From the NCBI GenBank assembly GCA_027350645.1, contig DAIEKJ010000001.1, positions 1 to 42,496 of the forward strand: a stretch of 42,496 nucleotides of DNA. Reading direction: 5' to 3'. Numbering within the stretch: position 1 is the first letter of the stretch; each line of letters begins with the position of its first letter. Below the pieces are notes generated by a model. The model ran no database searches. It was not told where the DNA came from and saw nothing but the letters and a program-made list of their open reading frames with translations. Shown here in pieces: positions 1 to 42,496 of this stretch. A program made the translations under genes and the position numbers. The stretch is from Candidatus Wolfebacteria bacterium. Lineage in GTDB: Bacteria; Patescibacteriota; Minisyncoccia; UBA6257; JAGOQP01.

Positions 1-270
1 CCGGCGCTCCCCAAATACGTCGTCGTCAACCAGGGAGGCGTTGACGTGCGCGGCATTCCTATGCCGTCGCAAACCGTGATGTTTATCACCAACACGTTCC
101 TCCCGCAATGGCAGAAAGACAAGAATGTCCACTACGTCCTCCCCGACGCCATAAACACAATTCCAAAAAACGCCATCGTGTTCTATTTGGGAGACCAGCC
201 GGTTCCCCCGCCGCCCGTGGCTTCATCGTCCGCCGCCAAACCATTGGCGCCGCAACAGACACAAAGATAA
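1..270 (+). CDS. 3' end of an unidentified protein-coding gene (partial; continues upstream of the window)
   Basis: Frame 1 is open from base 1 (PALPKYVVVNQGG...) to TAA at 268-270. Pro/Ser/Ala-rich C-terminal tail. No family recognised. A 26-nt palindrome follows at 275-300. Confidence 0.3.
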   Translation, partial: PALPKYVVVNQGGVDVRGIPMPSQTVMFITNTFLPQWQKDKNVHYVLPDAINTIPKNAIVFYLGDQPVPPPPVASSSAAKPLAPQQTQR

Positions 271-274
271 AAAT

Positions 275-300
275 ACGCCCCGACGATATCGTCGGGGCGT
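275..300. terminator. Perfect 26-nt palindrome (acgccccgacgat/atcgtcggggcgt), likely an intrinsic terminator usable from both sides
   Basis: GC-rich 11-13 bp stem. The A-run on its left reads as ATTTTTA after the stem on the minus strand, so it best fits termination of the minus-strand ORF at 324-590. It also sits 5 nt after the plus-strand stop at 270. Confidence 0.5.
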
Positions 301-323
301 TGCAGATAAAAGGGCGCGGCGTA

Positions 324-590
324 CTAGACAAGAAGCTGGATGCGCTGAATCATAACCGGATCAGCGCCTCTGCGCTCCAACCACGACCGGTGGCAATTTG
401 CGCACCAAAACCAGGGAAGTTTCGGATGCTTGGAAATAACGTGCTCCTTTTGATTGCCGAACGGACAGGAGAGGTGGTATTCCCGTCCCCAATTTTTTCC
501 CGGTTGCACGCCAAACAGTTCCTCAAAATCCCGTGCGTCATCTCTCTCTAGCTCCACCACGAGACGCCTCCTTTCTTTTTTCTGCGCCAC
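324..590 (-). CDS. Small hypothetical Cys/His-containing protein (78-88 aa)
   Basis: 88-aa ORF. A strong AAGGAGG lies inside the annotated 5' end (about 567-575), 6 nt before an in-frame GTG at 560, so the true start may be 560 (78 aa). The CPFG..EHVISKH..WCANCH pattern is faintly HNH/zinc-finger-like. No confident family assignment. Confidence 0.35.
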   Translation of the reverse strand: MAQKKERRRLVVELERDDARDFEELFGVQPGKNWGREYHLSCPFGNQKEHVISKHPKLPWFWCANCHRSWLERRGADPVMIQRIQLLV

Positions 591-611
591 ACGCCAAAAA
601 ATCCAAAGAAC

Positions 612-644
612 TATAGAAACAAAAACCCCCGCATAATGCAGGGG
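612..644 (-). terminator. Intrinsic terminator (minus strand)
   Basis: Read on the minus strand: cccctgca-tta-tgcggggg hairpin (one bulge) followed by TTTTTGTTT. It lies about 190 nt downstream of ychF and 22 nt upstream of the ORF starting at 590. Confidence 0.55.
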
Positions 645-837
645 TTAGGATTGTTTCAAAATAATGCAAACCTACCCCTGCCGTGCGGGAGTAAAAAACG
701 TAATCAGCCACAGACCGCGATAGGTATTCATCGGATATAATCGTACAAAGAAACACAATGCGTTGTCAACTATTTTATCGGACAGCAGTACCGCAGAACA
801 CCTCTCGGCGGCACTCGCGCAAAAACCCGCGCCCGAA

Positions 838-1845
838 TCACCCATGCCGCACCACGATGACATCTCCGTCCTTCATGCTATAGTCCTTCCCTTCTAAGCG
901 TAACTTTCCTTTCTGTTTTGCCTGCGTCCACCCGCCAGCCGTTATTAAATCTTCCCAAAAAATAACTTCGGCACGGATGAACTTGCTTTCAAAATCGGTA
1001 TGAATGGCGCCGGCCGCTTGCGGCGCTTTCCAGCCGTTCACAATGGTCCACGCGCGCGTCTCATCCTCTCCGGTCGTAAAAAAACTGATCAGTCCCAATA
1101 CCTCATAGGCCTTTGTCACCAAGGGAGTCAAATCGGGCGCGGCAGAAAGATCCATCACCAGATAGTGTGCCCGCAGTGCCTGTATTTTTTCTTTGAGCGC
1201 ATCAGTGACATCCGCCTCGGTCCCGTTGAGTAAATAGATCGGCGTCTTTGCCGTAAGCAGATTGAGCGATTTAATCGCTGGATGCGCCACGGTTTCGGCA
1301 TCACAGAAATATGCCGGATCGCCCGCCTCCAGTGTCGTCGCCACTTTCTTCGCCAATTCCAATTCTTTTATTTTTGTCTTGTCGCCGGTTCGCGCCTCTC
1401 CCTCCAGTTTGCCCATCCATTTTGAAACGCTTTCCCTGTCTTTAGCGACCAATTCGCCGTTGATAATCGCAATATCGCGCACTGGATCGATCGTCTCTTC
1501 CACGTGGATAATGTCCGAACCGCCAAAACAGCGCACAACCTGCACAATCGCCTGTGTTTCGCGGATATGCGACAAAAACTGGTTTCCCAACCCCTCGCCT
1601 TCGCTGGCGCCTTTTACCAGCCCGGCAATGTCATAAAATTCCACCACCGCGGGAATTTTCTTTTTTGATTTGCTCAACGCCGCCAGCTGATCAATGCGCC
1701 GATCGGGAACCTCGACCACGCCCACATTGGGATCGATGGTCGCAAACGGATAGTTAGCAATCACGACGTCGTTTTGCGTGAGGAGTTTAAACAACGTGGA
1801 CTTCCCCACATTAGGAAGCCCGACGATGCCGATGGATAGTTTCAT
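838..1845 (-). CDS. ychF: Ribosome-binding ATPase YchF (Obg-like GTPase family)
   Basis: N-terminal P-loop GIVGLPNVGKSTLF. YchF-type C-terminal TGS-like tail (IHTDFESKFIRAEVI..W..GKLRLEGKDY..DGDV). ATG start verified at 1845. Confidence 0.85.
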   Translation of the reverse strand: MKLSIGIVGLPNVGKSTLFKLLTQNDVVIANYPFATIDPNVGVVEVPDRRIDQLAALSKSKKKIPAVVEFYDIAGLVKGASEGEGLGNQFLSHIRETQAIVQVVRCFGGSDIIHVEETIDPVRDIAIINGELVAKDRESVSKWMGKLEGEARTGDKTKIKELELAKKVATTLEAGDPAYFCDAETVAHPAIKSLNLLTAKTPIYLLNGTEADVTDALKEKIQALRAHYLVMDLSAAPDLTPLVTKAYEVLGLISFFTTGEDETRAWTIVNGWKAPQAAGAIHTDFESKFIRAEVIFWEDLITAGGWTQAKQKGKLRLEGKDYSMKDGDVIVVRHG

Positions 1846-1883
1846 GGCAAAACACTAGCACAAACAAGGCACGCATCACAACA

Positions 1884-1911
1884 TTGACATTTTTCTAAAA
1901 TGATTTATTAT
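1884..1911 (+). promoter_or_regulatory. Sigma70-like promoter for the zinc-ribbon ORF
   Basis: TTGACA (1884-1889), 16-nt spacer, TATTAT (1906-1911). It lies 42 nt upstream of the ATG at 1953. Confidence 0.45.
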
Positions 1912-1952
1912 ATTTACAGCAACCAGAAAACTATAACGCATAGGAGGCGGCG

Positions 1953-2258
1953 ATGGAACCACCGAAGCCAAAACAAAGTAAGACGGAATTCCTGCAAACC
2001 ATTCGGGCGTGGGTCAACGGCCACTGCATAGAGAATGCGGGCATCTATGTCTGCAGAGAGTGCGGGCGTCGCATCCTCTGGACAACCTGCGAAGTTTCCA
2101 TCCATACCCGCAGCACATTGAGCCGCTGTTCGGGCGCCGGCAAGGTTCGAAGAGTTCCCCTGCCGTTTTGTCCGGAGTGCGAAGGACCGCCAAAGAACAC
2201 ATCAACATGTATTCACGTCGATGGACCAGAAAGCACTACTCTCGCTCTCATTCAATAA
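1953..2258 (+). CDS. Small hypothetical zinc-ribbon protein (101 aa)
   Basis: Two CxxC pairs (CRECG ... CPECEG). GGAGG at 1943-1947, 5 nt before the ATG. Consensus-like promoter upstream and a hairpin plus T-run downstream. Opposite in orientation to both neighbours. Confidence 0.5.
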   Translation: MEPPKPKQSKTEFLQTIRAWVNGHCIENAGIYVCRECGRRILWTTCEVSIHTRSTLSRCSGAGKVRRVPLPFCPECEGPPKNTSTCIHVDGPESTTLALIQ

Positions 2259-2280
2259 AAACACTCCATTCGCTCGTCAT

Positions 2281-2305
2281 GAGGCCGTAAGGCCTCTTTT
2301 TATTT
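2281..2305 (+). terminator. Intrinsic terminator after the zinc-ribbon ORF
   Basis: gaggcc-gtaa-ggcctc hairpin followed by TTTTTATTT. The T-run overlaps the last codons of the convergent tyrS. Confidence 0.6.
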
Positions 2306-3493
2306 CAAAACAATTCTAAAAAACTTTTTCTTCCCCGCGCGAATCGTGCCATCGCGCGCCGGATCGTCTTTGGCGATTATCTCGTCCGTGTCAAAATCGT
2401 GCACACCCCCCTGAGCAAATAAACGCGCCAGTTCCGATTTGCTCTGTGCCACATCTGCGCGCAACAAAAGAGAAAAATAGGTCTCCCCTTTCTTTGCGGC
2501 AATCTTGGCAATATCCTGCGGCGCCTCCTTCTTTTGAAACGCCTGCACAAAATTATTTTTCGCCTTCTCCGCCTCGTTGTCGCCCCAATACAACCGCGTA
2601 ATTTCGTACGCCAATATCATTTTAATGTCGCGTGGATTGACATGCTCGTACGCCATCTGTTTTTTATAGGCGTCAACCGCCTCCAGCGGCACGCGCGTGC
2701 AGTGCGTAAAATACGAGACGATATTTTCATCTCCCATACTCATAACTTTCCCAAACATCTGCACCGGCTCATCCAGCAGATTGACCGTGTTCCCCCACGA
2801 TGAGCTCATCTTGCGCCCGTCAATACCCATAATCAAATTCGTCATCAGCACATCCTGGGGCGATATAGTATAATGCCGCTGCATCTCCCTTCCGGAGAGC
2901 AGATTGAAACGCTGATCGGTCCCCCCTAATTCCACATCGGCCTTAACGGCGATGCTGTCGTATCCCTGCATCAGTGGATAGAGCACCTCGCGCAACGACA
3001 CGCGCTTTTGCGCATCCAGACGCTTCTTGATATTTTCGCGCGCGATAAATTCGGCAATGGAAAAAATATTGGCATGCTCGGCCACATCATGATACGTCAA
3101 CTTTTTGAGCCACTCGGAATTATAATGAATCTCGGCTTTGTTGAGATCGATGATTTTCCCCGCTTGTTTGATGTAGGTGGCAAGGTTTTTTTTAATGGTT
3201 TTGGCATCCAGCATGGGCCGCTCGCTTTCTTTGTCGGAGGTGTCGCCGATGACGCCGGTAAAATCGCCCACAATAAAAACGACTCTGTGTCCCAGTTCCT
3301 GAAAATCGCGCATCTTTAACAGCGGCACGGAACGTCCCAGGTGCAGGTTCGGGCTGGTGGGATCGATCCCCAGTTTCACCCGCAATTTTTTCCCGGAAAG
3401 CAGTTTTACGCGCAAACTTTTGGCGTCAATTGCCTCCGCCACTCCCCGCAACAACAGCTCATCTATTTTTTTAGCATCAACTTTTTTAGGCAT
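2300..3493 (-). CDS. tyrS: Tyrosyl-tRNA synthetase
   Basis: Class I signatures: HIGH-like PTSPNLHLGRS and KMSKS-like KMSSS. TyrRS-type core (GGTDQRFNLLSGRE). C-terminal S4-like RNA-binding tail. Confidence 0.9.
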   Translation of the reverse strand: MPKKVDAKKIDELLLRGVAEAIDAKSLRVKLLSGKKLRVKLGIDPTSPNLHLGRSVPLLKMRDFQELGHRVVFIVGDFTGVIGDTSDKESERPMLDAKTIKKNLATYIKQAGKIIDLNKAEIHYNSEWLKKLTYHDVAEHANIFSIAEFIARENIKKRLDAQKRVSLREVLYPLMQGYDSIAVKADVELGGTDQRFNLLSGREMQRHYTISPQDVLMTNLIMGIDGRKMSSSWGNTVNLLDEPVQMFGKVMSMGDENIVSYFTHCTRVPLEAVDAYKKQMAYEHVNPRDIKMILAYEITRLYWGDNEAEKAKNNFVQAFQKKEAPQDIAKIAAKKGETYFSLLLRADVAQSKSELARLFAQGGVHDFDTDEIIAKDDPARDGTIRAGKKKFFRIVLK

Positions 3494-3589
3494 GTTTCAA
3501 GTGTAAACCGCGCGTAGAAAAATGTAAAATGGCGACTCGTAAGGACTTGGTGAGAAATGAGACTTGGCTGCGTTTAAAAAAATCTCTCA

Positions 3590-3625
3590 GCCACCGGTGC
3601 TATGCTATAGCATAGCACCGGTGGC
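3590..3625 (-). terminator. 16-bp perfect stem / 4-nt loop hairpin downstream of the DGR reverse transcriptase
   Basis: gccaccggtgctatgc-tata-gcatagcaccggtggc. On the minus strand a T7 run follows 6 nt after the stem. It lies 69 nt past the RT stop and about 95 nt upstream of the tyrS start. Confidence 0.55.
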
Positions 3626-3693
3626 AGTCGCTTTGTGACAATTATCCCACTCACGACCCAGGATCACTCGGGATAAATCAAAGCAAACCAATT

Positions 3694-4698
3694 TCATATC
3701 GCTCCATCGCGCGACAATCGTTGCGTCAACATATACGCATCAGCAAAATGCGCATATCCGCGCCACGACGCATACCCGCCATCCGCATGCATCGATACCG
3801 CCGCGGCGCTTTCTTCAAAAGCGCGCACTCGCTTTTGCCTCTTTAAAAATCTCCTCACCGTTGTCGTGCGCAACAACCGCCTCCCATCACGCACGACATA
3901 TCCCAAAAAATCAATGCCATGCGCACACGGGAAAATTTCTGCTTTTTTTGGATGCAACTGCAATCGCAATCGCTCACTGAGAAAAATCCCTATGCGTTCC
4001 TTATCTTCCCGCAAATGTTTTTTGTCATTTCCCAAAATCAAAAAATCGTCCATGTACCGGATATAATATCGTTCGTGCAATACGCGCTTTACGAAATAAT
4101 CAAGTTCATTGAGATATATGTTTGCAAATAATTGGCTCGTCAGATTTCCGATGGGAATGCCCGGCGCATTGCTGGCAATAATCACATCGCACAGCCACAA
4201 AACATTTTCATCGCGGATTTTCTTCCGTATCAATGAACGCAAAACATCATGGTCAATGCTGTCAAAATATTTTGAAATATCACATTTGAGACAATACGAT
4301 GCTCCATCCGCCGCCGTATGTCGCAGTGTATGAATATATTTCTCGAGGCGCCGCACGGCCGCGTGCGTCCCCTTGCCCTTCCGGCACGCATACGAGTCAA
4401 AAATAAAACTTCGCTCAAAAATCGGCTCAATCACATTGCACAGCGCGTGATGCACCACCCGATCGCTGAACGGCGCCGCTTTGATGGTTCGCCTTTTTGC
4501 CTCAACGACGGTAAATTCACGATAACCGCCATGCCGATATGTTTTTTGCCTCAGCTCCCGCTCAAGCGCGAGCAAGTTTTCTTCCAAGCAAAAGCCGAAT
4601 CTCAGAACAGAGGGACGATACCGCTTGCATTTCCGCGCCGCCACATACGCTTGATGCAGATTGGCAAAATCAACGACGCGATCATAGAGATACATCAT
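3694..4698 (-). CDS. DGR-type reverse transcriptase
   Basis: RT motifs: SYACRKGKGTHAA, DISKYFDSIDH, the DGR-typical IGNLTSQ (motif 4), YIRYMDDFLILG (YMDD catalytic box) and GIDFLGY. The ORF is open to a GTG at 4800, but the ATGATG at 4698/4695 (MMYLYDRVVDFANLHQAY...) matches the usual RT N-terminus. Confidence 0.88.
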   Translation of the reverse strand: MMYLYDRVVDFANLHQAYVAARKCKRYRPSVLRFGFCLEENLLALERELRQKTYRHGGYREFTVVEAKRRTIKAAPFSDRVVHHALCNVIEPIFERSFIFDSYACRKGKGTHAAVRRLEKYIHTLRHTAADGASYCLKCDISKYFDSIDHDVLRSLIRKKIRDENVLWLCDVIIASNAPGIPIGNLTSQLFANIYLNELDYFVKRVLHERYYIRYMDDFLILGNDKKHLREDKERIGIFLSERLRLQLHPKKAEIFPCAHGIDFLGYVVRDGRRLLRTTTVRRFLKRQKRVRAFEESAAAVSMHADGGYASWRGYAHFADAYMLTQRLSRDGAI

Positions 4699-4919
4699 AA
4701 CAACAAAAACCCTATGGCCCCGCGCCGGAGCTCTTAAAAAGAACAACGGCGCGAGGGAACGGGTTGTATTCCCTCTTTTATTTCGCTTACCGATACGCAC
4801 GTAACGGATATCGACGCAAAACTACTCAAGGAGGAGCGTGATCAGTAGGCTTCTTGGCGCAGGATAACGTTTATGAACGCTTTTCTCGGGCCAAGTGAGA
4901 TCATCACCATAGCAAAGTA

Positions 4920-5036
4920 TACCGGGCACAGCGGAACCCCACATTGTTGTTCGTATTACCCGTGTTCCAATTCAAGTTCAGCGCAAATGGTCCATCGTTC
5001 GAACCATTGTTCCAATTGTCGCCGCGAAGAAAGACG
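4920..5036 (-). repeat. DGR template repeat (TR)
   Basis: Collinear with 5515-5631 at a constant offset of 595. The coding-sense TR translates as VFLRGDNWNNGSNDGPFALNLNWNTGNTNNNVGFRCAR, with 11 AAY codons. It lacks the stop codon that ends the VR copy. It sits between avd and the RT. Confidence 0.9.
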
Positions 5037-5122
5037 CTGTGCGCGATCGCACCCCCGCCACGCCACCAAAAGCGTGGCAATCAAAAACGCGACACAAATG
5101 TTCTCGTCCTTGGTTGCCACAC

Positions 5123-5458
5123 CTATGAAAATCGCTTCGTCCATCCCGCATACAGTTTTCCAATTTCATTCAGTTTTTCCGCCGCAACGGCATAGTGCTT
5201 GATCCCCAAAAATTTCAGATCTTTTGCCAGCCGGATCAACATCCGCAGAAGATCTATCCGCACGGCCATTTTTTGCAAAACCAAACGCTTATCCGCGGCG
5301 GCATTGGCAATACTGATTTCTTTTATCAGTTCCACCAATTCATTTTCTATCTGCTGTCCCAAAACAAACCGCTGTTTTTGGGGAAATGAATTAATGATCG
5401 GGAAAAACCAGAGTGTGAAGTCGTACGTTTTTTGATACAGAATAAAATCGTCAAGCAT
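5123..5458 (-). CDS. avd: DGR accessory variability determinant (Avd-like four-helix-bundle protein)
   Basis: 111-aa basic helical protein. The YQKTYDFTLWFFPIINSFPQKQRFVLGQQI... pattern is typical of the Avd / 23S-rRNA-IVS four-helix-bundle family. Position between target and TR matches classical DGRs. Confidence 0.8.
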   Translation of the reverse strand: MLDDFILYQKTYDFTLWFFPIINSFPQKQRFVLGQQIENELVELIKEISIANAAADKRLVLQKMAVRIDLLRMLIRLAKDLKFLGIKHYAVAAEKLNEIGKLYAGWTKRFS

Positions 5459-5513
5459 ATTTTATTGCTATAAAAATCAAACAGAAGATACAAGATTACA
5501 GATTGCTACGAGC

Positions 5514-7064
5514 CTACCGGGCACAGCGGAACCCCACAAGGCTGCTCGTATCACCCGTGCCCCAACCCAAGCTCAGCGCAAAGGGCCCATCGAGCGAACC
5601 ATAGCTCCAATTGCCGCCGCGAAGAAAGACGGTTGTGTTCTGATTTGCTCCGGTACCATACGTATACACCTGACCCATGCCTTGAGAGGTGTTCCAGGAA
5701 GAATTGGGAGGAGCGAAGCTGACCTGAGGCACATCGGACGACCAGGAAGAAATATAGGGTGCGGTGGTATTGCCGTATTGGCACCATTCCCATCCGGCAT
5801 TCGCATTGGAACAGGAAGGAAGGGCCATAGCGGTGGTTAGGTCGCCGACGTTATTGATGCTCCTGGCAACGTGTTCCCAGACATTTCCCGAAAGATCCCA
5901 GATGACTTGTCCGTTGGAGAGAACAAGAGTGCGCCGTTCGTCGTTGGGATTGGTGACGGTTTTGTTTGTTTCTCCCGCATAGCCGTTGGCATCGTTGGCA
6001 TCGGCGGGATACTCGCTGGCATTGTTGGCGTTGCCTAGGTACATGCCCCCTGATCCGACCGATCCCCCCGTCCAGTTGGATGGTTGGTTGGCGGCATTGG
6101 TGGCGATGGTCATATATTCGTCGTTAGTGATCAGGTGCGCACCGATAGATTGGCAGTAGGAAACGGCGGTGGTATGGGAAATATCCACAATCTGGATACC
6201 ACCAGGAAGGGAGGAGATTTGGCGGTTGTTTGTGGGAGTACAGTTGGTTGCACCATTATTGTATCCATTGCCATCGGTTGGGGTATTGATAACCGCGCCG
6301 GTGGCATCGGAACAAGTTGCCGCATATTTCATCACCCAGAAGTCAGAGGTGCCAAAGGTGGGATTACCCGGAACCCTGATCCAGCCGGAAGGAAAGACCC
6401 CTTGTCCCAGAGCAAGGTTGGAACCCATTTCAAGAGCTCCTGATATAGTTCCGCCATCAGAGGAAGCCAGAGAGGCATATTTAGTTGATTCCATGGTAGC
6501 GGTCAGTTTGAAAGAACCTCCGGTGATGTAGGTATAGTACAGATTAGAGGAAGAGGCATTGACGGGGTCTATGGGAAGAGAGGAGAGAGAAACAACCCCA
6601 TTGGATTGGAAGTTAACGGGGATCCAGCCAGTTCCATTGGTATTTTGGAGAGTGGTGGTAGAAACACAGTTATAGTTCCAGCCAGACGGAAGAGAAGGAA
6701 GACCCCAGGAACCACAGGTGGAAGAAGAGTCAGGGAGGGAGGTATAGACAGTAGAAGAAGCGCCAAAAGAGACGGTTTGATCTAAGGCGTAGACGGTATT
6801 GAGGGCTTGGTTGAGAGCAGAAAGATCTTGTTGTCGTTTACTGTCTCGGGCTTGGGCTAAGAGTTGAGCGGGGTTGAGGGTAAGAACGACCGCAGCAACT
6901 AATACGGCCAGAATGCCAATAACGATGAGGAGTTCAATGAGCGTAAAACTCTCTTCGAGAGCCACACTCCTGGGGAAGGCGGAGGAGTTGTCCGGTGCGA
7001 ATAATGCGAACTTTGCGCGAAAGATGCGAATAAAAGGAAATGCCTTTTTGTTTTTTCGAATCAT
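5514..7064 (-). CDS. DGR target protein: type IV pilin-like N-terminus fused to an FGE-sulfatase / C-type-lectin-fold variable domain
   Basis: Prepilin-type FTLIELLIVIGILAVLVAAVVL segment, followed by a pilin-like globular part (YYTYITGGSFKLTATMES). C-terminal GNVWEHV ... RGGNW ... GFRCAR signature of the FGE/CLec fold, which contains the VR. The start codon is uncertain (ATG at 7064 or GTG at 6965). Confidence 0.85.
   Translation of the reverse strand: MIRKNKKAFPFIRIFRAKFALFAPDNSSAFPRSVALEESFTLIELLIVIGILAVLVAAVVLTLNPAQLLAQARDSKRQQDLSALNQALNTVYALDQTVSFGASSTVYTSLPDSSSTCGSWGLPSLPSGWNYNCVSTTTLQNTNGTGWIPVNFQSNGVVSLSSLPIDPVNASSSNLYYTYITGGSFKLTATMESTKYASLASSDGGTISGALEMGSNLALGQGVFPSGWIRVPGNPTFGTSDFWVMKYAATCSDATGAVINTPTDGNGYNNGATNCTPTNNRQISSLPGGIQIVDISHTTAVSYCQSIGAHLITNDEYMTIATNAANQPSNWTGGSVGSGGMYLGNANNASEYPADANDANGYAGETNKTVTNPNDERRTLVLSNGQVIWDLSGNVWEHVARSINNVGDLTTAMALPSCSNANAGWEWCQYGNTTAPYISSWSSDVPQVSFAPPNSSWNTSQGMGQVYTYGTGANQNTTVFLRGGNWSYGSLDGPFALSLGWGTGDTSSLVGFRCAR
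5515..5631 (-). repeat. DGR variable repeat (VR) at the 3' end of the target gene
   Basis: 117 nt matching the TR, with 17 substitutions by hand alignment, all at TR adenines. Encodes VFLRGGNWSYGSLDGPFALSLGWGTGDTSSLVGFRCAR followed by the TAG stop. The last 27 nt (GC-rich GTGGGGTTCCGCTGTGCCCGG) are invariant, as expected for an IMH-like end. Confidence 0.9.
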
Positions 7065-7117
7065 ACCGTAAAAGAGTGGATGTCCTGCGGGCTTGGTTTG
7101 ATGTTTATATTTCTCCC

Positions 7118-7147
7118 ATTATACCCCCCCCCGACACAGAAACACAA
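7118..7147 (-). promoter_or_regulatory. Putative promoter of the DGR target gene, with a G9 tract in the spacer
   Basis: Minus strand: TTGTGT (7147-7142), 18-nt spacer ending in nine consecutive G (7132-7124), TATAAT (7123-7118). It lies about 54 nt upstream of the ATG at 7064. Confidence 0.4.
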
Positions 7148-7241
7148 GAAAAAGGGGCTACCCTGCGGGCCTTCTGATTATTTTATAACTTTGAACTGTT
7201 ATTTTGCATTTTGATATTTACATTTTGCATTTCTTCTCATT

Positions 7242-7778
7242 TTACCATATCCCCCATGCCTCCTCTATCTCATCGGCAATTTCCTGCGGGAGCGGAGCGC
7301 CGGGTTTGGTGACTCCCGGATAGCGCCAGGCCGAAATAATTTTCACTCTTCGCTCTCCGGTCAGTGCGCGCCGCATTGACGCAATCCACGTCCGCGCTTT
7401 GTCATCTTTTTTTCCATCTTCTTTTTCTCCGTTGCGAGCCGTTTGTTGTTTCCCTCCCGCCATCTCTTCTGTGTTGTCGCTCGTCGGTTGTCGGTTGCCT
7501 GCCCCGTTATCGCGAAGCGATTTTGCGGGGTCGGTTATCTTATACATCACCCATATTTCCTGACCCCAGGATCGTTTTCCTTCCTTGGTTTTATACGACG
7601 CGGGTTGAAGCGCGGCGACCGTTCCGGGAGCGATTCCCTCCTCGATACGCAGAGGGCTATGCAAAACCCGCCGCACCCGCGCCGGAGACAATCCATAAAA
7701 ACGCATCTTTGCCTGCGCGTGCGCGGTCCACGCATAGGCGCTCCCCGCGGGCACTGCCGATCTAAAATTTCCTGGCAT
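7242..7778 (-). CDS. Hypothetical protein, DUF4258-like ends with a low-complexity charged insert
   Basis: The ORF is open to 8036, but that extension overlaps the divergent glycosyltransferase. The ATG at 7778 leaves a 51-nt AT-rich divergent promoter region. AHAQAKMRFYGLSPARVRRVLHSP ... EIWVMYKI ... VKIISAWRY resembles the DUF4258 pattern. The middle is Gly/Lys/Glu/Asp-rich. Confidence 0.4.
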   Translation of the reverse strand: MPGNFRSAVPAGSAYAWTAHAQAKMRFYGLSPARVRRVLHSPLRIEEGIAPGTVAALQPASYKTKEGKRSWGQEIWVMYKITDPAKSLRDNGAGNRQPTSDNTEEMAGGKQQTARNGEKEDGKKDDKARTWIASMRRALTGERRVKIISAWRYPGVTKPGAPLPQEIADEIEEAWGIW

Positions 7779-7829
7779 GGTATTTTTATAGTATACTCTA
7801 TCGCAAACGTAATACCTATCCACCGCCGT

Positions 7830-9764
7830 ATGAATTATTTTTCGCGCATTACCGACCAAACCCACGAGCTTGCCCGGCGCGTCTCCATCCTGCTGTTGGG
7901 CATTATTATTCTTGCAAGCGCGGCCCTTATGGTCAGAAGCGCGTGGAGCGATTCGGCTATTATGGACGAACTGGCGCATATCCCCGCCGGTTATGGCTAC
8001 GTCAGCCAGCTGGATTACCGCCTCAATCCAGAGCATCCCCCGCTCATCAAGGCGCTTTCAGCCCTCCCGCTGTTGTTTGCCAATGTATCCTTCCCCACCG
8101 ACACATCCGCTTGGCAAACCGCGGTGAATGGCCAGTGGGACATGGGCGGCGCCTTTCTGTACGGCGTTAATGATCACCGCGCGCAAACGATCATCTTTAT
8201 CGCGCGCCTCTTCCCCATCCTCATCACGCTGTGCCTTATCGTTTTTGTGTATTGGTGGAGCAGAAAACTGGTGGGACCCCTTTGGGCGCTTCTGCCGACA
8301 TTTTTTATCGCGCTCTCTCCCAACATCCTGGCGCACGGCCATTATGTGACCACCGACGTCGGCGCCGCACTCGGTTTTTTGGTAAGCTTGTACGTTCTTG
8401 ATGCGTTCTGGGCATCGCCGTCAAAAAAAACTCTCCTGGTCGCCGGTATTTTTTTCGGCCTGGCGCAACTAACGAAATTTTCACTCGTCCTCATGGTTCC
8501 CATCGCCGTTCTTCTGGCGATCATCCACTGGTTTGCCGCCACGCGCGCAAACCGCTTAAAACTTTCAGACACGTTGTCATGGAAACTGGCGTGGAAATAT
8601 CTATACTCGCTGGCGCTTATTTTTGCCATCGGCTACGCCGTGGTCTGGGGAGCGTACCTGCTCTTTACCGCGCACTATCCCATCCAGCGGCAAGCAAGCG
8701 ACACCACGTTCCTCCTTGGGTCGTTTTCGGGAAGCTCGGACCCGTCTCTGCTGTCTACGTGCGTCATGCATCCGTCGATGCGTTGTCTGGCTAATGTTGA
8801 TATTATCATGGCGCGCATTCCGGTTGTCCGCGCCCTTGGACAATACCTGCTGGGCGTGCTGATGGTTATCCAGCGTTCCGACGGAGGCAACACCGCCTAC
8901 TTCCTGGGTAATGTCAGTGGCGGTGGCTGGTGGTATTATTTCCCGGTCGTCTTTGTTCTAAAAGAAACAATCCCAGGACTCCTCTATCTCCTTATCGGCG
9001 GATGGGCGGCAGTGCGGCGCGCGATAAAAAAATCCGTCACGCCGCGCATGGAACGCCTCTGGGGGTATGTGGCCGTCGCGTTTCCGGAAGTGTCAATGCT
9101 GACCGTTATTGTGGTCTATTGGGCCTACAGCATGCACAGCCCGCTCAATATCGGATTCCGACACATCCTGCCAACCATCCCCCTGATGTATATTCTGGCA
9201 ACTATCTCGGTAAAAAAATGGTTCTTCTCTAAAGAACCCGCGCACCAGCCCGAACCGCCATTGCGCGCGGTCGGACGCTTTGTGAAAACCGCCATCCGCG
9301 TATCTCTTAAAGGCGCCACCATCACGCTCCTTGTCGTCTGGGGATGTTTTGAAACGGCGCTGGCATCTCCGTATTTTCTTTCGTACTTCAACGAGCTGGG
9401 CGGCGGCGTCTGGGGAGGATACCACATTGTCACCGACTCCAACTACGACTGGGGACAAGACCTCTATCGCCTCAACACCTACGTCCAGCAGAACCACATC
9501 TCCAAAATCGCCGTTGATTATTTCGGCGGCGGCAATCCGCAATACACGCTGGAAAACGACGTAGCCGTACCCTGGAATTCGGCGATGGGGAACCCCGCTG
9601 ACCACGGCATCAACTGGCTGGCCATATCGATCAACACCATCGAGTCGGCAAAGTCGCATGCGCTTTTTACCCGCACCAGCGCCGATGAATACCCATGGCT
9701 TTCCGACTGGGATCACCCGTACGCGCGCGCCGGAACGTCTATCTTTATTTACCGCCTCCGATAA
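7830..9764 (+). CDS. GT-C fold membrane glycosyltransferase (PMT/ArnT-like, GT39/GT83-type)
   Basis: Multi-pass membrane protein. The first loop carries AIMDELAHIPAGYGY...NPEHPPLIKAL, typical of dolichyl/undecaprenyl-phosphate-sugar dependent transferases. Start trimmed from 7443 to the ATG at 7830 (MNYFSRI...). Confidence 0.65.
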   Translation: MNYFSRITDQTHELARRVSILLLGIIILASAALMVRSAWSDSAIMDELAHIPAGYGYVSQLDYRLNPEHPPLIKALSALPLLFANVSFPTDTSAWQTAVNGQWDMGGAFLYGVNDHRAQTIIFIARLFPILITLCLIVFVYWWSRKLVGPLWALLPTFFIALSPNILAHGHYVTTDVGAALGFLVSLYVLDAFWASPSKKTLLVAGIFFGLAQLTKFSLVLMVPIAVLLAIIHWFAATRANRLKLSDTLSWKLAWKYLYSLALIFAIGYAVVWGAYLLFTAHYPIQRQASDTTFLLGSFSGSSDPSLLSTCVMHPSMRCLANVDIIMARIPVVRALGQYLLGVLMVIQRSDGGNTAYFLGNVSGGGWWYYFPVVFVLKETIPGLLYLLIGGWAAVRRAIKKSVTPRMERLWGYVAVAFPEVSMLTVIVVYWAYSMHSPLNIGFRHILPTIPLMYILATISVKKWFFSKEPAHQPEPPLRAVGRFVKTAIRVSLKGATITLLVVWGCFETALASPYFLSYFNELGGGVWGGYHIVTDSNYDWGQDLYRLNTYVQQNHISKIAVDYFGGGNPQYTLENDVAVPWNSAMGNPADHGINWLAISINTIESAKSHALFTRTSADEYPWLSDWDHPYARAGTSIFIYRLR

Positions 9765-9788
9765 CCGGACCCCAACCGGTCTTTGAGC

Positions 9789-9815
9789 AAAAACCCCGCA
9801 CCGCGGGGTTTTTAT
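9789..9815. terminator. Bidirectional intrinsic terminator
   Basis: AAAAA-ccccgc-acc-gcgggg-TTTTT between the convergent genes ending at 9764 (+) and 9831 (-). Confidence 0.7.
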
Positions 9816-9830
9816 TTAAAATGATACGGA

Positions 9831-10634
9831 TTATTTTTCTTTGTAATAAATCCTATCGGGAATACGGACATCTATGTACAAAATGCGGTTAAAAATCGGA
9901 GCCAATTGTTGCACTATCGGGTTAATGGCAAACGAAGGATCGGTGCGCAGGTTGAATAAAAACTCCGGCGTGCCGCTGGCGCGGGCGGTCACATCAGTCG
10001 ATACGGCATCAAAGGAAACCAGCGCGCCGGCGATATGCACGGCACCAAGAAATGAAAAAATATTCTGCACGTTCTCGCACGCTCCCTGATCAACAATCGA
10101 CGATCCGATCGGAACCGGATGCGCCTGGTTGTCGGTAATAAAAGGAACCAGCGCTCCTTCCGGCACCGGCCCGGGAGCAAACGCCGTACACGAAGCATCA
10201 AACCACACGCACGACTGCGCCGCGTCGCACCACAACCCCACCCGCTGACGCGGCTGGATGGTGACCACCAAAGATCGCGACATATACTGTGCCTCCACCC
10301 GCACGTCCTGCCATTCTGGATGATGAGCGAGAACCGCCTGCGCGAGAGCGTTGGTCTCCCCCGACGCCACAAGAAACGATCGCGGACCAAAAAAAATGCT
10401 TTTATGCGCATCAAGAAAGGCATCAACCGTTTCCACCACCGTGCTGGTATCAACCTGCGACGAGGAAGGATCGATTGCCACCGTTACGACCTGCACCGAG
10501 AAAAACGGCCGGCGCACCAGATACGCAATACCTCCGATTAGCGCGACGCCCGCAAGAAAAATAAGGATGGCGTACATCCTTATTTTTTTCTTACGCCGTT
10601 TCCGCATCCGCTCCGTTTGCGTGTAATCAATCAT
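9831..10634 (-). CDS. FtsQ-like cell-division protein (single N-terminal TM plus POTRA-like region)
   Basis: Basic N-terminus, one TM helix (MYAILIFLAGVALIGGIAYLV), then FFSVQVVTV... and a C-terminal ILYIDVRIPDRIYYK motif resembling FtsQ/DivIB. Its ATG overlaps the serS stop (ATGA). Confidence 0.45.
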   Translation of the reverse strand: MIDYTQTERMRKRRKKKIRMYAILIFLAGVALIGGIAYLVRRPFFSVQVVTVAIDPSSSQVDTSTVVETVDAFLDAHKSIFFGPRSFLVASGETNALAQAVLAHHPEWQDVRVEAQYMSRSLVVTIQPRQRVGLWCDAAQSCVWFDASCTAFAPGPVPEGALVPFITDNQAHPVPIGSSIVDQGACENVQNIFSFLGAVHIAGALVSFDAVSTDVTARASGTPEFLFNLRTDPSFAINPIVQQLAPIFNRILYIDVRIPDRIYYKEK

Positions 10635-11866
10635 GGCCGCATGCGATCAAGCCCCATAAAGGCCCGCAATACTTCGGGGACGAGCACCGTGCCATCGGAT
10701 TGCTGGTTATTTTCCAAAATCGCAATGATAGTGCGTCCCAATGCCAGCGCCGTCGCGTTGAGCGCATGCGCATAACCGGACGATCCGTCCGCATATTTCA
10801 CTTTGGTGTTGATGCCGCGCGTCTGGTATGTGGTGGTATTCGAACATGACGCTACTTCGCGATAGGTCTTTTGCGACGGAATCCACGCCTCAACATCAAA
10901 TTGCCGCGCATCGGTAGGACCCATATCGCCGGTGCAGATGGCGACGACGCGATACGGAATGCGCAGTCCCTGCCAAAGTTTTTCCTGCAGGGAAAGCATG
11001 AACCGGTGCTCCTCTTCGGAATGTTCGGGGTGCGCAAAAACATACATCTCCACTTTATCAAACTGGTGGACGCGCAGGATCCCGCGCGTATCCTTGCCGT
11101 AGCTTCCCGCTTCGCGCCGGAAACACGTTGAAAATCCAACGTACCGCTTCGGAAATTCTTTTTCGGGAAACGACTCATCCATATGCAATGGCCCCAAGGT
11201 ATGCTCGGCGCTTCCCACCAGATAGGCGTCGTCTTTTTCCAGATAATACCGCTCTTCCTTCTGGCTGTCGGTAAGCCGCCCCATCCGCTCGTACACATCG
11301 GGCTTAATCATCACCGGCACAATCACTGGTGAAAATCCCTCTTTGGTAAGCACGTCAATCGCATAACGAATAAGCGCAAATTCCAATAGCGCGCCAGCAT
11401 TTTTGAGATAGTAAAACCGGCTCCCCGAAACATCGGCCGCTTTTTTGGTGTCGATGATATTTAATTTTTCCCCAAGCTCCATATGATCCCGCACTTCAAA
11501 ATCAAACGCCGGAATATCGCCGACGGTTTTGAGAACGACGTTTTCCGATTCATCCTTGCCGCGCGCAACATCCGAAAACGGCATATTGGGAATTTCCATC
11601 AAAAGCCGGCGCCGTTCTGCGGTAATATCAGCAAGCATCCCTTCCTTGTCCTGCAGCTGCGCTTTATTTGATTTTGCCAGCTCGATTTCCCGCTGGGCGC
11701 TCAATTTTTTCTGCAACGCGCGCATTTCTTCTATTTCCTGCATGAGCGTCCGCCAACGCGTATCGGCATCCAAAAACTGATCGACTGTATCGATCGTCTT
11801 ATTGCGCGACACCATCATCTCTTTGACCGCCTCGGCATTGGCACGAATAAAATCAACATCAAGCAT
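10631..11866 (-). CDS. serS: Seryl-tRNA synthetase
   Basis: N-terminal coiled-coil arm (MLDVDFIRANAEAVKE...). Class II core motifs (FRREAGSYGKDTRGILRVHQF, GYAHALNATALALGRTIIAILEN). Confidence 0.9.
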   Translation of the reverse strand: MLDVDFIRANAEAVKEMMVSRNKTIDTVDQFLDADTRWRTLMQEIEEMRALQKKLSAQREIELAKSNKAQLQDKEGMLADITAERRRLLMEIPNMPFSDVARGKDESENVVLKTVGDIPAFDFEVRDHMELGEKLNIIDTKKAADVSGSRFYYLKNAGALLEFALIRYAIDVLTKEGFSPVIVPVMIKPDVYERMGRLTDSQKEERYYLEKDDAYLVGSAEHTLGPLHMDESFPEKEFPKRYVGFSTCFRREAGSYGKDTRGILRVHQFDKVEMYVFAHPEHSEEEHRFMLSLQEKLWQGLRIPYRVVAICTGDMGPTDARQFDVEAWIPSQKTYREVASCSNTTTYQTRGINTKVKYADGSSGYAHALNATALALGRTIIAILENNQQSDGTVLVPEVLRAFMGLDRMRP

Positions 11867-11913
11867 AGAACTAGATTGTTAGTTTCTTGAGTATAATCAA
11901 AAAAGAGTCCATT

Positions 11914-11938
11914 TGCAAAAAGCCGCCCCCAGGCGGCT
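11914..11938 (-). terminator. Intrinsic terminator after lysS
   Basis: Minus strand: agccgcc-tggg-ggcggct followed by TTTTGC. It lies 18 nt after the lysS stop. Confidence 0.6.
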
Positions 11939-11955
11939 CTTTACAAACTCCTTTG

Positions 11956-13410
11956 CTATTTTCTCCGTTTCATTGACGGGAAAAAAACCGTTTCCCGTAC
12001 CGGCTTTCCGGCAAGCACTGCAAAAAGCCGCTCGGAGAGTCCGAATCCGGCCGTGGGCGGCATGCCGTATTCCAACGCTTCCAAAAAATCCTCATCGAGC
12101 ATCTGCGCTTCTTTGTCTCCGGTCGCGCGCAGTTTCATCTGTTCCTCAAACCGTTCTCGCTGATCATCCGGATCGTTTGCTTCGGAAAATCCCTTCCCCA
12201 GCTCCGTTCCGCACGCAACCACCTGGAATCGTTCAACCACATCCAAATTCCCCTCTTTGCGTTTTGCCAACGGCTCAATGGTCGCGGGCGGATCAACAAG
12301 AAAGCACGGCTGTATCAATGTCGGTCGCACCGTTTTTTTGAAAATAAGGTCAATCACCCGTCCGCGTGCGGCACCAAACGGAATTTCAATCCCCAACTCC
12401 TGCGCTCGTTTTTTCAAATCATCTTCGGTTGCACGCACCGGATGCAGATTGTTATTCTTTTGCGCAAAAATCGAGCAGTAATCAATCATCGCCCATTCCT
12501 TTCCCCAATCAATCACCTGCTCCTTCCACGGACGCTCAAGCGTCCCGAACGTTTCTTTGATAACAAACCGGTACATTTTTTGCACCAGACCCATCAGGTC
12601 GCGGTAATCGGCATACGCCCAATAAAATTCAAGCTGGGTATAATCCTGCAGATGCTCGGCATCAATGCCCTCATTGCGAAAAATGCGGCCAATCTCATAG
12701 ACGCGCTCAAATCCCCCCACCAGCGCTTTTTTGAGCGCGATCTCCAGCGAAATACGCAGGTAAAAATCCTCGTCCAACGCATTGTGGTGCGTCACAAACG
12801 GTTCGGCCTCAGCGCCTCCGGGAGTCGCCTCTAAAATCGGCATCTCCACCGCCATAAATTTTTTCTCCTCCAAAAATTGCCGGAACGCATTCCAAAAAAC
12901 CGCTTTCTGCACAAACAGAGTGCGCGTTTCTTTATTGAGAATCGCATCCAGATACCGCTGGCGCAGACGCGTCTCCGTGTCTTCCAGGCCATAGAAGTCG
13001 GACGGGAGCGGACGCAGGGCCTTGGCAAGCATCGCCACCGTCGCGGCCGCGATACTTTTTTCTCCCCGCTTGGTCGTCAACGGGATGCCGCAGGCCAGAA
13101 TCAGATCGCCGGCATCAACCGTTTCCCGCCAGAGCAAAAAACGCTCCGTTTCTTCTTCGCGCAAAATAATCTGGATTTTACCGGAAAAATCTTCCAGATC
13201 CAAAAAAATGATTTTTCCCTGATCGCGCGCGGCGCGAACGCGGCCGGCAACGCACACCGACCGACGAGCGTCTTGGCGCGCGGCAAAGTCGGTTAAAAGA
13301 TCGCCGATGGGCTCGGACGGATGGACGCACCGCGCCGGATACGGATCAACGCCGGCATCGCGCAAACGTGCCAGTTTCTTTTTTCTCTCGCGGATGATTT
13401 CTTCAAGCAT
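11956..13410 (-). CDS. lysS: Lysyl-tRNA synthetase, class II
   Basis: OB-fold N-domain (VAGRV...GKIIFLDLEDFSGKIQI). Class II motifs (YEIGRIFRNEGID, GGFGLSERL-type GFGLSERLFAVL). Confidence 0.9.
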   Translation of the reverse strand: MLEEIIRERKKKLARLRDAGVDPYPARCVHPSEPIGDLLTDFAARQDARRSVCVAGRVRAARDQGKIIFLDLEDFSGKIQIILREEETERFLLWRETVDAGDLILACGIPLTTKRGEKSIAAATVAMLAKALRPLPSDFYGLEDTETRLRQRYLDAILNKETRTLFVQKAVFWNAFRQFLEEKKFMAVEMPILEATPGGAEAEPFVTHHNALDEDFYLRISLEIALKKALVGGFERVYEIGRIFRNEGIDAEHLQDYTQLEFYWAYADYRDLMGLVQKMYRFVIKETFGTLERPWKEQVIDWGKEWAMIDYCSIFAQKNNNLHPVRATEDDLKKRAQELGIEIPFGAARGRVIDLIFKKTVRPTLIQPCFLVDPPATIEPLAKRKEGNLDVVERFQVVACGTELGKGFSEANDPDDQRERFEEQMKLRATGDKEAQMLDEDFLEALEYGMPPTAGFGLSERLFAVLAGKPVRETVFFPSMKRRK

Positions 13411-13422
13411 ACGCGCTTGATA

Positions 13423-13887
13423 TTAGTCGATCTGGATGATCGTATATTCAACGTCTGTTCCTCGGGGCGTCTTGATAGAAACACGTTCACCGACTTTCTT
13501 GCCGATAAGCGCCTTGCCGATCGGCGATGCATTTGAGATTTTGTTGTTGAACGGATCAGCTTCCTGCGATCCCACCAGCGTATACTGCGCGGTCGTCCCT
13601 TTTTTGTTTTTTAATGTTACCGTCAAACCGACGCTGACCGCATTTTTGTTTTTTGACTTCGTGATAATGTGCGCCTCCTTGAGAAGATTCTCAAGATCAA
13701 AAATTTCGCGCTCGAGCTTTTCCTGATCCTCTTTGGCCTGCGCGTACTCAAAATTTTCGGACAGATCTCCGTGCTCCTTGGCGCGCTTCAAACGCTCGGC
13801 AATGTCAATCCGGCTCCCCGTCTTGAGCTGATTGAGCCTCTCCTTTAGTTCCTCGATTTTTTCTTTGCTTAGATATGCGTCTGCCAT
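13423..13887 (-). CDS. greA: Transcription elongation factor GreA
   Basis: Coiled-coil N-domain with the acidic tip GDLSENFEYAQAKE. C-terminal FKBP-like domain (ISNASPIGKALIGKKVGE). Confidence 0.9.
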   Translation of the reverse strand: MADAYLSKEKIEELKERLNQLKTGSRIDIAERLKRAKEHGDLSENFEYAQAKEDQEKLEREIFDLENLLKEAHIITKSKNKNAVSVGLTVTLKNKKGTTAQYTLVGSQEADPFNNKISNASPIGKALIGKKVGERVSIKTPRGTDVEYTIIQID

Positions 13888-13976
13888 ATGCGATATGATA
13901 AAATTGCCGGTATGCTTTTATGTGAATGACAACTATACGCGACAAACAACCAAAAGTCAATCACTTACTCGGCCTG

Positions 13977-14702
13977 TTAGCTCCTCCCATAGTACCCCCG
14001 CGCAAACCGCAGCCGTATGCGGACGACATCAAAAAAAACCTGCAGATACGCGCTCGACTTGACCCGCGAGGCAAAATCGTTCACCCACATCACCGGCATC
14101 TCGGCGATACGGAATCCGAAGTGGCGAGCCAGAGCCAGCACCTCAATGTCAAACGCCCAACCAGGAACATCGGCGAGCGGAAAAATGGTCGTCGCGGCCT
14201 TTTCGGAAAATGCCTTAAATCCACACTGCGTATCCTTGATGCCTTTAAGAATAATCCATTGGATGAAAAAATTCCCTCGCACCAATGTACGATACCAGGC
14301 CTGCGGCGGTTCCATGCGCGCGCCGGAAACATAGCGCGACGCGATGACAACGTCATACCCTTCTTTAAAATAGTGCTCCATTTTAAAAAACTGATCAACG
14401 GATGTTGAATTGTCCGCGTCGGCAAACAGCCGAATATCGCCGCGCGCCTCCAGCATTCCTTTCTGAACGGCGACTCCCTTCCCTTTGACGGGACATTCGA
14501 TCACTTTCAGATTCTTAATAATGGACGAAAAGCGGTTGGCAATTTCCTTGGTCGCATCGGTCGATGCGTTATCAACGACGATAATTTCATAGGGAAACGG
14601 CCAGCGCGCCAGATGCCGATCAATATCAATCAGCGTTAGAGGAAGACGCTTGGCTTCGTTGTGCGCGGGAATAATAACCGAAAGACGTGGTTTTGTTGCC
14701 AT
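13977..14702 (-). CDS. GT2 family glycosyltransferase (polyprenyl-phosphate sugar synthase-like)
   Basis: LSVIIPAHNEAKRLP ... YEIIVVDNASTDAT ... DADNS motifs of GT-A family 2. Start trimmed from 14786 to the ATG at 14702 to remove overlap with the upstream gene. Confidence 0.75.
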   Translation of the reverse strand: MATKPRLSVIIPAHNEAKRLPLTLIDIDRHLARWPFPYEIIVVDNASTDATKEIANRFSSIIKNLKVIECPVKGKGVAVQKGMLEARGDIRLFADADNSTSVDQFFKMEHYFKEGYDVVIASRYVSGARMEPPQAWYRTLVRGNFFIQWIILKGIKDTQCGFKAFSEKAATTIFPLADVPGWAFDIEVLALARHFGFRIAEMPVMWVNDFASRVKSSAYLQVFFDVVRIRLRFARGYYGRS

Positions 14703-14751
14703 ACGATAAGTATACGCGCTCTTTGCGCTTCCCTCAACACACCGGTGCGCA

Positions 14752-16029
14752 TTACGGCTTTGTGGTGGACGAGACCGACGGAACAATGGTTACGCCCTTA
14801 GGCGAGAGTGACACAAATGAAAAACTCTGGGGATACCGCGCGTTGCCCTGCGTCAATCCGACGTAGTAGTACGGCTTATACGGTTCCTTCAAAAAAGTAC
14901 TCGCATCAACAACAACCCGCACCGTGCTGGGATCCAATAGCCTGAAATCTCCCTCCGCGCCCGAAAGGGAAAGCGATGCTTCGGTGGGCTGGATCCGATC
15001 GATCGTCATGCCGGGAGGGACATTGGCAACCTCGATATGCACATCAAAGTCACGCTGCGTTATGGCAAGGTTTGGGTATGTTAAAAATAGCCACAGCGAA
15101 GCAGACATAACAAGCGCGATCAAGGCATCGGCGCCCACACCCCGCAGAACGCGATGCCAGACGGCCGGCGTCCGATTGCCTGCCATATTTCCATTTTCAT
15201 CCAAAAATTCACGCAATGCCCCGACAAGATCCGCCTCGGTACGCATGAGCCTGGCCTCGCCGTCCCGGAATACCGTCACTTCTCCCCGCTCTTCGGAAAC
15301 CACCAGACAGAGCGCGTCACTGCGTTCGGAAAGTCCTAACGCCGAACGATGGCGCGTGCCGAATTTTTTAAACTGAGAGACGCCCTCCTTGTCAGACAAA
15401 GGAAGAAAAACGCCGAACTTTTTAATACTGTCTCCGTCAACAATCACCGCGCCGTCATGACCGGGAGAAGACGTATCAAAGATGCTGAGCAACAGCTGTT
15501 CGGATATTTTTCCATCAAGATCGACTCCCTCGGCGACAGACCCTTCAATTGATTCCTTTCCAGGGAAGACTATGAGCGCGCCCGTTTTTGACGCCGACAA
15601 AATCCAGGCGGTATGCGCGATCATTTCAACGGCGTCGCGCTGATGACGCGGGACGAAAACATCCTTGATCCGTGCGGGAATATTGGCCAGACGCCGCACA
15701 TTTATCAGCTCGAAAAAACGCCGCAACTCCTTCTGAAAAACGATGGCGAGAATAATAACAATGTTAGCTAACAACAATTTCAAGATGCGCACCAGCGTGG
15801 AGAGTCCAAACCAGTAGGAGGCCGCATAGATCACCACGACCACGACCAAAACCGTTACCGCCATGGAAATGGTTTTTGTCCGTTTAAACAAGCGGAGGAT
15901 GATAAACAAAAAAACAGCCGTCGCAATAATGTCGGCGCTGTCAGCGACATTCAGCAGTCCCCACATACCCCCGGCGGAAAACGCCGATGCGGACAACCAC
16001 GCGCTCAACGGACTCATAAACGAACCCAT
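14752..16029 (-). CDS. cdaA: Diadenylate cyclase CdaA fused to a C-terminal TM plus YbbR-like domain
   Basis: Three N-terminal TM helices. DAC domain (GALIVF..., SPGHDGAVIV, GTRHRSALGLSERSDALCLVVSEERGEV). Then a further TM (ALIALVMSASLWLFLTYP) and a YbbR-type beta domain (VHIEVANVPPGMTIDRIQPTEASLSLSGAEGDF). Confidence 0.8.
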   Translation of the reverse strand: MGSFMSPLSAWLSASAFSAGGMWGLLNVADSADIIATAVFLFIILRLFKRTKTISMAVTVLVVVVVIYAASYWFGLSTLVRILKLLLANIVIILAIVFQKELRRFFELINVRRLANIPARIKDVFVPRHQRDAVEMIAHTAWILSASKTGALIVFPGKESIEGSVAEGVDLDGKISEQLLLSIFDTSSPGHDGAVIVDGDSIKKFGVFLPLSDKEGVSQFKKFGTRHRSALGLSERSDALCLVVSEERGEVTVFRDGEARLMRTEADLVGALREFLDENGNMAGNRTPAVWHRVLRGVGADALIALVMSASLWLFLTYPNLAITQRDFDVHIEVANVPPGMTIDRIQPTEASLSLSGAEGDFRLLDPSTVRVVVDASTFLKEPYKPYYYVGLTQGNARYPQSFSFVSLSPKGVTIVPSVSSTTKP

Positions 16030-16092
16030 GCCGCCAGTATACTACGGGCAAAAATCAAATGCCACCCATCCGACACGCCGCGCCAACCGCCT

Positions 16093-16848
16093 TTACGTCA
16101 GCACGCGCCTGCCATGACTGGTCAGCGCAATAGTATGTTCAAAATGAGCCGTCATACTGCCATCGGCTGAGGAGTAACTTTCGTCGTCGTTCTGAACGAT
16201 GTCGGGCGAGGACACCGCAAGCATTGGTTCGATGGCGATAACCATCCCCTCCTTAAGAACCGGGCCGGCATGGCGTTTTCCATAATTAAAAATGACCGGA
16301 TCTTCGTGTAATTCATATCCGACGCCATGGCCGGTAAGTCCGCGCAAAACAAAAAATCCGTCCTTGCGCGCCTGCCGTTCGACGGCATAACCAATATCGC
16401 CCACATGCCCGCCAACTTTTGTAGCGGCAATACCGGCTTCAAGCGCCGAGCGAGTCGACGCGATGAGCCGGCGGGTAAGAGGAGCCACCGGGCCGATAGC
16501 CACCGTCGTGGCCGAATCGGTATACAATCCTTGATAGATAACGCCCATATCAATCTTTAACACATCGCCCGAACGCAACTGCCGGTGATACGGCACACCG
16601 TGCACCACCACATCGTTGAGCGACGCGCACACCGCCGCCGGATATGGATGACTGGCCCCGTCAGGACGATATCCCAGAAACGCCGGCTCGACGCCGTATT
16701 TTTTGCACAAGGCGCGCGCCGTAGCATCGATATCCAGCAACGTAACGCCGGGCGCGGCGAGTGCGGCGCAGGCGCGCAAAATAGTAGCCAGCACCGCGCC
16801 TCCCTGAGCCATCACGTCGATTTCGGATTCGGTTTTAATTGGAATCAT
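16093..16848 (-). CDS. map: Methionine aminopeptidase type I
   Basis: Pita-bread fold metal ligands (DIGV-type KIDMGV, GHGVG, AIEPM, EHTI). Start trimmed to the ATG at 16848, which overlaps the adk stop (ATGA). The longer ORF to 17097 overlaps adk. Confidence 0.88.
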   Translation of the reverse strand: MIPIKTESEIDVMAQGGAVLATILRACAALAAPGVTLLDIDATARALCKKYGVEPAFLGYRPDGASHPYPAAVCASLNDVVVHGVPYHRQLRSGDVLKIDMGVIYQGLYTDSATTVAIGPVAPLTRRLIASTRSALEAGIAATKVGGHVGDIGYAVERQARKDGFFVLRGLTGHGVGYELHEDPVIFNYGKRHAGPVLKEGMVIAIEPMLAVSSPDIVQNDDESYSSADGSMTAHFEHTIALTSHGRRVLT

Positions 16849-17543
16849 GAAATTTTCCGCATAAGCGATCTGAAAACTTCGTATGGCAGCCGGCTCCCAT
16901 CCACGCGCGCGACGGTCATTTTGTGCGCGCGCAGAGCATTGAAAATAGGTTCGGTACGCTGACGATACTGCTCCATGCGCATCGCAATCACCCCCGCCGC
17001 ATCGTCGGTGCGGCGCATGAGCGGCGCGGCGCAAAACGGACAACGAGATAAACGACGATGCACCAGCCCAAGAATCGGCGACCCGCAGACCGAACAAATT
17101 TGCCGGCTGGCATTGCGTTTCTTTGCATCGGCAATCGGGACCGCGAGTTCAAAAAAATAAACGTTTTTCTTTCCGTACAAACGCATCAAATCATCAACCA
17201 GTCCGCGATGACGCGCATCTCCGAATGCCTCATACGCCGTGCGCGGAGATCCTGAAAAAACCAAACCGCTTCCGATAGTCGCAATCTGCTCCGCCTTGGA
17301 CGCCACGGCATCCAAAACGAACGACGGCGTCATCAACTTTCCCGCATCATAGAGCGCGCGCTCGCGCTTGACGATGGCATTGGTCTGCCGGTGCGGATCG
17401 TGCACAACGCTCTCTAAAAAACGTCCGGTGTCAAAAAGATACAAATGCTGGGCATCGGCGATCAGCCGCGCCTGCGTGCTTTTGCCCGAACCCGGAGGAC
17501 CAAATATGATGACCGCTTTTTTATATGTCGGCGAATGCGCCAT
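16845..17543 (-). CDS. adk: Adenylate kinase (zinc-lid type)
   Basis: P-loop GPPGSGKSTQ. Cys4 lid CSVCG...CPFCAAPLMRRTDD. Position secY-adk-map. Confidence 0.88.
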   Translation of the reverse strand: MAHSPTYKKAVIIFGPPGSGKSTQARLIADAQHLYLFDTGRFLESVVHDPHRQTNAIVKRERALYDAGKLMTPSFVLDAVASKAEQIATIGSGLVFSGSPRTAYEAFGDARHRGLVDDLMRLYGKKNVYFFELAVPIADAKKRNASRQICSVCGSPILGLVHRRLSRCPFCAAPLMRRTDDAAGVIAMRMEQYRQRTEPIFNALRAHKMTVARVDGSRLPYEVFRSLMRKIS

Positions 17544-17566
17544 GAAACGGCAGGAAGGAGAATGCG

Positions 17567-18841
17567 TTATTCAAACCCTTCGTACTCTCTCATTATAAGC
17601 TGCGCGTTCACTTTGTCTAATATTTCCAAGGCAACCGAAACGACGATTAAGAGCGCCGTGCCGCCAATAGACAAGATAGAGATGCCGGTAATAATCATCA
17701 TAATGTTGGGCAGAATGGCGATGAGTCCCAAAAAGATAGCACCCCAAAGCGTTACTCGCGTGATGATTTTGTTGAGATATTCCGTCGTCGGCTCGCCGGG
17801 GCGGATGCCCAGCATAAATCCCCCAGACCGCTGCAGGTTTTTTGATATCTCTCCCGGATCGAAGGTGACAGCGGTATAGAAGTAGGTAAAGAGCACCACC
17901 AACACAAAATACACGCTGGCGTAAATCCATTGATTGTTAAAAAGCGTATTCACCCATCCCACCAGCGTCACGGACCATGTTTTTGAAAAAAGCGCAAACG
18001 CCTGCGCGATAAATTGCGGGAAAAGGAGAACCGAAATAGCAAAGATAATCGGAATAACGCCGGCCTGATTCACCTTGATGGGCAGATAACTGGAAACACC
18101 GCCATATAATTTATTGCCGCGCACTCGTTTGGCATAGGTAATGGGAATCTTGCGCTCCCCTTCGTTGACAAACACCACACCCGCGATAACCAGCACCGCC
18201 ACCAAAACAAACGCCGCATAGCTGGTCAGCATCGTCACGTCAAACGAAGCCACCATCCGCTGGATAGTTGTCGGAATACGGCTCACAATTCCCGCAAAAA
18301 TGATGATGGAAACGCCGTTGCCGATGTTTTGCTCGGTAATCAAATCACCGATCCACGTCAGCACCATTGACCCGGCGGCGATAATCAGCGCATCGCGCAA
18401 AAGCGCCAGTCCGGAAATTTGCGGCAGAATCTGTTGGGAGGCAAGTAAATTAAGAAAGCCGTATCCTTCCAAAAAGGCCAACGGCACCGTCAAGTATTTT
18501 GAAATACGATTGAATTTTGCCATCCCCGTCGCTCCCTCTTCAAAATACATTTCCTTGAGCTTGGGGAAGATCATCGTCAGCAACTGCATGACGATGGTGG
18601 CGGTAATATACGGCCCCACCGTCAGCATCACGATAGAAACATTGGAAAGTCCGCCTCCAGAAAAAATATCAAGAAAACCGAACAGCTGGTTGCCGGCCAA
18701 AAACAGCCGCAACCGCCCCAGGTCGACATCGGGAATAGGAATGGCCGCCAGCAGACGAAAAACAACCAGCCACAGCAAAACAAACAGCACTCGCGTGCGC
18801 AGATCCTTCACCCGGAAAATGCTTGCAACCTTTTCAAACAT
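17567..18841 (-). CDS. secY: Preprotein translocase subunit SecY
   Basis: Ten-TM SecY pattern (LGRLRLF...SIVMLTVGPYITATI, GERKI...YAKRV). Follows rplO. Confidence 0.92.
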   Translation of the reverse strand: MFEKVASIFRVKDLRTRVLFVLLWLVVFRLLAAIPIPDVDLGRLRLFLAGNQLFGFLDIFSGGGLSNVSIVMLTVGPYITATIVMQLLTMIFPKLKEMYFEEGATGMAKFNRISKYLTVPLAFLEGYGFLNLLASQQILPQISGLALLRDALIIAAGSMVLTWIGDLITEQNIGNGVSIIIFAGIVSRIPTTIQRMVASFDVTMLTSYAAFVLVAVLVIAGVVFVNEGERKIPITYAKRVRGNKLYGGVSSYLPIKVNQAGVIPIIFAISVLLFPQFIAQAFALFSKTWSVTLVGWVNTLFNNQWIYASVYFVLVVLFTYFYTAVTFDPGEISKNLQRSGGFMLGIRPGEPTTEYLNKIITRVTLWGAIFLGLIAILPNIMMIITGISILSIGGTALLIVVSVALEILDKVNAQLIMREYEGFE

Positions 18842-18852
18842 ACGTAAGAAAT

Positions 18853-19275
18853 TTATTCTTTGGCGGTTATTTTTCCACCCGCCTTTTCAATGAGGACTTT
18901 GGCGCCGGCCGTGCACGGGATGGCAATAATTGTTTTTGCTCCCGTTAACGGTTTTCCAGCGACAATTTTTGGAAGTTCCTTACTGCGAATAACGCCAGCG
19001 GCAACCAACGCCGCATGATCAATCCGTTCGGCTGTTACCGCGTTGAGACGATCGGTTTTTATAACTGAATAAGCGGCAGTAACCGTCTTGTTGGCATATC
19101 CGCGAAGTTTAGGCGTACGGATCAAAACATCGCGCAATCCCGGACGTATATTGTGTCCGGCCCGCGCCTTCTGGCCTTTCTGCCCGCGGCCGGAATACGT
19201 TCCCCGCTTGCCGCCGCGGCCTATTCTTTTTTCTGCCCGCCGTGCATGCGCGGGACGAAGCGTATGAATCTGCAT
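18853..19275 (-). CDS. rplO: 50S ribosomal protein uL15
   Basis: RIGRGGKRGTYSGRGQKGQKAR N-terminus. spc-operon position before secY. Confidence 0.9.
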   Translation of the reverse strand: MQIHTLRPAHARRAEKRIGRGGKRGTYSGRGQKGQKARAGHNIRPGLRDVLIRTPKLRGYANKTVTAAYSVIKTDRLNAVTAERIDHAALVAAGVIRSKELPKIVAGKPLTGAKTIIAIPCTAGAKVLIEKAGGKITAKE

Positions 19276-19280
19276 AGATC

Positions 19281-19748
19281 TTACAACAACTGGCGCAACG
19301 CTTCCGCCGCCGCCAGCGCGTTTGTTAATTTGTTTTTTGTGCGACCCAATGATTTCGCGGTTGCGTCGGTAATGCCCGCCATGGACAACACCGTGCGCAC
19401 CGATCCTCCCGCTTTCAATCCCGATCCTTTCTGCGCCGGTTTGATAATAACCTTGGCCGCGCTGAACTTTGCCCCCACTTCGTGCGCGATCGTCGTCCCC
19501 TTTAGGGGAACGCGGAAAAGGTGCTTTTTAGCGTCATTGCGGGCCTTGTCCATTGCCTGCGCGACATCCTTTCCCTTTGCAATACCCACTCCCACCTTCC
19601 CCTTCTCGTCGCCGATAATCAGCGTGCAGCGGAACGAAAAACGCTTGCCTCCCGCCATGACGCGGGCGACGCGGCGCAAATCAATGGTGCGCTCTTTGTA
19701 TTCGCTCTTGGGCTGCATCGGCCGTTCTCTTCGCTTTTGATTCATCAT
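19281..19748 (-). CDS. rpsE: 30S ribosomal protein uS5
   Basis: RVARVMAGGKRFSFRCTLIIGDEKGKVGVGIAKGKDV and the C-terminal GITD...LG motif. Position after rplR. Confidence 0.9.
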   Translation of the reverse strand: MMNQKRRERPMQPKSEYKERTIDLRRVARVMAGGKRFSFRCTLIIGDEKGKVGVGIAKGKDVAQAMDKARNDAKKHLFRVPLKGTTIAHEVGAKFSAAKVIIKPAQKGSGLKAGGSVRTVLSMAGITDATAKSLGRTKNKLTNALAAAEALRQLL

Positions 19749-19754
19749 AGGTGG

Positions 19755-20132
19755 TTAAATGCGTATCCCCTCCTTGCGGATCGCTTCGGTAAATGTTTTT
19801 ACAAATCCGTGGTAACGCAACGCTCCCCGATCAAGCACCGCCGAAACAATCGCGCTCTTCTTAGCCTGCGCCGCCAGTTCGGTTGCCAGCTTCTGCGCCA
19901 ACGCACCGCCGGTTACTCGCGCCGCGGAGGCCTTGGCCCCGGCTTTTTTAGCCCCGTAATCGGAAACGCTGGCTAGTGTTTTTCCATCCCCATCGTCAAT
20001 CAGTTGCACAAAAACATGGGCATTGCTGCGGAAAATGCTGATGCGCGGCCGTTGCGCCGTGCCGACGATGCGCGCATGCACGCGACGGGCGCGACGTTCT
20101 TTCTTTTCGTTGTAAGCTTTCTGTTGCGTCAT
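19755..20132 (-). CDS. rplR: 50S ribosomal protein uL18
   Basis: RPRISIFRSNAHVFVQLIDD ... DRGALRYHGFVKTFTEAIRKEG. spc-operon order. Confidence 0.9.
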   Translation of the reverse strand: MTQQKAYNEKKERRARRVHARIVGTAQRPRISIFRSNAHVFVQLIDDGDGKTLASVSDYGAKKAGAKASAARVTGGALAQKLATELAAQAKKSAIVSAVLDRGALRYHGFVKTFTEAIRKEGIRI

Positions 20133-20141
20133 ATGATTCTA

Positions 20142-20684
20142 TTATTTACCGGCGCCCGCCTTTTTGCCGGCCTTGCGACGGATAACTTCTCCGGCATAGC
20201 GAATACCCTTGCCCAAATACGGTTCGGGTTTCTTGATCTTCCTTATTTTAGCGGCAGTCTGCCCGACCATCTGCTTATCAATGCCGGTTATCGTGATTTT
20301 ATTTTTATCAACCGCAATCAACGTGCCTTGAGGAACCGGGAAAATAACCGGATGCGAAAAACCGACTTTCAACTGAAGCGCACTGCCTTCAACCGCCGCT
20401 TTAAATCCAATCCCTTCAATCTCAAGCGTTTTTGAATATCCATTCGTCACTCCTTCAATGGCGCCGGCCAAAAGCGAGCGCGCCGTCCCCCAGTTCATGC
20501 GCGTCTGCACCTTTTCGTTAACCGGCTGAAAGACCGCTTCCTGACCGGAAACGGTTATTTCAACACCGTCCATTTTAGGGACGCGCAATGTTCCCTTGGG
20601 TCCAGCCACGACAATGTGTCCGTCCTGAAATTCGAGCGTGACGCCCGCGGGAATGGTAATTGGTTTTTTTCCGATTTTTGACAT
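20142..20684 (-). CDS. rplF: 50S ribosomal protein uL6
   Basis: MSKIGKKPITIPAGV start (ATG verified at 20684; the longer ORF to 20768 overlaps rpsH). KGIRYAGEVIRRKAGK tail. Confidence 0.9.
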   Translation of the reverse strand: MSKIGKKPITIPAGVTLEFQDGHIVVAGPKGTLRVPKMDGVEITVSGQEAVFQPVNEKVQTRMNWGTARSLLAGAIEGVTNGYSKTLEIEGIGFKAAVEGSALQLKVGFSHPVIFPVPQGTLIAVDKNKITITGIDKQMVGQTAAKIRKIKKPEPYLGKGIRYAGEVIRRKAGKKAGAGK

Positions 20685-20709
20685 AGGTTGATAGTGAGTG
20701 ACGATACGA

Positions 20710-21090
20710 TTACCAAATAGTGAAGAGCACTTGTCCTCCGACTTTTTCCTTTCGGGCAGTGGCCCCATCCATAACGCCCTTCGACGTCGTCAGCACCGCA
20801 ATTCCGTGTCCCTGTTTCACCGATGGAATTTTCGTATAGGGAACGTACACGCGGCGTCCGGGAGTGCTGGCTATTTTAATGCCCCCCACGGCTCCCGTGC
20901 CGTTCTTATAGGAAAGCGCGATATCAAAATATCGTTTTGGATTTTTGCCTTTGCGCTCAAACCCCGCAATAAGGCGATGCGCTGCCAGCACATTTAAGAC
21001 CCCCTCGTCCAATGCCGCATACGGCGTCTTAAAACGCTCCTTGCCGACCCCCTGCGCATTTTTCAATTCTGTGAGAAGACGAATATACAT
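20710..21090 (-). CDS. rpsH: 30S ribosomal protein uS8
   Basis: uS8 C-terminal HGIAVLTTSKGVM...GGQVL. The track ORF starts on a TTG at 21099, overlapping rpsZ. The ATG at 21090 lies 2 nt after the rpsZ stop. Confidence 0.88.
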   Translation of the reverse strand: MYIRLLTELKNAQGVGKERFKTPYAALDEGVLNVLAAHRLIAGFERKGKNPKRYFDIALSYKNGTGAVGGIKIASTPGRRVYVPYTKIPSVKQGHGIAVLTTSKGVMDGATARKEKVGGQVLFTIW

Positions 21091-21092
21091 AC

Positions 21093-21278
21093 TTACCAAG
21101 ATGATTTTTTAATACCGGGAATCTCTCCGCGCGACGCCATTTCTCGGAAGCAGATTCTGCATAAATCAAAATCCCGCAGATAGCCGTGCTTGCGACCGCA
21201 GCGAAAACATCGGCGGACGATGCGCGTTGAAAATTTTGGCGTCTTCTTTGACCGTGCAATGACTGATTTCTTTGCCAT
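21093..21278 (-). CDS. rpsZ: 30S ribosomal protein uS14, zinc-binding type Z (61 aa)
   Basis: [20 protein letters not shown] Cys4 motif. Between rplE and rpsH. Confidence 0.9.
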
Positions 21279-21283
21279 ACGTA

Positions 21284-21856
21284 TTATTTCTTCTTAAAGA
21301 GAAAGCCCATTTTTTTATAGAGGGCGATCGCATCATCGCGCGTCCGGGCATGCGCAACACACGTCACCTGCAACCCAAAATTAACCGATGACGCATCTTG
21401 GCTGATTTCAGGAAACACGACGTGTTCACGAAAGCCAAAGTTGAGATTACCGTTTTTGTCGACGTTTTTCAAGTCGATGCCTTTAAAATCGCGTACCCGC
21501 GGAAAAGTTATCTTGACGATCTTGTCCAGAAAAGCATACATCCGCGATCCGCGCATAGTCACCTGCAGCCCGACCACTTGTCCCTGACGCAATTTAAAAC
21601 CGGCAATTGACTTCTTCGCCCCCCGCGGCGCGGGATGCTGGCCGGTGATAGCGGACAATTCCTTGATGATTTCCGGGAGAATCTTGTCAGAAAAATTAGC
21701 CGCTTGGCCGGCGCGTCCAACGCCGACGTTAACAACGACTTTCTGAATGCGCGGCGTGGCATGCACATTCTTTAAATGCAACTCGCGCCCCAATGCCGGA
21801 GCGATTTCCTTCGTATATGATTCTTTAAGCGTAGTATTTTTCATACGTTCGTACAT
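21284..21856 (-). CDS. rplE: 50S ribosomal protein uL5
   Basis: [13 protein letters not shown]..., [13 protein letters not shown] motifs. An alternative start is the ATG at 21844 ([10 protein letters not shown]). Confidence 0.9.
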
Positions 21857-21862
21857 CAGCCA

Positions 21863-22177
21863 TTAGATCTGCGCGCCGCACCGCTTGCAGACGCGTTCCT
21901 TCTTCCCCTGCGTGACGCGCATCCCGATACGAGACGCTTTGCCGCACGACGGACAGACAACCTGCGCATTGGAAATTTGCAGCGGACGCGGCACAATTAC
22001 TTTCTGCCCTTTTTCATTCGTGCTCTTCGGCTTCACGTGCTTGGTATACAAATTAATCCCCTCAACCAAAACCCGCGCCTGGACCGGATAGGTCTTGAGC
22101 ACCTTGCCGGTTTTTCCCCGATCCTTGCCGGCGATAATTTTTACCGTATCGCCTTTTTTTATAATAAATGTCTGCAT
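21863..22177 (-). CDS. rplX: 50S ribosomal protein uL24 (with C-terminal CxxC...CxxC)
   Basis: KKGDTVKIIAGKDRGKTGKVLK KOW motif. C-terminus CPSCGKASRIG...CKRCG. Confidence 0.9.
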   Translation of the reverse strand: MQTFIIKKGDTVKIIAGKDRGKTGKVLKTYPVQARVLVEGINLYTKHVKPKSTNEKGQKVIVPRPLQISNAQVVCPSCGKASRIGMRVTQGKKERVCKRCGAQI

Positions 22178-22189
22178 ATGCGTACGGTA

Positions 22190-22558
22190 TTAAACAATAT
22201 CCTGAACCATTGTTGCTATTTTTTCAAAACCCCGCTCTTTTATCTCGCGCGGCACCGGACCAAAAATGCGCGTCCCCCGCGGTTCCTTCTTGGCGTCAAT
22301 CAATACGGCGGCATTCTCATCAAAACGAATGTAGGAACCATCGCGCCGGCGAATCGCATTGCGCTGACGCACAACGACTGCTTTGACAATGTCTTTTTTG
22401 GCAACGCCCTTGCGCGGCTCAGCGGTCTGAACGGAAGCGACGATAATATCGCCGATCTGCGCGTAGTGCCGGCCGGTGCCTCCCAAGATGCGAAAACAGC
22501 GGATGGTCTTGGCGCCCGAGTTGTCGGCAACTTTAAGAATGGATCGTTCTTGAATCAT
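22190..22558 (-). CDS. rplN: 50S ribosomal protein uL14
   Basis: [17 protein letters not shown] ... near-universal uL14 sequence. Confidence 0.93.
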
Positions 22559-22575
22559 ATCGTTTTTTTCGCGTG

Positions 22576-22902
22576 TTATGAGGTAGCTTCTTCGTCAGTC
22601 CCGGCGTCGCCGAGGGTATCACCAACGGGAGGAACCGGAGCCGAACCGATACGCTCGACAATTATCCACCGTTTGCGCGCCGAAAGCGGACGCGTTTCTT
22701 CGATGACAACCACATCCCCCCGATGATACGCGTTCTGTTCGTCATGCGCAGCAAAGCGCGTCGTCACCGTGTAATATTTCTGATACCGCGGATGTTTTTT
22801 GGCGCGATCAACGGCAACCACGCGCGTTTTCTGCATCGCGTCGGAAACGACCGTTCCGGTCAATCGCCGTTTATTTGTTTGTGATGATGCGGTGTTATTC
22901 AT
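22576..22902 (-). CDS. rpsQ: 30S ribosomal protein uS17
   Basis: [18 protein letters not shown]...KKHPRYQKY...HDE...[16 protein letters not shown] at 22902 overlaps the rpmC stop by 8 nt. Has an acidic C-terminal extension. Confidence 0.88.
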
Positions 22903-23095
22903 GTTTTCTTTGGCTGATAATCGTTGAAATGAAAGCAATCTCTTTCTTGGCCGCGCGCAAATCTTTCAGATTCGCCGTCTTGCCCGCGCGCAAATCAAAC
23001 CGCATCTGCGAGAGCTTTTCCTGAGCGGCGCGCCGCAGGATATGCAGTTCGTCGGTCGTTTTGCTGATAATTGTTTTTTGTGCGTCTTTTTTCAT
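22895..23095 (-). CDS. rpmC: 50S ribosomal protein uL29
   Basis: 66-aa helical protein (LRRAAQEKLSQMRFDLRAGKTANLKDLRAAKKEIA) between rplP and rpsQ. Confidence 0.88.
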   Translation of the reverse strand: MKKDAQKTIISKTTDELHILRRAAQEKLSQMRFDLRAGKTANLKDLRAAKKEIAFISTIISQRKHE

Positions 23096-23144
23096 ACCTG
23101 CGTTGCGTGCCTTATTCTAACGAAAAAATGCTTTTTGTCAAAAA

Positions 23145-23555
23145 TTACTTTTTAATAATCCGACACTTCACCGGCATCTTGAAAGCGGCGCGACGCAAGG
23201 CATCCATCGCCACCTTTTCAGGAAGACCGTCAACTTCATACAAAACCCGACCCGGCTTGACTGGAAACGCGTAGTGATCAACGGCTCCCTTTCCGCCTCC
23301 CATCGTCAGTTCCGGCGGCCGCTGGGAAATCGGCTTATCGGGGAAAATGCGGATCCACATCTTGCCGCCGCGCTTTGTTAAATGCGTAATCGCCTTGCGA
23401 CCGGCTTCAAGCTGTTTTGAATCGACGTACGCCATGGACATTGCCTGAAGGCCATACGATCCGAAATGCAGCTGCGTGCCGCGCGTTTCAACAGAACGCT
23501 TTTTTGAACGTCCCTTTTGACCCTTCCGATGTTTTGTTCTCTTTGGTGCTAACAT
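23145..23555 (-). CDS. rplP: 50S ribosomal protein uL16
   Basis: MLAPKRTKHRKGQKGR ... GGKMWIRIFPDKP ... KGAVDHYA motifs. Confidence 0.92.
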   Translation of the reverse strand: MLAPKRTKHRKGQKGRSKKRSVETRGTQLHFGSYGLQAMSMAYVDSKQLEAGRKAITHLTKRGGKMWIRIFPDKPISQRPPELTMGGGKGAVDHYAFPVKPGRVLYEVDGLPEKVAMDALRRAAFKMPVKCRIIKK

Positions 23556-23563
23556 ACTCGGAA

Positions 23564-24232
23564 TTATTTCTTAAATACGTCCCCTTTATAAATCCACACC
23601 TTGATGCCAATGGTGCCATATGTCGTAAACGCCGTCGCCTCCGCATAATCAATGTCGGCGCGCAATGTCTGCAAAGGCAGACTACCCGACGACAATTGTT
23701 CGACGCGGGCTATTTCGGCGCCGTCCAGACGTCCGCCGACTTTAATTTTGGCTCCGCGTACGCCCTTGGTTTGCATAACCCGCTCAAGATATTTTTTAAT
23801 CGTGCGGCGATACGGCATGCGTTTTTCAAAATCCCAGGCGATGCTCTGCGCGGTCACGCGGGCAGAAACTTCATAGCGCTTCACCTCATCAATGGTGATG
23901 CTAAGAGCGATTTTCTCTTTTAGCCCCGCCTTTTTACGGAACGCGGCCAGCTCGGACTCCAACAAATGAGTCAATTCTTCCACGCCCTTGCCGCCGCGGC
24001 CGATAACCAGACCCGGTTTGGCGACCCGGATAATGATTTTATAGTTATGGACGGTTTTTTCAACAACAATCGAATCGATTCCGGCGGGACCGATCTTTGC
24101 AGTAATGAGACGGCGCAACAGCGCGTCTTCCTGCAACATCACGCCAAACTTGAACCGCTTGGGGAACCACCGCGATGTCCATTCCTTGGTAACGCCAAGC
24201 CGTAATATTGTTGGTTTTATTTTTTGAGCCAT
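23564..24232 (-). CDS. rpsC: 30S ribosomal protein uS3
   Basis: MAQKIKPTILRLGV..W.SRWF, KH domain (PGLVIGRGGKGVEEL), GRLDGAEIAR. Confidence 0.92.
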   Translation of the reverse strand: MAQKIKPTILRLGVTKEWTSRWFPKRFKFGVMLQEDALLRRLITAKIGPAGIDSIVVEKTVHNYKIIIRVAKPGLVIGRGGKGVEELTHLLESELAAFRKKAGLKEKIALSITIDEVKRYEVSARVTAQSIAWDFEKRMPYRRTIKKYLERVMQTKGVRGAKIKVGGRLDGAEIARVEQLSSGSLPLQTLRADIDYAEATAFTTYGTIGIKVWIYKGDVFKK

Positions 24233-24240
24233 ACTCGTGA

Positions 24241-24843
24241 TTAAACTGACTTGCGCCGGAATACTTTTTTAGTAAATCCCTTTTCCTGCGTCTGAGCCGC
24301 CGTGCGCGTCCCCTCCTTCACCTCGCGTTCCTTCTCTTCCTTGGCCGCGGTGTCATGCGCCGGAACTTTGGAAGATTTTTCTTTGTGGGCCGCCGCGTGT
24401 GTTTTTTCCTTTTCTTTCTTCTTCGCTTTTGCTGTCTCAATGACGAATCGTGATGCCGATCCCTTTCCTGCGCGTTCTTCCAGTACAATCGTAATGTGGC
24501 TCATGACCTTGTGAATCGGCGTAGCCCGCCCCATGGCGCGCGGCATCCACCGCTTCATCATCGGACCCTTATTGGCAACCGCACTTTTAACAAAAAGATC
24601 TTCCACTTTCATGCCTTTATTTTTCGCGCTGGCGATTGCCGAACGCAATAACTGCTCAACCGAGCGGGCGGCGCGATTGGGAAGCGCAAACAACTGCGCC
24701 TGCGCATTGTTAATAGACAACCCCTGGATCAGATGAGTGACCAGGCGCGTCTTGCGCGGCGCCAGGTGGGCATAGCGCAAAACAACCGTCGTGGTCGGAT
24801 GAGCGGCAACTGTTTTTTTCTTTGTGGGTGTTGTTGGTGCCAT
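24241..24843 (-). CDS. rplV: 50S ribosomal protein uL22 (with N- and long Lys/Glu-rich C-terminal extensions)
   Basis: Core RYAHLAPRKTRLV...IQGLSINNAQAQL...PRAMGRATPIHKVMSHITIVL. About 70 extra C-terminal residues of low complexity. Confidence 0.88.
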   Translation of the reverse strand: MAPTTPTKKKTVAAHPTTTVVLRYAHLAPRKTRLVTHLIQGLSINNAQAQLFALPNRAARSVEQLLRSAIASAKNKGMKVEDLFVKSAVANKGPMMKRWMPRAMGRATPIHKVMSHITIVLEERAGKGSASRFVIETAKAKKKEKEKTHAAAHKEKSSKVPAHDTAAKEEKEREVKEGTRTAAQTQEKGFTKKVFRRKSV

Positions 24844-24863
24844 ACGTCGGTATGTTTCGTATC

Positions 24864-25172
24864 TTATTTAGCGGGAGCAGCCGGTTTTGTCGGCGTTCCT
24901 TTTTCCATTTCGCGCTGCATCTTGCCTCCGTGCTTCACGAACTTGCGCGTCTTTGAAAACTCGCCCAGTTTGTGTCCCACCATATCCTCAGTTACCCGCA
25001 CCGAGATAAAATCCTTTCCATTGTGGACCGCAAATGTATATCCCACCATTTCAGGAGCAATTTCGCTTCCGCGCGCCCATGTTTTAATCGGGCCGTTGTC
25101 GGGCTTTGCCGCTGTTACTTTCTTCAACAGCTTCTGATCAATATAGGGACCTTTTTTCGTGCTTCGCGACAT
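24864..25172 (-). CDS. rpsS: 30S ribosomal protein uS19
   Basis: [12 protein letters not shown]..., [29 protein letters not shown]. Confidence 0.92.
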
Positions 25173-25199
25173 AGAGTATAAGTGAGATGTGATACGTGA

Positions 25200-26027
25200 T
25201 TATTTGCGACGCTTGATGATGAGCTTGGTTGAATACTTCTTCTTATTGCGGGTTTTGTGTCCGCCGGTCGTCTTGCCCCACAGCGTCTTGGGACGACGCG
25301 TGCCGCGCTTCTGGCGTCCTTCGCCACCGCCGTACGGATGATCAACCGGATTCATCGCCGATCCGCGTACCGTTGGACGAATGCCCAACCAGCGCGAGCG
25401 TCCGGCTTTCCCGATTGTCACCAGTGCGCTGTCCGGATTGGAAACCTGTCCCAGCGACGCATGCCCTTCCCACATAACCTTGCGCACCTCCCCGGAAGGC
25501 ATCTTGAGCGTGGTGTAATTATTGTCGTGCGCCAAAATCTGCGCGTATGATCCGGCCGATTTGGCCATCTGTCCTCCCTTACCCGGCATCAATTCGATGT
25601 TATACACCATATAACCCACCGGAATGCTCTTGAGCGCCATGCGGTTCCCCTCCTTGAGCGGCGCCGTATCTCCGACAACAACGGTGTTGCCGACTTTCAT
25701 TGTGTTTTCAGCCAAAATGTAACTGCGCTTCCCGTTGGCATATATAATACGAGCAATAAAGGCCGTGCGATACGGATCGTATTCAATCGCCTCAACACGC
25801 GCGGGCACGTTCAATTCACGCTGTTTAAAATCAACCATTCGGTAGAGCTTTTTATTGCCGCCACCCTGATGACGCGTTGTAATGCGCCCCTGATTGTTGC
25901 GCCCGGCATGCGTCGGCAACTTTTCAGTCAGCGCTTTGACCGGATGCCCCTTGGCAACCGTGCCGCGATAGACAACCGCGGTCATGTGCCGGCGCGATGG
26001 AGTTGTGGGAGAATACTTTTTAATCAT
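25200..26027 (-). CDS. rplB: 50S ribosomal protein uL2
   Basis: GRNNQGRITTRHQGGGNKKLYR, SAMNPVDHPYGGGEGR motifs. Confidence 0.93.
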   Translation of the reverse strand: MIKKYSPTTPSRRHMTAVVYRGTVAKGHPVKALTEKLPTHAGRNNQGRITTRHQGGGNKKLYRMVDFKQRELNVPARVEAIEYDPYRTAFIARIIYANGKRSYILAENTMKVGNTVVVGDTAPLKEGNRMALKSIPVGYMVYNIELMPGKGGQMAKSAGSYAQILAHDNNYTTLKMPSGEVRKVMWEGHASLGQVSNPDSALVTIGKAGRSRWLGIRPTVRGSAMNPVDHPYGGGEGRQKRGTRRPKTLWGKTTGGHKTRNKKKYSTKLIIKRRK

Positions 26028-26045
26028 AGATGTGATAACAAATGT

Positions 26046-26399
26046 TTAGCGGACCCCCAGATCTATTTTCTGGCCGGCTTTAATCGTAACGATCATCTTT
26101 TTGGTCACCGACTTCTTTCCGGCAACACCTTTCAAGCGGCGCTGTTTCTCCTCACCGACAATACTGCGCACCCGCACCGGATCAACGCTATACAGTTTTT
26201 TGATCTGCTTCTTTATCTCGCTCTTCGTAGCCGTCGGAGCCACGCGGAAAACATACTGATTTTTTTCAGACAAGCGCAGCGCTTTTTCGGTGATATGCGG
26301 CCGCTGAATGCGCAAAATAATCGCCTGCGGAACTGCCGGCTGTTTTGCCGCCGCGGACGACTTCTTTTCCTCTTTGGATGATTTTGTAAAAATAGCCAT
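26046..26399 (-). CDS. rplW: 50S ribosomal protein uL23 (N-terminal extension)
   Basis: ITEKALRLSEKNQYVFRVAPTATKSEIKKQIKKLY between rplD and rplB. Confidence 0.88.
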   Translation of the reverse strand: MAIFTKSSKEEKKSSAAAKQPAVPQAIILRIQRPHITEKALRLSEKNQYVFRVAPTATKSEIKKQIKKLYSVDPVRVRSIVGEEKQRRLKGVAGKKSVTKKMIVTIKAGQKIDLGVR

Positions 26400-26407
26400 A
26401 CGATAGA

Positions 26408-27055
26408 TTATGCGGCCGCGCGCACCTGCGCGTAGTGGGCGATGATTTCTTTTACCGCGTCTTTTTCAATAATTATTTTTTTAGGCGTCAGCACATCAAC
26501 GATATTGAGCGACGTCGGCGCGATCGTGCGCGTCCGTGGCATATTGCGAACCCCACGTTGCAGGGGCGCATGCTCTTTTGCAAAAATAACTCCGATGCTC
26601 TCGCGGCCGCTCATAAACGACTGCAGTGCCTTGCGCACATTCTTGGTTGTCGCCGTTATGCCGCCAAACCCTTCAACGACAAAAAGTTCCTTGTCGGCGT
26701 ATTTTTTTGAAAGAACCGAAAAAACCGCTTTCTGAGCCATCTTCTTATTAATAGCGCGGGCATAAATCTTGTCCTTGAGCGGACCGTGCGTCACGCCGCC
26801 ACCACTCCACAAGGGAGAGCGGATAGAGCCATGTCGAGCGCGCCCCGTTCCTTTTTGCTTCCATGGCTTTCTGCCGCCACCGCGGACTTCGCTGCGATCT
26901 TTGGCGTGCGCAACCGTATTGCGGCTGTTGGCCTGTTGGGTTACCAATGCCTGGTGGACCAAATCGCTGTTCCAGGGCGTTTGAATAAACGCGGCGGGAA
27001 CCTCAATGGTCTCCTTTTCCTTTCCCTCCAAGTTGTAGACTGAAATCTGAGCCAT
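26408..27055 (-). CDS. rplD: 50S ribosomal protein uL4
   Basis: RSEVRGGGRKPWKQKGTGRARHGSIRSPLWSGGGVTHGP motif. Confidence 0.92.
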   Translation of the reverse strand: MAQISVYNLEGKEKETIEVPAAFIQTPWNSDLVHQALVTQQANSRNTVAHAKDRSEVRGGGRKPWKQKGTGRARHGSIRSPLWSGGGVTHGPLKDKIYARAINKKMAQKAVFSVLSKKYADKELFVVEGFGGITATTKNVRKALQSFMSGRESIGVIFAKEHAPLQRGVRNMPRTRTIAPTSLNIVDVLTPKKIIIEKDAVKEIIAHYAQVRAAA

Positions 27056-27062
27056 GGTTTTA

Positions 27063-27671
27063 TTATTTCTGGATCAACACTAAGCTTTTTTTATTGCTTC
27101 CCGGGATCGATCCTTTGAGAAAAAGGAGGTTCTTTTCGGCATCAATGGCAACCACAGGAACATTTCTGATGGTCACCGTCTCTCCTCCCATGCGTCCGGC
27201 CATTTTTTTGCCGGGAACCACGCGCTGCGGAGCGGTCGGTCCCAGTGATCCCAATGCCCGATGACGATTTTTTTGTCCATGTGTTTTGGGGCCGCCATGA
27301 AATCCATGCCGCTTGACCACGCCCTGGAAGCCACGCCCCTTTTCAGTTCCGGTGATACGCACCGTATCCCCAGGCGCAAAAGCGGACACGGTAATCGTGT
27401 CCCCTATGGCATACGCCTCATCTTTATTCTTTTTGAACTCACGCAAGACACGGAATTTTCCAAGATCCTTCAGATGTCCGGCGACCGATTTAGTCAGATG
27501 CTTGGCGGTATTGTCGTAACCAACCTGGAACGCTTCGTAGCCGTCCTTCTCCTTGGTCTTAACCTGCGTCACCACCACCGGCCCAGCGGAAAGAACGGTC
27601 ACCGGAATAACGGCGCCGTTTTCACCCCAGACCTGATCCATTTTGATTTTTTTTGCGACAAGAAATGCCAT
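27063..27671 (-). CDS. rplC: 50S ribosomal protein uL3
   Basis: GFQGVVKRHGFHGGPKTHGQKNRHRALGSLG motif. ATG at 27671 (MAFLVAKKIKMDQVW). The track ORF extends 7 codons further. Confidence 0.9.
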   Translation of the reverse strand: MAFLVAKKIKMDQVWGENGAVIPVTVLSAGPVVVTQVKTKEKDGYEAFQVGYDNTAKHLTKSVAGHLKDLGKFRVLREFKKNKDEAYAIGDTITVSAFAPGDTVRITGTEKGRGFQGVVKRHGFHGGPKTHGQKNRHRALGSLGPTAPQRVVPGKKMAGRMGGETVTIRNVPVVAIDAEKNLLFLKGSIPGSNKKSLVLIQK

Positions 27672-27692
27672 ACGATTTTCACAAAACAACAC

Positions 27693-27782
27693 GACAGCGC
27701 GATGCGCTGTCCCACATTAGGAACTATGCAGTTGTAATGTGGCAGTGCTTGAAAAGGTAGCAAAAACAAAGAGGCCTGTCAA
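27693..27782 (-). promoter_or_regulatory. Putative promoter plus structured 5' leader of the rplC operon
   Basis: Minus strand: TTGACA (27782-27777), 17 nt, weak TACCTT. Then two hairpins in the leader: cacatta...taatgtg (27713-27741) and gacagcgc-atc-gcgctgtc (27693-27711). The second ends 21 nt before the rplC ATG. Confidence 0.3.
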
Positions 27783-27898
27783 CCGGGGGCGGAGAAAGAC
27801 AAAAGAATCGGGGCGGAGGAGAGAGAATGCGGGGGTTGGGATACAAAGACCAGTCGCCAGTTGTTGGTTAGCGCCCGCCACTCCCTCAACCTTTTTCG

Positions 27899-28990
27899 TT
27901 ACATCTCCTCCCTTTTGATTCTTCCCATAATGCCCATTGCTTCTTCGGGCGAATAAAAATGAATGACGATTTTCCCTCCGCCACGCGCAAACTCAACGCT
28001 CACCGGCGTTCCCAAAAATTCCGAAAGCGCCTTTTCGATCCCCTTCATTTCAATATCATCCACGCGTATCCCCTGCACCAAAGCCGCATCTCCGTTTGCA
28101 CCGGAAACTTCTTTTGTTTTCACTATCCGTTTTTTTAAATCACGCACCGACAATCCTCCTTCCATGGTTTGCGCAAACATTTCTTTCTGTTGTTGAGGAT
28201 CAGTAATCTGCAACAGAAGCCGCGCCTGGCTTTCGCTCAACGCACCGCTCCCGACCGCATCCTGAATCTGGCTGGGCAGCGACAACAAGCGCAACGCGTT
28301 GGCAACGACTTCGCGGCTTTTGCCCAAGCGCGCCGCAATTTCACGCTGAGTCAGACCAAATTCATCGGAGAGTCGCGCATAGGCGCGCGCCGTTTCAATC
28401 ACATTTAAATCCGCGCGCTGAATATTTTCCACGATTGCCATCTCGAGCGCTTCCGTTTTTTTGAGCGCGTTGCGGATAACCACCGGCACCGTCGAGAGTC
28501 CCAGCAGTTTTGACGCCATCAAGCGCCGCTGTCCGGCGATCAGCTGATACGTCACGCGCGTGCCGATTTCGGACTCTTCTTCGATTTTCGAGACCACTAG
28601 CGGCTGGAGAATGCCAAACTCGCGGATAGACGACGCCAGTTCCTTGAGCGCCTCCTGGTCAAAATCAGTACGAGGTTGATACGGATTGAGAATTATTTTT
28701 TCTATCTCAATGTGGAAAATCGGCCCGGAAATATGCGGAACGCGACTGGCATCGGAACGAAAAGCATCCGCGCGCTGTTCCTCATCCGATTGCTGATCAA
28801 GGGCAGGTTCTGCCCGACCATCATCAGCCGGCGCCATTTCCTCGTCAGCAAGATTGCCGCGCCCAGCGCCACGCGAAGACAAATCCTTACCGGAAGCATC
28901 CTGCGCCCCATCGTCTCCCTGCGCAAAAGAAGCGCCCAGCGCTCCTCCCTTCTTATTCGGAATCAATGATTCAAGTCCTCGTCCCAACAT
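27899..28990 (-). CDS. parB: Chromosome partitioning protein ParB/Spo0J (with a roughly 75-aa low-complexity insert after the N-terminal motif)
   Basis: N-terminal LGRGLESLIP, ParB-box LIAGQRRLMASKLLG, and an HTH (LTQREIAARLGKSREVVANALRLL). Confidence 0.88.
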   Translation of the reverse strand: MLGRGLESLIPNKKGGALGASFAQGDDGAQDASGKDLSSRGAGRGNLADEEMAPADDGRAEPALDQQSDEEQRADAFRSDASRVPHISGPIFHIEIEKIILNPYQPRTDFDQEALKELASSIREFGILQPLVVSKIEEESEIGTRVTYQLIAGQRRLMASKLLGLSTVPVVIRNALKKTEALEMAIVENIQRADLNVIETARAYARLSDEFGLTQREIAARLGKSREVVANALRLLSLPSQIQDAVGSGALSESQARLLLQITDPQQQKEMFAQTMEGGLSVRDLKKRIVKTKEVSGANGDAALVQGIRVDDIEMKGIEKALSEFLGTPVSVEFARGGGKIVIHFYSPEEAMGIMGRIKREEM

Positions 28991-28999
28991 ATATATAGG

Positions 29000-29815
29000 T
29001 TATTTGAGTTCAACGCGCCCAACGCTGTTGTAAATGGTATGAAACGGATCGGCGCCTTCCTGCGCCACAATTTCGCGCGCCAGCAATTCATAGGCCTTAG
29101 CACCCGCGCAATGCGGATCGTACAGAATCACCGGCTTGGAAAAACTGGGCGCCTCGGCCAGCGAGACCGACCGCGGGATTTCGGTACTGTACACATGGTG
29201 GGGAAAATGTTTGCGCACTTCCCGCGCCACATCGCGGCTCAATGTTTCGCGCTTATTATACATCGTCAGCACCGCACCGGCAATGTGAATGCTGGTTCCT
29301 AAATTTTTATTAATCAGATCAACCGTCTCGAGCAATTGGCTCAAGCCCTCCAGACTGTAGTACTCCGATTGGATGGGAATAAGCACTTCGTCGGCGGCGA
29401 TCAAACCGTTAATCGCCAGCAAGCTCAAGCTGGGCGGCAGATCGATGAGAATGTACTGGTACTGGTGGCGCACGCGGTTGAGCAGACGGCGCAAAACAAA
29501 CTCCCGTTCGGGGACTTCAATGAGCTCAATTAATGCGCCCGCCAAATCGGGACTGGCCGGAGCAATGTGCAGATTCAAAAGCGCCGTCGGTTTGATCACC
29601 TTATCGTGTTCGATATAGCCAAACAACGCGTGATAAATGCTTTCCTGCAAAAAACGCGGCGAGATGCCTAAACCCGAGGACGCATTCCCCTGCGGATCAA
29701 AATCAACGATAAGCACCTTCCTCCCCAATGCCGCCAAGTATGCGCCAAGATTAACGGCAGTTGTCGTTTTTCCCACGCCCCCCTTTTGATTACAGATTGC
29801 GATAACGCGCGCCAT
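29000..29815 (-). CDS. parA: Chromosome partitioning ATPase ParA/Soj
   Basis: Deviant Walker A NQKGGVGKTTTAVNL, FDPQGNAS, ILIDLPPSL motifs. Directly upstream of parB. Confidence 0.9.
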   Translation of the reverse strand: MARVIAICNQKGGVGKTTTAVNLGAYLAALGRKVLIVDFDPQGNASSGLGISPRFLQESIYHALFGYIEHDKVIKPTALLNLHIAPASPDLAGALIELIEVPEREFVLRRLLNRVRHQYQYILIDLPPSLSLLAINGLIAADEVLIPIQSEYYSLEGLSQLLETVDLINKNLGTSIHIAGAVLTMYNKRETLSRDVAREVRKHFPHHVYSTEIPRSVSLAEAPSFSKPVILYDPHCAGAKAYELLAREIVAQEGADPFHTIYNSVGRVELK

Positions 29816-29933
29816 TACCGTTGATTGTAACGCAAAAGAATGATAGTATCAACCGAGAAAAAACGAACGACAGACAATCCACCACAAACAACGGGGAATG
29901 ATCGGGCGTTGTTCGTCGTACGTTGTTGGTTGT

Positions 29934-29949
29934 TTATTTGCCTAGGTGG
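29934..29949 (+). repeat. 16-nt copy of the tRNA-Leu 5' end plus 6 upstream nt (ttatttGCCTAGGTGG)
   Basis: Identical to 30033-30048. Followed by a perfect 8-bp hairpin gttccgac-aataa-gtcggaac (29951-29971). Confidence 0.6.
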
Positions 29950-30038
29950 GTTCCGACAATAAGTCGGAACGGGAGCAAAAGCTCTCTGGGCCGCCACCGA
30001 GGACAATTTTTTGACCCAGGCCCTGCCGAGAATTATTT

Positions 30039-30120
30039 GCCTAGGTGGCGGAATTGGTATACGCGCACGACTCAAAATCGTGTCTCGAAAGGGATGAGGG
30101 TTCGAGTCCCTCCCTAGGCA
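30039..30120 (+). tRNA. tRNA-Leu (anticodon CAA), type II with long variable arm
   Basis: Hand fold: acceptor GCCTAGG/CCTAGGC. D-stem GCG/CGC with a GG-containing loop. Anticodon stem CACGA/TCGTG with loop CTCAAAA. 13-nt variable arm. T-arm GAGGG-TTCGAGT-CCCTC. Discriminator A. No encoded CCA. Confidence 0.85.
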
Positions 30121-30179
30121 CATAAAAGAATGGCCCCGTCAGGGGTCATTTTTTGTGTGCTTAGATTGAGGTGCTCAAA
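30108..30179 (+). repeat. 72-bp direct repeat, copy 1 (tRNA-Leu 3' 13 nt plus terminator plus 24 nt)
   Basis: ccctccctaggcacataaaagaatggccccgtcaggggtcattttttgtgtgcTtagattgaggtgctcaaa. Matches 30271-30342 with one mismatch (30161 T versus 30324 C). Confidence 0.85.
30130..30155 (+). terminator. Intrinsic terminator after tRNA-Leu
   Basis: atggcccc-gtca-ggggtcat hairpin followed by a T-run (TTTTTGTGTG). Confidence 0.65.
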
Positions 30180-30270
30180 CTACGAACCCCCGTGTTGGAA
30201 AATAGGAGCGAAGCGACGTAAGAAACCCGAAGGTTTCTTAAGCGGGGGTCGGGGGTGAGCGGTGAGATTC

Positions 30271-30342
30271 CCCTCCCTAGGCACATAAAAGAATGGCCCC
30301 GTCAGGGGTCATTTTTTGTGTGCCTAGATTGAGGTGCTCAAA
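30271..30342 (+). repeat. 72-bp direct repeat, copy 2 (overlaps the last 6 codons and the stop of the PAP2 gene)
   Basis: Same sequence as 30108-30179 with one mismatch. Separated from copy 1 by a 91-bp spacer containing the 9-bp hairpin taagaaacc-cgaa-ggtttctta (30219-30240). Confidence 0.85.
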
Positions 30343-30932
30343 TCATTCTCTACCCTCACCCCTTCTCCAATTCCCTTCTCCCTGGGCAACCACTTTACCA
30401 TCGCCCAAAAAACCAATCCGGCAATCACCGCGCCGCCAACAACATCGCTAGGCCAATGAACGCCCACCGCCACTCTCCCCCAGGCAATAAGAACCGCCAT
30501 AATTGTTCCCGCCCAGCCCCATTTTTTATTGTACAGAAAAAGCGCAAACGCCAAGAAGAAAGAGAAGGTCGCGTGCCCCGATGGAAATGACGCCGTGGGA
30601 GCATGATGCACCAGCGTCGTTACGGACAACTCAACAAATGGCCGCGCGCGGTTGAAGATGAAATAAAATGCCTCCGCAATAAAGCCGCGAGCCAGCACTT
30701 CGCCGGCCACAGCAAAGAGAAAAAGATACGCTTGCTTCTTCCGGCTCCGTTCGCGGGCTAATGCGACAAGAAACACTGCTCCCAGCACCACGATCAAATA
30801 CTCGGCGCAAAAGATCGCAAACCACGACACCCATGGATTTTGCGCACTCCGAAAAATAAACCAAAAAAGGGAAACATCAAACGCGTGCATAATGATGAGA
30901 AGCAGTATAGCAAAACGCGTGCCCAGATGCAC
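30324..30932 (-). CDS. PAP2-family phosphatase (undecaprenyl-diphosphate / lipid phosphatase-like)
   Basis: PAP2 motifs: NRARPF, FPSGHAT, GRVAVGVHWPSDVVGG. Six hydrophobic segments. The track start at 30932 is a GTG. The first ATG is 14 codons in. Confidence 0.75.
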   Translation of the reverse strand: MHLGTRFAILLLIIMHAFDVSLFWFIFRSAQNPWVSWFAIFCAEYLIVVLGAVFLVALARERSRKKQAYLFLFAVAGEVLARGFIAEAFYFIFNRARPFVELSVTTLVHHAPTASFPSGHATFSFFLAFALFLYNKKWGWAGTIMAVLIAWGRVAVGVHWPSDVVGGAVIAGLVFWAMVKWLPREKGIGEGVRVENDLSTSI

Positions 30933-30956
30933 GCGTTCTACCGACCCGACAAAGCA

Positions 30957-31190
30957 TTAGTATTTCTTAACGTAGGAAAGCAATCCAAGGAACCGCGCCC
31001 GCTTAATCGCCTGCGCCAGCGCGCGCTGATGCTTTGCGCACGTGCTGGTGTGCTGCGGATCGACTATTTTCCCCTGAGAGGAAATAAACCGACGCAACAA
31101 CGGAACGTCTTTGTAATCGATATCTTTGTAGTTTTGCGAGCAGAAGAAACACTGTGTCGCTTTTGCCGCTGTTTTCTGTGTCGTACGCAT
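30957..31190 (-). CDS. rpsR: 30S ribosomal protein bS18
   Basis: [29 protein letters not shown]...[22 protein letters not shown]. Confidence 0.92.
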
Positions 31191-31195
31191 ACTTG

Positions 31196-31675
31196 TTAAA
31201 ATGGCAGATCTTCGGGTTTAATATCTTCTTCATCCAATGAAATTTCGGGGATATTTTCTTCAAGCGAATCCTCAAACGCTTCTTTGCGGGCCGCCGGAGC
31301 AGGAGTGTTTGGCCGCGCTGTTCCCGTCGGCGCCGCGCCGCTATTGGCCGACCGAGGCCCAAACTGCAACCGTTCGGCGACAATCTCGGTCACTTTATGA
31401 TTCTGATTTTGTGCATCCTTCCAACTGCGCGTGCGCAGACGCCCCTCAACCAGCACCAGGCTCCCCTTGGAAAGAAACTGACTGGCCAGCTCGGCTTGCC
31501 GCCCCCACACGACAACATTATGAAATTCCGCCTCTTCCTGTTTGGCGCCGGCCTTGTCGGTCCAGACGCGATTGGTTGCGACTGAAAAATTGGTAACTGC
31601 CTGCCCGGTCGGCGTGGCCTTGAGGACGAGATCCGATGTGACGCGACCGACGATAAATACTTTATTGAGATTCAT
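31196..31675 (-). CDS. ssb: Single-stranded DNA-binding protein
   Basis: OB-fold [15 protein letters not shown]...[12 protein letters not shown]. Gly/Pro/Ala linker and an acidic tip ending DLPF. Sits between rpsF and rpsR. Confidence 0.9.
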
Positions 31676-31710
31676 AGTGATGCGCCGCCCTTAATCGGGT
31701 GCGGCAATGG

Positions 31711-32148
31711 TTATTGTAAAATCTCTTCAAGTTTCTTTTCCAATTCTTCGTTGCTCACCACTTCTCCCTTGTGCTGCTCTTCCTGCGATGCCCCAACCGC
31801 GGTCTGATGGAGGTGAGGCGCGTGCGTCGCATCGTGCAAGCGCGGCAACCGGACCACCGGCGCAATCGGATGCGCGATTAAGAGAAACCGGAGACACTGC
31901 GGAGAAACCTCGAGACGCTTGCGCATTTCCTTAAGATCCGTTTCGGGCGTCGCGACACACCGCATCGTGGTCATATAAGCCATCGTTTCCTTTTTGATGG
32001 GATAGGCCAACGCGATGTGCTTTAGCTCGGTCTGATGAGCAATATCAAGACCCGCCTCGCGTAAAATTCCCTGCACGTTTTGAAGCCCCGCCTCTTCTTT
32101 AAGCAGAAGGGTTAGCTCGTATTCTTTTGTTTCGTAGTCGTTATTCAT
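31711..32148 (-). CDS. rpsF: 30S ribosomal protein bS6 (with C-terminal extension)
   Basis: YELTLLLKEE... start (ATG at 32148; the track ORF begins 10 codons earlier). rpsF-ssb-rpsR synteny. The C-terminal half is atypical. Confidence 0.75.
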   Translation of the reverse strand: MNNDYETKEYELTLLLKEEAGLQNVQGILREAGLDIAHQTELKHIALAYPIKKETMAYMTTMRCVATPETDLKEMRKRLEVSPQCLRFLLIAHPIAPVVRLPRLHDATHAPHLHQTAVGASQEEQHKGEVVSNEELEKKLEEILQ

Positions 32149-32201
32149 AGCATACAATGACTGATTTTGCCGCCTCACGATAGCACATCGTTTTTAATAA
32201 C

Positions 32202-35200
32202 TCAAGAGGCCGCTTCGTCTTCATTGGCATCCGGCGTGCCGGCAACCTTTGATTCGTCCAATTCATCAGCATCAGCGTCCGGATGCGAGTGCGCGTAACC
32301 GGTACCGGCAGGGATCAGACGCCCGATAATGACGTTCTCTTTCAAACCGCGAAGCTTGTCAACTTTCCCATCGGTGGCGGCATTGACCAACACGCGAGCC
32401 GTTTCTTGGAATGAGGCGGCTGACAAAAAGCTTTCGGTTGAGAGCGCCGCGCGGGTGATACCCAGCAAAAGCTGTTTTGCCTTTGCTAACGTCGCCCCCT
32501 GTTGGCGCAGACGGCGGTTCACCTCAAGAAAATGAGAGCGATCGACGACTTGTCCGGAGATGAACGTGCTGTCACCCGGATCCTTCACGCTGACCCGCGA
32601 GAACATCCGGCTGGCGATCACTTCAATGTGTTTATCGTTGATAACGTTTCCGTTGGAAACATAAATTTTCTGTATCTCGTTGATAATGTACTGCTCGGCA
32701 GCTTCGCGGCCGCGGAGCTGGAACATTTCGCGCAAATCAACGCTCCCCTCAAACAACTGCTGACCCTTGACCACCTTGTCTCCGATGGAAACAAACATTG
32801 TGACGGTGCGCGGCGCCGAGTATTCGATAATCTTTTTGGCGCGCTTCCCCTTCACCCGCTTAGTGATGCTCACCTTAACGATGCGCAGCGATCCGCGGTC
32901 TTCGATGTCTTCAACCGTCCCGTCATCTTCGGCCAACGCCGCTTTTCCTTTCGGGGGACGGACTTCAAGAATTTCTTCGACGCGAGGAAGTCCGGAAGTA
33001 ATATCTTTTTCGGCAACGCCACCGCTATGAAACGTACGCAGCGTCAACTGAGTTCCCGGCTCCCCGATGGACTGGGCCGCGATAATACCAACCGCCTCAC
33101 CCCGCTTTACCTCACTCAAACGTCCCAGATCAAGCCCATAACACTTAGTACAAATGCCATACAGCGATTTGCAGCGCATTGGTGAACGAACAATCACCGA
33201 CGGAGCCGATGATTTTGCAATTGCATCGGCGCTCACCCGATCAATGATCGCACCGGCACGCGCGATGATTTTGTTACCCTCCTTAACATCCTTGGCGAGC
33301 GTGCGGCCAAACAGCCGCGTTCCGAAAGAAAATCCATACTTATCGCCAACCGCTCGCTCAACGGCGACGCCCTCGGTCGTCTTGCAGTCGTGCCGATTCA
33401 CGATAACATCCTGGCAGACATCAACCATGCGCCGCGTCAGATAACCGGCAGACGCGGTTTTGAGCGCCGTATCAGTCAACCCTTTGCGCGCGCCGTGCGT
33501 GTTGATGAAAAATTCCAGAACGGAAAGTCCCTCTTTGTATGACGAGATAACCGGCAGTTCAATGGTTTCTCCCTGAGGATTATTCACCAGTCCCTTCATG
33601 CCGCTCACCTGCGCGGCCTGAGCCCACGTTCCGCGCGCGCCCGAGTCGATCATATCAAACAAAGAATTGTTTTCCGTCAACGCGCCGGGAACCAGGTCGG
33701 CGATTTCTTTCTTGGTTTTTTCCCAAATCTGGATGGAGCGCGCTTTTTTCTCTTCGTCGTCGAAAAATCCGTTTTCGTACTGTTCGATGATTTTTTCTAT
33801 TTCAGCCTCGGCTTTTTTAACGAGCCCCTCCTTGGCCTCAGGAACGCGCAAATCAAACGCGCTCAACGTAATGCCCGAAAGCGCGGCATTTTCAAATCCC
33901 ATGCGCTTGATGGCATCCAAAAACTGCCAGGCATCTTCAACGCCGAACTGTTCGATGTACCGCGCAATCAGCTTCTGCAAGGTCTTTTTATTCATCACCT
34001 CGTTCACAAAGCCAAATTCGGGAGGAATGATGCGGTTGAAGATGATCCGCCCCGCGCTGGTCGAATCGGCATAAACCGACGACACGCGAATCGGCTGATT
34101 GATTTTTATCAACCCAAACTCCAACGCCAGAAGCGCTTCTTTGGCGTCTGAAAACGCGCGGATATTTTTTTCGTCAAAATCTTTCGGCTGGACCAACTTG
34201 GTCAAGTAGTAACACCCGAGAATAATATCCTGTGACGGGATGGCGATCGGATCGCCGTTGGACGGCTTGATGATGTTGTGAGAAGAAAGCATGCGCTCCC
34301 ACGCCTCTTTCTGCGCCTCATCGGAAAGCGGCAGATGGACGGCCATTTGGTCGCCGTCGAAGTCGGCGTTAAACGCTGAACAGACCATGGGCGGAATGCG
34401 AATGGCCAGATCTTCAATGAGAACCGGCTTGAAGGCTTGGATGCCCAAACGATGCAGCGTCGGCGCGCGGTTTAAGAGCACTGCCTTACCTTTGATAACC
34501 TCTTCTAAAATTTCCCAGACTTCCGGAATACCCTGCTCGATGAGGCGATTGGCATTTTTGATATTATGCGCCATACCGCGCTCTAAAATGTCGCGAATAA
34601 CAAACGGCTTAAAAAGTTCCAGCGCCATTTTTTTAGGAAGACCGCATTCGTTTAAGCGCAAGTCCGGACCCACCACAATAACCGAGCGACCAGAATAGTC
34701 AACGCGCTTCCCCAACAAGTTTTGACGGAAACGCCCCTGCTTGCCCTTGAGAATATCGGCAAGCGATTTGAGCGGGCGGTTCTGCGCCGACATCTGCTGG
34801 CGGCCCATGCGCGTCGCGTTGTCAATCAGCGCATCGACAGCTTCTTGCAACATGCGCTTTTCGTTGGTGATGATGATTTCCGGAGCTCGCAATTCCATCA
34901 GTTTCTGCAGACGGTTATTGCGATTGATGACGCGACGATAGAGATCGTTCAAATCGGAGCTGGCATACCGGCCGCCGTCTAAGGGCACCATCGGGCGCAA
35001 ATCCGGAGGAATCACCGGCAACACGGTCATAATCATCCACTCAGGGCGCATGCCGTTTTCAATAAACGAGTGCAAAAGCCGGAGTTTATTCGTGATCTTG
35101 CGCTGGAATGCGGTATCCTTGCGTTTAATATTTGAGGCAAAAAGTTTTTCGGTATCGCTCAACTCCTTTTTTAAATTGACTTTTTCCAAAATTTTCCGCA

Positions 35201-35846
35201 ACGCGCCCGCGCCAGTCCCCGCTTCGAACACATCCCCGAATCGCAACGCAAAATCGAAGTATTCCGCCTCATTAATAACCGTGCCAACGGACACGCCGGA
35301 CAAAAATTCTTTCGAGCGCGCGAAAGACGTTTCGAGCGCTTTTTTTTCTTCTTCGGTTTTTGCCGCCGCTTTGCGGGTCTTCATTTCGTTTGCCAGATTC
35401 TCCAGCGTCTGCGCGCGATTGCGTTCGTTGACCGCAATCACAATATACGCCGCATAATACACAACCCGCTCAAGCTTGTTGGCAGGGGCATCGAAAAACA
35501 AACCGATTTTTGAATTACCGGTTTTGAGAAACCATACATGCGCAACCGGAGCGGCCAATTTAATGTGCCCCATGCGCTCGCGGCGCACGATGGAACGCGT
35601 CACTTCCACGCCGCATTTGTCGCAGATAGTCCCCTTATAGCGGATGCCTTTGAACTTGCCACAGTAACAGCGATAATCTTTGGTCGGGCCGAAAATCCGC
35701 TCGGAAAAAAGACCGTCTTTCTCGGGACGCTGCGTGCGATAGTTAATGGTCTCTGGTTTGGTAACCTCTCCGTACGAACTGGAAACAACTTCTTCGGGAG
35801 AAGGAACCTTGAGCCGCAGGAAGTCAAAATCGTTGGTCATTGACAT
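32202..35846 (-). CDS. rpoC: DNA-directed RNA polymerase subunit beta'
   Basis: Zn-finger CYCGKFKGIRYKGTICDKCGVEV, catalytic NADFDGDQMAVH, bridge helix and trigger-loop regions. 1214 aa. Confidence 0.95.
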   Translation of the reverse strand: MSMTNDFDFLRLKVPSPEEVVSSSYGEVTKPETINYRTQRPEKDGLFSERIFGPTKDYRCYCGKFKGIRYKGTICDKCGVEVTRSIVRRERMGHIKLAAPVAHVWFLKTGNSKIGLFFDAPANKLERVVYYAAYIVIAVNERNRAQTLENLANEMKTRKAAAKTEEEKKALETSFARSKEFLSGVSVGTVINEAEYFDFALRFGDVFEAGTGAGALRKILEKVNLKKELSDTEKLFASNIKRKDTAFQRKITNKLRLLHSFIENGMRPEWMIMTVLPVIPPDLRPMVPLDGGRYASSDLNDLYRRVINRNNRLQKLMELRAPEIIITNEKRMLQEAVDALIDNATRMGRQQMSAQNRPLKSLADILKGKQGRFRQNLLGKRVDYSGRSVIVVGPDLRLNECGLPKKMALELFKPFVIRDILERGMAHNIKNANRLIEQGIPEVWEILEEVIKGKAVLLNRAPTLHRLGIQAFKPVLIEDLAIRIPPMVCSAFNADFDGDQMAVHLPLSDEAQKEAWERMLSSHNIIKPSNGDPIAIPSQDIILGCYYLTKLVQPKDFDEKNIRAFSDAKEALLALEFGLIKINQPIRVSSVYADSTSAGRIIFNRIIPPEFGFVNEVMNKKTLQKLIARYIEQFGVEDAWQFLDAIKRMGFENAALSGITLSAFDLRVPEAKEGLVKKAEAEIEKIIEQYENGFFDDEEKKARSIQIWEKTKKEIADLVPGALTENNSLFDMIDSGARGTWAQAAQVSGMKGLVNNPQGETIELPVISSYKEGLSVLEFFINTHGARKGLTDTALKTASAGYLTRRMVDVCQDVIVNRHDCKTTEGVAVERAVGDKYGFSFGTRLFGRTLAKDVKEGNKIIARAGAIIDRVSADAIAKSSAPSVIVRSPMRCKSLYGICTKCYGLDLGRLSEVKRGEAVGIIAAQSIGEPGTQLTLRTFHSGGVAEKDITSGLPRVEEILEVRPPKGKAALAEDDGTVEDIEDRGSLRIVKVSITKRVKGKRAKKIIEYSAPRTVTMFVSIGDKVVKGQQLFEGSVDLREMFQLRGREAAEQYIINEIQKIYVSNGNVINDKHIEVIASRMFSRVSVKDPGDSTFISGQVVDRSHFLEVNRRLRQQGATLAKAKQLLLGITRAALSTESFLSAASFQETARVLVNAATDGKVDKLRGLKENVIIGRLIPAGTGYAHSHPDADADELDESKVAGTPDANEDEAAS

Positions 35847-35870
35847 AAGATGGTGTTGACGTTAAAAATC

Positions 35871-38800
35871 CTATTCACTTTGCACATCCTCTTTTTTAAC
35901 CGGTTCGACCTTCAACCCGAGCGCATTGATTTCATTAACCAGCACGTTAAACGCCGCTGGAGAATTCGAGGGACGGATTTTTTCTCCTTTCACAATGGCT
36001 TCAAACGCGGCTGCGCGGCCCAACACATCGTCCGATTTGATGGTGAGCATTTCCTGCAAAGTGTAGGCCGATCCATATCCTTCCAGCGCCCATACTTCCA
36101 TTTCTCCAAACCGCTGTCCGCCGAATTGCGCCTTGCCGCCCAGCGGCTGCTGGGTAACCAGCGAGTACGGACCGATGGACCGCATGTGGATCTTATCCTC
36201 AACCAAGTGGTTCAGTTTAATCATGTACATATACCCGACCGTCGCGCGGTGATCAAACCGCTTTCCGGTGCGTCCATCGTAGAGCACCGCCTTGCCATCG
36301 TCGGGAAATCCTGCTCGCGCCAGTTCACCGCGAATATCGGCTTCCGTAGCTCCGGCAAACACCGGCGTTACCGCCCGATACCCCAACGCGTGAGCCGCTA
36401 GTCCCAAGTGTGTTTCCAAAAGCTGTCCTAAGTTCATACGCGACGTTACGCCCAACGGATTGAGCACGATATCAACGGAACGTCCATCGGCAAGGTACGG
36501 CATATCTTCAACCGGACGGATTTGGGAAATGACTCCCTTGTTTCCGTGGCGGCCGGCGAGCTTGTCGCCCGCGCGCACATGGCGCAGCTGTGCGACTTCA
36601 ACTTGGATCCGCTTAATAATCCCCGGCTCCAGTTTATCGCCCCGTTCGCGTGAAAAAACTTTAATGCCGATAACGCGTCCCGATTTTCCGTGCGACACAT
36701 ACAGAGAGGTGTCTTTCACGTCACGCGCCTTTTCTCCGAAGATAGACCGCAGTAATTTTTCTTCCGCAGTCAATTCAGTTTCCCCTTTGGGTGAAATTTT
36801 TCCGACGAGAATATCTCCCGACCGCACTTCTGCGCCAATCCGGATAACTCCTTCTTCGTCAAGATTGCGGAGCTTTTCTTCCGATACGTTAGGAATGTCG
36901 GATGTGGTCACTTCCGGGCCCAGCTTCGTATCACGAACATCGCAATAAAAATCTTCAATATAAATAGATGTCAGGCGGTCTTCCTGAGCGACCCGCTCCG
37001 AGAGCACGATGGCATCTTCAAAGTTGCCTCCGAAAAACGGAATGAACGCCACCAGCAAGTTTTGCCCCAAGGCCAGCACGCCGTGATCCGTCGCCGGACC
37101 ATCGGCAAGCACGTCCCCTTTCTTTACCCGCTGACCGACCGTCACCGCCGGTTTCTGGTTAATGGTCGTATACTGGTTTGAACGGCGGAACTTCTTGAGC
37201 TCGTGCGTTTCAATTCCCTGCTTGGTTTTAACGGCAATGACCGCCGCATCGGCCTGGATAACGTCTCCATCATCGCTGGCCAAAATCAATCGTCCCGAAT
37301 CTCGAGCGATTTTTTCTTCGGCTCCCGTACCCACGAGAGGCATTTGCGGACGCACCGGCGGGACGCCCTGGCGCTGCATGTTTGATCCCATGAGCGCGCG
37401 ATTGGCGTCGTCGTGTTCCAAAAATGGAATGATGCTGGTTGCCGCGCTGATAACCTGCATAGGCGACACATCGATATAATCGACTTCGTCGGGATGACAC
37501 ATCCCCGGTTCCCCGTTGATGCGGGCGCGCACAATCTCGGAAACAATCGCATGGCGCGCGTCAAGCTCCGTGCTTCCAGCGGCTATTTTGTATTTTTTCT
37601 CTTCGTTGGCATCCATCCACACGATCTCGCCGATCACCTTGCCATTCTTCACGCGCGCATAGGGCGTCTCCAAAAATCCAAGGCGGTTGACGCGGGCAAA
37701 ATTTGCCAAGTGGCTGATCAATCCGATGTTCTGCCCTTCCGGCGTTTCAATCGGACAGACGCGCCCATAGTGAGACACGTGCACATCGCGAACTTCAAAT
37801 CCGGCGCGTTCCCGCGTGAGCCCTCCTGGACCAAGCGCCGACAGCCGCCGCTTGTGCTCCAATTCGGCCAGCGGATTCTGCTGATCCATAAACTGCGACA
37901 ACTGGGATGAAATAAGAAATTCCCGCACAACCGCCGAGAGCGGCTTCTGGTTAACCAGCTGCATCGGCGTCATTGTCAGCGAATCGGATGTGGACATGCG
38001 ATCTTGCACGATTCTGCGCAGACGGGCAAAGCCGACCCGCATTCTCCCCTGCAAAAGCTCCCCCACCGAGCGGATGCGGCGGTTTGACAAGCTGTCGATG
38101 TCGTCCGGCTGAGCATTATCGTCGTTATTGAGCCGGATAATCTCTTTAATAATGAGCACTAAATCCTCCAGGCGAATCAGCTGGGTGTCGACTTTTTTAT
38201 CCTCGATCCCCAGACGCTGGTTGAACTTGAAGCGTCCCACCTCCGAAAGACTGAAGCGATCCAGACGCTTAAACATGCCGTCAATGAGCGACTTTGCGTT
38301 TTCCGCCGTCGCCAAATCTCCCGGCCGCAGCCGTTTATAAATTTCCACATAAGACGCCATCGGATCGGATGCGGCATCTTTTTTCAAAGACGCGCGGATA
38401 TATTGCGTCACCCCCGTATCAACATCGGCAAACGCCTTAATGATGTCGTCGTTGGTTTCCAATCCAAAAATACGCAACAGCGCCGTCGCCGGCACTTTGC
38501 GATGCTTGTCGATCTTAACGCCGATAGTTCCGTCGGTTTCGGTCTCGAACTCCATCCAGCTCCCCCGATCGGGGATGATCTTGGCGCCAAAATATTTCTT
38601 ACCCTTCACGCGCTGTCCGGTAAAGTAAACGCCGGCCGAACGGATGAACTGTGAGACCACCACCCGCTCCACGCCGTTGAGAATAAACGTCCCCCGATCG
38701 GTCATCATCGGATAGTCGCCCAGATACACCTCCTGCTCTATTTCCTTTTTCGTCTTGCTGTGAACCAGGCGAATGCGGGCGCGCAGCGCGGCCTCGTACG

Positions 38801-39044
38801 TCGATCCTTTTTGCCATGACTCTTCCTCCGAAAACTTCGGTTCGTCAAACGTGTAATCAAGAAAATAAAGCTCAAACTCCTTCCCGGTATAATCTCTGAT
38901 TGGAGATATCTCTTTAAAAAGTTCCTTGATGCCTTCCGCCAGGAACCACCGCCATGAGTTGATTTGTATGTCGCCGAAATAAGGTTTTTCGACGAAATCG
39001 CCCGGATGTCGTGAGAACGACTTGACCGTAAGTTTGTGCATCAT
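35871..39044 (-). CDS. rpoB: DNA-directed RNA polymerase subunit beta
   Basis: Rif-region LSQFMDQQNPLAELEHKRRLSALGPGGL, GRHGNKGVIS, and a C-terminal LEGYGSAYTLQEMLTIKSDD. 1057 aa. Directly upstream of rpoC. Confidence 0.95.
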   Translation of the reverse strand: MMHKLTVKSFSRHPGDFVEKPYFGDIQINSWRWFLAEGIKELFKEISPIRDYTGKEFELYFLDYTFDEPKFSEEESWQKGSTYEAALRARIRLVHSKTKKEIEQEVYLGDYPMMTDRGTFILNGVERVVVSQFIRSAGVYFTGQRVKGKKYFGAKIIPDRGSWMEFETETDGTIGVKIDKHRKVPATALLRIFGLETNDDIIKAFADVDTGVTQYIRASLKKDAASDPMASYVEIYKRLRPGDLATAENAKSLIDGMFKRLDRFSLSEVGRFKFNQRLGIEDKKVDTQLIRLEDLVLIIKEIIRLNNDDNAQPDDIDSLSNRRIRSVGELLQGRMRVGFARLRRIVQDRMSTSDSLTMTPMQLVNQKPLSAVVREFLISSQLSQFMDQQNPLAELEHKRRLSALGPGGLTRERAGFEVRDVHVSHYGRVCPIETPEGQNIGLISHLANFARVNRLGFLETPYARVKNGKVIGEIVWMDANEEKKYKIAAGSTELDARHAIVSEIVRARINGEPGMCHPDEVDYIDVSPMQVISAATSIIPFLEHDDANRALMGSNMQRQGVPPVRPQMPLVGTGAEEKIARDSGRLILASDDGDVIQADAAVIAVKTKQGIETHELKKFRRSNQYTTINQKPAVTVGQRVKKGDVLADGPATDHGVLALGQNLLVAFIPFFGGNFEDAIVLSERVAQEDRLTSIYIEDFYCDVRDTKLGPEVTTSDIPNVSEEKLRNLDEEGVIRIGAEVRSGDILVGKISPKGETELTAEEKLLRSIFGEKARDVKDTSLYVSHGKSGRVIGIKVFSRERGDKLEPGIIKRIQVEVAQLRHVRAGDKLAGRHGNKGVISQIRPVEDMPYLADGRSVDIVLNPLGVTSRMNLGQLLETHLGLAAHALGYRAVTPVFAGATEADIRGELARAGFPDDGKAVLYDGRTGKRFDHRATVGYMYMIKLNHLVEDKIHMRSIGPYSLVTQQPLGGKAQFGGQRFGEMEVWALEGYGSAYTLQEMLTIKSDDVLGRAAAFEAIVKGEKIRPSNSPAAFNVLVNEINALGLKVEPVKKEDVQSE

Positions 39045-39156
39045 AACACAAAAAGTGGGGTAGGGTTATTTTTTATGAAACGCTGCAAAAAAAGACACAC
39101 CCCCTCGTGTGCGCTCGCGGAGGATGTTGGCGTCTTTTATGTGTTGTCTAAGTTGT

Positions 39157-39186
39157 ATTAAACACTATTTCAATCCCCCTTGTCAA
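39157..39186 (-). promoter_or_regulatory. Putative rpoB promoter
   Basis: Minus strand: TTGACA (39186-39181), 18-19 nt, TTTAAT/TTAATA (about 39162-39156). It lies about 110 nt upstream of the rpoB ATG. The leader contains a short hairpin plus T7 (about 39090-39115). Confidence 0.35.
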
Positions 39187-39246
39187 GCAATAACCCGTCC
39201 CCGATCGTCTCTTGGGCCCATTCTCCAAAAAACCGCACCAAAAGCC

Positions 39247-39951
39247 TCACCGCGCCTCCGTTGCGGACCGGCGCAATCTCCTGTAAAGAACCGCGCGATT
39301 CAAGTACAAAAACGGAACATCAATAACCCCAACAAACCATTTGGCGATAATCTGGCCGACAATCAGCGGCGCGATCGGCACGATGCCCCCAAAAGCAAGG
39401 ACGACAAAAATCAGCGAATCAACCACCATCGCCGGCAAAGAGCTTAACGCGCTGCGCATCCACACATGACGCCCGCCAGTCAAACGTTTAAACCATGCGA
39501 AAAGATATGCATCGATCGTCTCACTGAAAAAAAATGCCACCCACCCGGCAATGGCAACCCGCAGTGACAAGCCCACCACCGACGCGAATGCCTCCTGGCC
39601 GCCCCACCACGATGGCGACGGCATCAAAAGCGCAAAAAGAAAAATAAGAAACGCCACCCCTTGGGTACAGAGCGAAATAAAAATCATGCGCACGGCCTCG
39701 CCTCTGCCAAAACGTTCATTGACGATATCAGACACCAAGTACGTAACAGAAAAGGCGATGATTCCCGCCGGCACCGTAAGCGTCATTCCCCATGCGGTCA
39801 ACGCCATGATTTTTGTCGCCGCTATCTGCGCCGTTAAAGACAGGACCACGTACAACCCCACCAGCGCATCAACCCGCTCAAACCGCCGCGCATACCAGCT
39901 GGCGCCCAAAGAAACCGCCGACACGACACCAACCCACCAGAAAAAAATCAT
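39247..39951 (-). CDS. yhhQ: YhhQ/DUF165 (VUT) family queuosine-precursor transporter
   Basis: Six-TM protein. The TYLVSDIVNERFG ... AFFFSETIDAYLFAWFKR ... SLPAMVVDSLIF pattern is typical of the DUF165 family. Confidence 0.7.
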   Translation of the reverse strand: MIFFWWVGVVSAVSLGASWYARRFERVDALVGLYVVLSLTAQIAATKIMALTAWGMTLTVPAGIIAFSVTYLVSDIVNERFGRGEAVRMIFISLCTQGVAFLIFLFALLMPSPSWWGGQEAFASVVGLSLRVAIAGWVAFFFSETIDAYLFAWFKRLTGGRHVWMRSALSSLPAMVVDSLIFVVLAFGGIVPIAPLIVGQIIAKWFVGVIDVPFLYLNRAVLYRRLRRSATEAR

Positions 39952-39963
39952 ATGTGAAAAATG

Positions 39964-41022
39964 CTAATGGACACCTAAGTAGGTCTGCCGATTGCGCGCA
40001 TGTTGCGCCAACGTCACGCTAAAAACAGTCGCCCCTGTTTTTGGATCGGAGAGATAATACAGATACTGATTGGCAATGGGATGCACCGCCGCGCGCAACG
40101 ACGAAAGCGACGGATTGCTAATGGGAGTGGGCGGCAAACCGCGCAAGCGATACGTGTTGTATGGCGTGTCTTGGGCAATGTCGGCGGCCGAAATAGCCGG
40201 ACAACCGACAAACACCCCCTGACACGCGCCGTAGAGCACGGAGGCGTCGATCTGCAGTGGCATCCCGTCAGCCAGACGATTGGCGATAACGCCGGCCACC
40301 AGCGCCTTATCGCGATCGGTAATAACCTCTTTTTCAAGAAGCGACGCAATCGTCACCCACCGCGCAATGGCCTGGCTTGACGCCGAACCGAAAAGACCCC
40401 CCGTCTGATCGGCAAAATTTTTAACCATCGTTTGCGCCACCAGCCGCGGATCTTCATTGAGATAAAACGCGTACGTGTCGGGCATCAAAAATCCCTCAAG
40501 CGTTTTTGCTCCCGCCAAAAAAGGAAATTCGCCGACGAATGATCCAGGAGACAGCGCCACCAGCGCGCCGGCTGATATGATGCCGTCACGCGCCAGAAGC
40601 GCGTCAATTTCCCTTATGGTCGCGCCGGGAGGAACGAGTACTGAAATTTCCGGAGGGCCGTCGGCAAAAAGATGCGCCAATGCTCCCGTTGAAAGCGGCG
40701 CAGTGAGCCGATACGTTCCCGCCTGGAGATGATTAGCCAGTCCTTCCGCATACGCATAAGCGACAAAAAAAGCCGGCGAACTGATCACCCCGCGCGCGTA
40801 CAGCGCACCGGCGACTGAAAAAACATTTTCTCCCGGCGCGATGGAAAACACCACGGGTGCCACACTGCCATCAACTGTCTGCGTTTGAGCCCGCGCCAAA
40901 AAAAACACCCATCCCCCGATGCCGGCGGCAATAACAATCGCCAGCACCGCCAGAACGGCACGATACCGCCGGACCTGCGCGCCGACGAACGCCAAAAAAA
41001 GATCTATTTTATTTTTTAGCAT
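39964..41022 (-). CDS. mltG: Endolytic murein transglycosylase MltG (YceG-like)
   Basis: N-terminal TM, then the YceG motifs ASLLEKE, PYNTYRLRGLPPTPISNPSLSSLRAAVHP and YLYYL. Confidence 0.85.
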   Translation of the reverse strand: MLKNKIDLFLAFVGAQVRRYRAVLAVLAIVIAAGIGGWVFFLARAQTQTVDGSVAPVVFSIAPGENVFSVAGALYARGVISSPAFFVAYAYAEGLANHLQAGTYRLTAPLSTGALAHLFADGPPEISVLVPPGATIREIDALLARDGIISAGALVALSPGSFVGEFPFLAGAKTLEGFLMPDTYAFYLNEDPRLVAQTMVKNFADQTGGLFGSASSQAIARWVTIASLLEKEVITDRDKALVAGVIANRLADGMPLQIDASVLYGACQGVFVGCPAISAADIAQDTPYNTYRLRGLPPTPISNPSLSSLRAAVHPIANQYLYYLSDPKTGATVFSVTLAQHARNRQTYLGVH

Positions 41023-42079
41023 ATAACGACTGAATGACGCCGATTAAAAGAAAGTCGGCCGTGATGCTTGACCCGCCATAACTGACAAACGGAAAGGTGA
41101 CGCCCACCACCGGAAAAAGTCCCAGCGCTGATCCGGCGTTAAAAACAAATTGCGCCGAAAACAGAATAACGGTCCCCAGGCAGAAAAATTTTCCCATGTT
41201 CCCCTCGATCCGCTCTCCGATAACCAAAATGCGCCACATCATCCACAAAAACGCCCCCAGCAACGCCAACGATCCAACCAGTCCGCCTTCTTCGGCGATA
41301 GCCGCAACAATAAAGTCATTCTGAGCTTCGGGCAAAAATCCCAACTGAACCTGCGTCCCCTGCCGGAAACCCTGTCCCCACACCCCTCCCGATCCGACGG
41401 CGATTTTTGACTGAATGACATTATAACTGGCCCCCAGCGGATCGCGGTTGGGATCAACAAGAGTGATAATGCGATCCTTTTGGTATGTTTTGAGTCCAAA
41501 TGTCCACATCCCCGTCCCAAGCGCCGCGGCAACGAGAAGAAAGATGATAAAGTGCCGCAGAGGAAGTCCGGAAAATACGATAAACCCAAACCACACCACC
41601 CCCAACAGCAGCGCCGATCCCATTTCCGGCTGTAACGCGATAATAAGAGCGGGAATTCCCGCATACACCAGCGAGGTAAACAGGGTCCGCCAGTGAGCAA
41701 TACCGATGTGCCGCTTGCTGAAAAAATACGACAGCATAGCGATGAGCGCTATTTTGGCAAACTCGGACGGCTGGAACTGGAACGGGCCGATAAAAATCCA
41801 CGCTCGGTTCCCTTTAATGACCGGCGCAAAAGCATAGGTCAGACCCAATAGAACAAGCGAGAAGAGATACACTCCCAGCACAAAACTCCGGCGCCCAAGG
41901 AATGAGCGTATATCAATCCACACAACCGACAACGCAATGCCGACCCCCAAAATAATCCACCCTAACTGGTGCCAAAAAAGCGCCGGCCTCGTACTCAGGA
42001 GGCTCGTCAAACCGATTCCCACCAACACAACAATGGCGGCGGCAAGCTGCCAATCGATTTTTTTGAATGACGATGGCAT
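41009..42079 (-). CDS. SEDS-family peptidoglycan polymerase (RodA/FtsW)
   Basis: Ten-TM protein with FQFQPSEFAKIALI, PEAQNDFIVAAIAEEGG and FVSYGGSS motifs. Its 3' end overlaps the mltG start by 14 nt. Confidence 0.85.
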   Translation of the reverse strand: MPSSFKKIDWQLAAAIVVLVGIGLTSLLSTRPALFWHQLGWIILGVGIALSVVWIDIRSFLGRRSFVLGVYLFSLVLLGLTYAFAPVIKGNRAWIFIGPFQFQPSEFAKIALIAMLSYFFSKRHIGIAHWRTLFTSLVYAGIPALIIALQPEMGSALLLGVVWFGFIVFSGLPLRHFIIFLLVAAALGTGMWTFGLKTYQKDRIITLVDPNRDPLGASYNVIQSKIAVGSGGVWGQGFRQGTQVQLGFLPEAQNDFIVAAIAEEGGLVGSLALLGAFLWMMWRILVIGERIEGNMGKFFCLGTVILFSAQFVFNAGSALGLFPVVGVTFPFVSYGGSSITADFLLIGVIQSLYAKK

Positions 42080-42130
42080 ACGATACAGTAGTTATACAGG
42101 AAAACGCCGGTTAAGAAAAGCAGAGACGTA

Positions 42131-42164
42131 AAACCCCCTCCGCCCGTACAGGCGGAGGGGGTTT
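42131..42164 (-). terminator. Strong intrinsic terminator after rpsJ
   Basis: 11-bp GC stem ccccctccgcc / ggcggaggggg (42134-42161) with a 6-nt loop, flanked by AAA/TTT. It lies 31 nt after the rpsJ stop. Confidence 0.7.
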
Positions 42165-42194
42165 ATGGCAGAGAAACTTCTTTTCGAGAACCAA

Positions 42195-42496
42195 CTATGA
42201 AACCAGCTTGATTTCAATATCAACGCCGGACGGAAGACTCAGCGAGCTTAACGCCTCCACGATCTTCTGGCCAGGATTGAGTATTTCAATCAAACGCTTG
42301 TGCACCCGCATCTCAAACTGGTCGCGGGAGTTTTTGTGGACAAACGTCGATCGATTCACCGTATATTTACGGATCTCGGTGGGCAAGGGAATCGGACCGA
42401 CAATATCGGCGACGTTACGCACCGCCGTATCAATAATCTGTTTCGTTGACGCATCAATAAGCCGATGATCGTACGATTTGATCTTGAGACGAATCC
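42195..42496 (-). CDS. rpsJ: 30S ribosomal protein uS10 (5'-partial; runs off the window)
   Basis: The frame is open to the window edge (IRLKIKSYDHRLIDASTKQIIDTAVRNVADIVGPIPLPTEIRKYTVNRS..HKNSRDQFEMR.HKRLIEI), the canonical uS10 sequence. Confidence 0.9.
   Translation of the reverse strand, partial: IRLKIKSYDHRLIDASTKQIIDTAVRNVADIVGPIPLPTEIRKYTVNRSTFVHKNSRDQFEMRVHKRLIEILNPGQKIVEALSSLSLPSGVDIEIKLVS

Follow-up and report, generated by a model that had tools for sequence, protein, structure and literature searches.

An intact diversity-generating retroelement (DGR) with the layout target-avd-TR-RT was found in the window (the whole 42,496-nt stretch of DNA analyzed). The reading favored, with high confidence, is that of a functional, chromosomally encoded DGR of a Candidatus Paceibacterota (CPR) bacterium, which diversifies a type IV prepilin-like protein, likely a hypervariable adhesin. 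The four co-oriented minus-strand parts reported in an earlier note on this DNA, namely the target, avd, the template repeat (TR), and the reverse transcriptase (RT), were all present, and their order is that of mtd-avd-TR-brt in BPP-1, as the note had claimed. The interval given for them, 3590-7147, was slightly padded, the true ends being 3694 and 7064 (Table 1). Added here are retrohoming that postdates the divergence of a sister lineage, the prepilin-like target, and a spacer hairpin structure with covariation. This kind of system is well known; a target of the type IV pilin-like type is barely noted in published surveys. Scans for promoters and terminators gave no more than chance.

Table 1. 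Features of the retroelement and its immediate flanks (positions in the window).
Feature	Positions	Strand	Evidence
tyrS, flank, outside the element	2300..3493	-	NCBIfam tyrS TIGR00234, 309 bits (cut-off 113.8)
DGR reverse transcriptase (RT), 334 aa	3694..4698	-	Pfam RVT_1, 1.1e-21; PHROG 1423, 8.8e-122
TR-to-RT spacer, 221 nt, three conserved helices (H1-H3)	4699..4919	-	12 CPR DGRs compared
Spacer helix H1 (predicted)	4832-4828/4775-4771	-	RNAalifold
Spacer helix H2 (predicted)	4764-4762/4712-4710	-	RNAalifold
Spacer helix H3 (predicted)	4756-4747/4728-4719	-	RNAalifold
Template repeat (TR), non-coding, 117 nt, 29 adenines	4920..5036	-	Intergenic, avd to RT
avd, accessory variability determinant, 111 aa	5123..5458	-	Pfam, NCBIfam, PHROG profiles
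Target (variable protein) gene, 516 aa	5514..7064	-	ORF; Pfam, AF2, Foldseek
Variable repeat (VR), 117 nt, 3' end of target gene	5515..5631	-	Repeat pair with TR
Class III (prepilin) cleavage motif S|FTLIELL and alpha-1 helix, residues 40-94 (predicted)	6783..6947	-	Motif, AF2
orf170, conserved hypothetical gene, 170 aa, flank, adjoins target upstream	7242..7754	-	Called in L001 and L003

Template and Variable Repeats

TR and VR align without gaps over 117 nt with 85% identity. On the coding strand, the mismatches fall on 17 of the 29 TR adenines and on none of the 88 other positions (hypergeometric P=4.3e-13), so that the adenine restriction proposed earlier holds for 17 of 17 mismatches. VR had been described as the last 117 nt of the target gene; this is right except that it consists of the last 115 coding nt of the ORF and the two leading bases of the TAG stop. 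The repeat closes with 24 nt that are A-poor (67% G+C), identical to TR, and IMH-like. Read in the VR frame, TR contains 11 AAY, 2 GAY, and 2 ACG codons, which gives about 2e15 possible proteins, and none of its codons is able to mutate to a stop. Ten of the 11 AAY codons are changed in VR, together with two silent third-position A changes (GGA to GGG and CCA to CCC), which indicate a mutational rather than a selective cause. TR was confirmed as non-coding; the 62-aa ORF that gene callers put across it (4956-5144) is not in the VR frame and is probably spurious.

Reverse Transcriptase, Avd, and Spacer RNA

The RT translation carries SYACRKGKG, IGNLTSQ, and YMDD, in agreement with the DGR-typical motifs noted before (SYA.R.GKG, IGNLTSQ, and YMDD), as well as the signature [I/V/L]GxxxSQ and the equivalent of bRT Arg74 (R74). 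Its ORF is open upstream to a GTG at 4800; a start at this codon was not supported. The gene callers, the bRT alignment, and comparison with the sister lineage all point to the ATG at 4698 (334 aa), the most likely start. When placed among DGR, group II intron, and retron RTs, the enzyme fell on the DGR side: its best PDB relative was bRT of Bordetella phage (8ub7), aligned over nearly the full length with 2.2e-60, whereas group II RTs reached 1.6e-19 and 'retron-type' RTs about 5e-18. The RT relatives are overwhelmingly MAGs of Patescibacteria and DPANN, and adenine-biased TR/VR pairs lie beside 51 of 80 of them. The 111-aa ORF, previously called Avd-like, scored above the curated cut-offs of both Pfam bAvd (7.9e-25; 87.9 bits, cut-off 40) and NCBIfam DivGenRetAVD (3.3e-27; 94.8 bits, cut-off 80) and matched the PHROG 'Avd protein of DGR' (1.9e-25).

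The top NCBIfam model for RT is a group II intron RT/maturase, with 145 bits, far under the 300-bit cut-off; it would suit an ordinary duplication or gene-conversion tract beside a non-DGR RT of the group II intron or retron type. That explanation has a negligible probability, being refuted by the adenine restriction of the repeats, by the RT class (motif IGNLTSQ, not QGxxxSP, and bRT leading the solved relatives by 40 orders of magnitude), by the presence of an Avd gene, and by the search of Rfam, which gave matches to neither intron RNA nor retron msr/msd.

Across the 12 CPR DGRs, the spacer shows conserved blocks and is predicted by RNAalifold to contain a hairpin structure supported by covariation. 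Compensated pairs number 10 of 18, paired cells reach 85.9% (71.1% in shuffles), and the covariation score of 0.472 (0.220 in shuffles) was reached by none of 500 shuffles, with slid controls all lower. The spacer is presumed to be the counterpart of the BPP-1 Sp RNA, which there primes cDNA synthesis.

Sister Lineage and Activity

In the sister lineage L086, 8-13% diverged, the order orf170-target-avd-TR-RT-tyrS-ychF is the same as in the window. The two TRs are identical at 116 of 117 nt, versus 8-20% divergence in the surrounding DNA. Differences between the VRs occupy 22 of the 29 A-sites and one of the 88 non-A sites (Fisher P=1e-16), and this single site is a TR substitution of L086 that its VR also carries; at the background divergence of 13.4%, the probability of one difference or fewer in 88 sites is 5e-5. 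Adenine-specific TR-to-VR retrohoming has therefore occurred since the split from L086. Within the strain, VR is identical in six assemblies (the window and L001-L005, all at least 99.9% identical). At least five samples or records are represented, and the assemblies differ by 0-1 SNP over about 15 kb when the L002 junction is set aside. These are essentially one clone, so the identical VRs say little. The lack of VR polymorphism at the consensus level may reflect activity that is rare or regulated or that consensus assembly conceals.

It is unlikely that the DGR is a fossil, that is, an intact yet immobile cassette with VR as a fixed allele and with the L086 differences left from an earlier active period. 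The same VR in six assemblies would fit such a state, but the agreement of a near-clone is hardly informative. No stable hairpin or cruciform was found downstream of VR (z=-1.0), nor any IMH versus IMH* difference inside the repeat, and the missing IMH-associated hairpin also speaks for a fossil. Against it, every ORF is intact, the catalytic YMDD and DGR motifs are kept, TR is conserved in L086 amid DNA of 80-92% identity, and a lineage-specific TR substitution has already been copied into VR.

Target Protein

From its sequence and an AF2 model (pLDDT 88.6), the target is a type IV prepilin-like protein with a C-terminal C-lectin/FGE-fold domain; its layout comprises a prepilin-type N-terminus, a pilin-like beta domain, and a C-terminal C-lectin/FGE-like domain closing in VR. 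The S|FTLIELL-type motif occurs only once in the window. The alpha-1 helix is long (about 53 residues; AF2 helices at residues 42-63 and 65-94) and hydrophobic/amphipathic, the annotated leader is also long (39 aa), and residue -1 is Ser, the canonical residue being Gly. Among 112 homologs, conservation of F1, T2, L3, and E5 is at least 90%, and 107 have S, G, or A at residue -1. As a single sequence, the target stayed under the cut-off of Pfam N_methyl (6.7e-4; 19.6 bits, cut-off 21.2), and its weak NCBIfam matches, all sub-cut-off, were spread over GspG, GspH, ComGC, and PilA models; the family profile matched geopilin (3.7e-9), Thermus PilA (3.2e-7), and GspG (1.6e-5). For the C-terminal domain, Pfam FGE-sulfatase was matched (2.1e-7), and the top Foldseek match of the target was the DGR variable protein TaqVP (5vf4; 6.8e-9); FGE enzymes and Mtd came next. 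The family has at least 990 homologs in Patescibacteria, many of them named prepilin-type N-terminal cleavage/methylation domain proteins. In three other 90% clusters, hypervariability is seen in the last ~35 residues, and the rest of the protein hardly varies. A clear prepilin-type N-terminus was present on the DGR targets of 6 of the 11 CPR relatives examined. The prepilin-like nature of the target, absent from the earlier note, is its most informative feature.

A tentative second reading, clearly less probable than a pilus-associated adhesin, is that the DGR is active and diversifies a lectin-like receptor, membrane-anchored or secreted, of a pseudopilin type or a surface sensor, whose pilin-like helix would serve only as an anchor or signal; the protein would then not be built into an extended pilus as a subunit. 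At ~477 aa, the mature target is three times as large as a major pilin, its single-sequence pilin matches are under cut-offs, and no prepilin peptidase or pilus-assembly genes were found in the 42-kb window. However, the family-wide F1, E5, and ~53-residue helix are requirements of pilus assembly, and large tip minor pilins exist. CofB and TcpB (type IVb) are tip minor pilins of ~500 aa with a pilin-like N-terminus and large beta-rich/lectin-like C-terminal domains; no sequence or structural match between them and the target was obtained. They are not known to be DGR targets.

Genomic Setting

The nearest named relatives of the RpoB encoded in the window belong to Candidatus Paceibacterota, and ribosomal protein L30 is absent between S5 and L15. 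By RpoB, the host, an ultra-small CPR/Patescibacteria bacterium, is assigned to Candidatus Paceibacterota. The window is housekeeping throughout (tyrS, ychF, serS, greA, secY, a ribosomal protein operon, rpoBC, parAB, and ftsW). Of the location stated earlier, between tyrS and glycosyltransferase/cell-division genes, the tyrS side is correct; on the target side, orf170 intervenes before a PMT-family glycosyltransferase, and the only cell-division genes, FtsW (41009-42079) and ParAB (27899-29815), are far from the cassette. The orf170 product has 94% aa identity to the L086 copy and no match in Pfam, NCBIfam, or PHROG.

Phage, integrase, or transposase genes, said to be absent from view, were indeed not detected among ORFs of at least 90 aa. 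The description of the system as cellular stands, and "chromosomally fixed" applies only at shallow depth: the order is kept in L086, and RT relatives at 62-67% identity have kept the cassette but not the flanks. An unrecognized prophage or other mobile element that diversifies a phage receptor-binding protein, as in BPP-1, is very improbable. RT and Avd match the phage families PHROG 1423 and 3206, and a VirD4/TraG-like ATPase is encoded ~1.7 kb past the left end of the window; yet 42 kb of unbroken housekeeping genes surround the cassette, no capsid, tail, terminase, or integrase genes were found in the window, and its unidentified ORFs have no PHROG match. The cassette DNA matched nothing in 50,697 phage records except 79 nt of the RT motif, and no plasmids apart from a short RT-motif stretch. 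In addition, the cassette occupies this locus in the sister lineage as well, and the target's architecture is not that of a tail fibre but includes a prepilin signal.

Proposed Mechanism

The avd-TR-spacer-RT region would be transcribed first, and an RT-Avd complex would form on the structured spacer RNA. During reverse transcription of TR, U, C, and G would be copied faithfully, and any nucleotide could be placed opposite adenines. The cDNA would then supplant the VR of the target, with the G+C-rich 3' end, identical in the two repeats, as its guide, so that up to 15 codons would be re-randomized on the predicted ligand-binding face of the C-type-lectin/FGE-fold domain. After prepilin processing, the product would likely act as a hypervariable adhesin that a type IV pilus or pseudopilus anchors or displays, plausibly in the position of a tip or minor pilin. 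With it the bacterium would attach to host cells or to other ligands.

Comparison with Known Systems

The BPP-1 DGR and that of the window have a common gene order and Avd family, near full-length RT alignment with a shared I181-type motif and R74 equivalent, a structured TR-RT spacer (221 nt in the window), and an AAY-rich TR whose VR partner terminates the gene of a CLec-fold protein (repeats of 134 nt in BPP-1 and 117 nt in the window). The former is phage-borne and acts on a tail-fibre tip, whereas the latter is cellular, chromosomal, and directed to a prepilin-like protein, whose FGE-type CLec domain is nearer TaqVP than Mtd. Unlike BPP-1, the repeat of the window has neither an IMH/IMH* mismatch nor a detected downstream hairpin. 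TaqVP of Thermus aquaticus (PDB 5vf4) shares the FGE-like CLec fold and C-terminal VR (sequence profile 1.2e-4), with 17-18% identity in the aligned region; its matches do not reach the prepilin helix and extra beta domain (best profile stretch 259-375 of the family).

Cellular DGRs of CPR and DPANN were reportedly described by Paul and colleagues in 2017. They share with the window the host phylum, cell encoding, avd, and a single target with a C-terminal CLec VR, and the prepilin-type N-terminus sets the present target apart. In Roux et al. 2021 (PMC8144416), they correspond to 'DGR clade 2'; we infer membership of the window's DGR in this clade from its neighbours, not from phylogeny. In Bacteroides, the tip adhesins of type V pili are diversified by DGRs (bioRxiv 10.1101/2024.11.15.621889), and the concept of a DGR varying an adhesive pilus component in a cellular genome is common to both. 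The phylum differs, the Bacteroides pilus is of type V (lipoprotein/strand-exchange) rather than type IV (prepilin, alpha-1 helix), and the Bacteroides DGRs, unlike that of the window, are often located on mobile elements.

Organization of the DGR Cassette and the TR/VR Pair

The diversity-generating retroelement (DGR) occupies about 3.4 kb and comprises one target gene, intact avd and reverse transcriptase (RT) genes, and two copies of a repeat, the template repeat (TR) and the variable repeat (VR), the latter taking up the last 115 coding nt of the target gene. On the coding strand, TR and VR differ at 17 positions, all of which (17/17) fall on TR adenines (29 A among 117 nt), and no mismatch was found at the other positions (0/88). 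The TR-to-VR changes were 11 A-to-G, 3 A-to-C, and 3 A-to-T. For 17 random mismatches, the probability of landing on the 29 adenines in every case is P = 4.3e-13; therefore, the repeat pair reported in the earlier note is real, lies where it was placed, and is far beyond chance. Together with the RT signature, the Avd scores over the cut-offs, and a lectin-fold target ending in VR, this pair bears out the complete target-avd-TR-RT DGR that the same note had proposed at 3590-7147.

Coordinates of the cassette parts and of other features of the window
Feature	Position	Strand	Basis
Conserved hypothetical gene, 170 aa	7242-7754	-	
Target ORF, 516 aa	5514-7064	-	ORF translation
VR, 117-nt repeat copy, 3' end of the target ORF	5515-5631	-	Repeat search
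avd ORF, 111 aa	5123-5458	-	ORF and profile matches
62-aa ORF	4956-5144	-	Called in three assemblies
TR, 117-nt repeat copy in a non-coding stretch	4920-5036	-	Repeat search
TR-RT spacer, 221 nt	4919-4699		
RT ORF	3694-4698, open up to GTG 4800	-	ORF translation
773-aa ORF	7443-9764	+	Mechanical ORF
PMT glycosyltransferase, 644 aa	7830-9764	+	Gene callers
L15	18853-19275	-	
S5	19281-19748	-	
ORF antisense to the ribosomal protein operon	19153-19740	+	
ORF antisense to the ribosomal protein operon	21977-22726	+	
102-aa ORF	29815-30123	-	Mechanical ORF
tRNA-Leu(CAA)	30039-30121	+	Rfam

Read in the frame of VR, TR contains 11 AAY, 2 GAY, and 2 ACG codons, as well as two codons with a silent third-position A. 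Its coding capacity is about 2.2e15 proteins (7e16 DNA sequences), and a stop codon is out of reach for every TR codon. In the VR of the window, 10 of the 11 AAY codons were changed, and so were both silent A positions, as predicted by a mutational mechanism and not by selection on the protein.

The last 24 nt of the repeat are A-poor (67% G+C) and identical between TR and VR, and no IMH versus IMH* difference was detected between the 3' ends of the two copies. The DNA folding of positions 5455-5545, downstream of VR, revealed no hairpin or cruciform better than in shuffles (z = -1.0). Promoter and terminator counts over 3400-7900 were equal to chance. At the Rfam gathering threshold, tRNA-Leu was the sole match, with no known RNA family in the cassette. 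The short repeats D2 and D3 and the inverted repeats I1 and I2 were set aside as chance two-copy matches. The 62-aa ORF runs from the end of avd across most of TR, out of the VR frame, and is probably an artefact of the coding-like composition of TR.

Both strands of the window were scanned with TR, allowing any base at the A positions, and no second or remote VR was found. One target is seen within the 42 kb, and remote targets may be present elsewhere in the host genome. In the related DGRs of three RT-relative loci (L027, L057, and L068), one TR matches two VRs in two different target genes.

Reverse Transcriptase and Avd

The RT translation matched RVT_1 and contained the motifs SYACRKGKG, IGNLTSQ, and YMDD. 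The sequence [I/V/L]GxxxSQ is the signature of DGR RTs, with QGxxxSP found in group II and retroviral RTs, and adenine mutagenesis is promoted by residues I181 (the first of the signature) and R74 of bRT, the RT of Bordetella phage BPP-1 (PMC7826257). The equivalents of both residues are conserved in the RT of the window according to its alignment with bRT (PDB 8ub7), which extends over almost the full length and identifies bRT as the best PDB relative (2.2e-60). The match to PHROG 1423 reached 8.8e-122.

A group II intron or retron origin of the RT was also considered. Group II intron RTs did align with it, at 1.6e-19 or worse, as did the 'retron-type' RTs, at about 5e-18. This origin was ruled out: IGNLTSQ is present in place of QGxxxSP, the scores for the NCBIfam group II, retron, and DRT models were all far under the cut-offs, with 145 bits against 300 for the group II model TIGR04416 and 52 bits against 235 for the retron models, and no intron or retron RNA was found in the window with Rfam. 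The RT is of the DGR type, as the earlier note had read it. The Avd protein scored 94.8 bits with NCBIfam DivGenRetAVD (cut-off 80) and 87.9 with Pfam bAvd (cut-off 40).

Among 80 loci encoding RT relatives in species-representative genomes, an Avd homolog is encoded in 70 and an adenine-biased TR/VR pair was found in 51, using a detector written for this analysis that counted a pair if at least 80% of its mismatches were at adenine sites. On four grounds, the start of the RT gene is best placed at ATG 4698: the alignment with bRT sets in at residue 38 of the long ORF, the gene callers predict a 334-aa protein, the same Met is the start in the sister lineage, and the conserved RNA hairpin H3 falls inside the putative N-terminal extension.

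TR-RT Spacer RNA

The spacer between TR and RT includes blocks common to the spacers of CPR DGRs whose RTs are 45-67% identical. A three-helix consensus showed compensatory changes in 10 of 18 pairs. In nine sequences, 85.9% of cells were paired versus 71.1% in column shuffles, and the covariation score was 0.472 versus 0.220, with the observed score reached by none of 500 shuffles; all six slid controls were lower (6/6). The spacer RNA Sp of BPP-1 is required and supplies the priming adenosine (PMC6182149, in part). By analogy with Sp, the spacer structure may act as the binding and priming element for RT-Avd. The definition of the priming RNA in CPR DGRs can start from the covariation-supported structure.

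Comparative Evidence of Retrohoming

An exact-protein look-up with Avd retrieved five more assemblies, all sharing at least 99.9% identity with the window as well as an identical VR, and no within-strain VR polymorphism was found in these consensus assemblies (the window and the five others). At such identity, a shared VR is uninformative on activity, not negative. An informative comparison was drawn from the 90% identity cluster of the target, in which the third protein (P0003) is encoded on a 6.5-kb contig of a sister lineage (L086). The gene order of this contig, orf170-target-avd-TR-RT-tyrS-ychF, is the same as in the window; its divergence is 13.4% in the target body and about 8% across avd-RT, and the two TRs are identical at 116 of 117 positions.

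The two VRs differ at 22 of the 29 TR-adenine sites and at one of the 88 other sites (Fisher P = 1e-16). Against the background divergence, no more than one difference among the 88 non-A sites has a probability of P = 5e-5. The sole non-A difference, at position 102 (C versus T), is exactly the one substitution between the two TRs. Therefore, each VR follows the TR of its own lineage at the non-A sites, and at the A sites it has been independently randomised. By this test, which is comparative and not experimental, the VR pattern reads as the signature of TR-to-VR retrohoming after the split of the window and L086 lineages.

Three further 90% clusters (represented by P0029, P0092, and P0013) contain pilin-lectin homologs from other Patescibacteria, with 13-56 member sequences each. 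In the alignments of 11-14 full-length members per cluster, the protein bodies were nearly invariant and the last ~35 residues hypervariable at homologous positions. These clusters represent ready-made natural VR libraries from metagenomes. Within VR, some of their members show a deletion of 3 residues or a C-terminus that is frameshifted.

The element itself comes as no surprise, as CPR genomes have been known to carry DGRs since 2017; CPR DGRs are an established class, and the element of the window is a textbook DGR. With the category unchanged, what is added here is the proof, by comparison, that retrohoming has occurred recently, the pilin-type target with its large hypervariable family, and the conserved spacer RNA structure. 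The locus is valuable as a clean, complete, and compact DGR example, with a single target, intact RT and avd genes, the stop-proof TR, and this proof.

Target Protein and Its Family

The C-terminal part of the target matched Pfam FGE-sulfatase (2.1e-7). An AlphaFold (AF2) model obtained with 112 homologs had a pLDDT of 88.6 and a pTM of 0.83, and in a Foldseek search its C-terminal part best matched TaqVP, the variable protein of a Thermus aquaticus DGR (6.8e-9), followed by formylglycine-generating enzymes and Mtd, the variable protein of BPP-1. In the model, this domain has the C-type-lectin/FGE fold that is characteristic of the variable proteins of DGRs.

The N-terminus of the target is of the pilin type, which the earlier note had overlooked. 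A putative class III signal (a leader, a small residue at -1, F at +1, E at +5, and about 20 hydrophobic residues) is present, with S|FTLIELLIVIGILAVLVAAVV at residues 39-60. Conservation of F1, T2, L3, and E5 reaches at least 90% among the 112 homologs, of which 107 have S, G, or A at position -1. The model contains helices 42-63 and 65-94 (a predicted 53-residue helix) followed by strands 105-214, with pLDDT mostly >85, and the predicted N-terminus has the ~53-residue alpha-1 helix on a beta-sheet head of type IV pilins and pseudopilins. Matches of the single target sequence to the N_methyl, GspG, PilA, and ComGC models were weak and under the cut-off (for Pfam N_methyl, only just); the profile of the target family matched the type IV pilin N-termini of geopilin (3.7e-9), Thermus PilA (3.2e-7), and GspG (1.6e-5). 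Genes for a prepilin peptidase, an assembly ATPase or platform, and other pilus machinery were absent from the 42-kb window.

The target family comprises at least 990 members, of which the best 120 are all full length (~450-590 aa), and its members are often named 'prepilin-type N-terminal cleavage/methylation domain-containing protein' of Patescibacteria, Paceibacterota, or Minisyncoccia. The pilin N-terminus occurs in 6 of 11 CPR DGR loci with a target resembling that of the window, L007 and L062 among them, which rank with the closest relatives by RT, and the targets of the remaining loci are very large (>1000 aa) or differently anchored. The target N-terminus of locus L006, whose frame is broken in the extracted sequence, was left out of the comparison.

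A Patescibacteria-restricted, cell-encoded DGR clade was described by Roux et al. 2021 (PMC8144416), with targets typically devoid of recognisable transmembrane or conserved domains, and a 2024 survey (PMC11661182) placed a GspG-type pilin domain among the rare VR-bearing domains. Bacteroides DGRs have been reported to diversify type V pilus adhesins (bioRxiv 10.1101/2024.11.15.621889). A full-text search, within the literature collection used, on DGRs with type IV pili, Saccharibacteria pilin, and Patescibacteria pili found no paper linking CPR DGRs to type IV pilin-like targets; an earlier description may exist. We tentatively propose, with somewhat less than even confidence, that large type IV pilin-like proteins with a C-terminal lectin domain are a major, largely unrecognised class of DGR targets in Patescibacteria, and that a pilus binding site, probably at the tip, is rewritten by retrohoming. 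Type IV pili are thought to be the structures by which cultivated Patescibacteria contact their hosts. If the proposal is true, these genome-reduced episymbionts would carry a programmable host-attachment organelle setting or shifting host range. The target has a cell biology that can be interpreted: with the prepilin signal and long alpha-1 helix joined to a lectin domain of the DGR type, the vague idea of CPR DGRs aiding attachment becomes a model open to test, in which the target would be a hypervariable adhesin of a type IV pilus. Because the C-termini of this family of at least 990 members are hypervariable in natural populations, it could be mined for host-range determinants.

One of the other assemblies of the strain, L002 (GCA_027423155.1), coincides with the window as far as position 6947, precisely where the FTLIELL prepilin helix begins, and past this point has another leader peptide and other upstream genes (RRF, DNA pol III delta'-like, and MreB). 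Seven synonymous differences from the window form a cluster within the final 42 nt that the two have in common (window 6906-6947; L002 4807-4917). The contig of another assembly, L004, likewise ends inside the target gene. The L002 junction is either a chimeric assembly via a paralogous pilin N-terminus or a real recombination at the conserved helix.

Genomic Context and Host

The context was scanned over all ORFs of at least 90 aa in the 42.5-kb window. The annotated genes include ychF, tyrS, a PMT-family glycosyltransferase, serS, a class II aaRS (Lys/Asn/Asp type), greA, a GT2 glycosyltransferase, diadenylate cyclase, MetAP, secY, the ribosomal protein operon, parAB, a PAP2 phosphatase, ssb, S6, rpoC, rpoB, a Vut_1 transporter, mltG/yceG, and ftsW. 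In agreement with the earlier note, no integrase, transposase, or phage gene was found among these ORFs, and four unannotated ones had no PHROG match. Comparison of the cassette DNA with phage and plasmid collections yielded nothing beyond 79-140 nt of the RT motif.

The closest named relatives of RpoB belong to Candidatus Paceibacterota (94% and 80% identity). A Saccharibacteria host, to which the titles of the closest RT loci had pointed, was rejected in favour of Paceibacterota on these RpoB neighbours. The S5 and L15 genes are 5 nt apart without L30 between them, an arrangement typical of CPR genomes. Both the RpoB relatives and the missing L30 fit a CPR genome.

The synteny on the tyrS side is common to the window and L086 only, and in the RT relatives at 62-67% identity the cassette is intact and located among other genes. 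Deep fixation at the tyrS locus was rejected, since the synteny is absent in these more distant relatives. Therefore, the element is stably chromosomal at a shallow depth and is not anchored to the locus across the clade; its description in the earlier note as chromosomally fixed stands for the shared order in L086 and fails for the wider clade.

The 170-aa gene directly upstream of the target, 94% identical in L086, drew no match in Pfam, NCBIfam, or PHROG. It is overlapped by the mechanical 773-aa ORF, in place of which the gene callers give the real, shorter PMT glycosyltransferase. The 102-aa ORF, which overlaps tRNA-Leu(CAA) on the opposite strand, has no family match and so is probably spurious, as are, probably, the two plus-strand ORFs antisense to the ribosomal protein operon. 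Beyond position 1 of the window by ~1.7 kb, and ~5.4 kb from the RT, assembly L001 of the same strain encodes a VirD4/TraG-like coupling ATPase of 793 aa (DUF87, T4SS-DNA_transf, and TraG-D_C; L001 17194-19575). This gene is conserved in L002 and L004 and is the sole one with a mobile-element flavour near the DGR.

Follow-up and report, generated by a model that had tools for sequence, protein, structure and literature searches.

A probable complete, chromosomal DGR with a pilin-like lectin target in a Patescibacteria bacterium

The window, i.e., the whole 42,496-nt stretch of DNA that was analysed, very probably contains a complete, canonical chromosomal DGR of a Patescibacteria (CPR) bacterium, with the mechanism proposed below and a pilin-like lectin as its target. 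The cassette lies on the minus strand in the order of target gene, Avd, TR, a structured spacer RNA of 221 nt, and RT. It sits in the chromosome among the housekeeping genes of the window, and the same MAG contains another DGR, whose pilin target is a paralogue. DGRs, including those of CPR, have been catalogued by tens of thousands, and as a DGR the cassette is nothing new in principle. Its value lies in being clean and complete and in having a target that can be interpreted. In a scan for promoter and terminator consensus sequences, the counts equalled the shuffled expectation.

The non-coding template repeat (TR) was located at 4920-5036 and the variable repeat (VR) at 5515-5631, both on the minus strand. 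The TR is composed of 29 A, 33 G, 29 T, and 26 C and holds 11 AAY codons in the VR frame, and the VR covers the last 38 codons of the target gene and reaches two bases into its stop codon. The ungapped alignment of the reverse complements gave 117 columns with 17 mismatches and 0 gaps at a constant spacing of 595. All mismatches (17/17) had an adenine in the TR, i.e., 11 A>G, 3 A>T, and 3 A>C. The chance that 17/17 fall on 29 adenines among 117 positions was p = 4.3e-13 (Fisher/hypergeometric). This computed alignment and its mismatch table agreed with the one given in the earlier note, i.e., 117 nt without indels and differences on TR adenines only, and the same pair was recovered by a separate repeat search (D1, 117 nt, 85%, spacing 595). 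By codon, 10/11 AAY codons of the TR were recoded in the VR, GAC484 was changed to GGC, and two changes were silent, i.e., GGA493 to GGG and CCA494 to CCC. The codon table matched the earlier codon claims, including the two silent changes at third-position A, and the TR and VR peptides as first given were exact on translation. By adenine-tolerant scan of both strands, no second VR was found in the window.

At the 5' end, 17 nt are identical between TR and VR, and beyond them the sequences are unrelated. The 3' limit of the homology falls inside the stop codon, which is TAG in the VR and TAT in the TR, so the abrupt end on both sides that had been described before was seen again. The identical 3' tail, TGTGGGGTTCCGCTGTGCCCGGTA, is 24 nt long and has 67% G+C vs 52% in the window; its length had been given as 27 nt, which was too long, and the string first quoted for it was of 23 nt. 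Because TR and VR are identical over this G+C-rich tail, no IMH/IMH* difference is visible between them. No significant hairpin or cruciform was found after the VR in the window (z = -0.5), nor in the orthologous locus L045 and the related locus L046. Of the IMH-like boundary suggested earlier, the G+C-rich identical tail was retained, but a TR/VR difference inside the tail and a hairpin or cruciform after the VR were absent. An IMH/IMH* of the BPP-1 type, followed by a hairpin or cruciform, is not known from every DGR.

The RT gene was predicted at 3694-4698 of the minus strand, encoding 334 aa from ATG 4698 (Pfam RVT_1, 8.6e-22). A longer ORF from GTG 4800 was rejected because it would overlap the conserved RNA and has no support from homologues. 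The best solved relative of the RT was bRT of the Bordetella phage DGR (8ub7_A, E = 1.8e-60, aa 4-324), whereas group II intron RTs reached only 1e-19. The IGNLTSQ and YMDD of the RT aligned with IGSLTSQ and YMDD of bRT (bRT I181/G182/Q187 and D215/D216), and the aspartate aligned to bRT D138 is kept. Judged by homology and the [LIV]GxxxSQ and YxDD motifs, the protein is assigned to the RTs of the DGR clade, and no loss-of-function lesions were seen in it. Avd, of 111 aa, was predicted at 5123-5458 of the minus strand (Pfam bAvd, 7.9e-25, 87.9 bits, cut-off 40). It also passed NCBIfam NF033474 DivGenRetAVD with 94.8 bits (cut-off 80), and no match to it was obtained among PDB sequences.

The TR-to-RT spacer (4699-4919, minus strand) is shown by covariation to be a conserved structured RNA, i.e., the 3' part of the DGR RNA. 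In the alignment of 21 loci, 30 pairs were found with 86.6% paired, and compensatory changes were present in 27/30. None of the shuffles (0/500) reached the observed values, and slid controls gave 33-53%. A near-invariant motif, TTGGCCCGAG, was found at 4885-4894 within the spacer, and the spacer as a whole was 95% identical to that of L045. Single-sequence folding of TR plus spacer was uninformative (z = -0.85), and the structure was seen only by comparative analysis. No Rfam family was matched by the spacer; a mir-122 match (24 bits; gathering score, 70) was discarded as chance. A conserved TR:spacer priming duplex was not located by RNAduplex over the 21 loci, where the registers were inconsistent, and at these loci the TR tail, which reads GGGTT or GGCTT, showed no covariation with the candidate block in the spacer. 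The priming duplex, Avd-binding stem-loop, and stop duplex of the BPP-1 type could not be assigned in the spacer RNA. With its 27 covarying pairs, the RNA is a defined element to compare with the Bordetella RNP structure. DGR RNAs with conserved structures 3' of the TR, CPR included, have been published, and the covariation of the spacer is consistent with them (bioRxiv 10.1101/2023.10.23.563531).

The DGR target gene (5514-7064, minus strand, stop codon at 5514-5516) was predicted to encode a modular type IV pilin-like protein of 516 aa, in which the Pfam FGE-sulfatase domain was recognized (31.3 bits, cut-off 23.3). The VR is carried by the C-terminal domain, aa 225-516 (5517-6392, minus strand), which was analysed with AlphaFold2 and Foldseek. 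The full-length model had a pLDDT of 69 and gave nothing significant in Foldseek, and the model of the C-terminal domain was used instead (119-sequence alignment, pLDDT 95.8, pTM 0.94). The best PDB matches of the domain model were TaqVP of Thermus aquaticus (5vf4, E = 1.5e-8), which was also a profile match, formylglycine-generating enzymes, and Mtd of phage BPP-1 (E = 4e-4), all with a probability of 1.0. From this model, the VR-bearing domain is confidently assigned to the C-type-lectin/FGE fold of known DGR variable proteins. Across 118 homologues, the mean entropy was 3.2 bits at the 11 AAY-templated positions vs 0.99 at the other VR positions.

The proposed mechanism begins with TR and the 3' spacer, which would be transcribed from the minus strand. 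The structured spacer RNA would recruit the RT-Avd complex. The RT would make cDNA from the TR without error at all template bases but adenine, opposite which random nucleotides would be inserted. The cDNA would then take the place of the homologous VR, 117 nt long, in the 3' end of the target gene. These biochemical steps are proposed by homology to the Bordetella phage system. Re-drawing would affect 15 codons, i.e., the 11 AAY (Asn) codons and four more that contain adenine, and the theoretical repertoire was estimated at up to 15^11 x 4^4, i.e., ~2e15 protein variants. Stop codons are impossible within the 38 coding codons, and the 29th TR adenine lies in the target's own TAG stop. The variable positions would fall in the ligand-binding C-type-lectin module of the modular type IV pilin-like protein. 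With a hypervariable lectin module on a pilus, the cell could vary what the pilus binds.

The earlier note had read the repeats as the template/variable pair of a DGR with past mutagenic retrohoming, and both parts of that reading hold. Past retrohoming is well supported because the RT and Avd adjoining the TR, the VR at the end of the lectin/FGE-fold ORF, the structured spacer RNA, and the orthologue all fit. In the orthologous cassette of L045, the TR was identical at 116/117 positions, whereas the neighbouring tyrS was 81.5% and the body of the target 83.7% identical. The L045 VR differed from the L045 TR at 15 positions, all adenines, in an independent pattern unlike that of the window, and the only non-adenine change in the L045 TR (C>T) recurred in the L045 VR. 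These patterns lend indirect support to a TR-to-VR transfer. An ordinary diverged duplication of the gene 3' end, or an assembly artefact, with an adenine bias by chance, would explain that an imperfect direct repeat of 117 nt exists, and nothing more. It is refuted by the adenine-only pattern (p = 4e-13), the repetition of this layout at dozens of related loci, the adjacent DGR RT and Avd genes, and the same sequence in four assemblies, and its probability is close to nil. A different question is whether a once-active DGR is now quiescent or fixed, i.e., the cassette is intact and the VR is frozen in the population, with retrohoming very rare or repressed or one VR allele strongly selected. 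The short-read Logan contig L004 spans VR and TR unbroken, and no other VR variant of the target was found in its 90% cluster of a 15-billion-protein collection, as would be expected of a frozen VR. No VR variation was found either among four public assemblies of the strain (L001-L004; GCA_027423155.1, ERZ27236874, GCA_021837725.1, and SRR13178630), but these may come from the same or related samples and give the consensus only, in which minority VR variants would not show. RT, Avd, TR, and spacer RNA have all remained intact, and their conservation exceeds that of the neighbouring housekeeping genes, which argues for continuing selection on function. Quiescence is considered rather unlikely, and the DGR may be active at present.

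At the other end of the target, a putative prepilin-type (class III) signal/methylation motif, which takes in the beginning of the hydrophobic alpha-1 helix, was found at aa 40-59 (6888-6947, minus strand), i.e., FTLIELLIVIGILAVLVAAV after a Ser, with Glu at +5. Counted from the first ATG, the leader has 39 aa, which is long, and a pilin-like module of ~185 aa lies behind it. The family profile matched solved type IV pilins over ~65 residues, i.e., Geobacter PilA-N (5e-9), PilA, and GspG, and F40, T41, L42, and E44 were invariant in 34 homologues. Judged by these features, the target probably uses the prepilin pathway for export and ends up on a pilus or pilus tip, where it may have an adhesive role. 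It is also conceivable, though doubtful, that the DGR is genuine and its target is not a pilus subunit. The FTLIELL helix would then be only a membrane anchor or a pseudopilin-like export signal, and the lectin module would be borne by the cell surface or by a short type II-secretion-/competence-like pseudopilus instead of an adhesive type IV pilus. Such a role would suit a motif just below the curated cut-offs (Pfam N_methyl, 19.6 vs 21.2 bits; TIGR02532, 16.1 vs 16.3), Ser rather than Gly at -1, N-terminal matches to GspG/PilA that are weak, and NCBIfam matches of which the best, with very low scores, were the pseudopilins GspG and GspH. It would also suit the lack of pilus assembly and prepilin peptidase genes in the 42-kb window and the full-length model, which was poor across the N-terminal half. 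However, the match to the solved alpha-1 helix profile and the family-wide invariance of the F1/E5 equivalents speak for a pilin. It is well established that some pilins are large and "modular", with binding modules grafted on (Raynaud et al. 2021, PMC8179133), and Patescibacteria widely keep type IV pili (PMC11623550). Display on a pilus is preferred here, and the DGR would thus rewrite the tip with which a surface protein of pilus type binds sugars or other ligands, a hint at how these ultra-small bacteria vary what they stick to.

The DGR of Bordetella phage BPP-1 (bRT, Avd, TR, and Mtd) has the same gene set and order, i.e., a target with a C-terminal VR, Avd, TR, and RT. The RTs of the two systems are homologous from end to end and have IGxxxSQ and YMDD in common, and both systems show adenine-only differences, AAY codons, and a structured RNA 3' of the TR. 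Unlike that of BPP-1, the present cassette is chromosomal among housekeeping genes and not phage-borne, and its target is a pilin-like cellular protein and not a tail-fibre protein. It also differs in that no IMH/IMH* difference or VR-flanking cruciform is detectable and that its Avd has no sequence-level match to solved structures. Another FGE-type target, TvpA of Treponema denticola (2y3c), is described with a lipoprotein signal, whereas the present one has a prepilin-type leader and a pilin-like module.

Paul et al. 2017 reportedly dealt with DGRs of the Candidate Phyla Radiation. As in the CPR DGRs termed "DGR clade 2" (Roux et al. 2021, PMC8144416), the host here, judged by the names of homologues, is a Patescibacterium and the cassette is chromosomal. 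The targets of CPR DGRs typically have no recognisable transmembrane or other conserved domain (Roux et al., PMC8144416), and Wu et al. found motifs in only 10/126 of them, with pilins unmentioned. Unlike those targets, the present one has a recognisable prepilin N-terminus and an FGE-sulfatase domain. CPR DGR targets "remain entirely uncharacterized" according to a review (PMC8867640). A prepilin-type target with a confidently modelled lectin module, whose homologous positions are hypervariable in >100 relatives, offers a concrete, testable hypothesis, i.e., that CPR DGRs vary the binding specificity of a pilus adhesin. No modular pilin of Raynaud et al. is known to be hypermutated by a retroelement. 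Modular type IV pilins include PilB and PilC of Streptococcus sanguinis, and many CPR examples have been listed (Raynaud et al. 2021, PMC8179133). The main text of that paper contains no FGE/C-type-lectin module. In gut Bacteroides, a cellular DGR likewise diversifies the adhesive component of a pilus (bioRxiv 10.1101/2024.11.15.621889). That system differs in its type V pilus with chaperone-free strand exchange, vs the type IV prepilin here, and belongs to another phylum and target family.

Homologues of the target numbered at least 992 and were mostly named prepilin-type or SUMF1/FGE proteins of Patescibacteria. The peptide FTLIELL is generic for pilins, and a contig scan on it gave unrelated pilins (L005-L044). 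RT and Avd were adjacent in 4/7 family members examined, and in 3/7 none was within 5-6 kb. The related RTs, 80 in number with 41-67% identity, came from environmental metagenome contigs, and the VR-Avd-TR-RT layout was common to most of their loci. Among 29 complete targets of these RTs, 9 had the prepilin motif. TR/VR pairs were searched by adenine-tolerant diagonal scan, since blastn self-comparison missed heavily mutated pairs, including the known pair of L046. At 47 related RT loci, the pairs had 620 A>N mismatches vs 48 others. We suggest tentatively, and with a slight lean against it, that the cassette represents a very large, essentially undescribed family of DGR-hypermutated modular type IV pilins in Paceibacteria and other Patescibacteria. 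If this is true, a pilus-displayed hypervariable lectin would be a main device of host or particle recognition in these ultra-small epibionts. A reduced genome could then hold two such cassettes, with pilin modules and even RT segments homogenised by recombination. Near-identical strains of related targets differed mainly in the VR (P0127 vs P0002 and P0128 vs P0004).

The element in this window is a member of the diversity-generating retroelement (DGR) family. The cassette parts all follow the classical order on the minus strand, i.e., target gene (7064-5514), accessory variability determinant (Avd, 5458-5123), template repeat (TR, 5036-4920), a 221-nt spacer (4919-4699), and reverse transcriptase (RT, 4698-3694). 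The last 38 codons of the target gene form the variable repeat (VR). The Avd was recognized by NCBIfam DivGenRetAVD (94.8 bits, cut-off 80) and Pfam bAvd (7.9e-25). The RT matched Pfam RVT_1, and its closest solved relative was bRT of the Bordetella phage DGR (8ub7_A, E = 1.8e-60, residues 4-324), whereas group II intron RTs reached only 1e-19. Its IGNLTSQ and YMDD align with bRT residues touching the template and the incoming nucleotide. The neighbors are housekeeping genes, i.e., ychF, tyrS, a PMT-family glycosyltransferase gene, serS, a class II aaRS gene, greA, cdaA, map, parAB, ssb, rpoB/C, and ftsW; therefore, the DGR is chromosomal and not phage-borne.

The TR was assigned by VR alignment and codon table. 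The 117-nt gapless match (reverse complements of 4920-5036 and 5515-5631), which an earlier note had drawn by hand, was reproduced, and an independent repeat search of the window recovered the same pair. The adenine-only pattern that it described was also found. All 17 mismatches were A in the TR copy (11 A>G, 3 A>T, and 3 A>C), and none of the 88 other TR bases differed in the VR. The probability that all 17 would land on the 29 adenines by chance is 4.3e-13. Read in frame with the 516-aa ORF (7064..5514), 10 of the 11 template AAY codons were changed in the VR, GAC484 became GGC, and two third-position changes (GGA493 and CCA494) were silent, as claimed. An adenine-tolerant scan of the window found no further copy. 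The repertoire, which the earlier note had proposed to estimate, is up to about 2.2e15 proteins, based on 11 AAY, two GAY, and two ACG codons, among which an internal stop is impossible; the 29th TR adenine is within the target's own TAG stop.

The identical 3' tail measured 24 nt instead of the reported 27 nt, the sole inaccuracy in that note. Its G+C content is 67%, against 52% in the window. The reading of this tail as an IMH-like boundary held for the G+C-rich identity, but neither an IMH/IMH* difference between TR and VR nor a cruciform 3' of the VR was visible. Four of the seven DGR-defining features tested were found. For two others the signs were partial, namely a structured RNA 3' of the TR whose helices could be assigned to no individual BPP-1 element, and TR-to-VR transfer, which an orthologue supports indirectly. 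The seventh, the BPP-1-type IMH/cruciform, was absent; this feature is not universal among DGRs. ORFs predicted across the non-coding TR (4904-5080 and 4956-5144, minus strand; 6315-6503 in the public assembly ERZ27236874) are spurious; one of them, 62 aa long, has been called a gene in public assemblies. The VR-matching frame through the TR gives a 58-aa "protein", merely a template copy of the target C-terminus.

An orthologous cassette with the same synteny, i.e., target, Avd, TR, RT, and tyrS, was found in sample ERZ27233560. Nucleotide identity to the window was 81.5% in tyrS, 83.7% in the target body, 90.4% in RT, 95.2% in Avd, 95.0% in the spacer, and 99.1% (116/117) in the TR. The orthologous VR differed from its own TR at 15 positions, all on adenines, in a pattern unlike that of the window. 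The two TRs differ at a single non-adenine base (TTC>TTT), and the orthologous VR carries this change too. This indicates one or more retrohoming events after the divergence of the two lineages. In related target clusters, close strains showed bodies approximately 96-97% identical and massively different VRs. In 80 metagenomic loci with related RTs, the adenine-tolerant scan found TR/VR pairs in most loci including flanking DNA, and 47 pooled pairs gave 620 A>N mismatches against 48 others. Within the strain, the cassette DNA including the VR was 100% identical to the window in four public assemblies, which are consensus sequences only and from possibly related samples, and no other VR variant of the target was found in the protein collection. 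Among related loci, one TR matched two VRs in the same locus in L110 and probably in L126, a stretch of 680 nt or more with the TR/VR region inside was duplicated in L084, and the TR was downstream, not upstream, of the RT in about ten.

Judged by covariation, the TR-to-RT spacer (4699-4919, minus strand) is a conserved structured RNA. It is better conserved than the flanking coding genes. In the 21-locus alignment, eight helices with 30 pairs were found, 86.6% of cells were paired, and compensatory changes occurred in 27 of the 30 pairs. None of 500 shuffles attained these values, and a slid-partner control gave 33-53% paired. A near-invariant block, TTGGCCCGA[AG], is placed approximately 25 nt past the TR (window 4885-4894). 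The spacer agrees with the conserved structural elements reported 3' of the TR in DGR RNAs across phyla, including CPR (bioRxiv 10.1101/2023.10.23.563531). No Rfam family covers the spacer, and no match was obtained between its helices and the priming, Avd-binding, and stop elements of the Bordetella BPP-1 DGR RNA. By homology with the Bordetella system, the TR-spacer transcript would bind RT-Avd, cDNA would be synthesized with random nucleotides opposite adenines, and this cDNA would replace the VR.

At the N-terminus of the target is a prepilin-type motif, S|FTLIELLIVIGILAVL.., with Glu at +5. The motif scored just below curated cut-offs (19.6 vs 21.2 bits; 16.1 vs 16.3). A 34-homologue profile, in which the F, T, L, and E residues of the motif are invariant, matched solved type IV pilins and GspG over approximately 65 residues (best 5e-9). 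Pfam FGE-sulfatase was above cut-off at aa 277-402, an internal stretch of the 225-516 domain. The structure predicted for residues 225-516 (pLDDT 95.8, pTM 0.94, 119-sequence alignment) best matched the DGR variable protein TaqVP (E = 1.5e-8), followed by formylglycine-generating enzymes and Mtd of phage BPP-1 (E = 4e-4). With a pilin-like module and a C-type-lectin/FGE module, the target fits the "modular pilin" class of Raynaud et al. (PMC8179133). The prepilin signal suggests that it is displayed on a type IV filament. By analogy with Mtd, TvpA, and TaqVP, the residues that vary would be expected to make up the face of the lectin module that binds ligand.

The target family comprises at least 992 proteins (E <= 0.001), most of which have prepilin-type or SUMF1/FGE annotations and come from Patescibacteria. 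Judged by the names of these homologues, the organism belongs to Patescibacteria (Paceibacterota/Minisyncoccia). Among 118 homologues, mean entropy was 3.2 bits at the 11 AAY-templated positions, 0.99 bits at other VR positions, and 1.40 bits in the rest of the domain; the 15 non-silent adenine-codon positions averaged 2.81 bits (Mann-Whitney p = 1.6e-6 against other VR positions). RT and Avd adjoined the target in four of seven family members examined, and the prepilin motif was present in 9 of 29 complete targets of related RTs. Three pilin-lectin family proteins with a VR-like C-terminus, i.e., P0053 (locus L131), P0097 (L132), and P0116 (L133), lacked a TR, RT, and Avd within 5-6 kb. Either a DGR at some other genomic site diversifies them remotely, or they may be paralogues that are not diversified. 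Next to P0097 are genes for a Laminin_G_3 protein and for a further small N_methyl pilin.

DGRs are well known in CPR bacteria, whereas the nature of their targets is little described. CPR DGR targets are typically without recognizable domains (Roux et al., PMC8144416). Of the 126 CPR DGR targets studied by Wu et al., 10 had motifs, and pilins were not mentioned; in another survey, a GspG-type pilin domain appears as a rare DGR target domain. Full-text literature searches turned up no report of a connection between DGRs and type IV pilins. The window target gives a lead, of moderate interest, as to what DGRs vary in CPR bacteria.

A second DGR cassette was found in the same MAG (GCA_021837725.1, contig JAKBFI010000014.1), with a target of 490 aa (P0004), an Avd of 118 aa, an RT of 306 aa, and a TR (3236-3354) and VR (2629-2747) with 18 of 18 mismatches on adenines. 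Between the two cassettes, identity is only 49.5% in the RTs and 33% in the Avds, but it rises to 93% over the 5' 624 nt of the target genes (window 6325-6947) and to 94.7% over a 132-nt RT segment (window 4346-4477). Such near-identical segments amid diverged cassettes suggest recombination or gene conversion between them. The public assembly GCA_027423155.1 joins the upstream context of the second cassette (frr) to the body of the first inside the pilin helix, at window ~6947; this join reflects either assembly chimerism or genuine recombination.

A 644-aa GT-C/PMT_2-family membrane glycosyltransferase (7830-9764, plus strand) is encoded divergently from the pilin-like target, approximately 0.8 kb upstream of it, with an unannotated 170-aa ORF (7242-7754) in between. 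Certain type IV pilins receive their glycans from GT-C enzymes encoded next to them, e.g., TfpW of Pseudomonas, and by analogy the linkage here might be functional. Elsewhere in the window, the last 14 nt of tRNA-Leu(CAA) (30039-30121) and a 58-nt downstream terminator-like hairpin form a 72-nt unit (30108-30179), repeated 163 nt further on with 99% identity (30271-30342). The repeat looks like an att-site duplication left by an integrative element at the tRNA 3' end, or a local tandem duplication.

Follow-up and report, generated by a model that had tools for sequence, protein, structure and literature searches.

The DGR variable proteins TaqVP of Thermus aquaticus (5vf4), TvpA of Treponema denticola (2y3c), and Mtd of a Bordetella phage (1yu0-4) share with the protein studied here a CLec domain with a C-terminal VR. 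The adenine-directed variation via AAY codons and the Avd and RT accessory genes are also common to these systems. However, TaqVP and TvpA are single-domain proteins or lipoproteins, and Mtd forms the trimeric tip of a phage tail fibre. All three lack a type IV pilin carrier, and their identity to this protein is only 11-17%. FGE (human SUMF1, 1y1e; bacterial 2q17 and 5nxl) has the same fold subtype and the same GFRCAR C-terminal motif, but its catalytic Cys pair is missing here. The equivalent segment is the VR, and we read this protein as a binding module.

Modular pilins follow a 'carrier plus effector' design (PMC8179133), and Dataset S1 of that paper includes the architecture IPR012902-IPR005532 (8 proteins). 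In S. sanguinis, PilC (pilin and ConA-like lectin) and PilB (pilin and vWA) combine a class III pilin module with a bulky C-terminal adhesin, as does the protein described here (PMC8179133, PMC9934059). The Laminin_G_3 domain on the closest relatives of our pilin module belongs to the same superfamily as the module of S. sanguinis PilC. The S. sanguinis modules are fixed in sequence, whereas the CLec here has a face rewritten by a retroelement and a presumed place in the pilus. The Bacteroides type V tip pilins BfrT, BthT, and BunT carry a DGR-diversified CLec head on a pilus subunit, and adaptable adhesion has been proposed for them (bioRxiv 10.1101/2024.11.15.621889). That system differs in its type V pili, lipoprotein precursors, strand exchange, outer membrane, phylum, and non-homologous carrier. 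PilX1 and PilX2 of Saccharibacteria TM7x are CPR minor pilins that have C-terminal lectin-like domains and have been tied experimentally to host binding (PMC11623550). However, their extra domains have a beta-jelly-roll and a beta-propeller fold instead of CLec, and they are found without a DGR.

In this study, we analysed a stretch of 42,496 nucleotides (the window). An ORF at 5514..7064 on the minus strand encodes a protein of 516 aa with an ATG start. It is the target of a DGR cassette with the order target, Avd, TR, and RT, all on one strand. We conclude that the protein is quite probably a modular type IV pilin whose CLec head is rewritten by the DGR, likely a pilus-displayed, adaptable adhesin of a tiny and probably host-dependent CPR bacterium. 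The features are as follows.

6948..7064, minus strand: leader region, codons 1-39 (MIRKNKKAFPFIRIFRAKFALFAPDNSSAFPRSVALEES), with a predicted prepilin-peptidase cut after Ser39
6783..6947, minus strand: mature N-terminus and alpha-1 helix, residues 40-94, with F+1, E+5, hydrophobic residues 45-61, and a helix break at Pro65
6387..6782, minus strand: globular head of the pilin module, residues 95-226, with invariant Cys117 and Cys133, from AlphaFold and end-to-end homology to CPR pilins
5632..6386, minus strand: invariant scaffold of the FGE-type CLec, residues 227-477, from Pfam PF03781 and Foldseek
5515..5631, minus strand: VR, codons 478-516 and the first two bases of the stop codon (5514-5516), a 117 nt match to the TR
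5123..5458, minus strand: Avd accessory protein, 111 aa (Pfam bAvd, E 8e-25; NCBIfam NF033474 DivGenRetAVD, 94.8 bits against a cut-off of 80)
4920..5036, minus strand: TR with 29 adenines and 11 AAY codons, the 117 nt partner of the VR
3694..4800, minus strand: DGR RT, longest ORF 368 aa (RVT_1, E 1e-21), with IGNLTSQ at 217 and YMDD at 249

The public gene call for the RT is shorter, at 334 aa (window 3694-4698). The original prediction described a type IV pilin-like N-terminus joined to a DGR-diversified CLec domain, and this architecture is now supported by independent lines of evidence. None of the three results named there as refuting has so far emerged. The motifs it quoted were all confirmed, with FTLIELLIVIGILAVLVAAVVL at residue 40, LYYTYITGGSFKLTATMES at 175, GNVWEHV at 393, RGGNW at 482, and GFRCAR at 511.

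The true start codon is uncertain, because no Shine-Dalgarno sequence was seen upstream of the ATG and an in-frame GTG at codon 34 lies behind an AGGAG. A start at this GTG is unlikely, since it would have a spacing of just 1 nt from the AGGAG and an acidic leader, MALEES. Counted from the ATG, the leader of 39 aa is unusually long and contains 8 K/R and 3 D/E residues; its AlphaFold pLDDT is ~50. Leaders vary widely in the family, with a median of 15 aa.

The leader is followed by the prepilin-type motif S39/F40-T-L-I-E44 (the slash marks the predicted cut) and then by LLIVIGILAVLVAAVVL, with a hydrophobic stretch of 17 residues. A class III prepilin signature had been claimed for this region. 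The FTLIE motif and the hydrophobic stretch bore this out, but the residue before F+1 is Ser, where the canonical residue is Gly. Because of this Ser at -1, the N_methyl models fell just below threshold: Pfam N_methyl (PF07963) scored 19.6 bits at residues 40-59 against a cut-off of 21.2, and NCBIfam TIGR02532 scored 16.1 bits against 16.3. A Foldseek search with the pilin module alone found nothing significant in the PDB, with a best E value of 3.5 and the minor pilin PilE (4noa) at E 7.6; pilin heads are very divergent. Both results would suit an ordinary Sec signal anchor with a fortuitous likeness to pilins, on a generic membrane-tethered DGR target. Roux et al. also reported that CPR DGR targets are typically without recognisable transmembrane or other domains (PMC8144416). 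However, F+1, T+2, L+3, and E+5 were essentially invariant in the family (111 of 119 members with a recognisable N-terminus), and the -1 residue was small in 110 of these 111 (S in 46, G in 37, A in 27). A PF07963 match is precomputed for most homologues. N_methyl also matched all 19 aligned N-modules at E<0.1, the best at 7.9e-5.

Further comparisons pointed in the same direction. When the N-module profile was searched against the PDB, all 21 matches were type IV pilins or pseudopilins, and the alignments started at mature residue 1 or at most one position away. The best match was Thermus PilA4 (6xxd, E 8e-8). Residues 40-219 were 36-45% identical to CPR pilins over the full length, both stand-alone ones and one fused to a LamG-like domain. 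For the pilin module of ~185 aa, AlphaFold predicted a 53-residue alpha-1 (helices 42-63 and 65-94) followed by a beta-sheet head of five strands (66-72, 91-95, 138-142, 146-151, and 171-175 in mature numbering), with a pLDDT of 90.2. The proposal of a pilin-like N-terminal region was thus borne out by the family motif, the PDB profile matches, the homology to CPR pilins, and the AlphaFold model. A plain Sec anchor is strongly disfavoured and, in our judgement, very improbable.

The C-terminal part had been described as an FGE/CLec domain of about 300 residues. The fold and its motifs were confirmed, but the extent was corrected to residues ~226-516 (291 aa). Pfam FGE-sulfatase (PF03781) matched residues 277-402 with E 2e-7 and 31.3 bits (cut-off 23.3). 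The AlphaFold model of the full protein had a pLDDT of 90.1 and a pTM of 0.84. A Foldseek search against the PDB, proposed earlier with Mtd and FGE in mind, gave TaqVP (5vf4) as the top match at E 7e-9, then FGEs, then Mtd. FGE structures occupied ranks 4-29 with E about 1e-5. Together with the Pfam match and the NCBI label 'SUMF1/EgtB/PvdO family nonheme iron enzyme' on two relatives (P0047 and P0099), these ranks would fit an enzyme of the FGE or SUMF1/EgtB/PvdO family. However, the segment equivalent to the site of the FGE catalytic Cys pair is the VR, which has no Cys between residues 478 and 513 and is hypervariable in the family as a whole. Among structures, a DGR variable protein gave the best match, and the authors of the TaqVP study judged FGE activity unlikely in such proteins (PMC6328139). 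We rejected the FGE reading because the catalytic Cys is absent from the VR segment, and an enzymatic C-terminal domain of any of these kinds seems extremely improbable.

Residues ~476-514 aligned to TaqVP 343-381, inside the TaqVP VR (341-381). In the crystal structure, the TaqVP VR is solvent-exposed (PMC6328139). Judged from this alignment, the variable residues of our protein would likewise form an exposed face.

The VR and TR were 85% identical over 117 nt. All 17 mismatches fell at TR adenines, with 11 changed to G, 3 to C, and 3 to T. The 11 variable residues counted in the original prediction correspond to the 11 AAY (Asn) codons of the TR, at 485, 487, 488, 491, 498, 500, 502, 505, 507, 508, and 509. 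The VR product differed from the TR translation in 12 residues across codons 478-516, 11 of them through TR-adenine changes inside the repeat; residue 478 differed through a G-to-C at the edge of the repeat. At its 3' end, the repeat has a GC-rich stretch of 24 nt (TGTGGGGTTCCGCTGTGCCCGGTA) that does not differ between VR and TR. The window contained no other TR copy, second VR, or second target.

Two samples gave assemblies in which the 516-aa protein, VR included, is identical, so a direct sign of ongoing diversification is absent. No stable hairpin was found downstream of the VR (z -0.34), and roughly half of the family members were without a DGR inside the available flank. These observations are consistent with a fossil cassette, in which a once active DGR has fallen silent and the protein has become a lectin pilin of fixed specificity. 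On the other side, RT, Avd, and TR are intact with their catalytic motifs, and the TR retains 11 AAY codons. The adenine-only mismatches leave no background drift inside the 117-nt repeat, and assemblies give a consensus sequence only. We therefore regard an inactive cassette as unlikely, though with an appreciable chance, and keep to the reading of a pilin with a head that is probably still being rewritten.

We next consider the family of pilin+CLec proteins. In a genome-contig scan with the full-length alignment, the generic FTLIELL pattern dominated, and the matches listed were mostly ordinary pilins. The scan was unfit for family statistics but yielded the stand-alone pilin homologues L006-L009. 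The family scan was repeated on metagenome contigs with a CLec-only alignment, and 336 related loci were found in one metagenome scan. Overall, the pilin+CLec architecture had at least several hundred relatives or 90%-identity clusters. The pilin motif was present in 53 of the 66 metagenome loci with an intact N-terminus. Avd and/or RT were present in 25 of the 48 loci with at least 1.5 kb of downstream sequence. About 40 loci had a TR of ~111-137 nt (about 117 nt in most), with mismatches overwhelmingly at adenines, and the high-entropy columns of the family coincided with the AAY codons of our TR. Among close relatives, the VR diverged faster than the scaffold. One relative (P0001) was 93% identical to our protein in the scaffold and 69% in the VR; compared with another locus (L047), the TR was 91% and the VR 81% identical.

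The pilin module had relatives of its own, with homologues in 935 representative clusters at E<=1e-30. The nearest, at up to 81% identity, were pilin::Laminin_G_3 fusions, and others carried PPC or Ig-like modules. Since the closest relatives are lectin fusions, the pilin module appears to be a general carrier. Its stand-alone CPR relatives sit in loci with a PilB-type ATPase, identified by Pfam in one locus and by a Walker-motif match in the others. In the Pfam case, the module was 42% identical over residues 40-217 (E 1e-36) to a pilin (L052:625-1236) that is followed directly by a T2SSE PilB (E 5e-120), with a T2SSF PilC nearby. Tandem Saccharibacteria pilins whose neighbour is an ATPase with a Walker A motif of PilB/GspE type were 44% identical to the module. 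Judged by their position, these pilins beside a PilB-type ATPase are presumably major pilins. The carrier has relatives among both these pilins and lectin-carrying modular pilins, and the minor or tip pilin of the original prediction is still tentative.

The target gene itself is an orphan. No pilB, pilC, pilD, pilM, or other pilin gene was found in the window or at contig positions 13.8-70.2 kb of 79.4 kb, a region that held only housekeeping genes and one T4SS coupling-protein-like gene. In CPR at large, type IV pili and PilD are widespread (PMC6744442). Most family genes also lie outside pilus gene clusters. Archaeal sugar-binding proteins with pilin-type (class III) signals are anchored to the surface by such signals. 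The signal here might similarly serve export or surface anchoring only, so that the protein would be a receptor held by alpha-1 or would belong to a short pseudopilus-like assembly, not to an extended pilus. The bulky head is in line with this, and the pTM of the full model suggests rigid packing of the modules, maybe with a poor fit in a filament. Against it, the N-module is a complete pilin module homologous to pilins beside pilB. Within the minor-pilin operon of a pilus cluster lies a relative that shares the CLec (57% identity) but has another pilin N-terminus, G/QSITEV. Moreover, S. sanguinis pili incorporate modular pilins with heads of 30-50 kDa (PMC8179133, PMC9934059). A surface receptor outside extended pili is accordingly rather unlikely, and we favour a subunit displayed on the pilus.

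For such a pilus subunit, we propose the following mechanism. A prepilin peptidase would remove the class III signal peptide by cutting after Ser39. The mature FTLIE end and the hydrophobic alpha-1 would anchor the protein in the membrane and later contribute to the filament core, with the ~185-aa pilin module carrying the ~290-aa FGE-type CLec module. RT and Avd would copy TR RNA to cDNA with misincorporation opposite adenines, and this cDNA would replace the VR. Such replacement by adenine-mutagenised cDNA would keep the scaffold constant while ~11 Asn-templated positions and a few others are resampled. The AAY codons alone could give ~15^11, or roughly 10^13, variants. Display on a type IV pilus is most likely; given the bulky head, the protein would probably be scarce there or sit at the tip. 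The protein would then serve as an adaptable adhesin for ligands on host cells or other surfaces. We infer pilus incorporation, filament position, and current DGR activity, as well as processing by the peptidase, an exposed variable face, and the ligand.

CPR may reprogram type IV pilus adhesion at two levels, an idea that we put forward tentatively and at somewhat below even confidence. At the first level, recombination would swap LamG lectin, PPC, Ig-like, and CLec heads on a common pilin carrier. Such head swapping is suggested by a sharp 93%-identity block common to a different DGR cassette. At the second level, the resident DGR would rewrite the binding face of the CLec heads.

As building blocks, DGR variable proteins and modular type IV pilins are each known, and their combination appears to be new. 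No description of a pilin with a DGR-diversified CLec was found in the literature searched; a key paper on CPR DGRs, Paul et al. 2017 (Nat Microbiol), lay outside this search and may mention pilin targets. Other DGR surveys mention pilins in passing or not at all. DGRs are strikingly enriched in CPR bacteria, and their targets and purpose there have been a long-standing question, which now becomes testable. The locus and its family offer a concrete answer for a sizeable subset of CPR DGRs, namely a diversified CLec head on a pilin module. Few surface machines are conserved in CPR, and type IV pili belong to them. Cultivated Saccharibacteria bind their hosts through pili with lectin-like minor pilins (PMC11623550). 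For this reason, the finding connects targeted hypermutation with the most likely organelle of host recognition. It also carries the concept of a pilus adhesin diversified by a DGR, previously shown for the type V pili of Bacteroides alone, over to an unrelated pilus system, and adds a self-reprogramming member to the class of modular pilins. If these proteins are indeed located on pili, episymbionts would have in DGR-programmed pilus adhesins a major host-recognition device that has so far gone undescribed. This would account for the DGR enrichment in CPR, where the targets reportedly have no recognisable domains. The compact pilin-CLec-DGR cassette is also a natural display-and-diversify unit.

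An Rfam scan of the window returned one tRNA only. The S5 gene adjoins L15 with no L30 between them, and CPR bacteria are not known to have L30. The earlier supposition of a CPR bacterium is backed by this junction and by the source names of the homologues, which were Paceibacterota, Minisyncoccia, and Patescibacteria.

The open reading frame at 5514..7064 (-) was genuine according to ORF analysis of the window and encodes a 516-aa product. The following elements lie directly downstream of it on the same strand:

5123-5458, (-): Avd accessory protein of 111 aa (Pfam bAvd, E 8e-25; NCBIfam DivGenRetAVD, 94.8 bits, cut-off 80)
4920-5036, (-): 117-nt repeat, found by its match to the 3' end of the ORF
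3694-4800, (-): reverse transcriptase (RVT_1, E 1e-21; motifs IGNLTSQ and YMDD)

The downstream repeat was 85% identical to the final 117 nt of the ORF (5515-5631), and 17/17 mismatches fell at adenines of the downstream copy. Since all mismatches are on these adenines, the downstream copy is the template repeat (TR) and the 3' end of the ORF is the variable region (VR). The TR contains 11 in-frame AAY codons, at residues 485, 487, 488, 491, 498, 500, 502, 505, 507, 508, and 509, which are the 11 variable residues of the original prediction. A search of the window revealed no second VR. The elements at 3694-7064 are a canonical, complete diversity-generating retroelement (DGR).

The VR is carried on a C-type-lectin-fold (CLec) head, residues ~227-516, which matched Pfam FGE-sulfatase above threshold. 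In a Foldseek search of the PDB with the full model, the top match was TaqVP, the DGR variable protein of Thermus aquaticus (E 7e-9), followed by formylglycine-generating enzymes (FGE), phage Mtd, and, weakly, TvpA. In the CLec profile, residues ~476-514 aligned to TaqVP 343-381, inside the TaqVP VR (341-381), a region exposed to solvent in the TaqVP crystal (PMC6328139). By homology, the variable face is probably exposed in this protein as well. The catalytic Cys pair of FGE is absent: there is no Cys at residues 478-513, and this segment is hypervariable. The automated label "SUMF1/EgtB/PvdO enzyme" is therefore a label of fold and not of function.

We then consider the N-terminus, ...ALEES39/F40TLIE44LLIVIGILAVLVAAVVL (slash, predicted cleavage site), for which a pilin-like identity had been predicted; every sequence motif quoted in that prediction was present in the protein. 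The class III signature comprises a small residue at -1, a hydrophobic residue at +1, Glu at +5, and a hydrophobic stretch. The curated models PF07963 (19.6 bits, cut-off 21.2) and TIGR02532 (16.1, cut-off 16.3) were narrowly missed because the -1 residue is Ser instead of Gly. A recognisable N-terminus was found in 111/119 aligned homologues, among which F+1, T+2, L+3, and E+5 were essentially invariant and the -1 residue was Ser (46), Gly (37), or Ala (27); most homologues have a precomputed PF07963 match. Despite the sub-threshold models, this family pattern settles the predicted class III signal. A profile of residues 40-226 against all PDB sequences gave 21 matches, 21/21 of them type IV pilins or type II secretion pseudopilins, with Thermus PilA4 (6xxd, E 8e-8) at the top and every alignment starting no more than one position from the first mature residue.

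The pilin gene has an uncertain start codon. Read from the ATG, the leader is basic and 39 aa long, with no evident ribosome-binding site ahead of it; at codon 34, an in-frame GTG has AGGAG one base upstream and would leave an acidic leader of six residues. Ahead of the true FTLIE, the leader regions of the window (6948-7064, (-)), of the homologous proteins P0001 and P0023, and of a Saccharibacteria locus (L007:10649-11404) hold degenerate copies of a pilin N-terminus (window, MIRKNKKAFPFIRIF; P0001, MRSQKSFTLIITMKK; P0023, MKQTSFFTLIELLIV...SFTLIELLIV). These copies suggest repeated recombination at a conserved 5' pilin sequence, of which they may be a trace.

AlphaFold with the 119-sequence alignment modelled the full protein with a pLDDT of 90.1 and a pTM of 0.84, the latter hinting that the pilin and CLec modules may pack rigidly. 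Two helices were predicted, 42-63 and 65-94, interrupted at Pro65 and followed by beta-strands and the C-terminal domain. Residues 40-226 modelled alone reached a pLDDT of 90.2; with this isolated module, Foldseek against the PDB gave no significant match (best E 3.5; PilE 4noa fifth, E 7.6). The module aligned end to end with CPR pilins. It was 42% identical (E 1e-36) to the product of L052:625-1236, a metagenome gene directly upstream of PilB (T2SSE, E 5e-120) and near PilC (T2SSF). It was 44% identical to two tandem Saccharibacteria pilins (L007) neighboured by an ATPase with a PilB/GspE-type Walker A motif, and 36% identical to a Daviesbacteria pilin whose locus also encodes an ATPase recognised by its motif and perhaps a prepilin peptidase. 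This clear homology indicates that the N-terminal part is probably a whole pilin module, more than a signal peptide.

An exhaustive module-only search of 1.84 billion representative proteins returned 935 clusters at E<=1e-30. Among the relatives of the module (P0121-P0268; also L006:9316-10578 and L005:11538-12806), the best matches (at most 81% identity, 400-440 aa) carry Laminin_G_3, a ConA-like lectin, in their C-terminal half. P0216 instead carries PPC repeats and P0199 an Ig-like domain, and stand-alone pilins also occur among the matches. These varied heads indicate that the module is a widely used carrier of adhesin heads in CPR. S. sanguinis PilB and PilC, the proteins on which the "modular pilin" concept was defined, share this design (PMC8179133).

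A sharp mosaic was observed against an NCBI MAG contig (GCA_021837725.1, JAKBFI010000014.1; L129). Window 6325-6947 (-) was 93% identical in nucleotides to positions 1342-1964 there, a block spanning the first mature codon (F40) to the FWVMKY motif at about residue 247. The flanks differ, and the CLec scaffold, Avd, and RT are 48%, 33%, and 50% identical in amino acids. Two different DGR cassettes thus share one pilin module, pointing to module exchange or gene conversion. A 132-nt patch of the RT gene (4346-4477, (-)) was also 94.7% identical to the RT of this MAG, with ~50% identity elsewhere; this patch could mark a second conversion tract or a segment of RT or RNA under unusual constraint.

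Apart from the DGR locus, the window holds housekeeping genes (a ribosomal protein operon, rpoBC, aminoacyl-tRNA synthetases, SecY, ParAB, and FtsW). The containing contig is ENA ERZ27236874 k141_882314 (79,387 bp; L001). A second sample (ERZ27236897) independently yielded a 516-aa protein identical throughout, also in the VR, reflecting either a stable dominant VR haplotype across samples or closely related samples. Features of the surroundings are as follows:

window 18853-19748, (-): S5 then L15, no L30 gene between, 5-bp spacer
window 7242-7754 (longest ORF to 8036), (-): gene of 170 aa immediately preceding the pilin gene, searched against Pfam and NCBIfam without a match
window 7830-9764, (+): PMT/PMT_2-family (dolichyl-phosphate-mannose-type) membrane glycosyltransferase near the pilin gene
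L001 18800-21181, past the left end of the window, ~9 kb beyond the DGR: T4SS coupling-protein-like gene (DUF87, T4SS-DNA_transf, TraG-D_C)

CPR bacteria are not known to carry L30, and S5-L15 without L30 is a CPR hallmark; the arrangement here is consistent with a CPR origin. On the opposite strand, the longest PMT-family ORF (7443-9764, +) has a 5' extension that overlaps the 170-aa gene; the public 644-aa PMT call (~7830-9764) does not reach that gene. Pilins are often glycosylated, and a functional link between the glycosyltransferase and the pilin is conceivable.

No pilus machinery was found in the window or in contig positions 13.8-70.2 kb. The main alternative, that the protein is displayed on the surface without incorporation into a filament, is in our estimate unlikely. 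From gene context, the strongest sign that CLec heads may ride on pili is a CPR type IV pilus cluster at 1-16000 of L052 (JGI Ga0335072_10000014, 439 kb). Its order is a putative major pilin (beside PilB), PilB, a 1484-aa He_PIG/Ig and PG_binding protein, PilC, a putative minor pilin, a pilin::CLec gene, and further pilin-like gene(s). The CLec relative there is 57% identical over residues 189-516 and has a different, minor-pilin-like N-terminus (G/QSITEV); no DGR lies within 10 kb of the cluster. Type IV pili and PilD occur widely among CPR (PMC6744442), and Saccharibacteria TM7x binds its host through pili that carry lectin-like minor pilins (PMC11623550).

A word-indexed search yielded at least 992 clusters of the family. 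Nearly all of the top 120 had ~90% query coverage and combined PF07963 with PF03781; their named sources were Paceibacterota, Minisyncoccia, or the Patescibacteria group. On JGI metagenome contigs, scanning with the CLec part alone gave 336 related loci, 80 of which were fetched for study. Among these, the pilin motif was present in 53/66 loci with an untruncated N-terminus, and Avd and/or RT in 25/48 loci with at least 1.5 kb downstream. Most DGR-bearing loci have the gene order of the window, and a few have Avd and RT upstream of the target. A TR of ~111-137 nt (mostly ~117 nt) was found in ~40 loci, with mismatches overwhelmingly at adenines. The arrangement of DGR cassette, adenine-specific VR/TR differences, pilin-type N-terminus and carrier, and CLec head with C-terminal VR is conserved across the family. 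For roughly half of the family, including members on 284-kb and 805-kb contigs, no DGR lies within 10 kb; these members may be remote targets or fixed-specificity pilins.

The high-entropy columns of the family alignment are exactly the 11 AAY positions of the window TR, and the residues at these columns (S, N, Y, D, G, A...) can be derived from AAY. In the closest relatives, the VR diverges faster than the scaffold: P0001 is 93% identical to the window protein in the scaffold and 69% in the VR. A metagenome relative (L047) is 91% identical in TR and 81% in VR. That the DGR is a fossil is unlikely; a fossil would be compatible with both pilus incorporation and surface display.

As we propose, the prepilin would be cut after Ser39, and alpha-1 would enter the membrane and later a type IV filament. 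Given its bulk, the head would favour placement at the tip or at sparse sites, an argument already made for modular pilins (PMC8179133). The DGR would resample ~11 positions (~15^11, ~10^13 variants), and selection would keep variants binding a host-cell or surface ligand. The locus works like the CLec-type DGR variable proteins TaqVP, TvpA, and Mtd, and also like the modular type IV pilins PilC/PilB of S. sanguinis and PilX1/PilX2 of TM7x. The nearest conceptual precedent, a DGR acting on a pilus adhesin, is the Bacteroides type V pilus tip pilins, an unrelated pilus system (bioRxiv 10.1101/2024.11.15.621889).

No description of DGR-diversified type IV pilins was found in the searchable literature, whose scope excluded Paul et al. 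2017. Roux et al. reported that CPR DGR targets typically have no recognisable domains. In one DGR survey, a "GspG-type pilin" domain appears with other rare VR-holding domains, a second mentions "putative pilin structures" in passing, and a supplementary table of Raynaud et al. gives the IPR012902-IPR005532 architecture for 8 proteins without comment. Because no prior description was found, but both building blocks are known and passing listings exist, we rate the finding as a fresh combination of known kinds and not as categorically new. Automatic JGI names already pair "formylglycine-generating enzyme" with "PilE" or "PulG".
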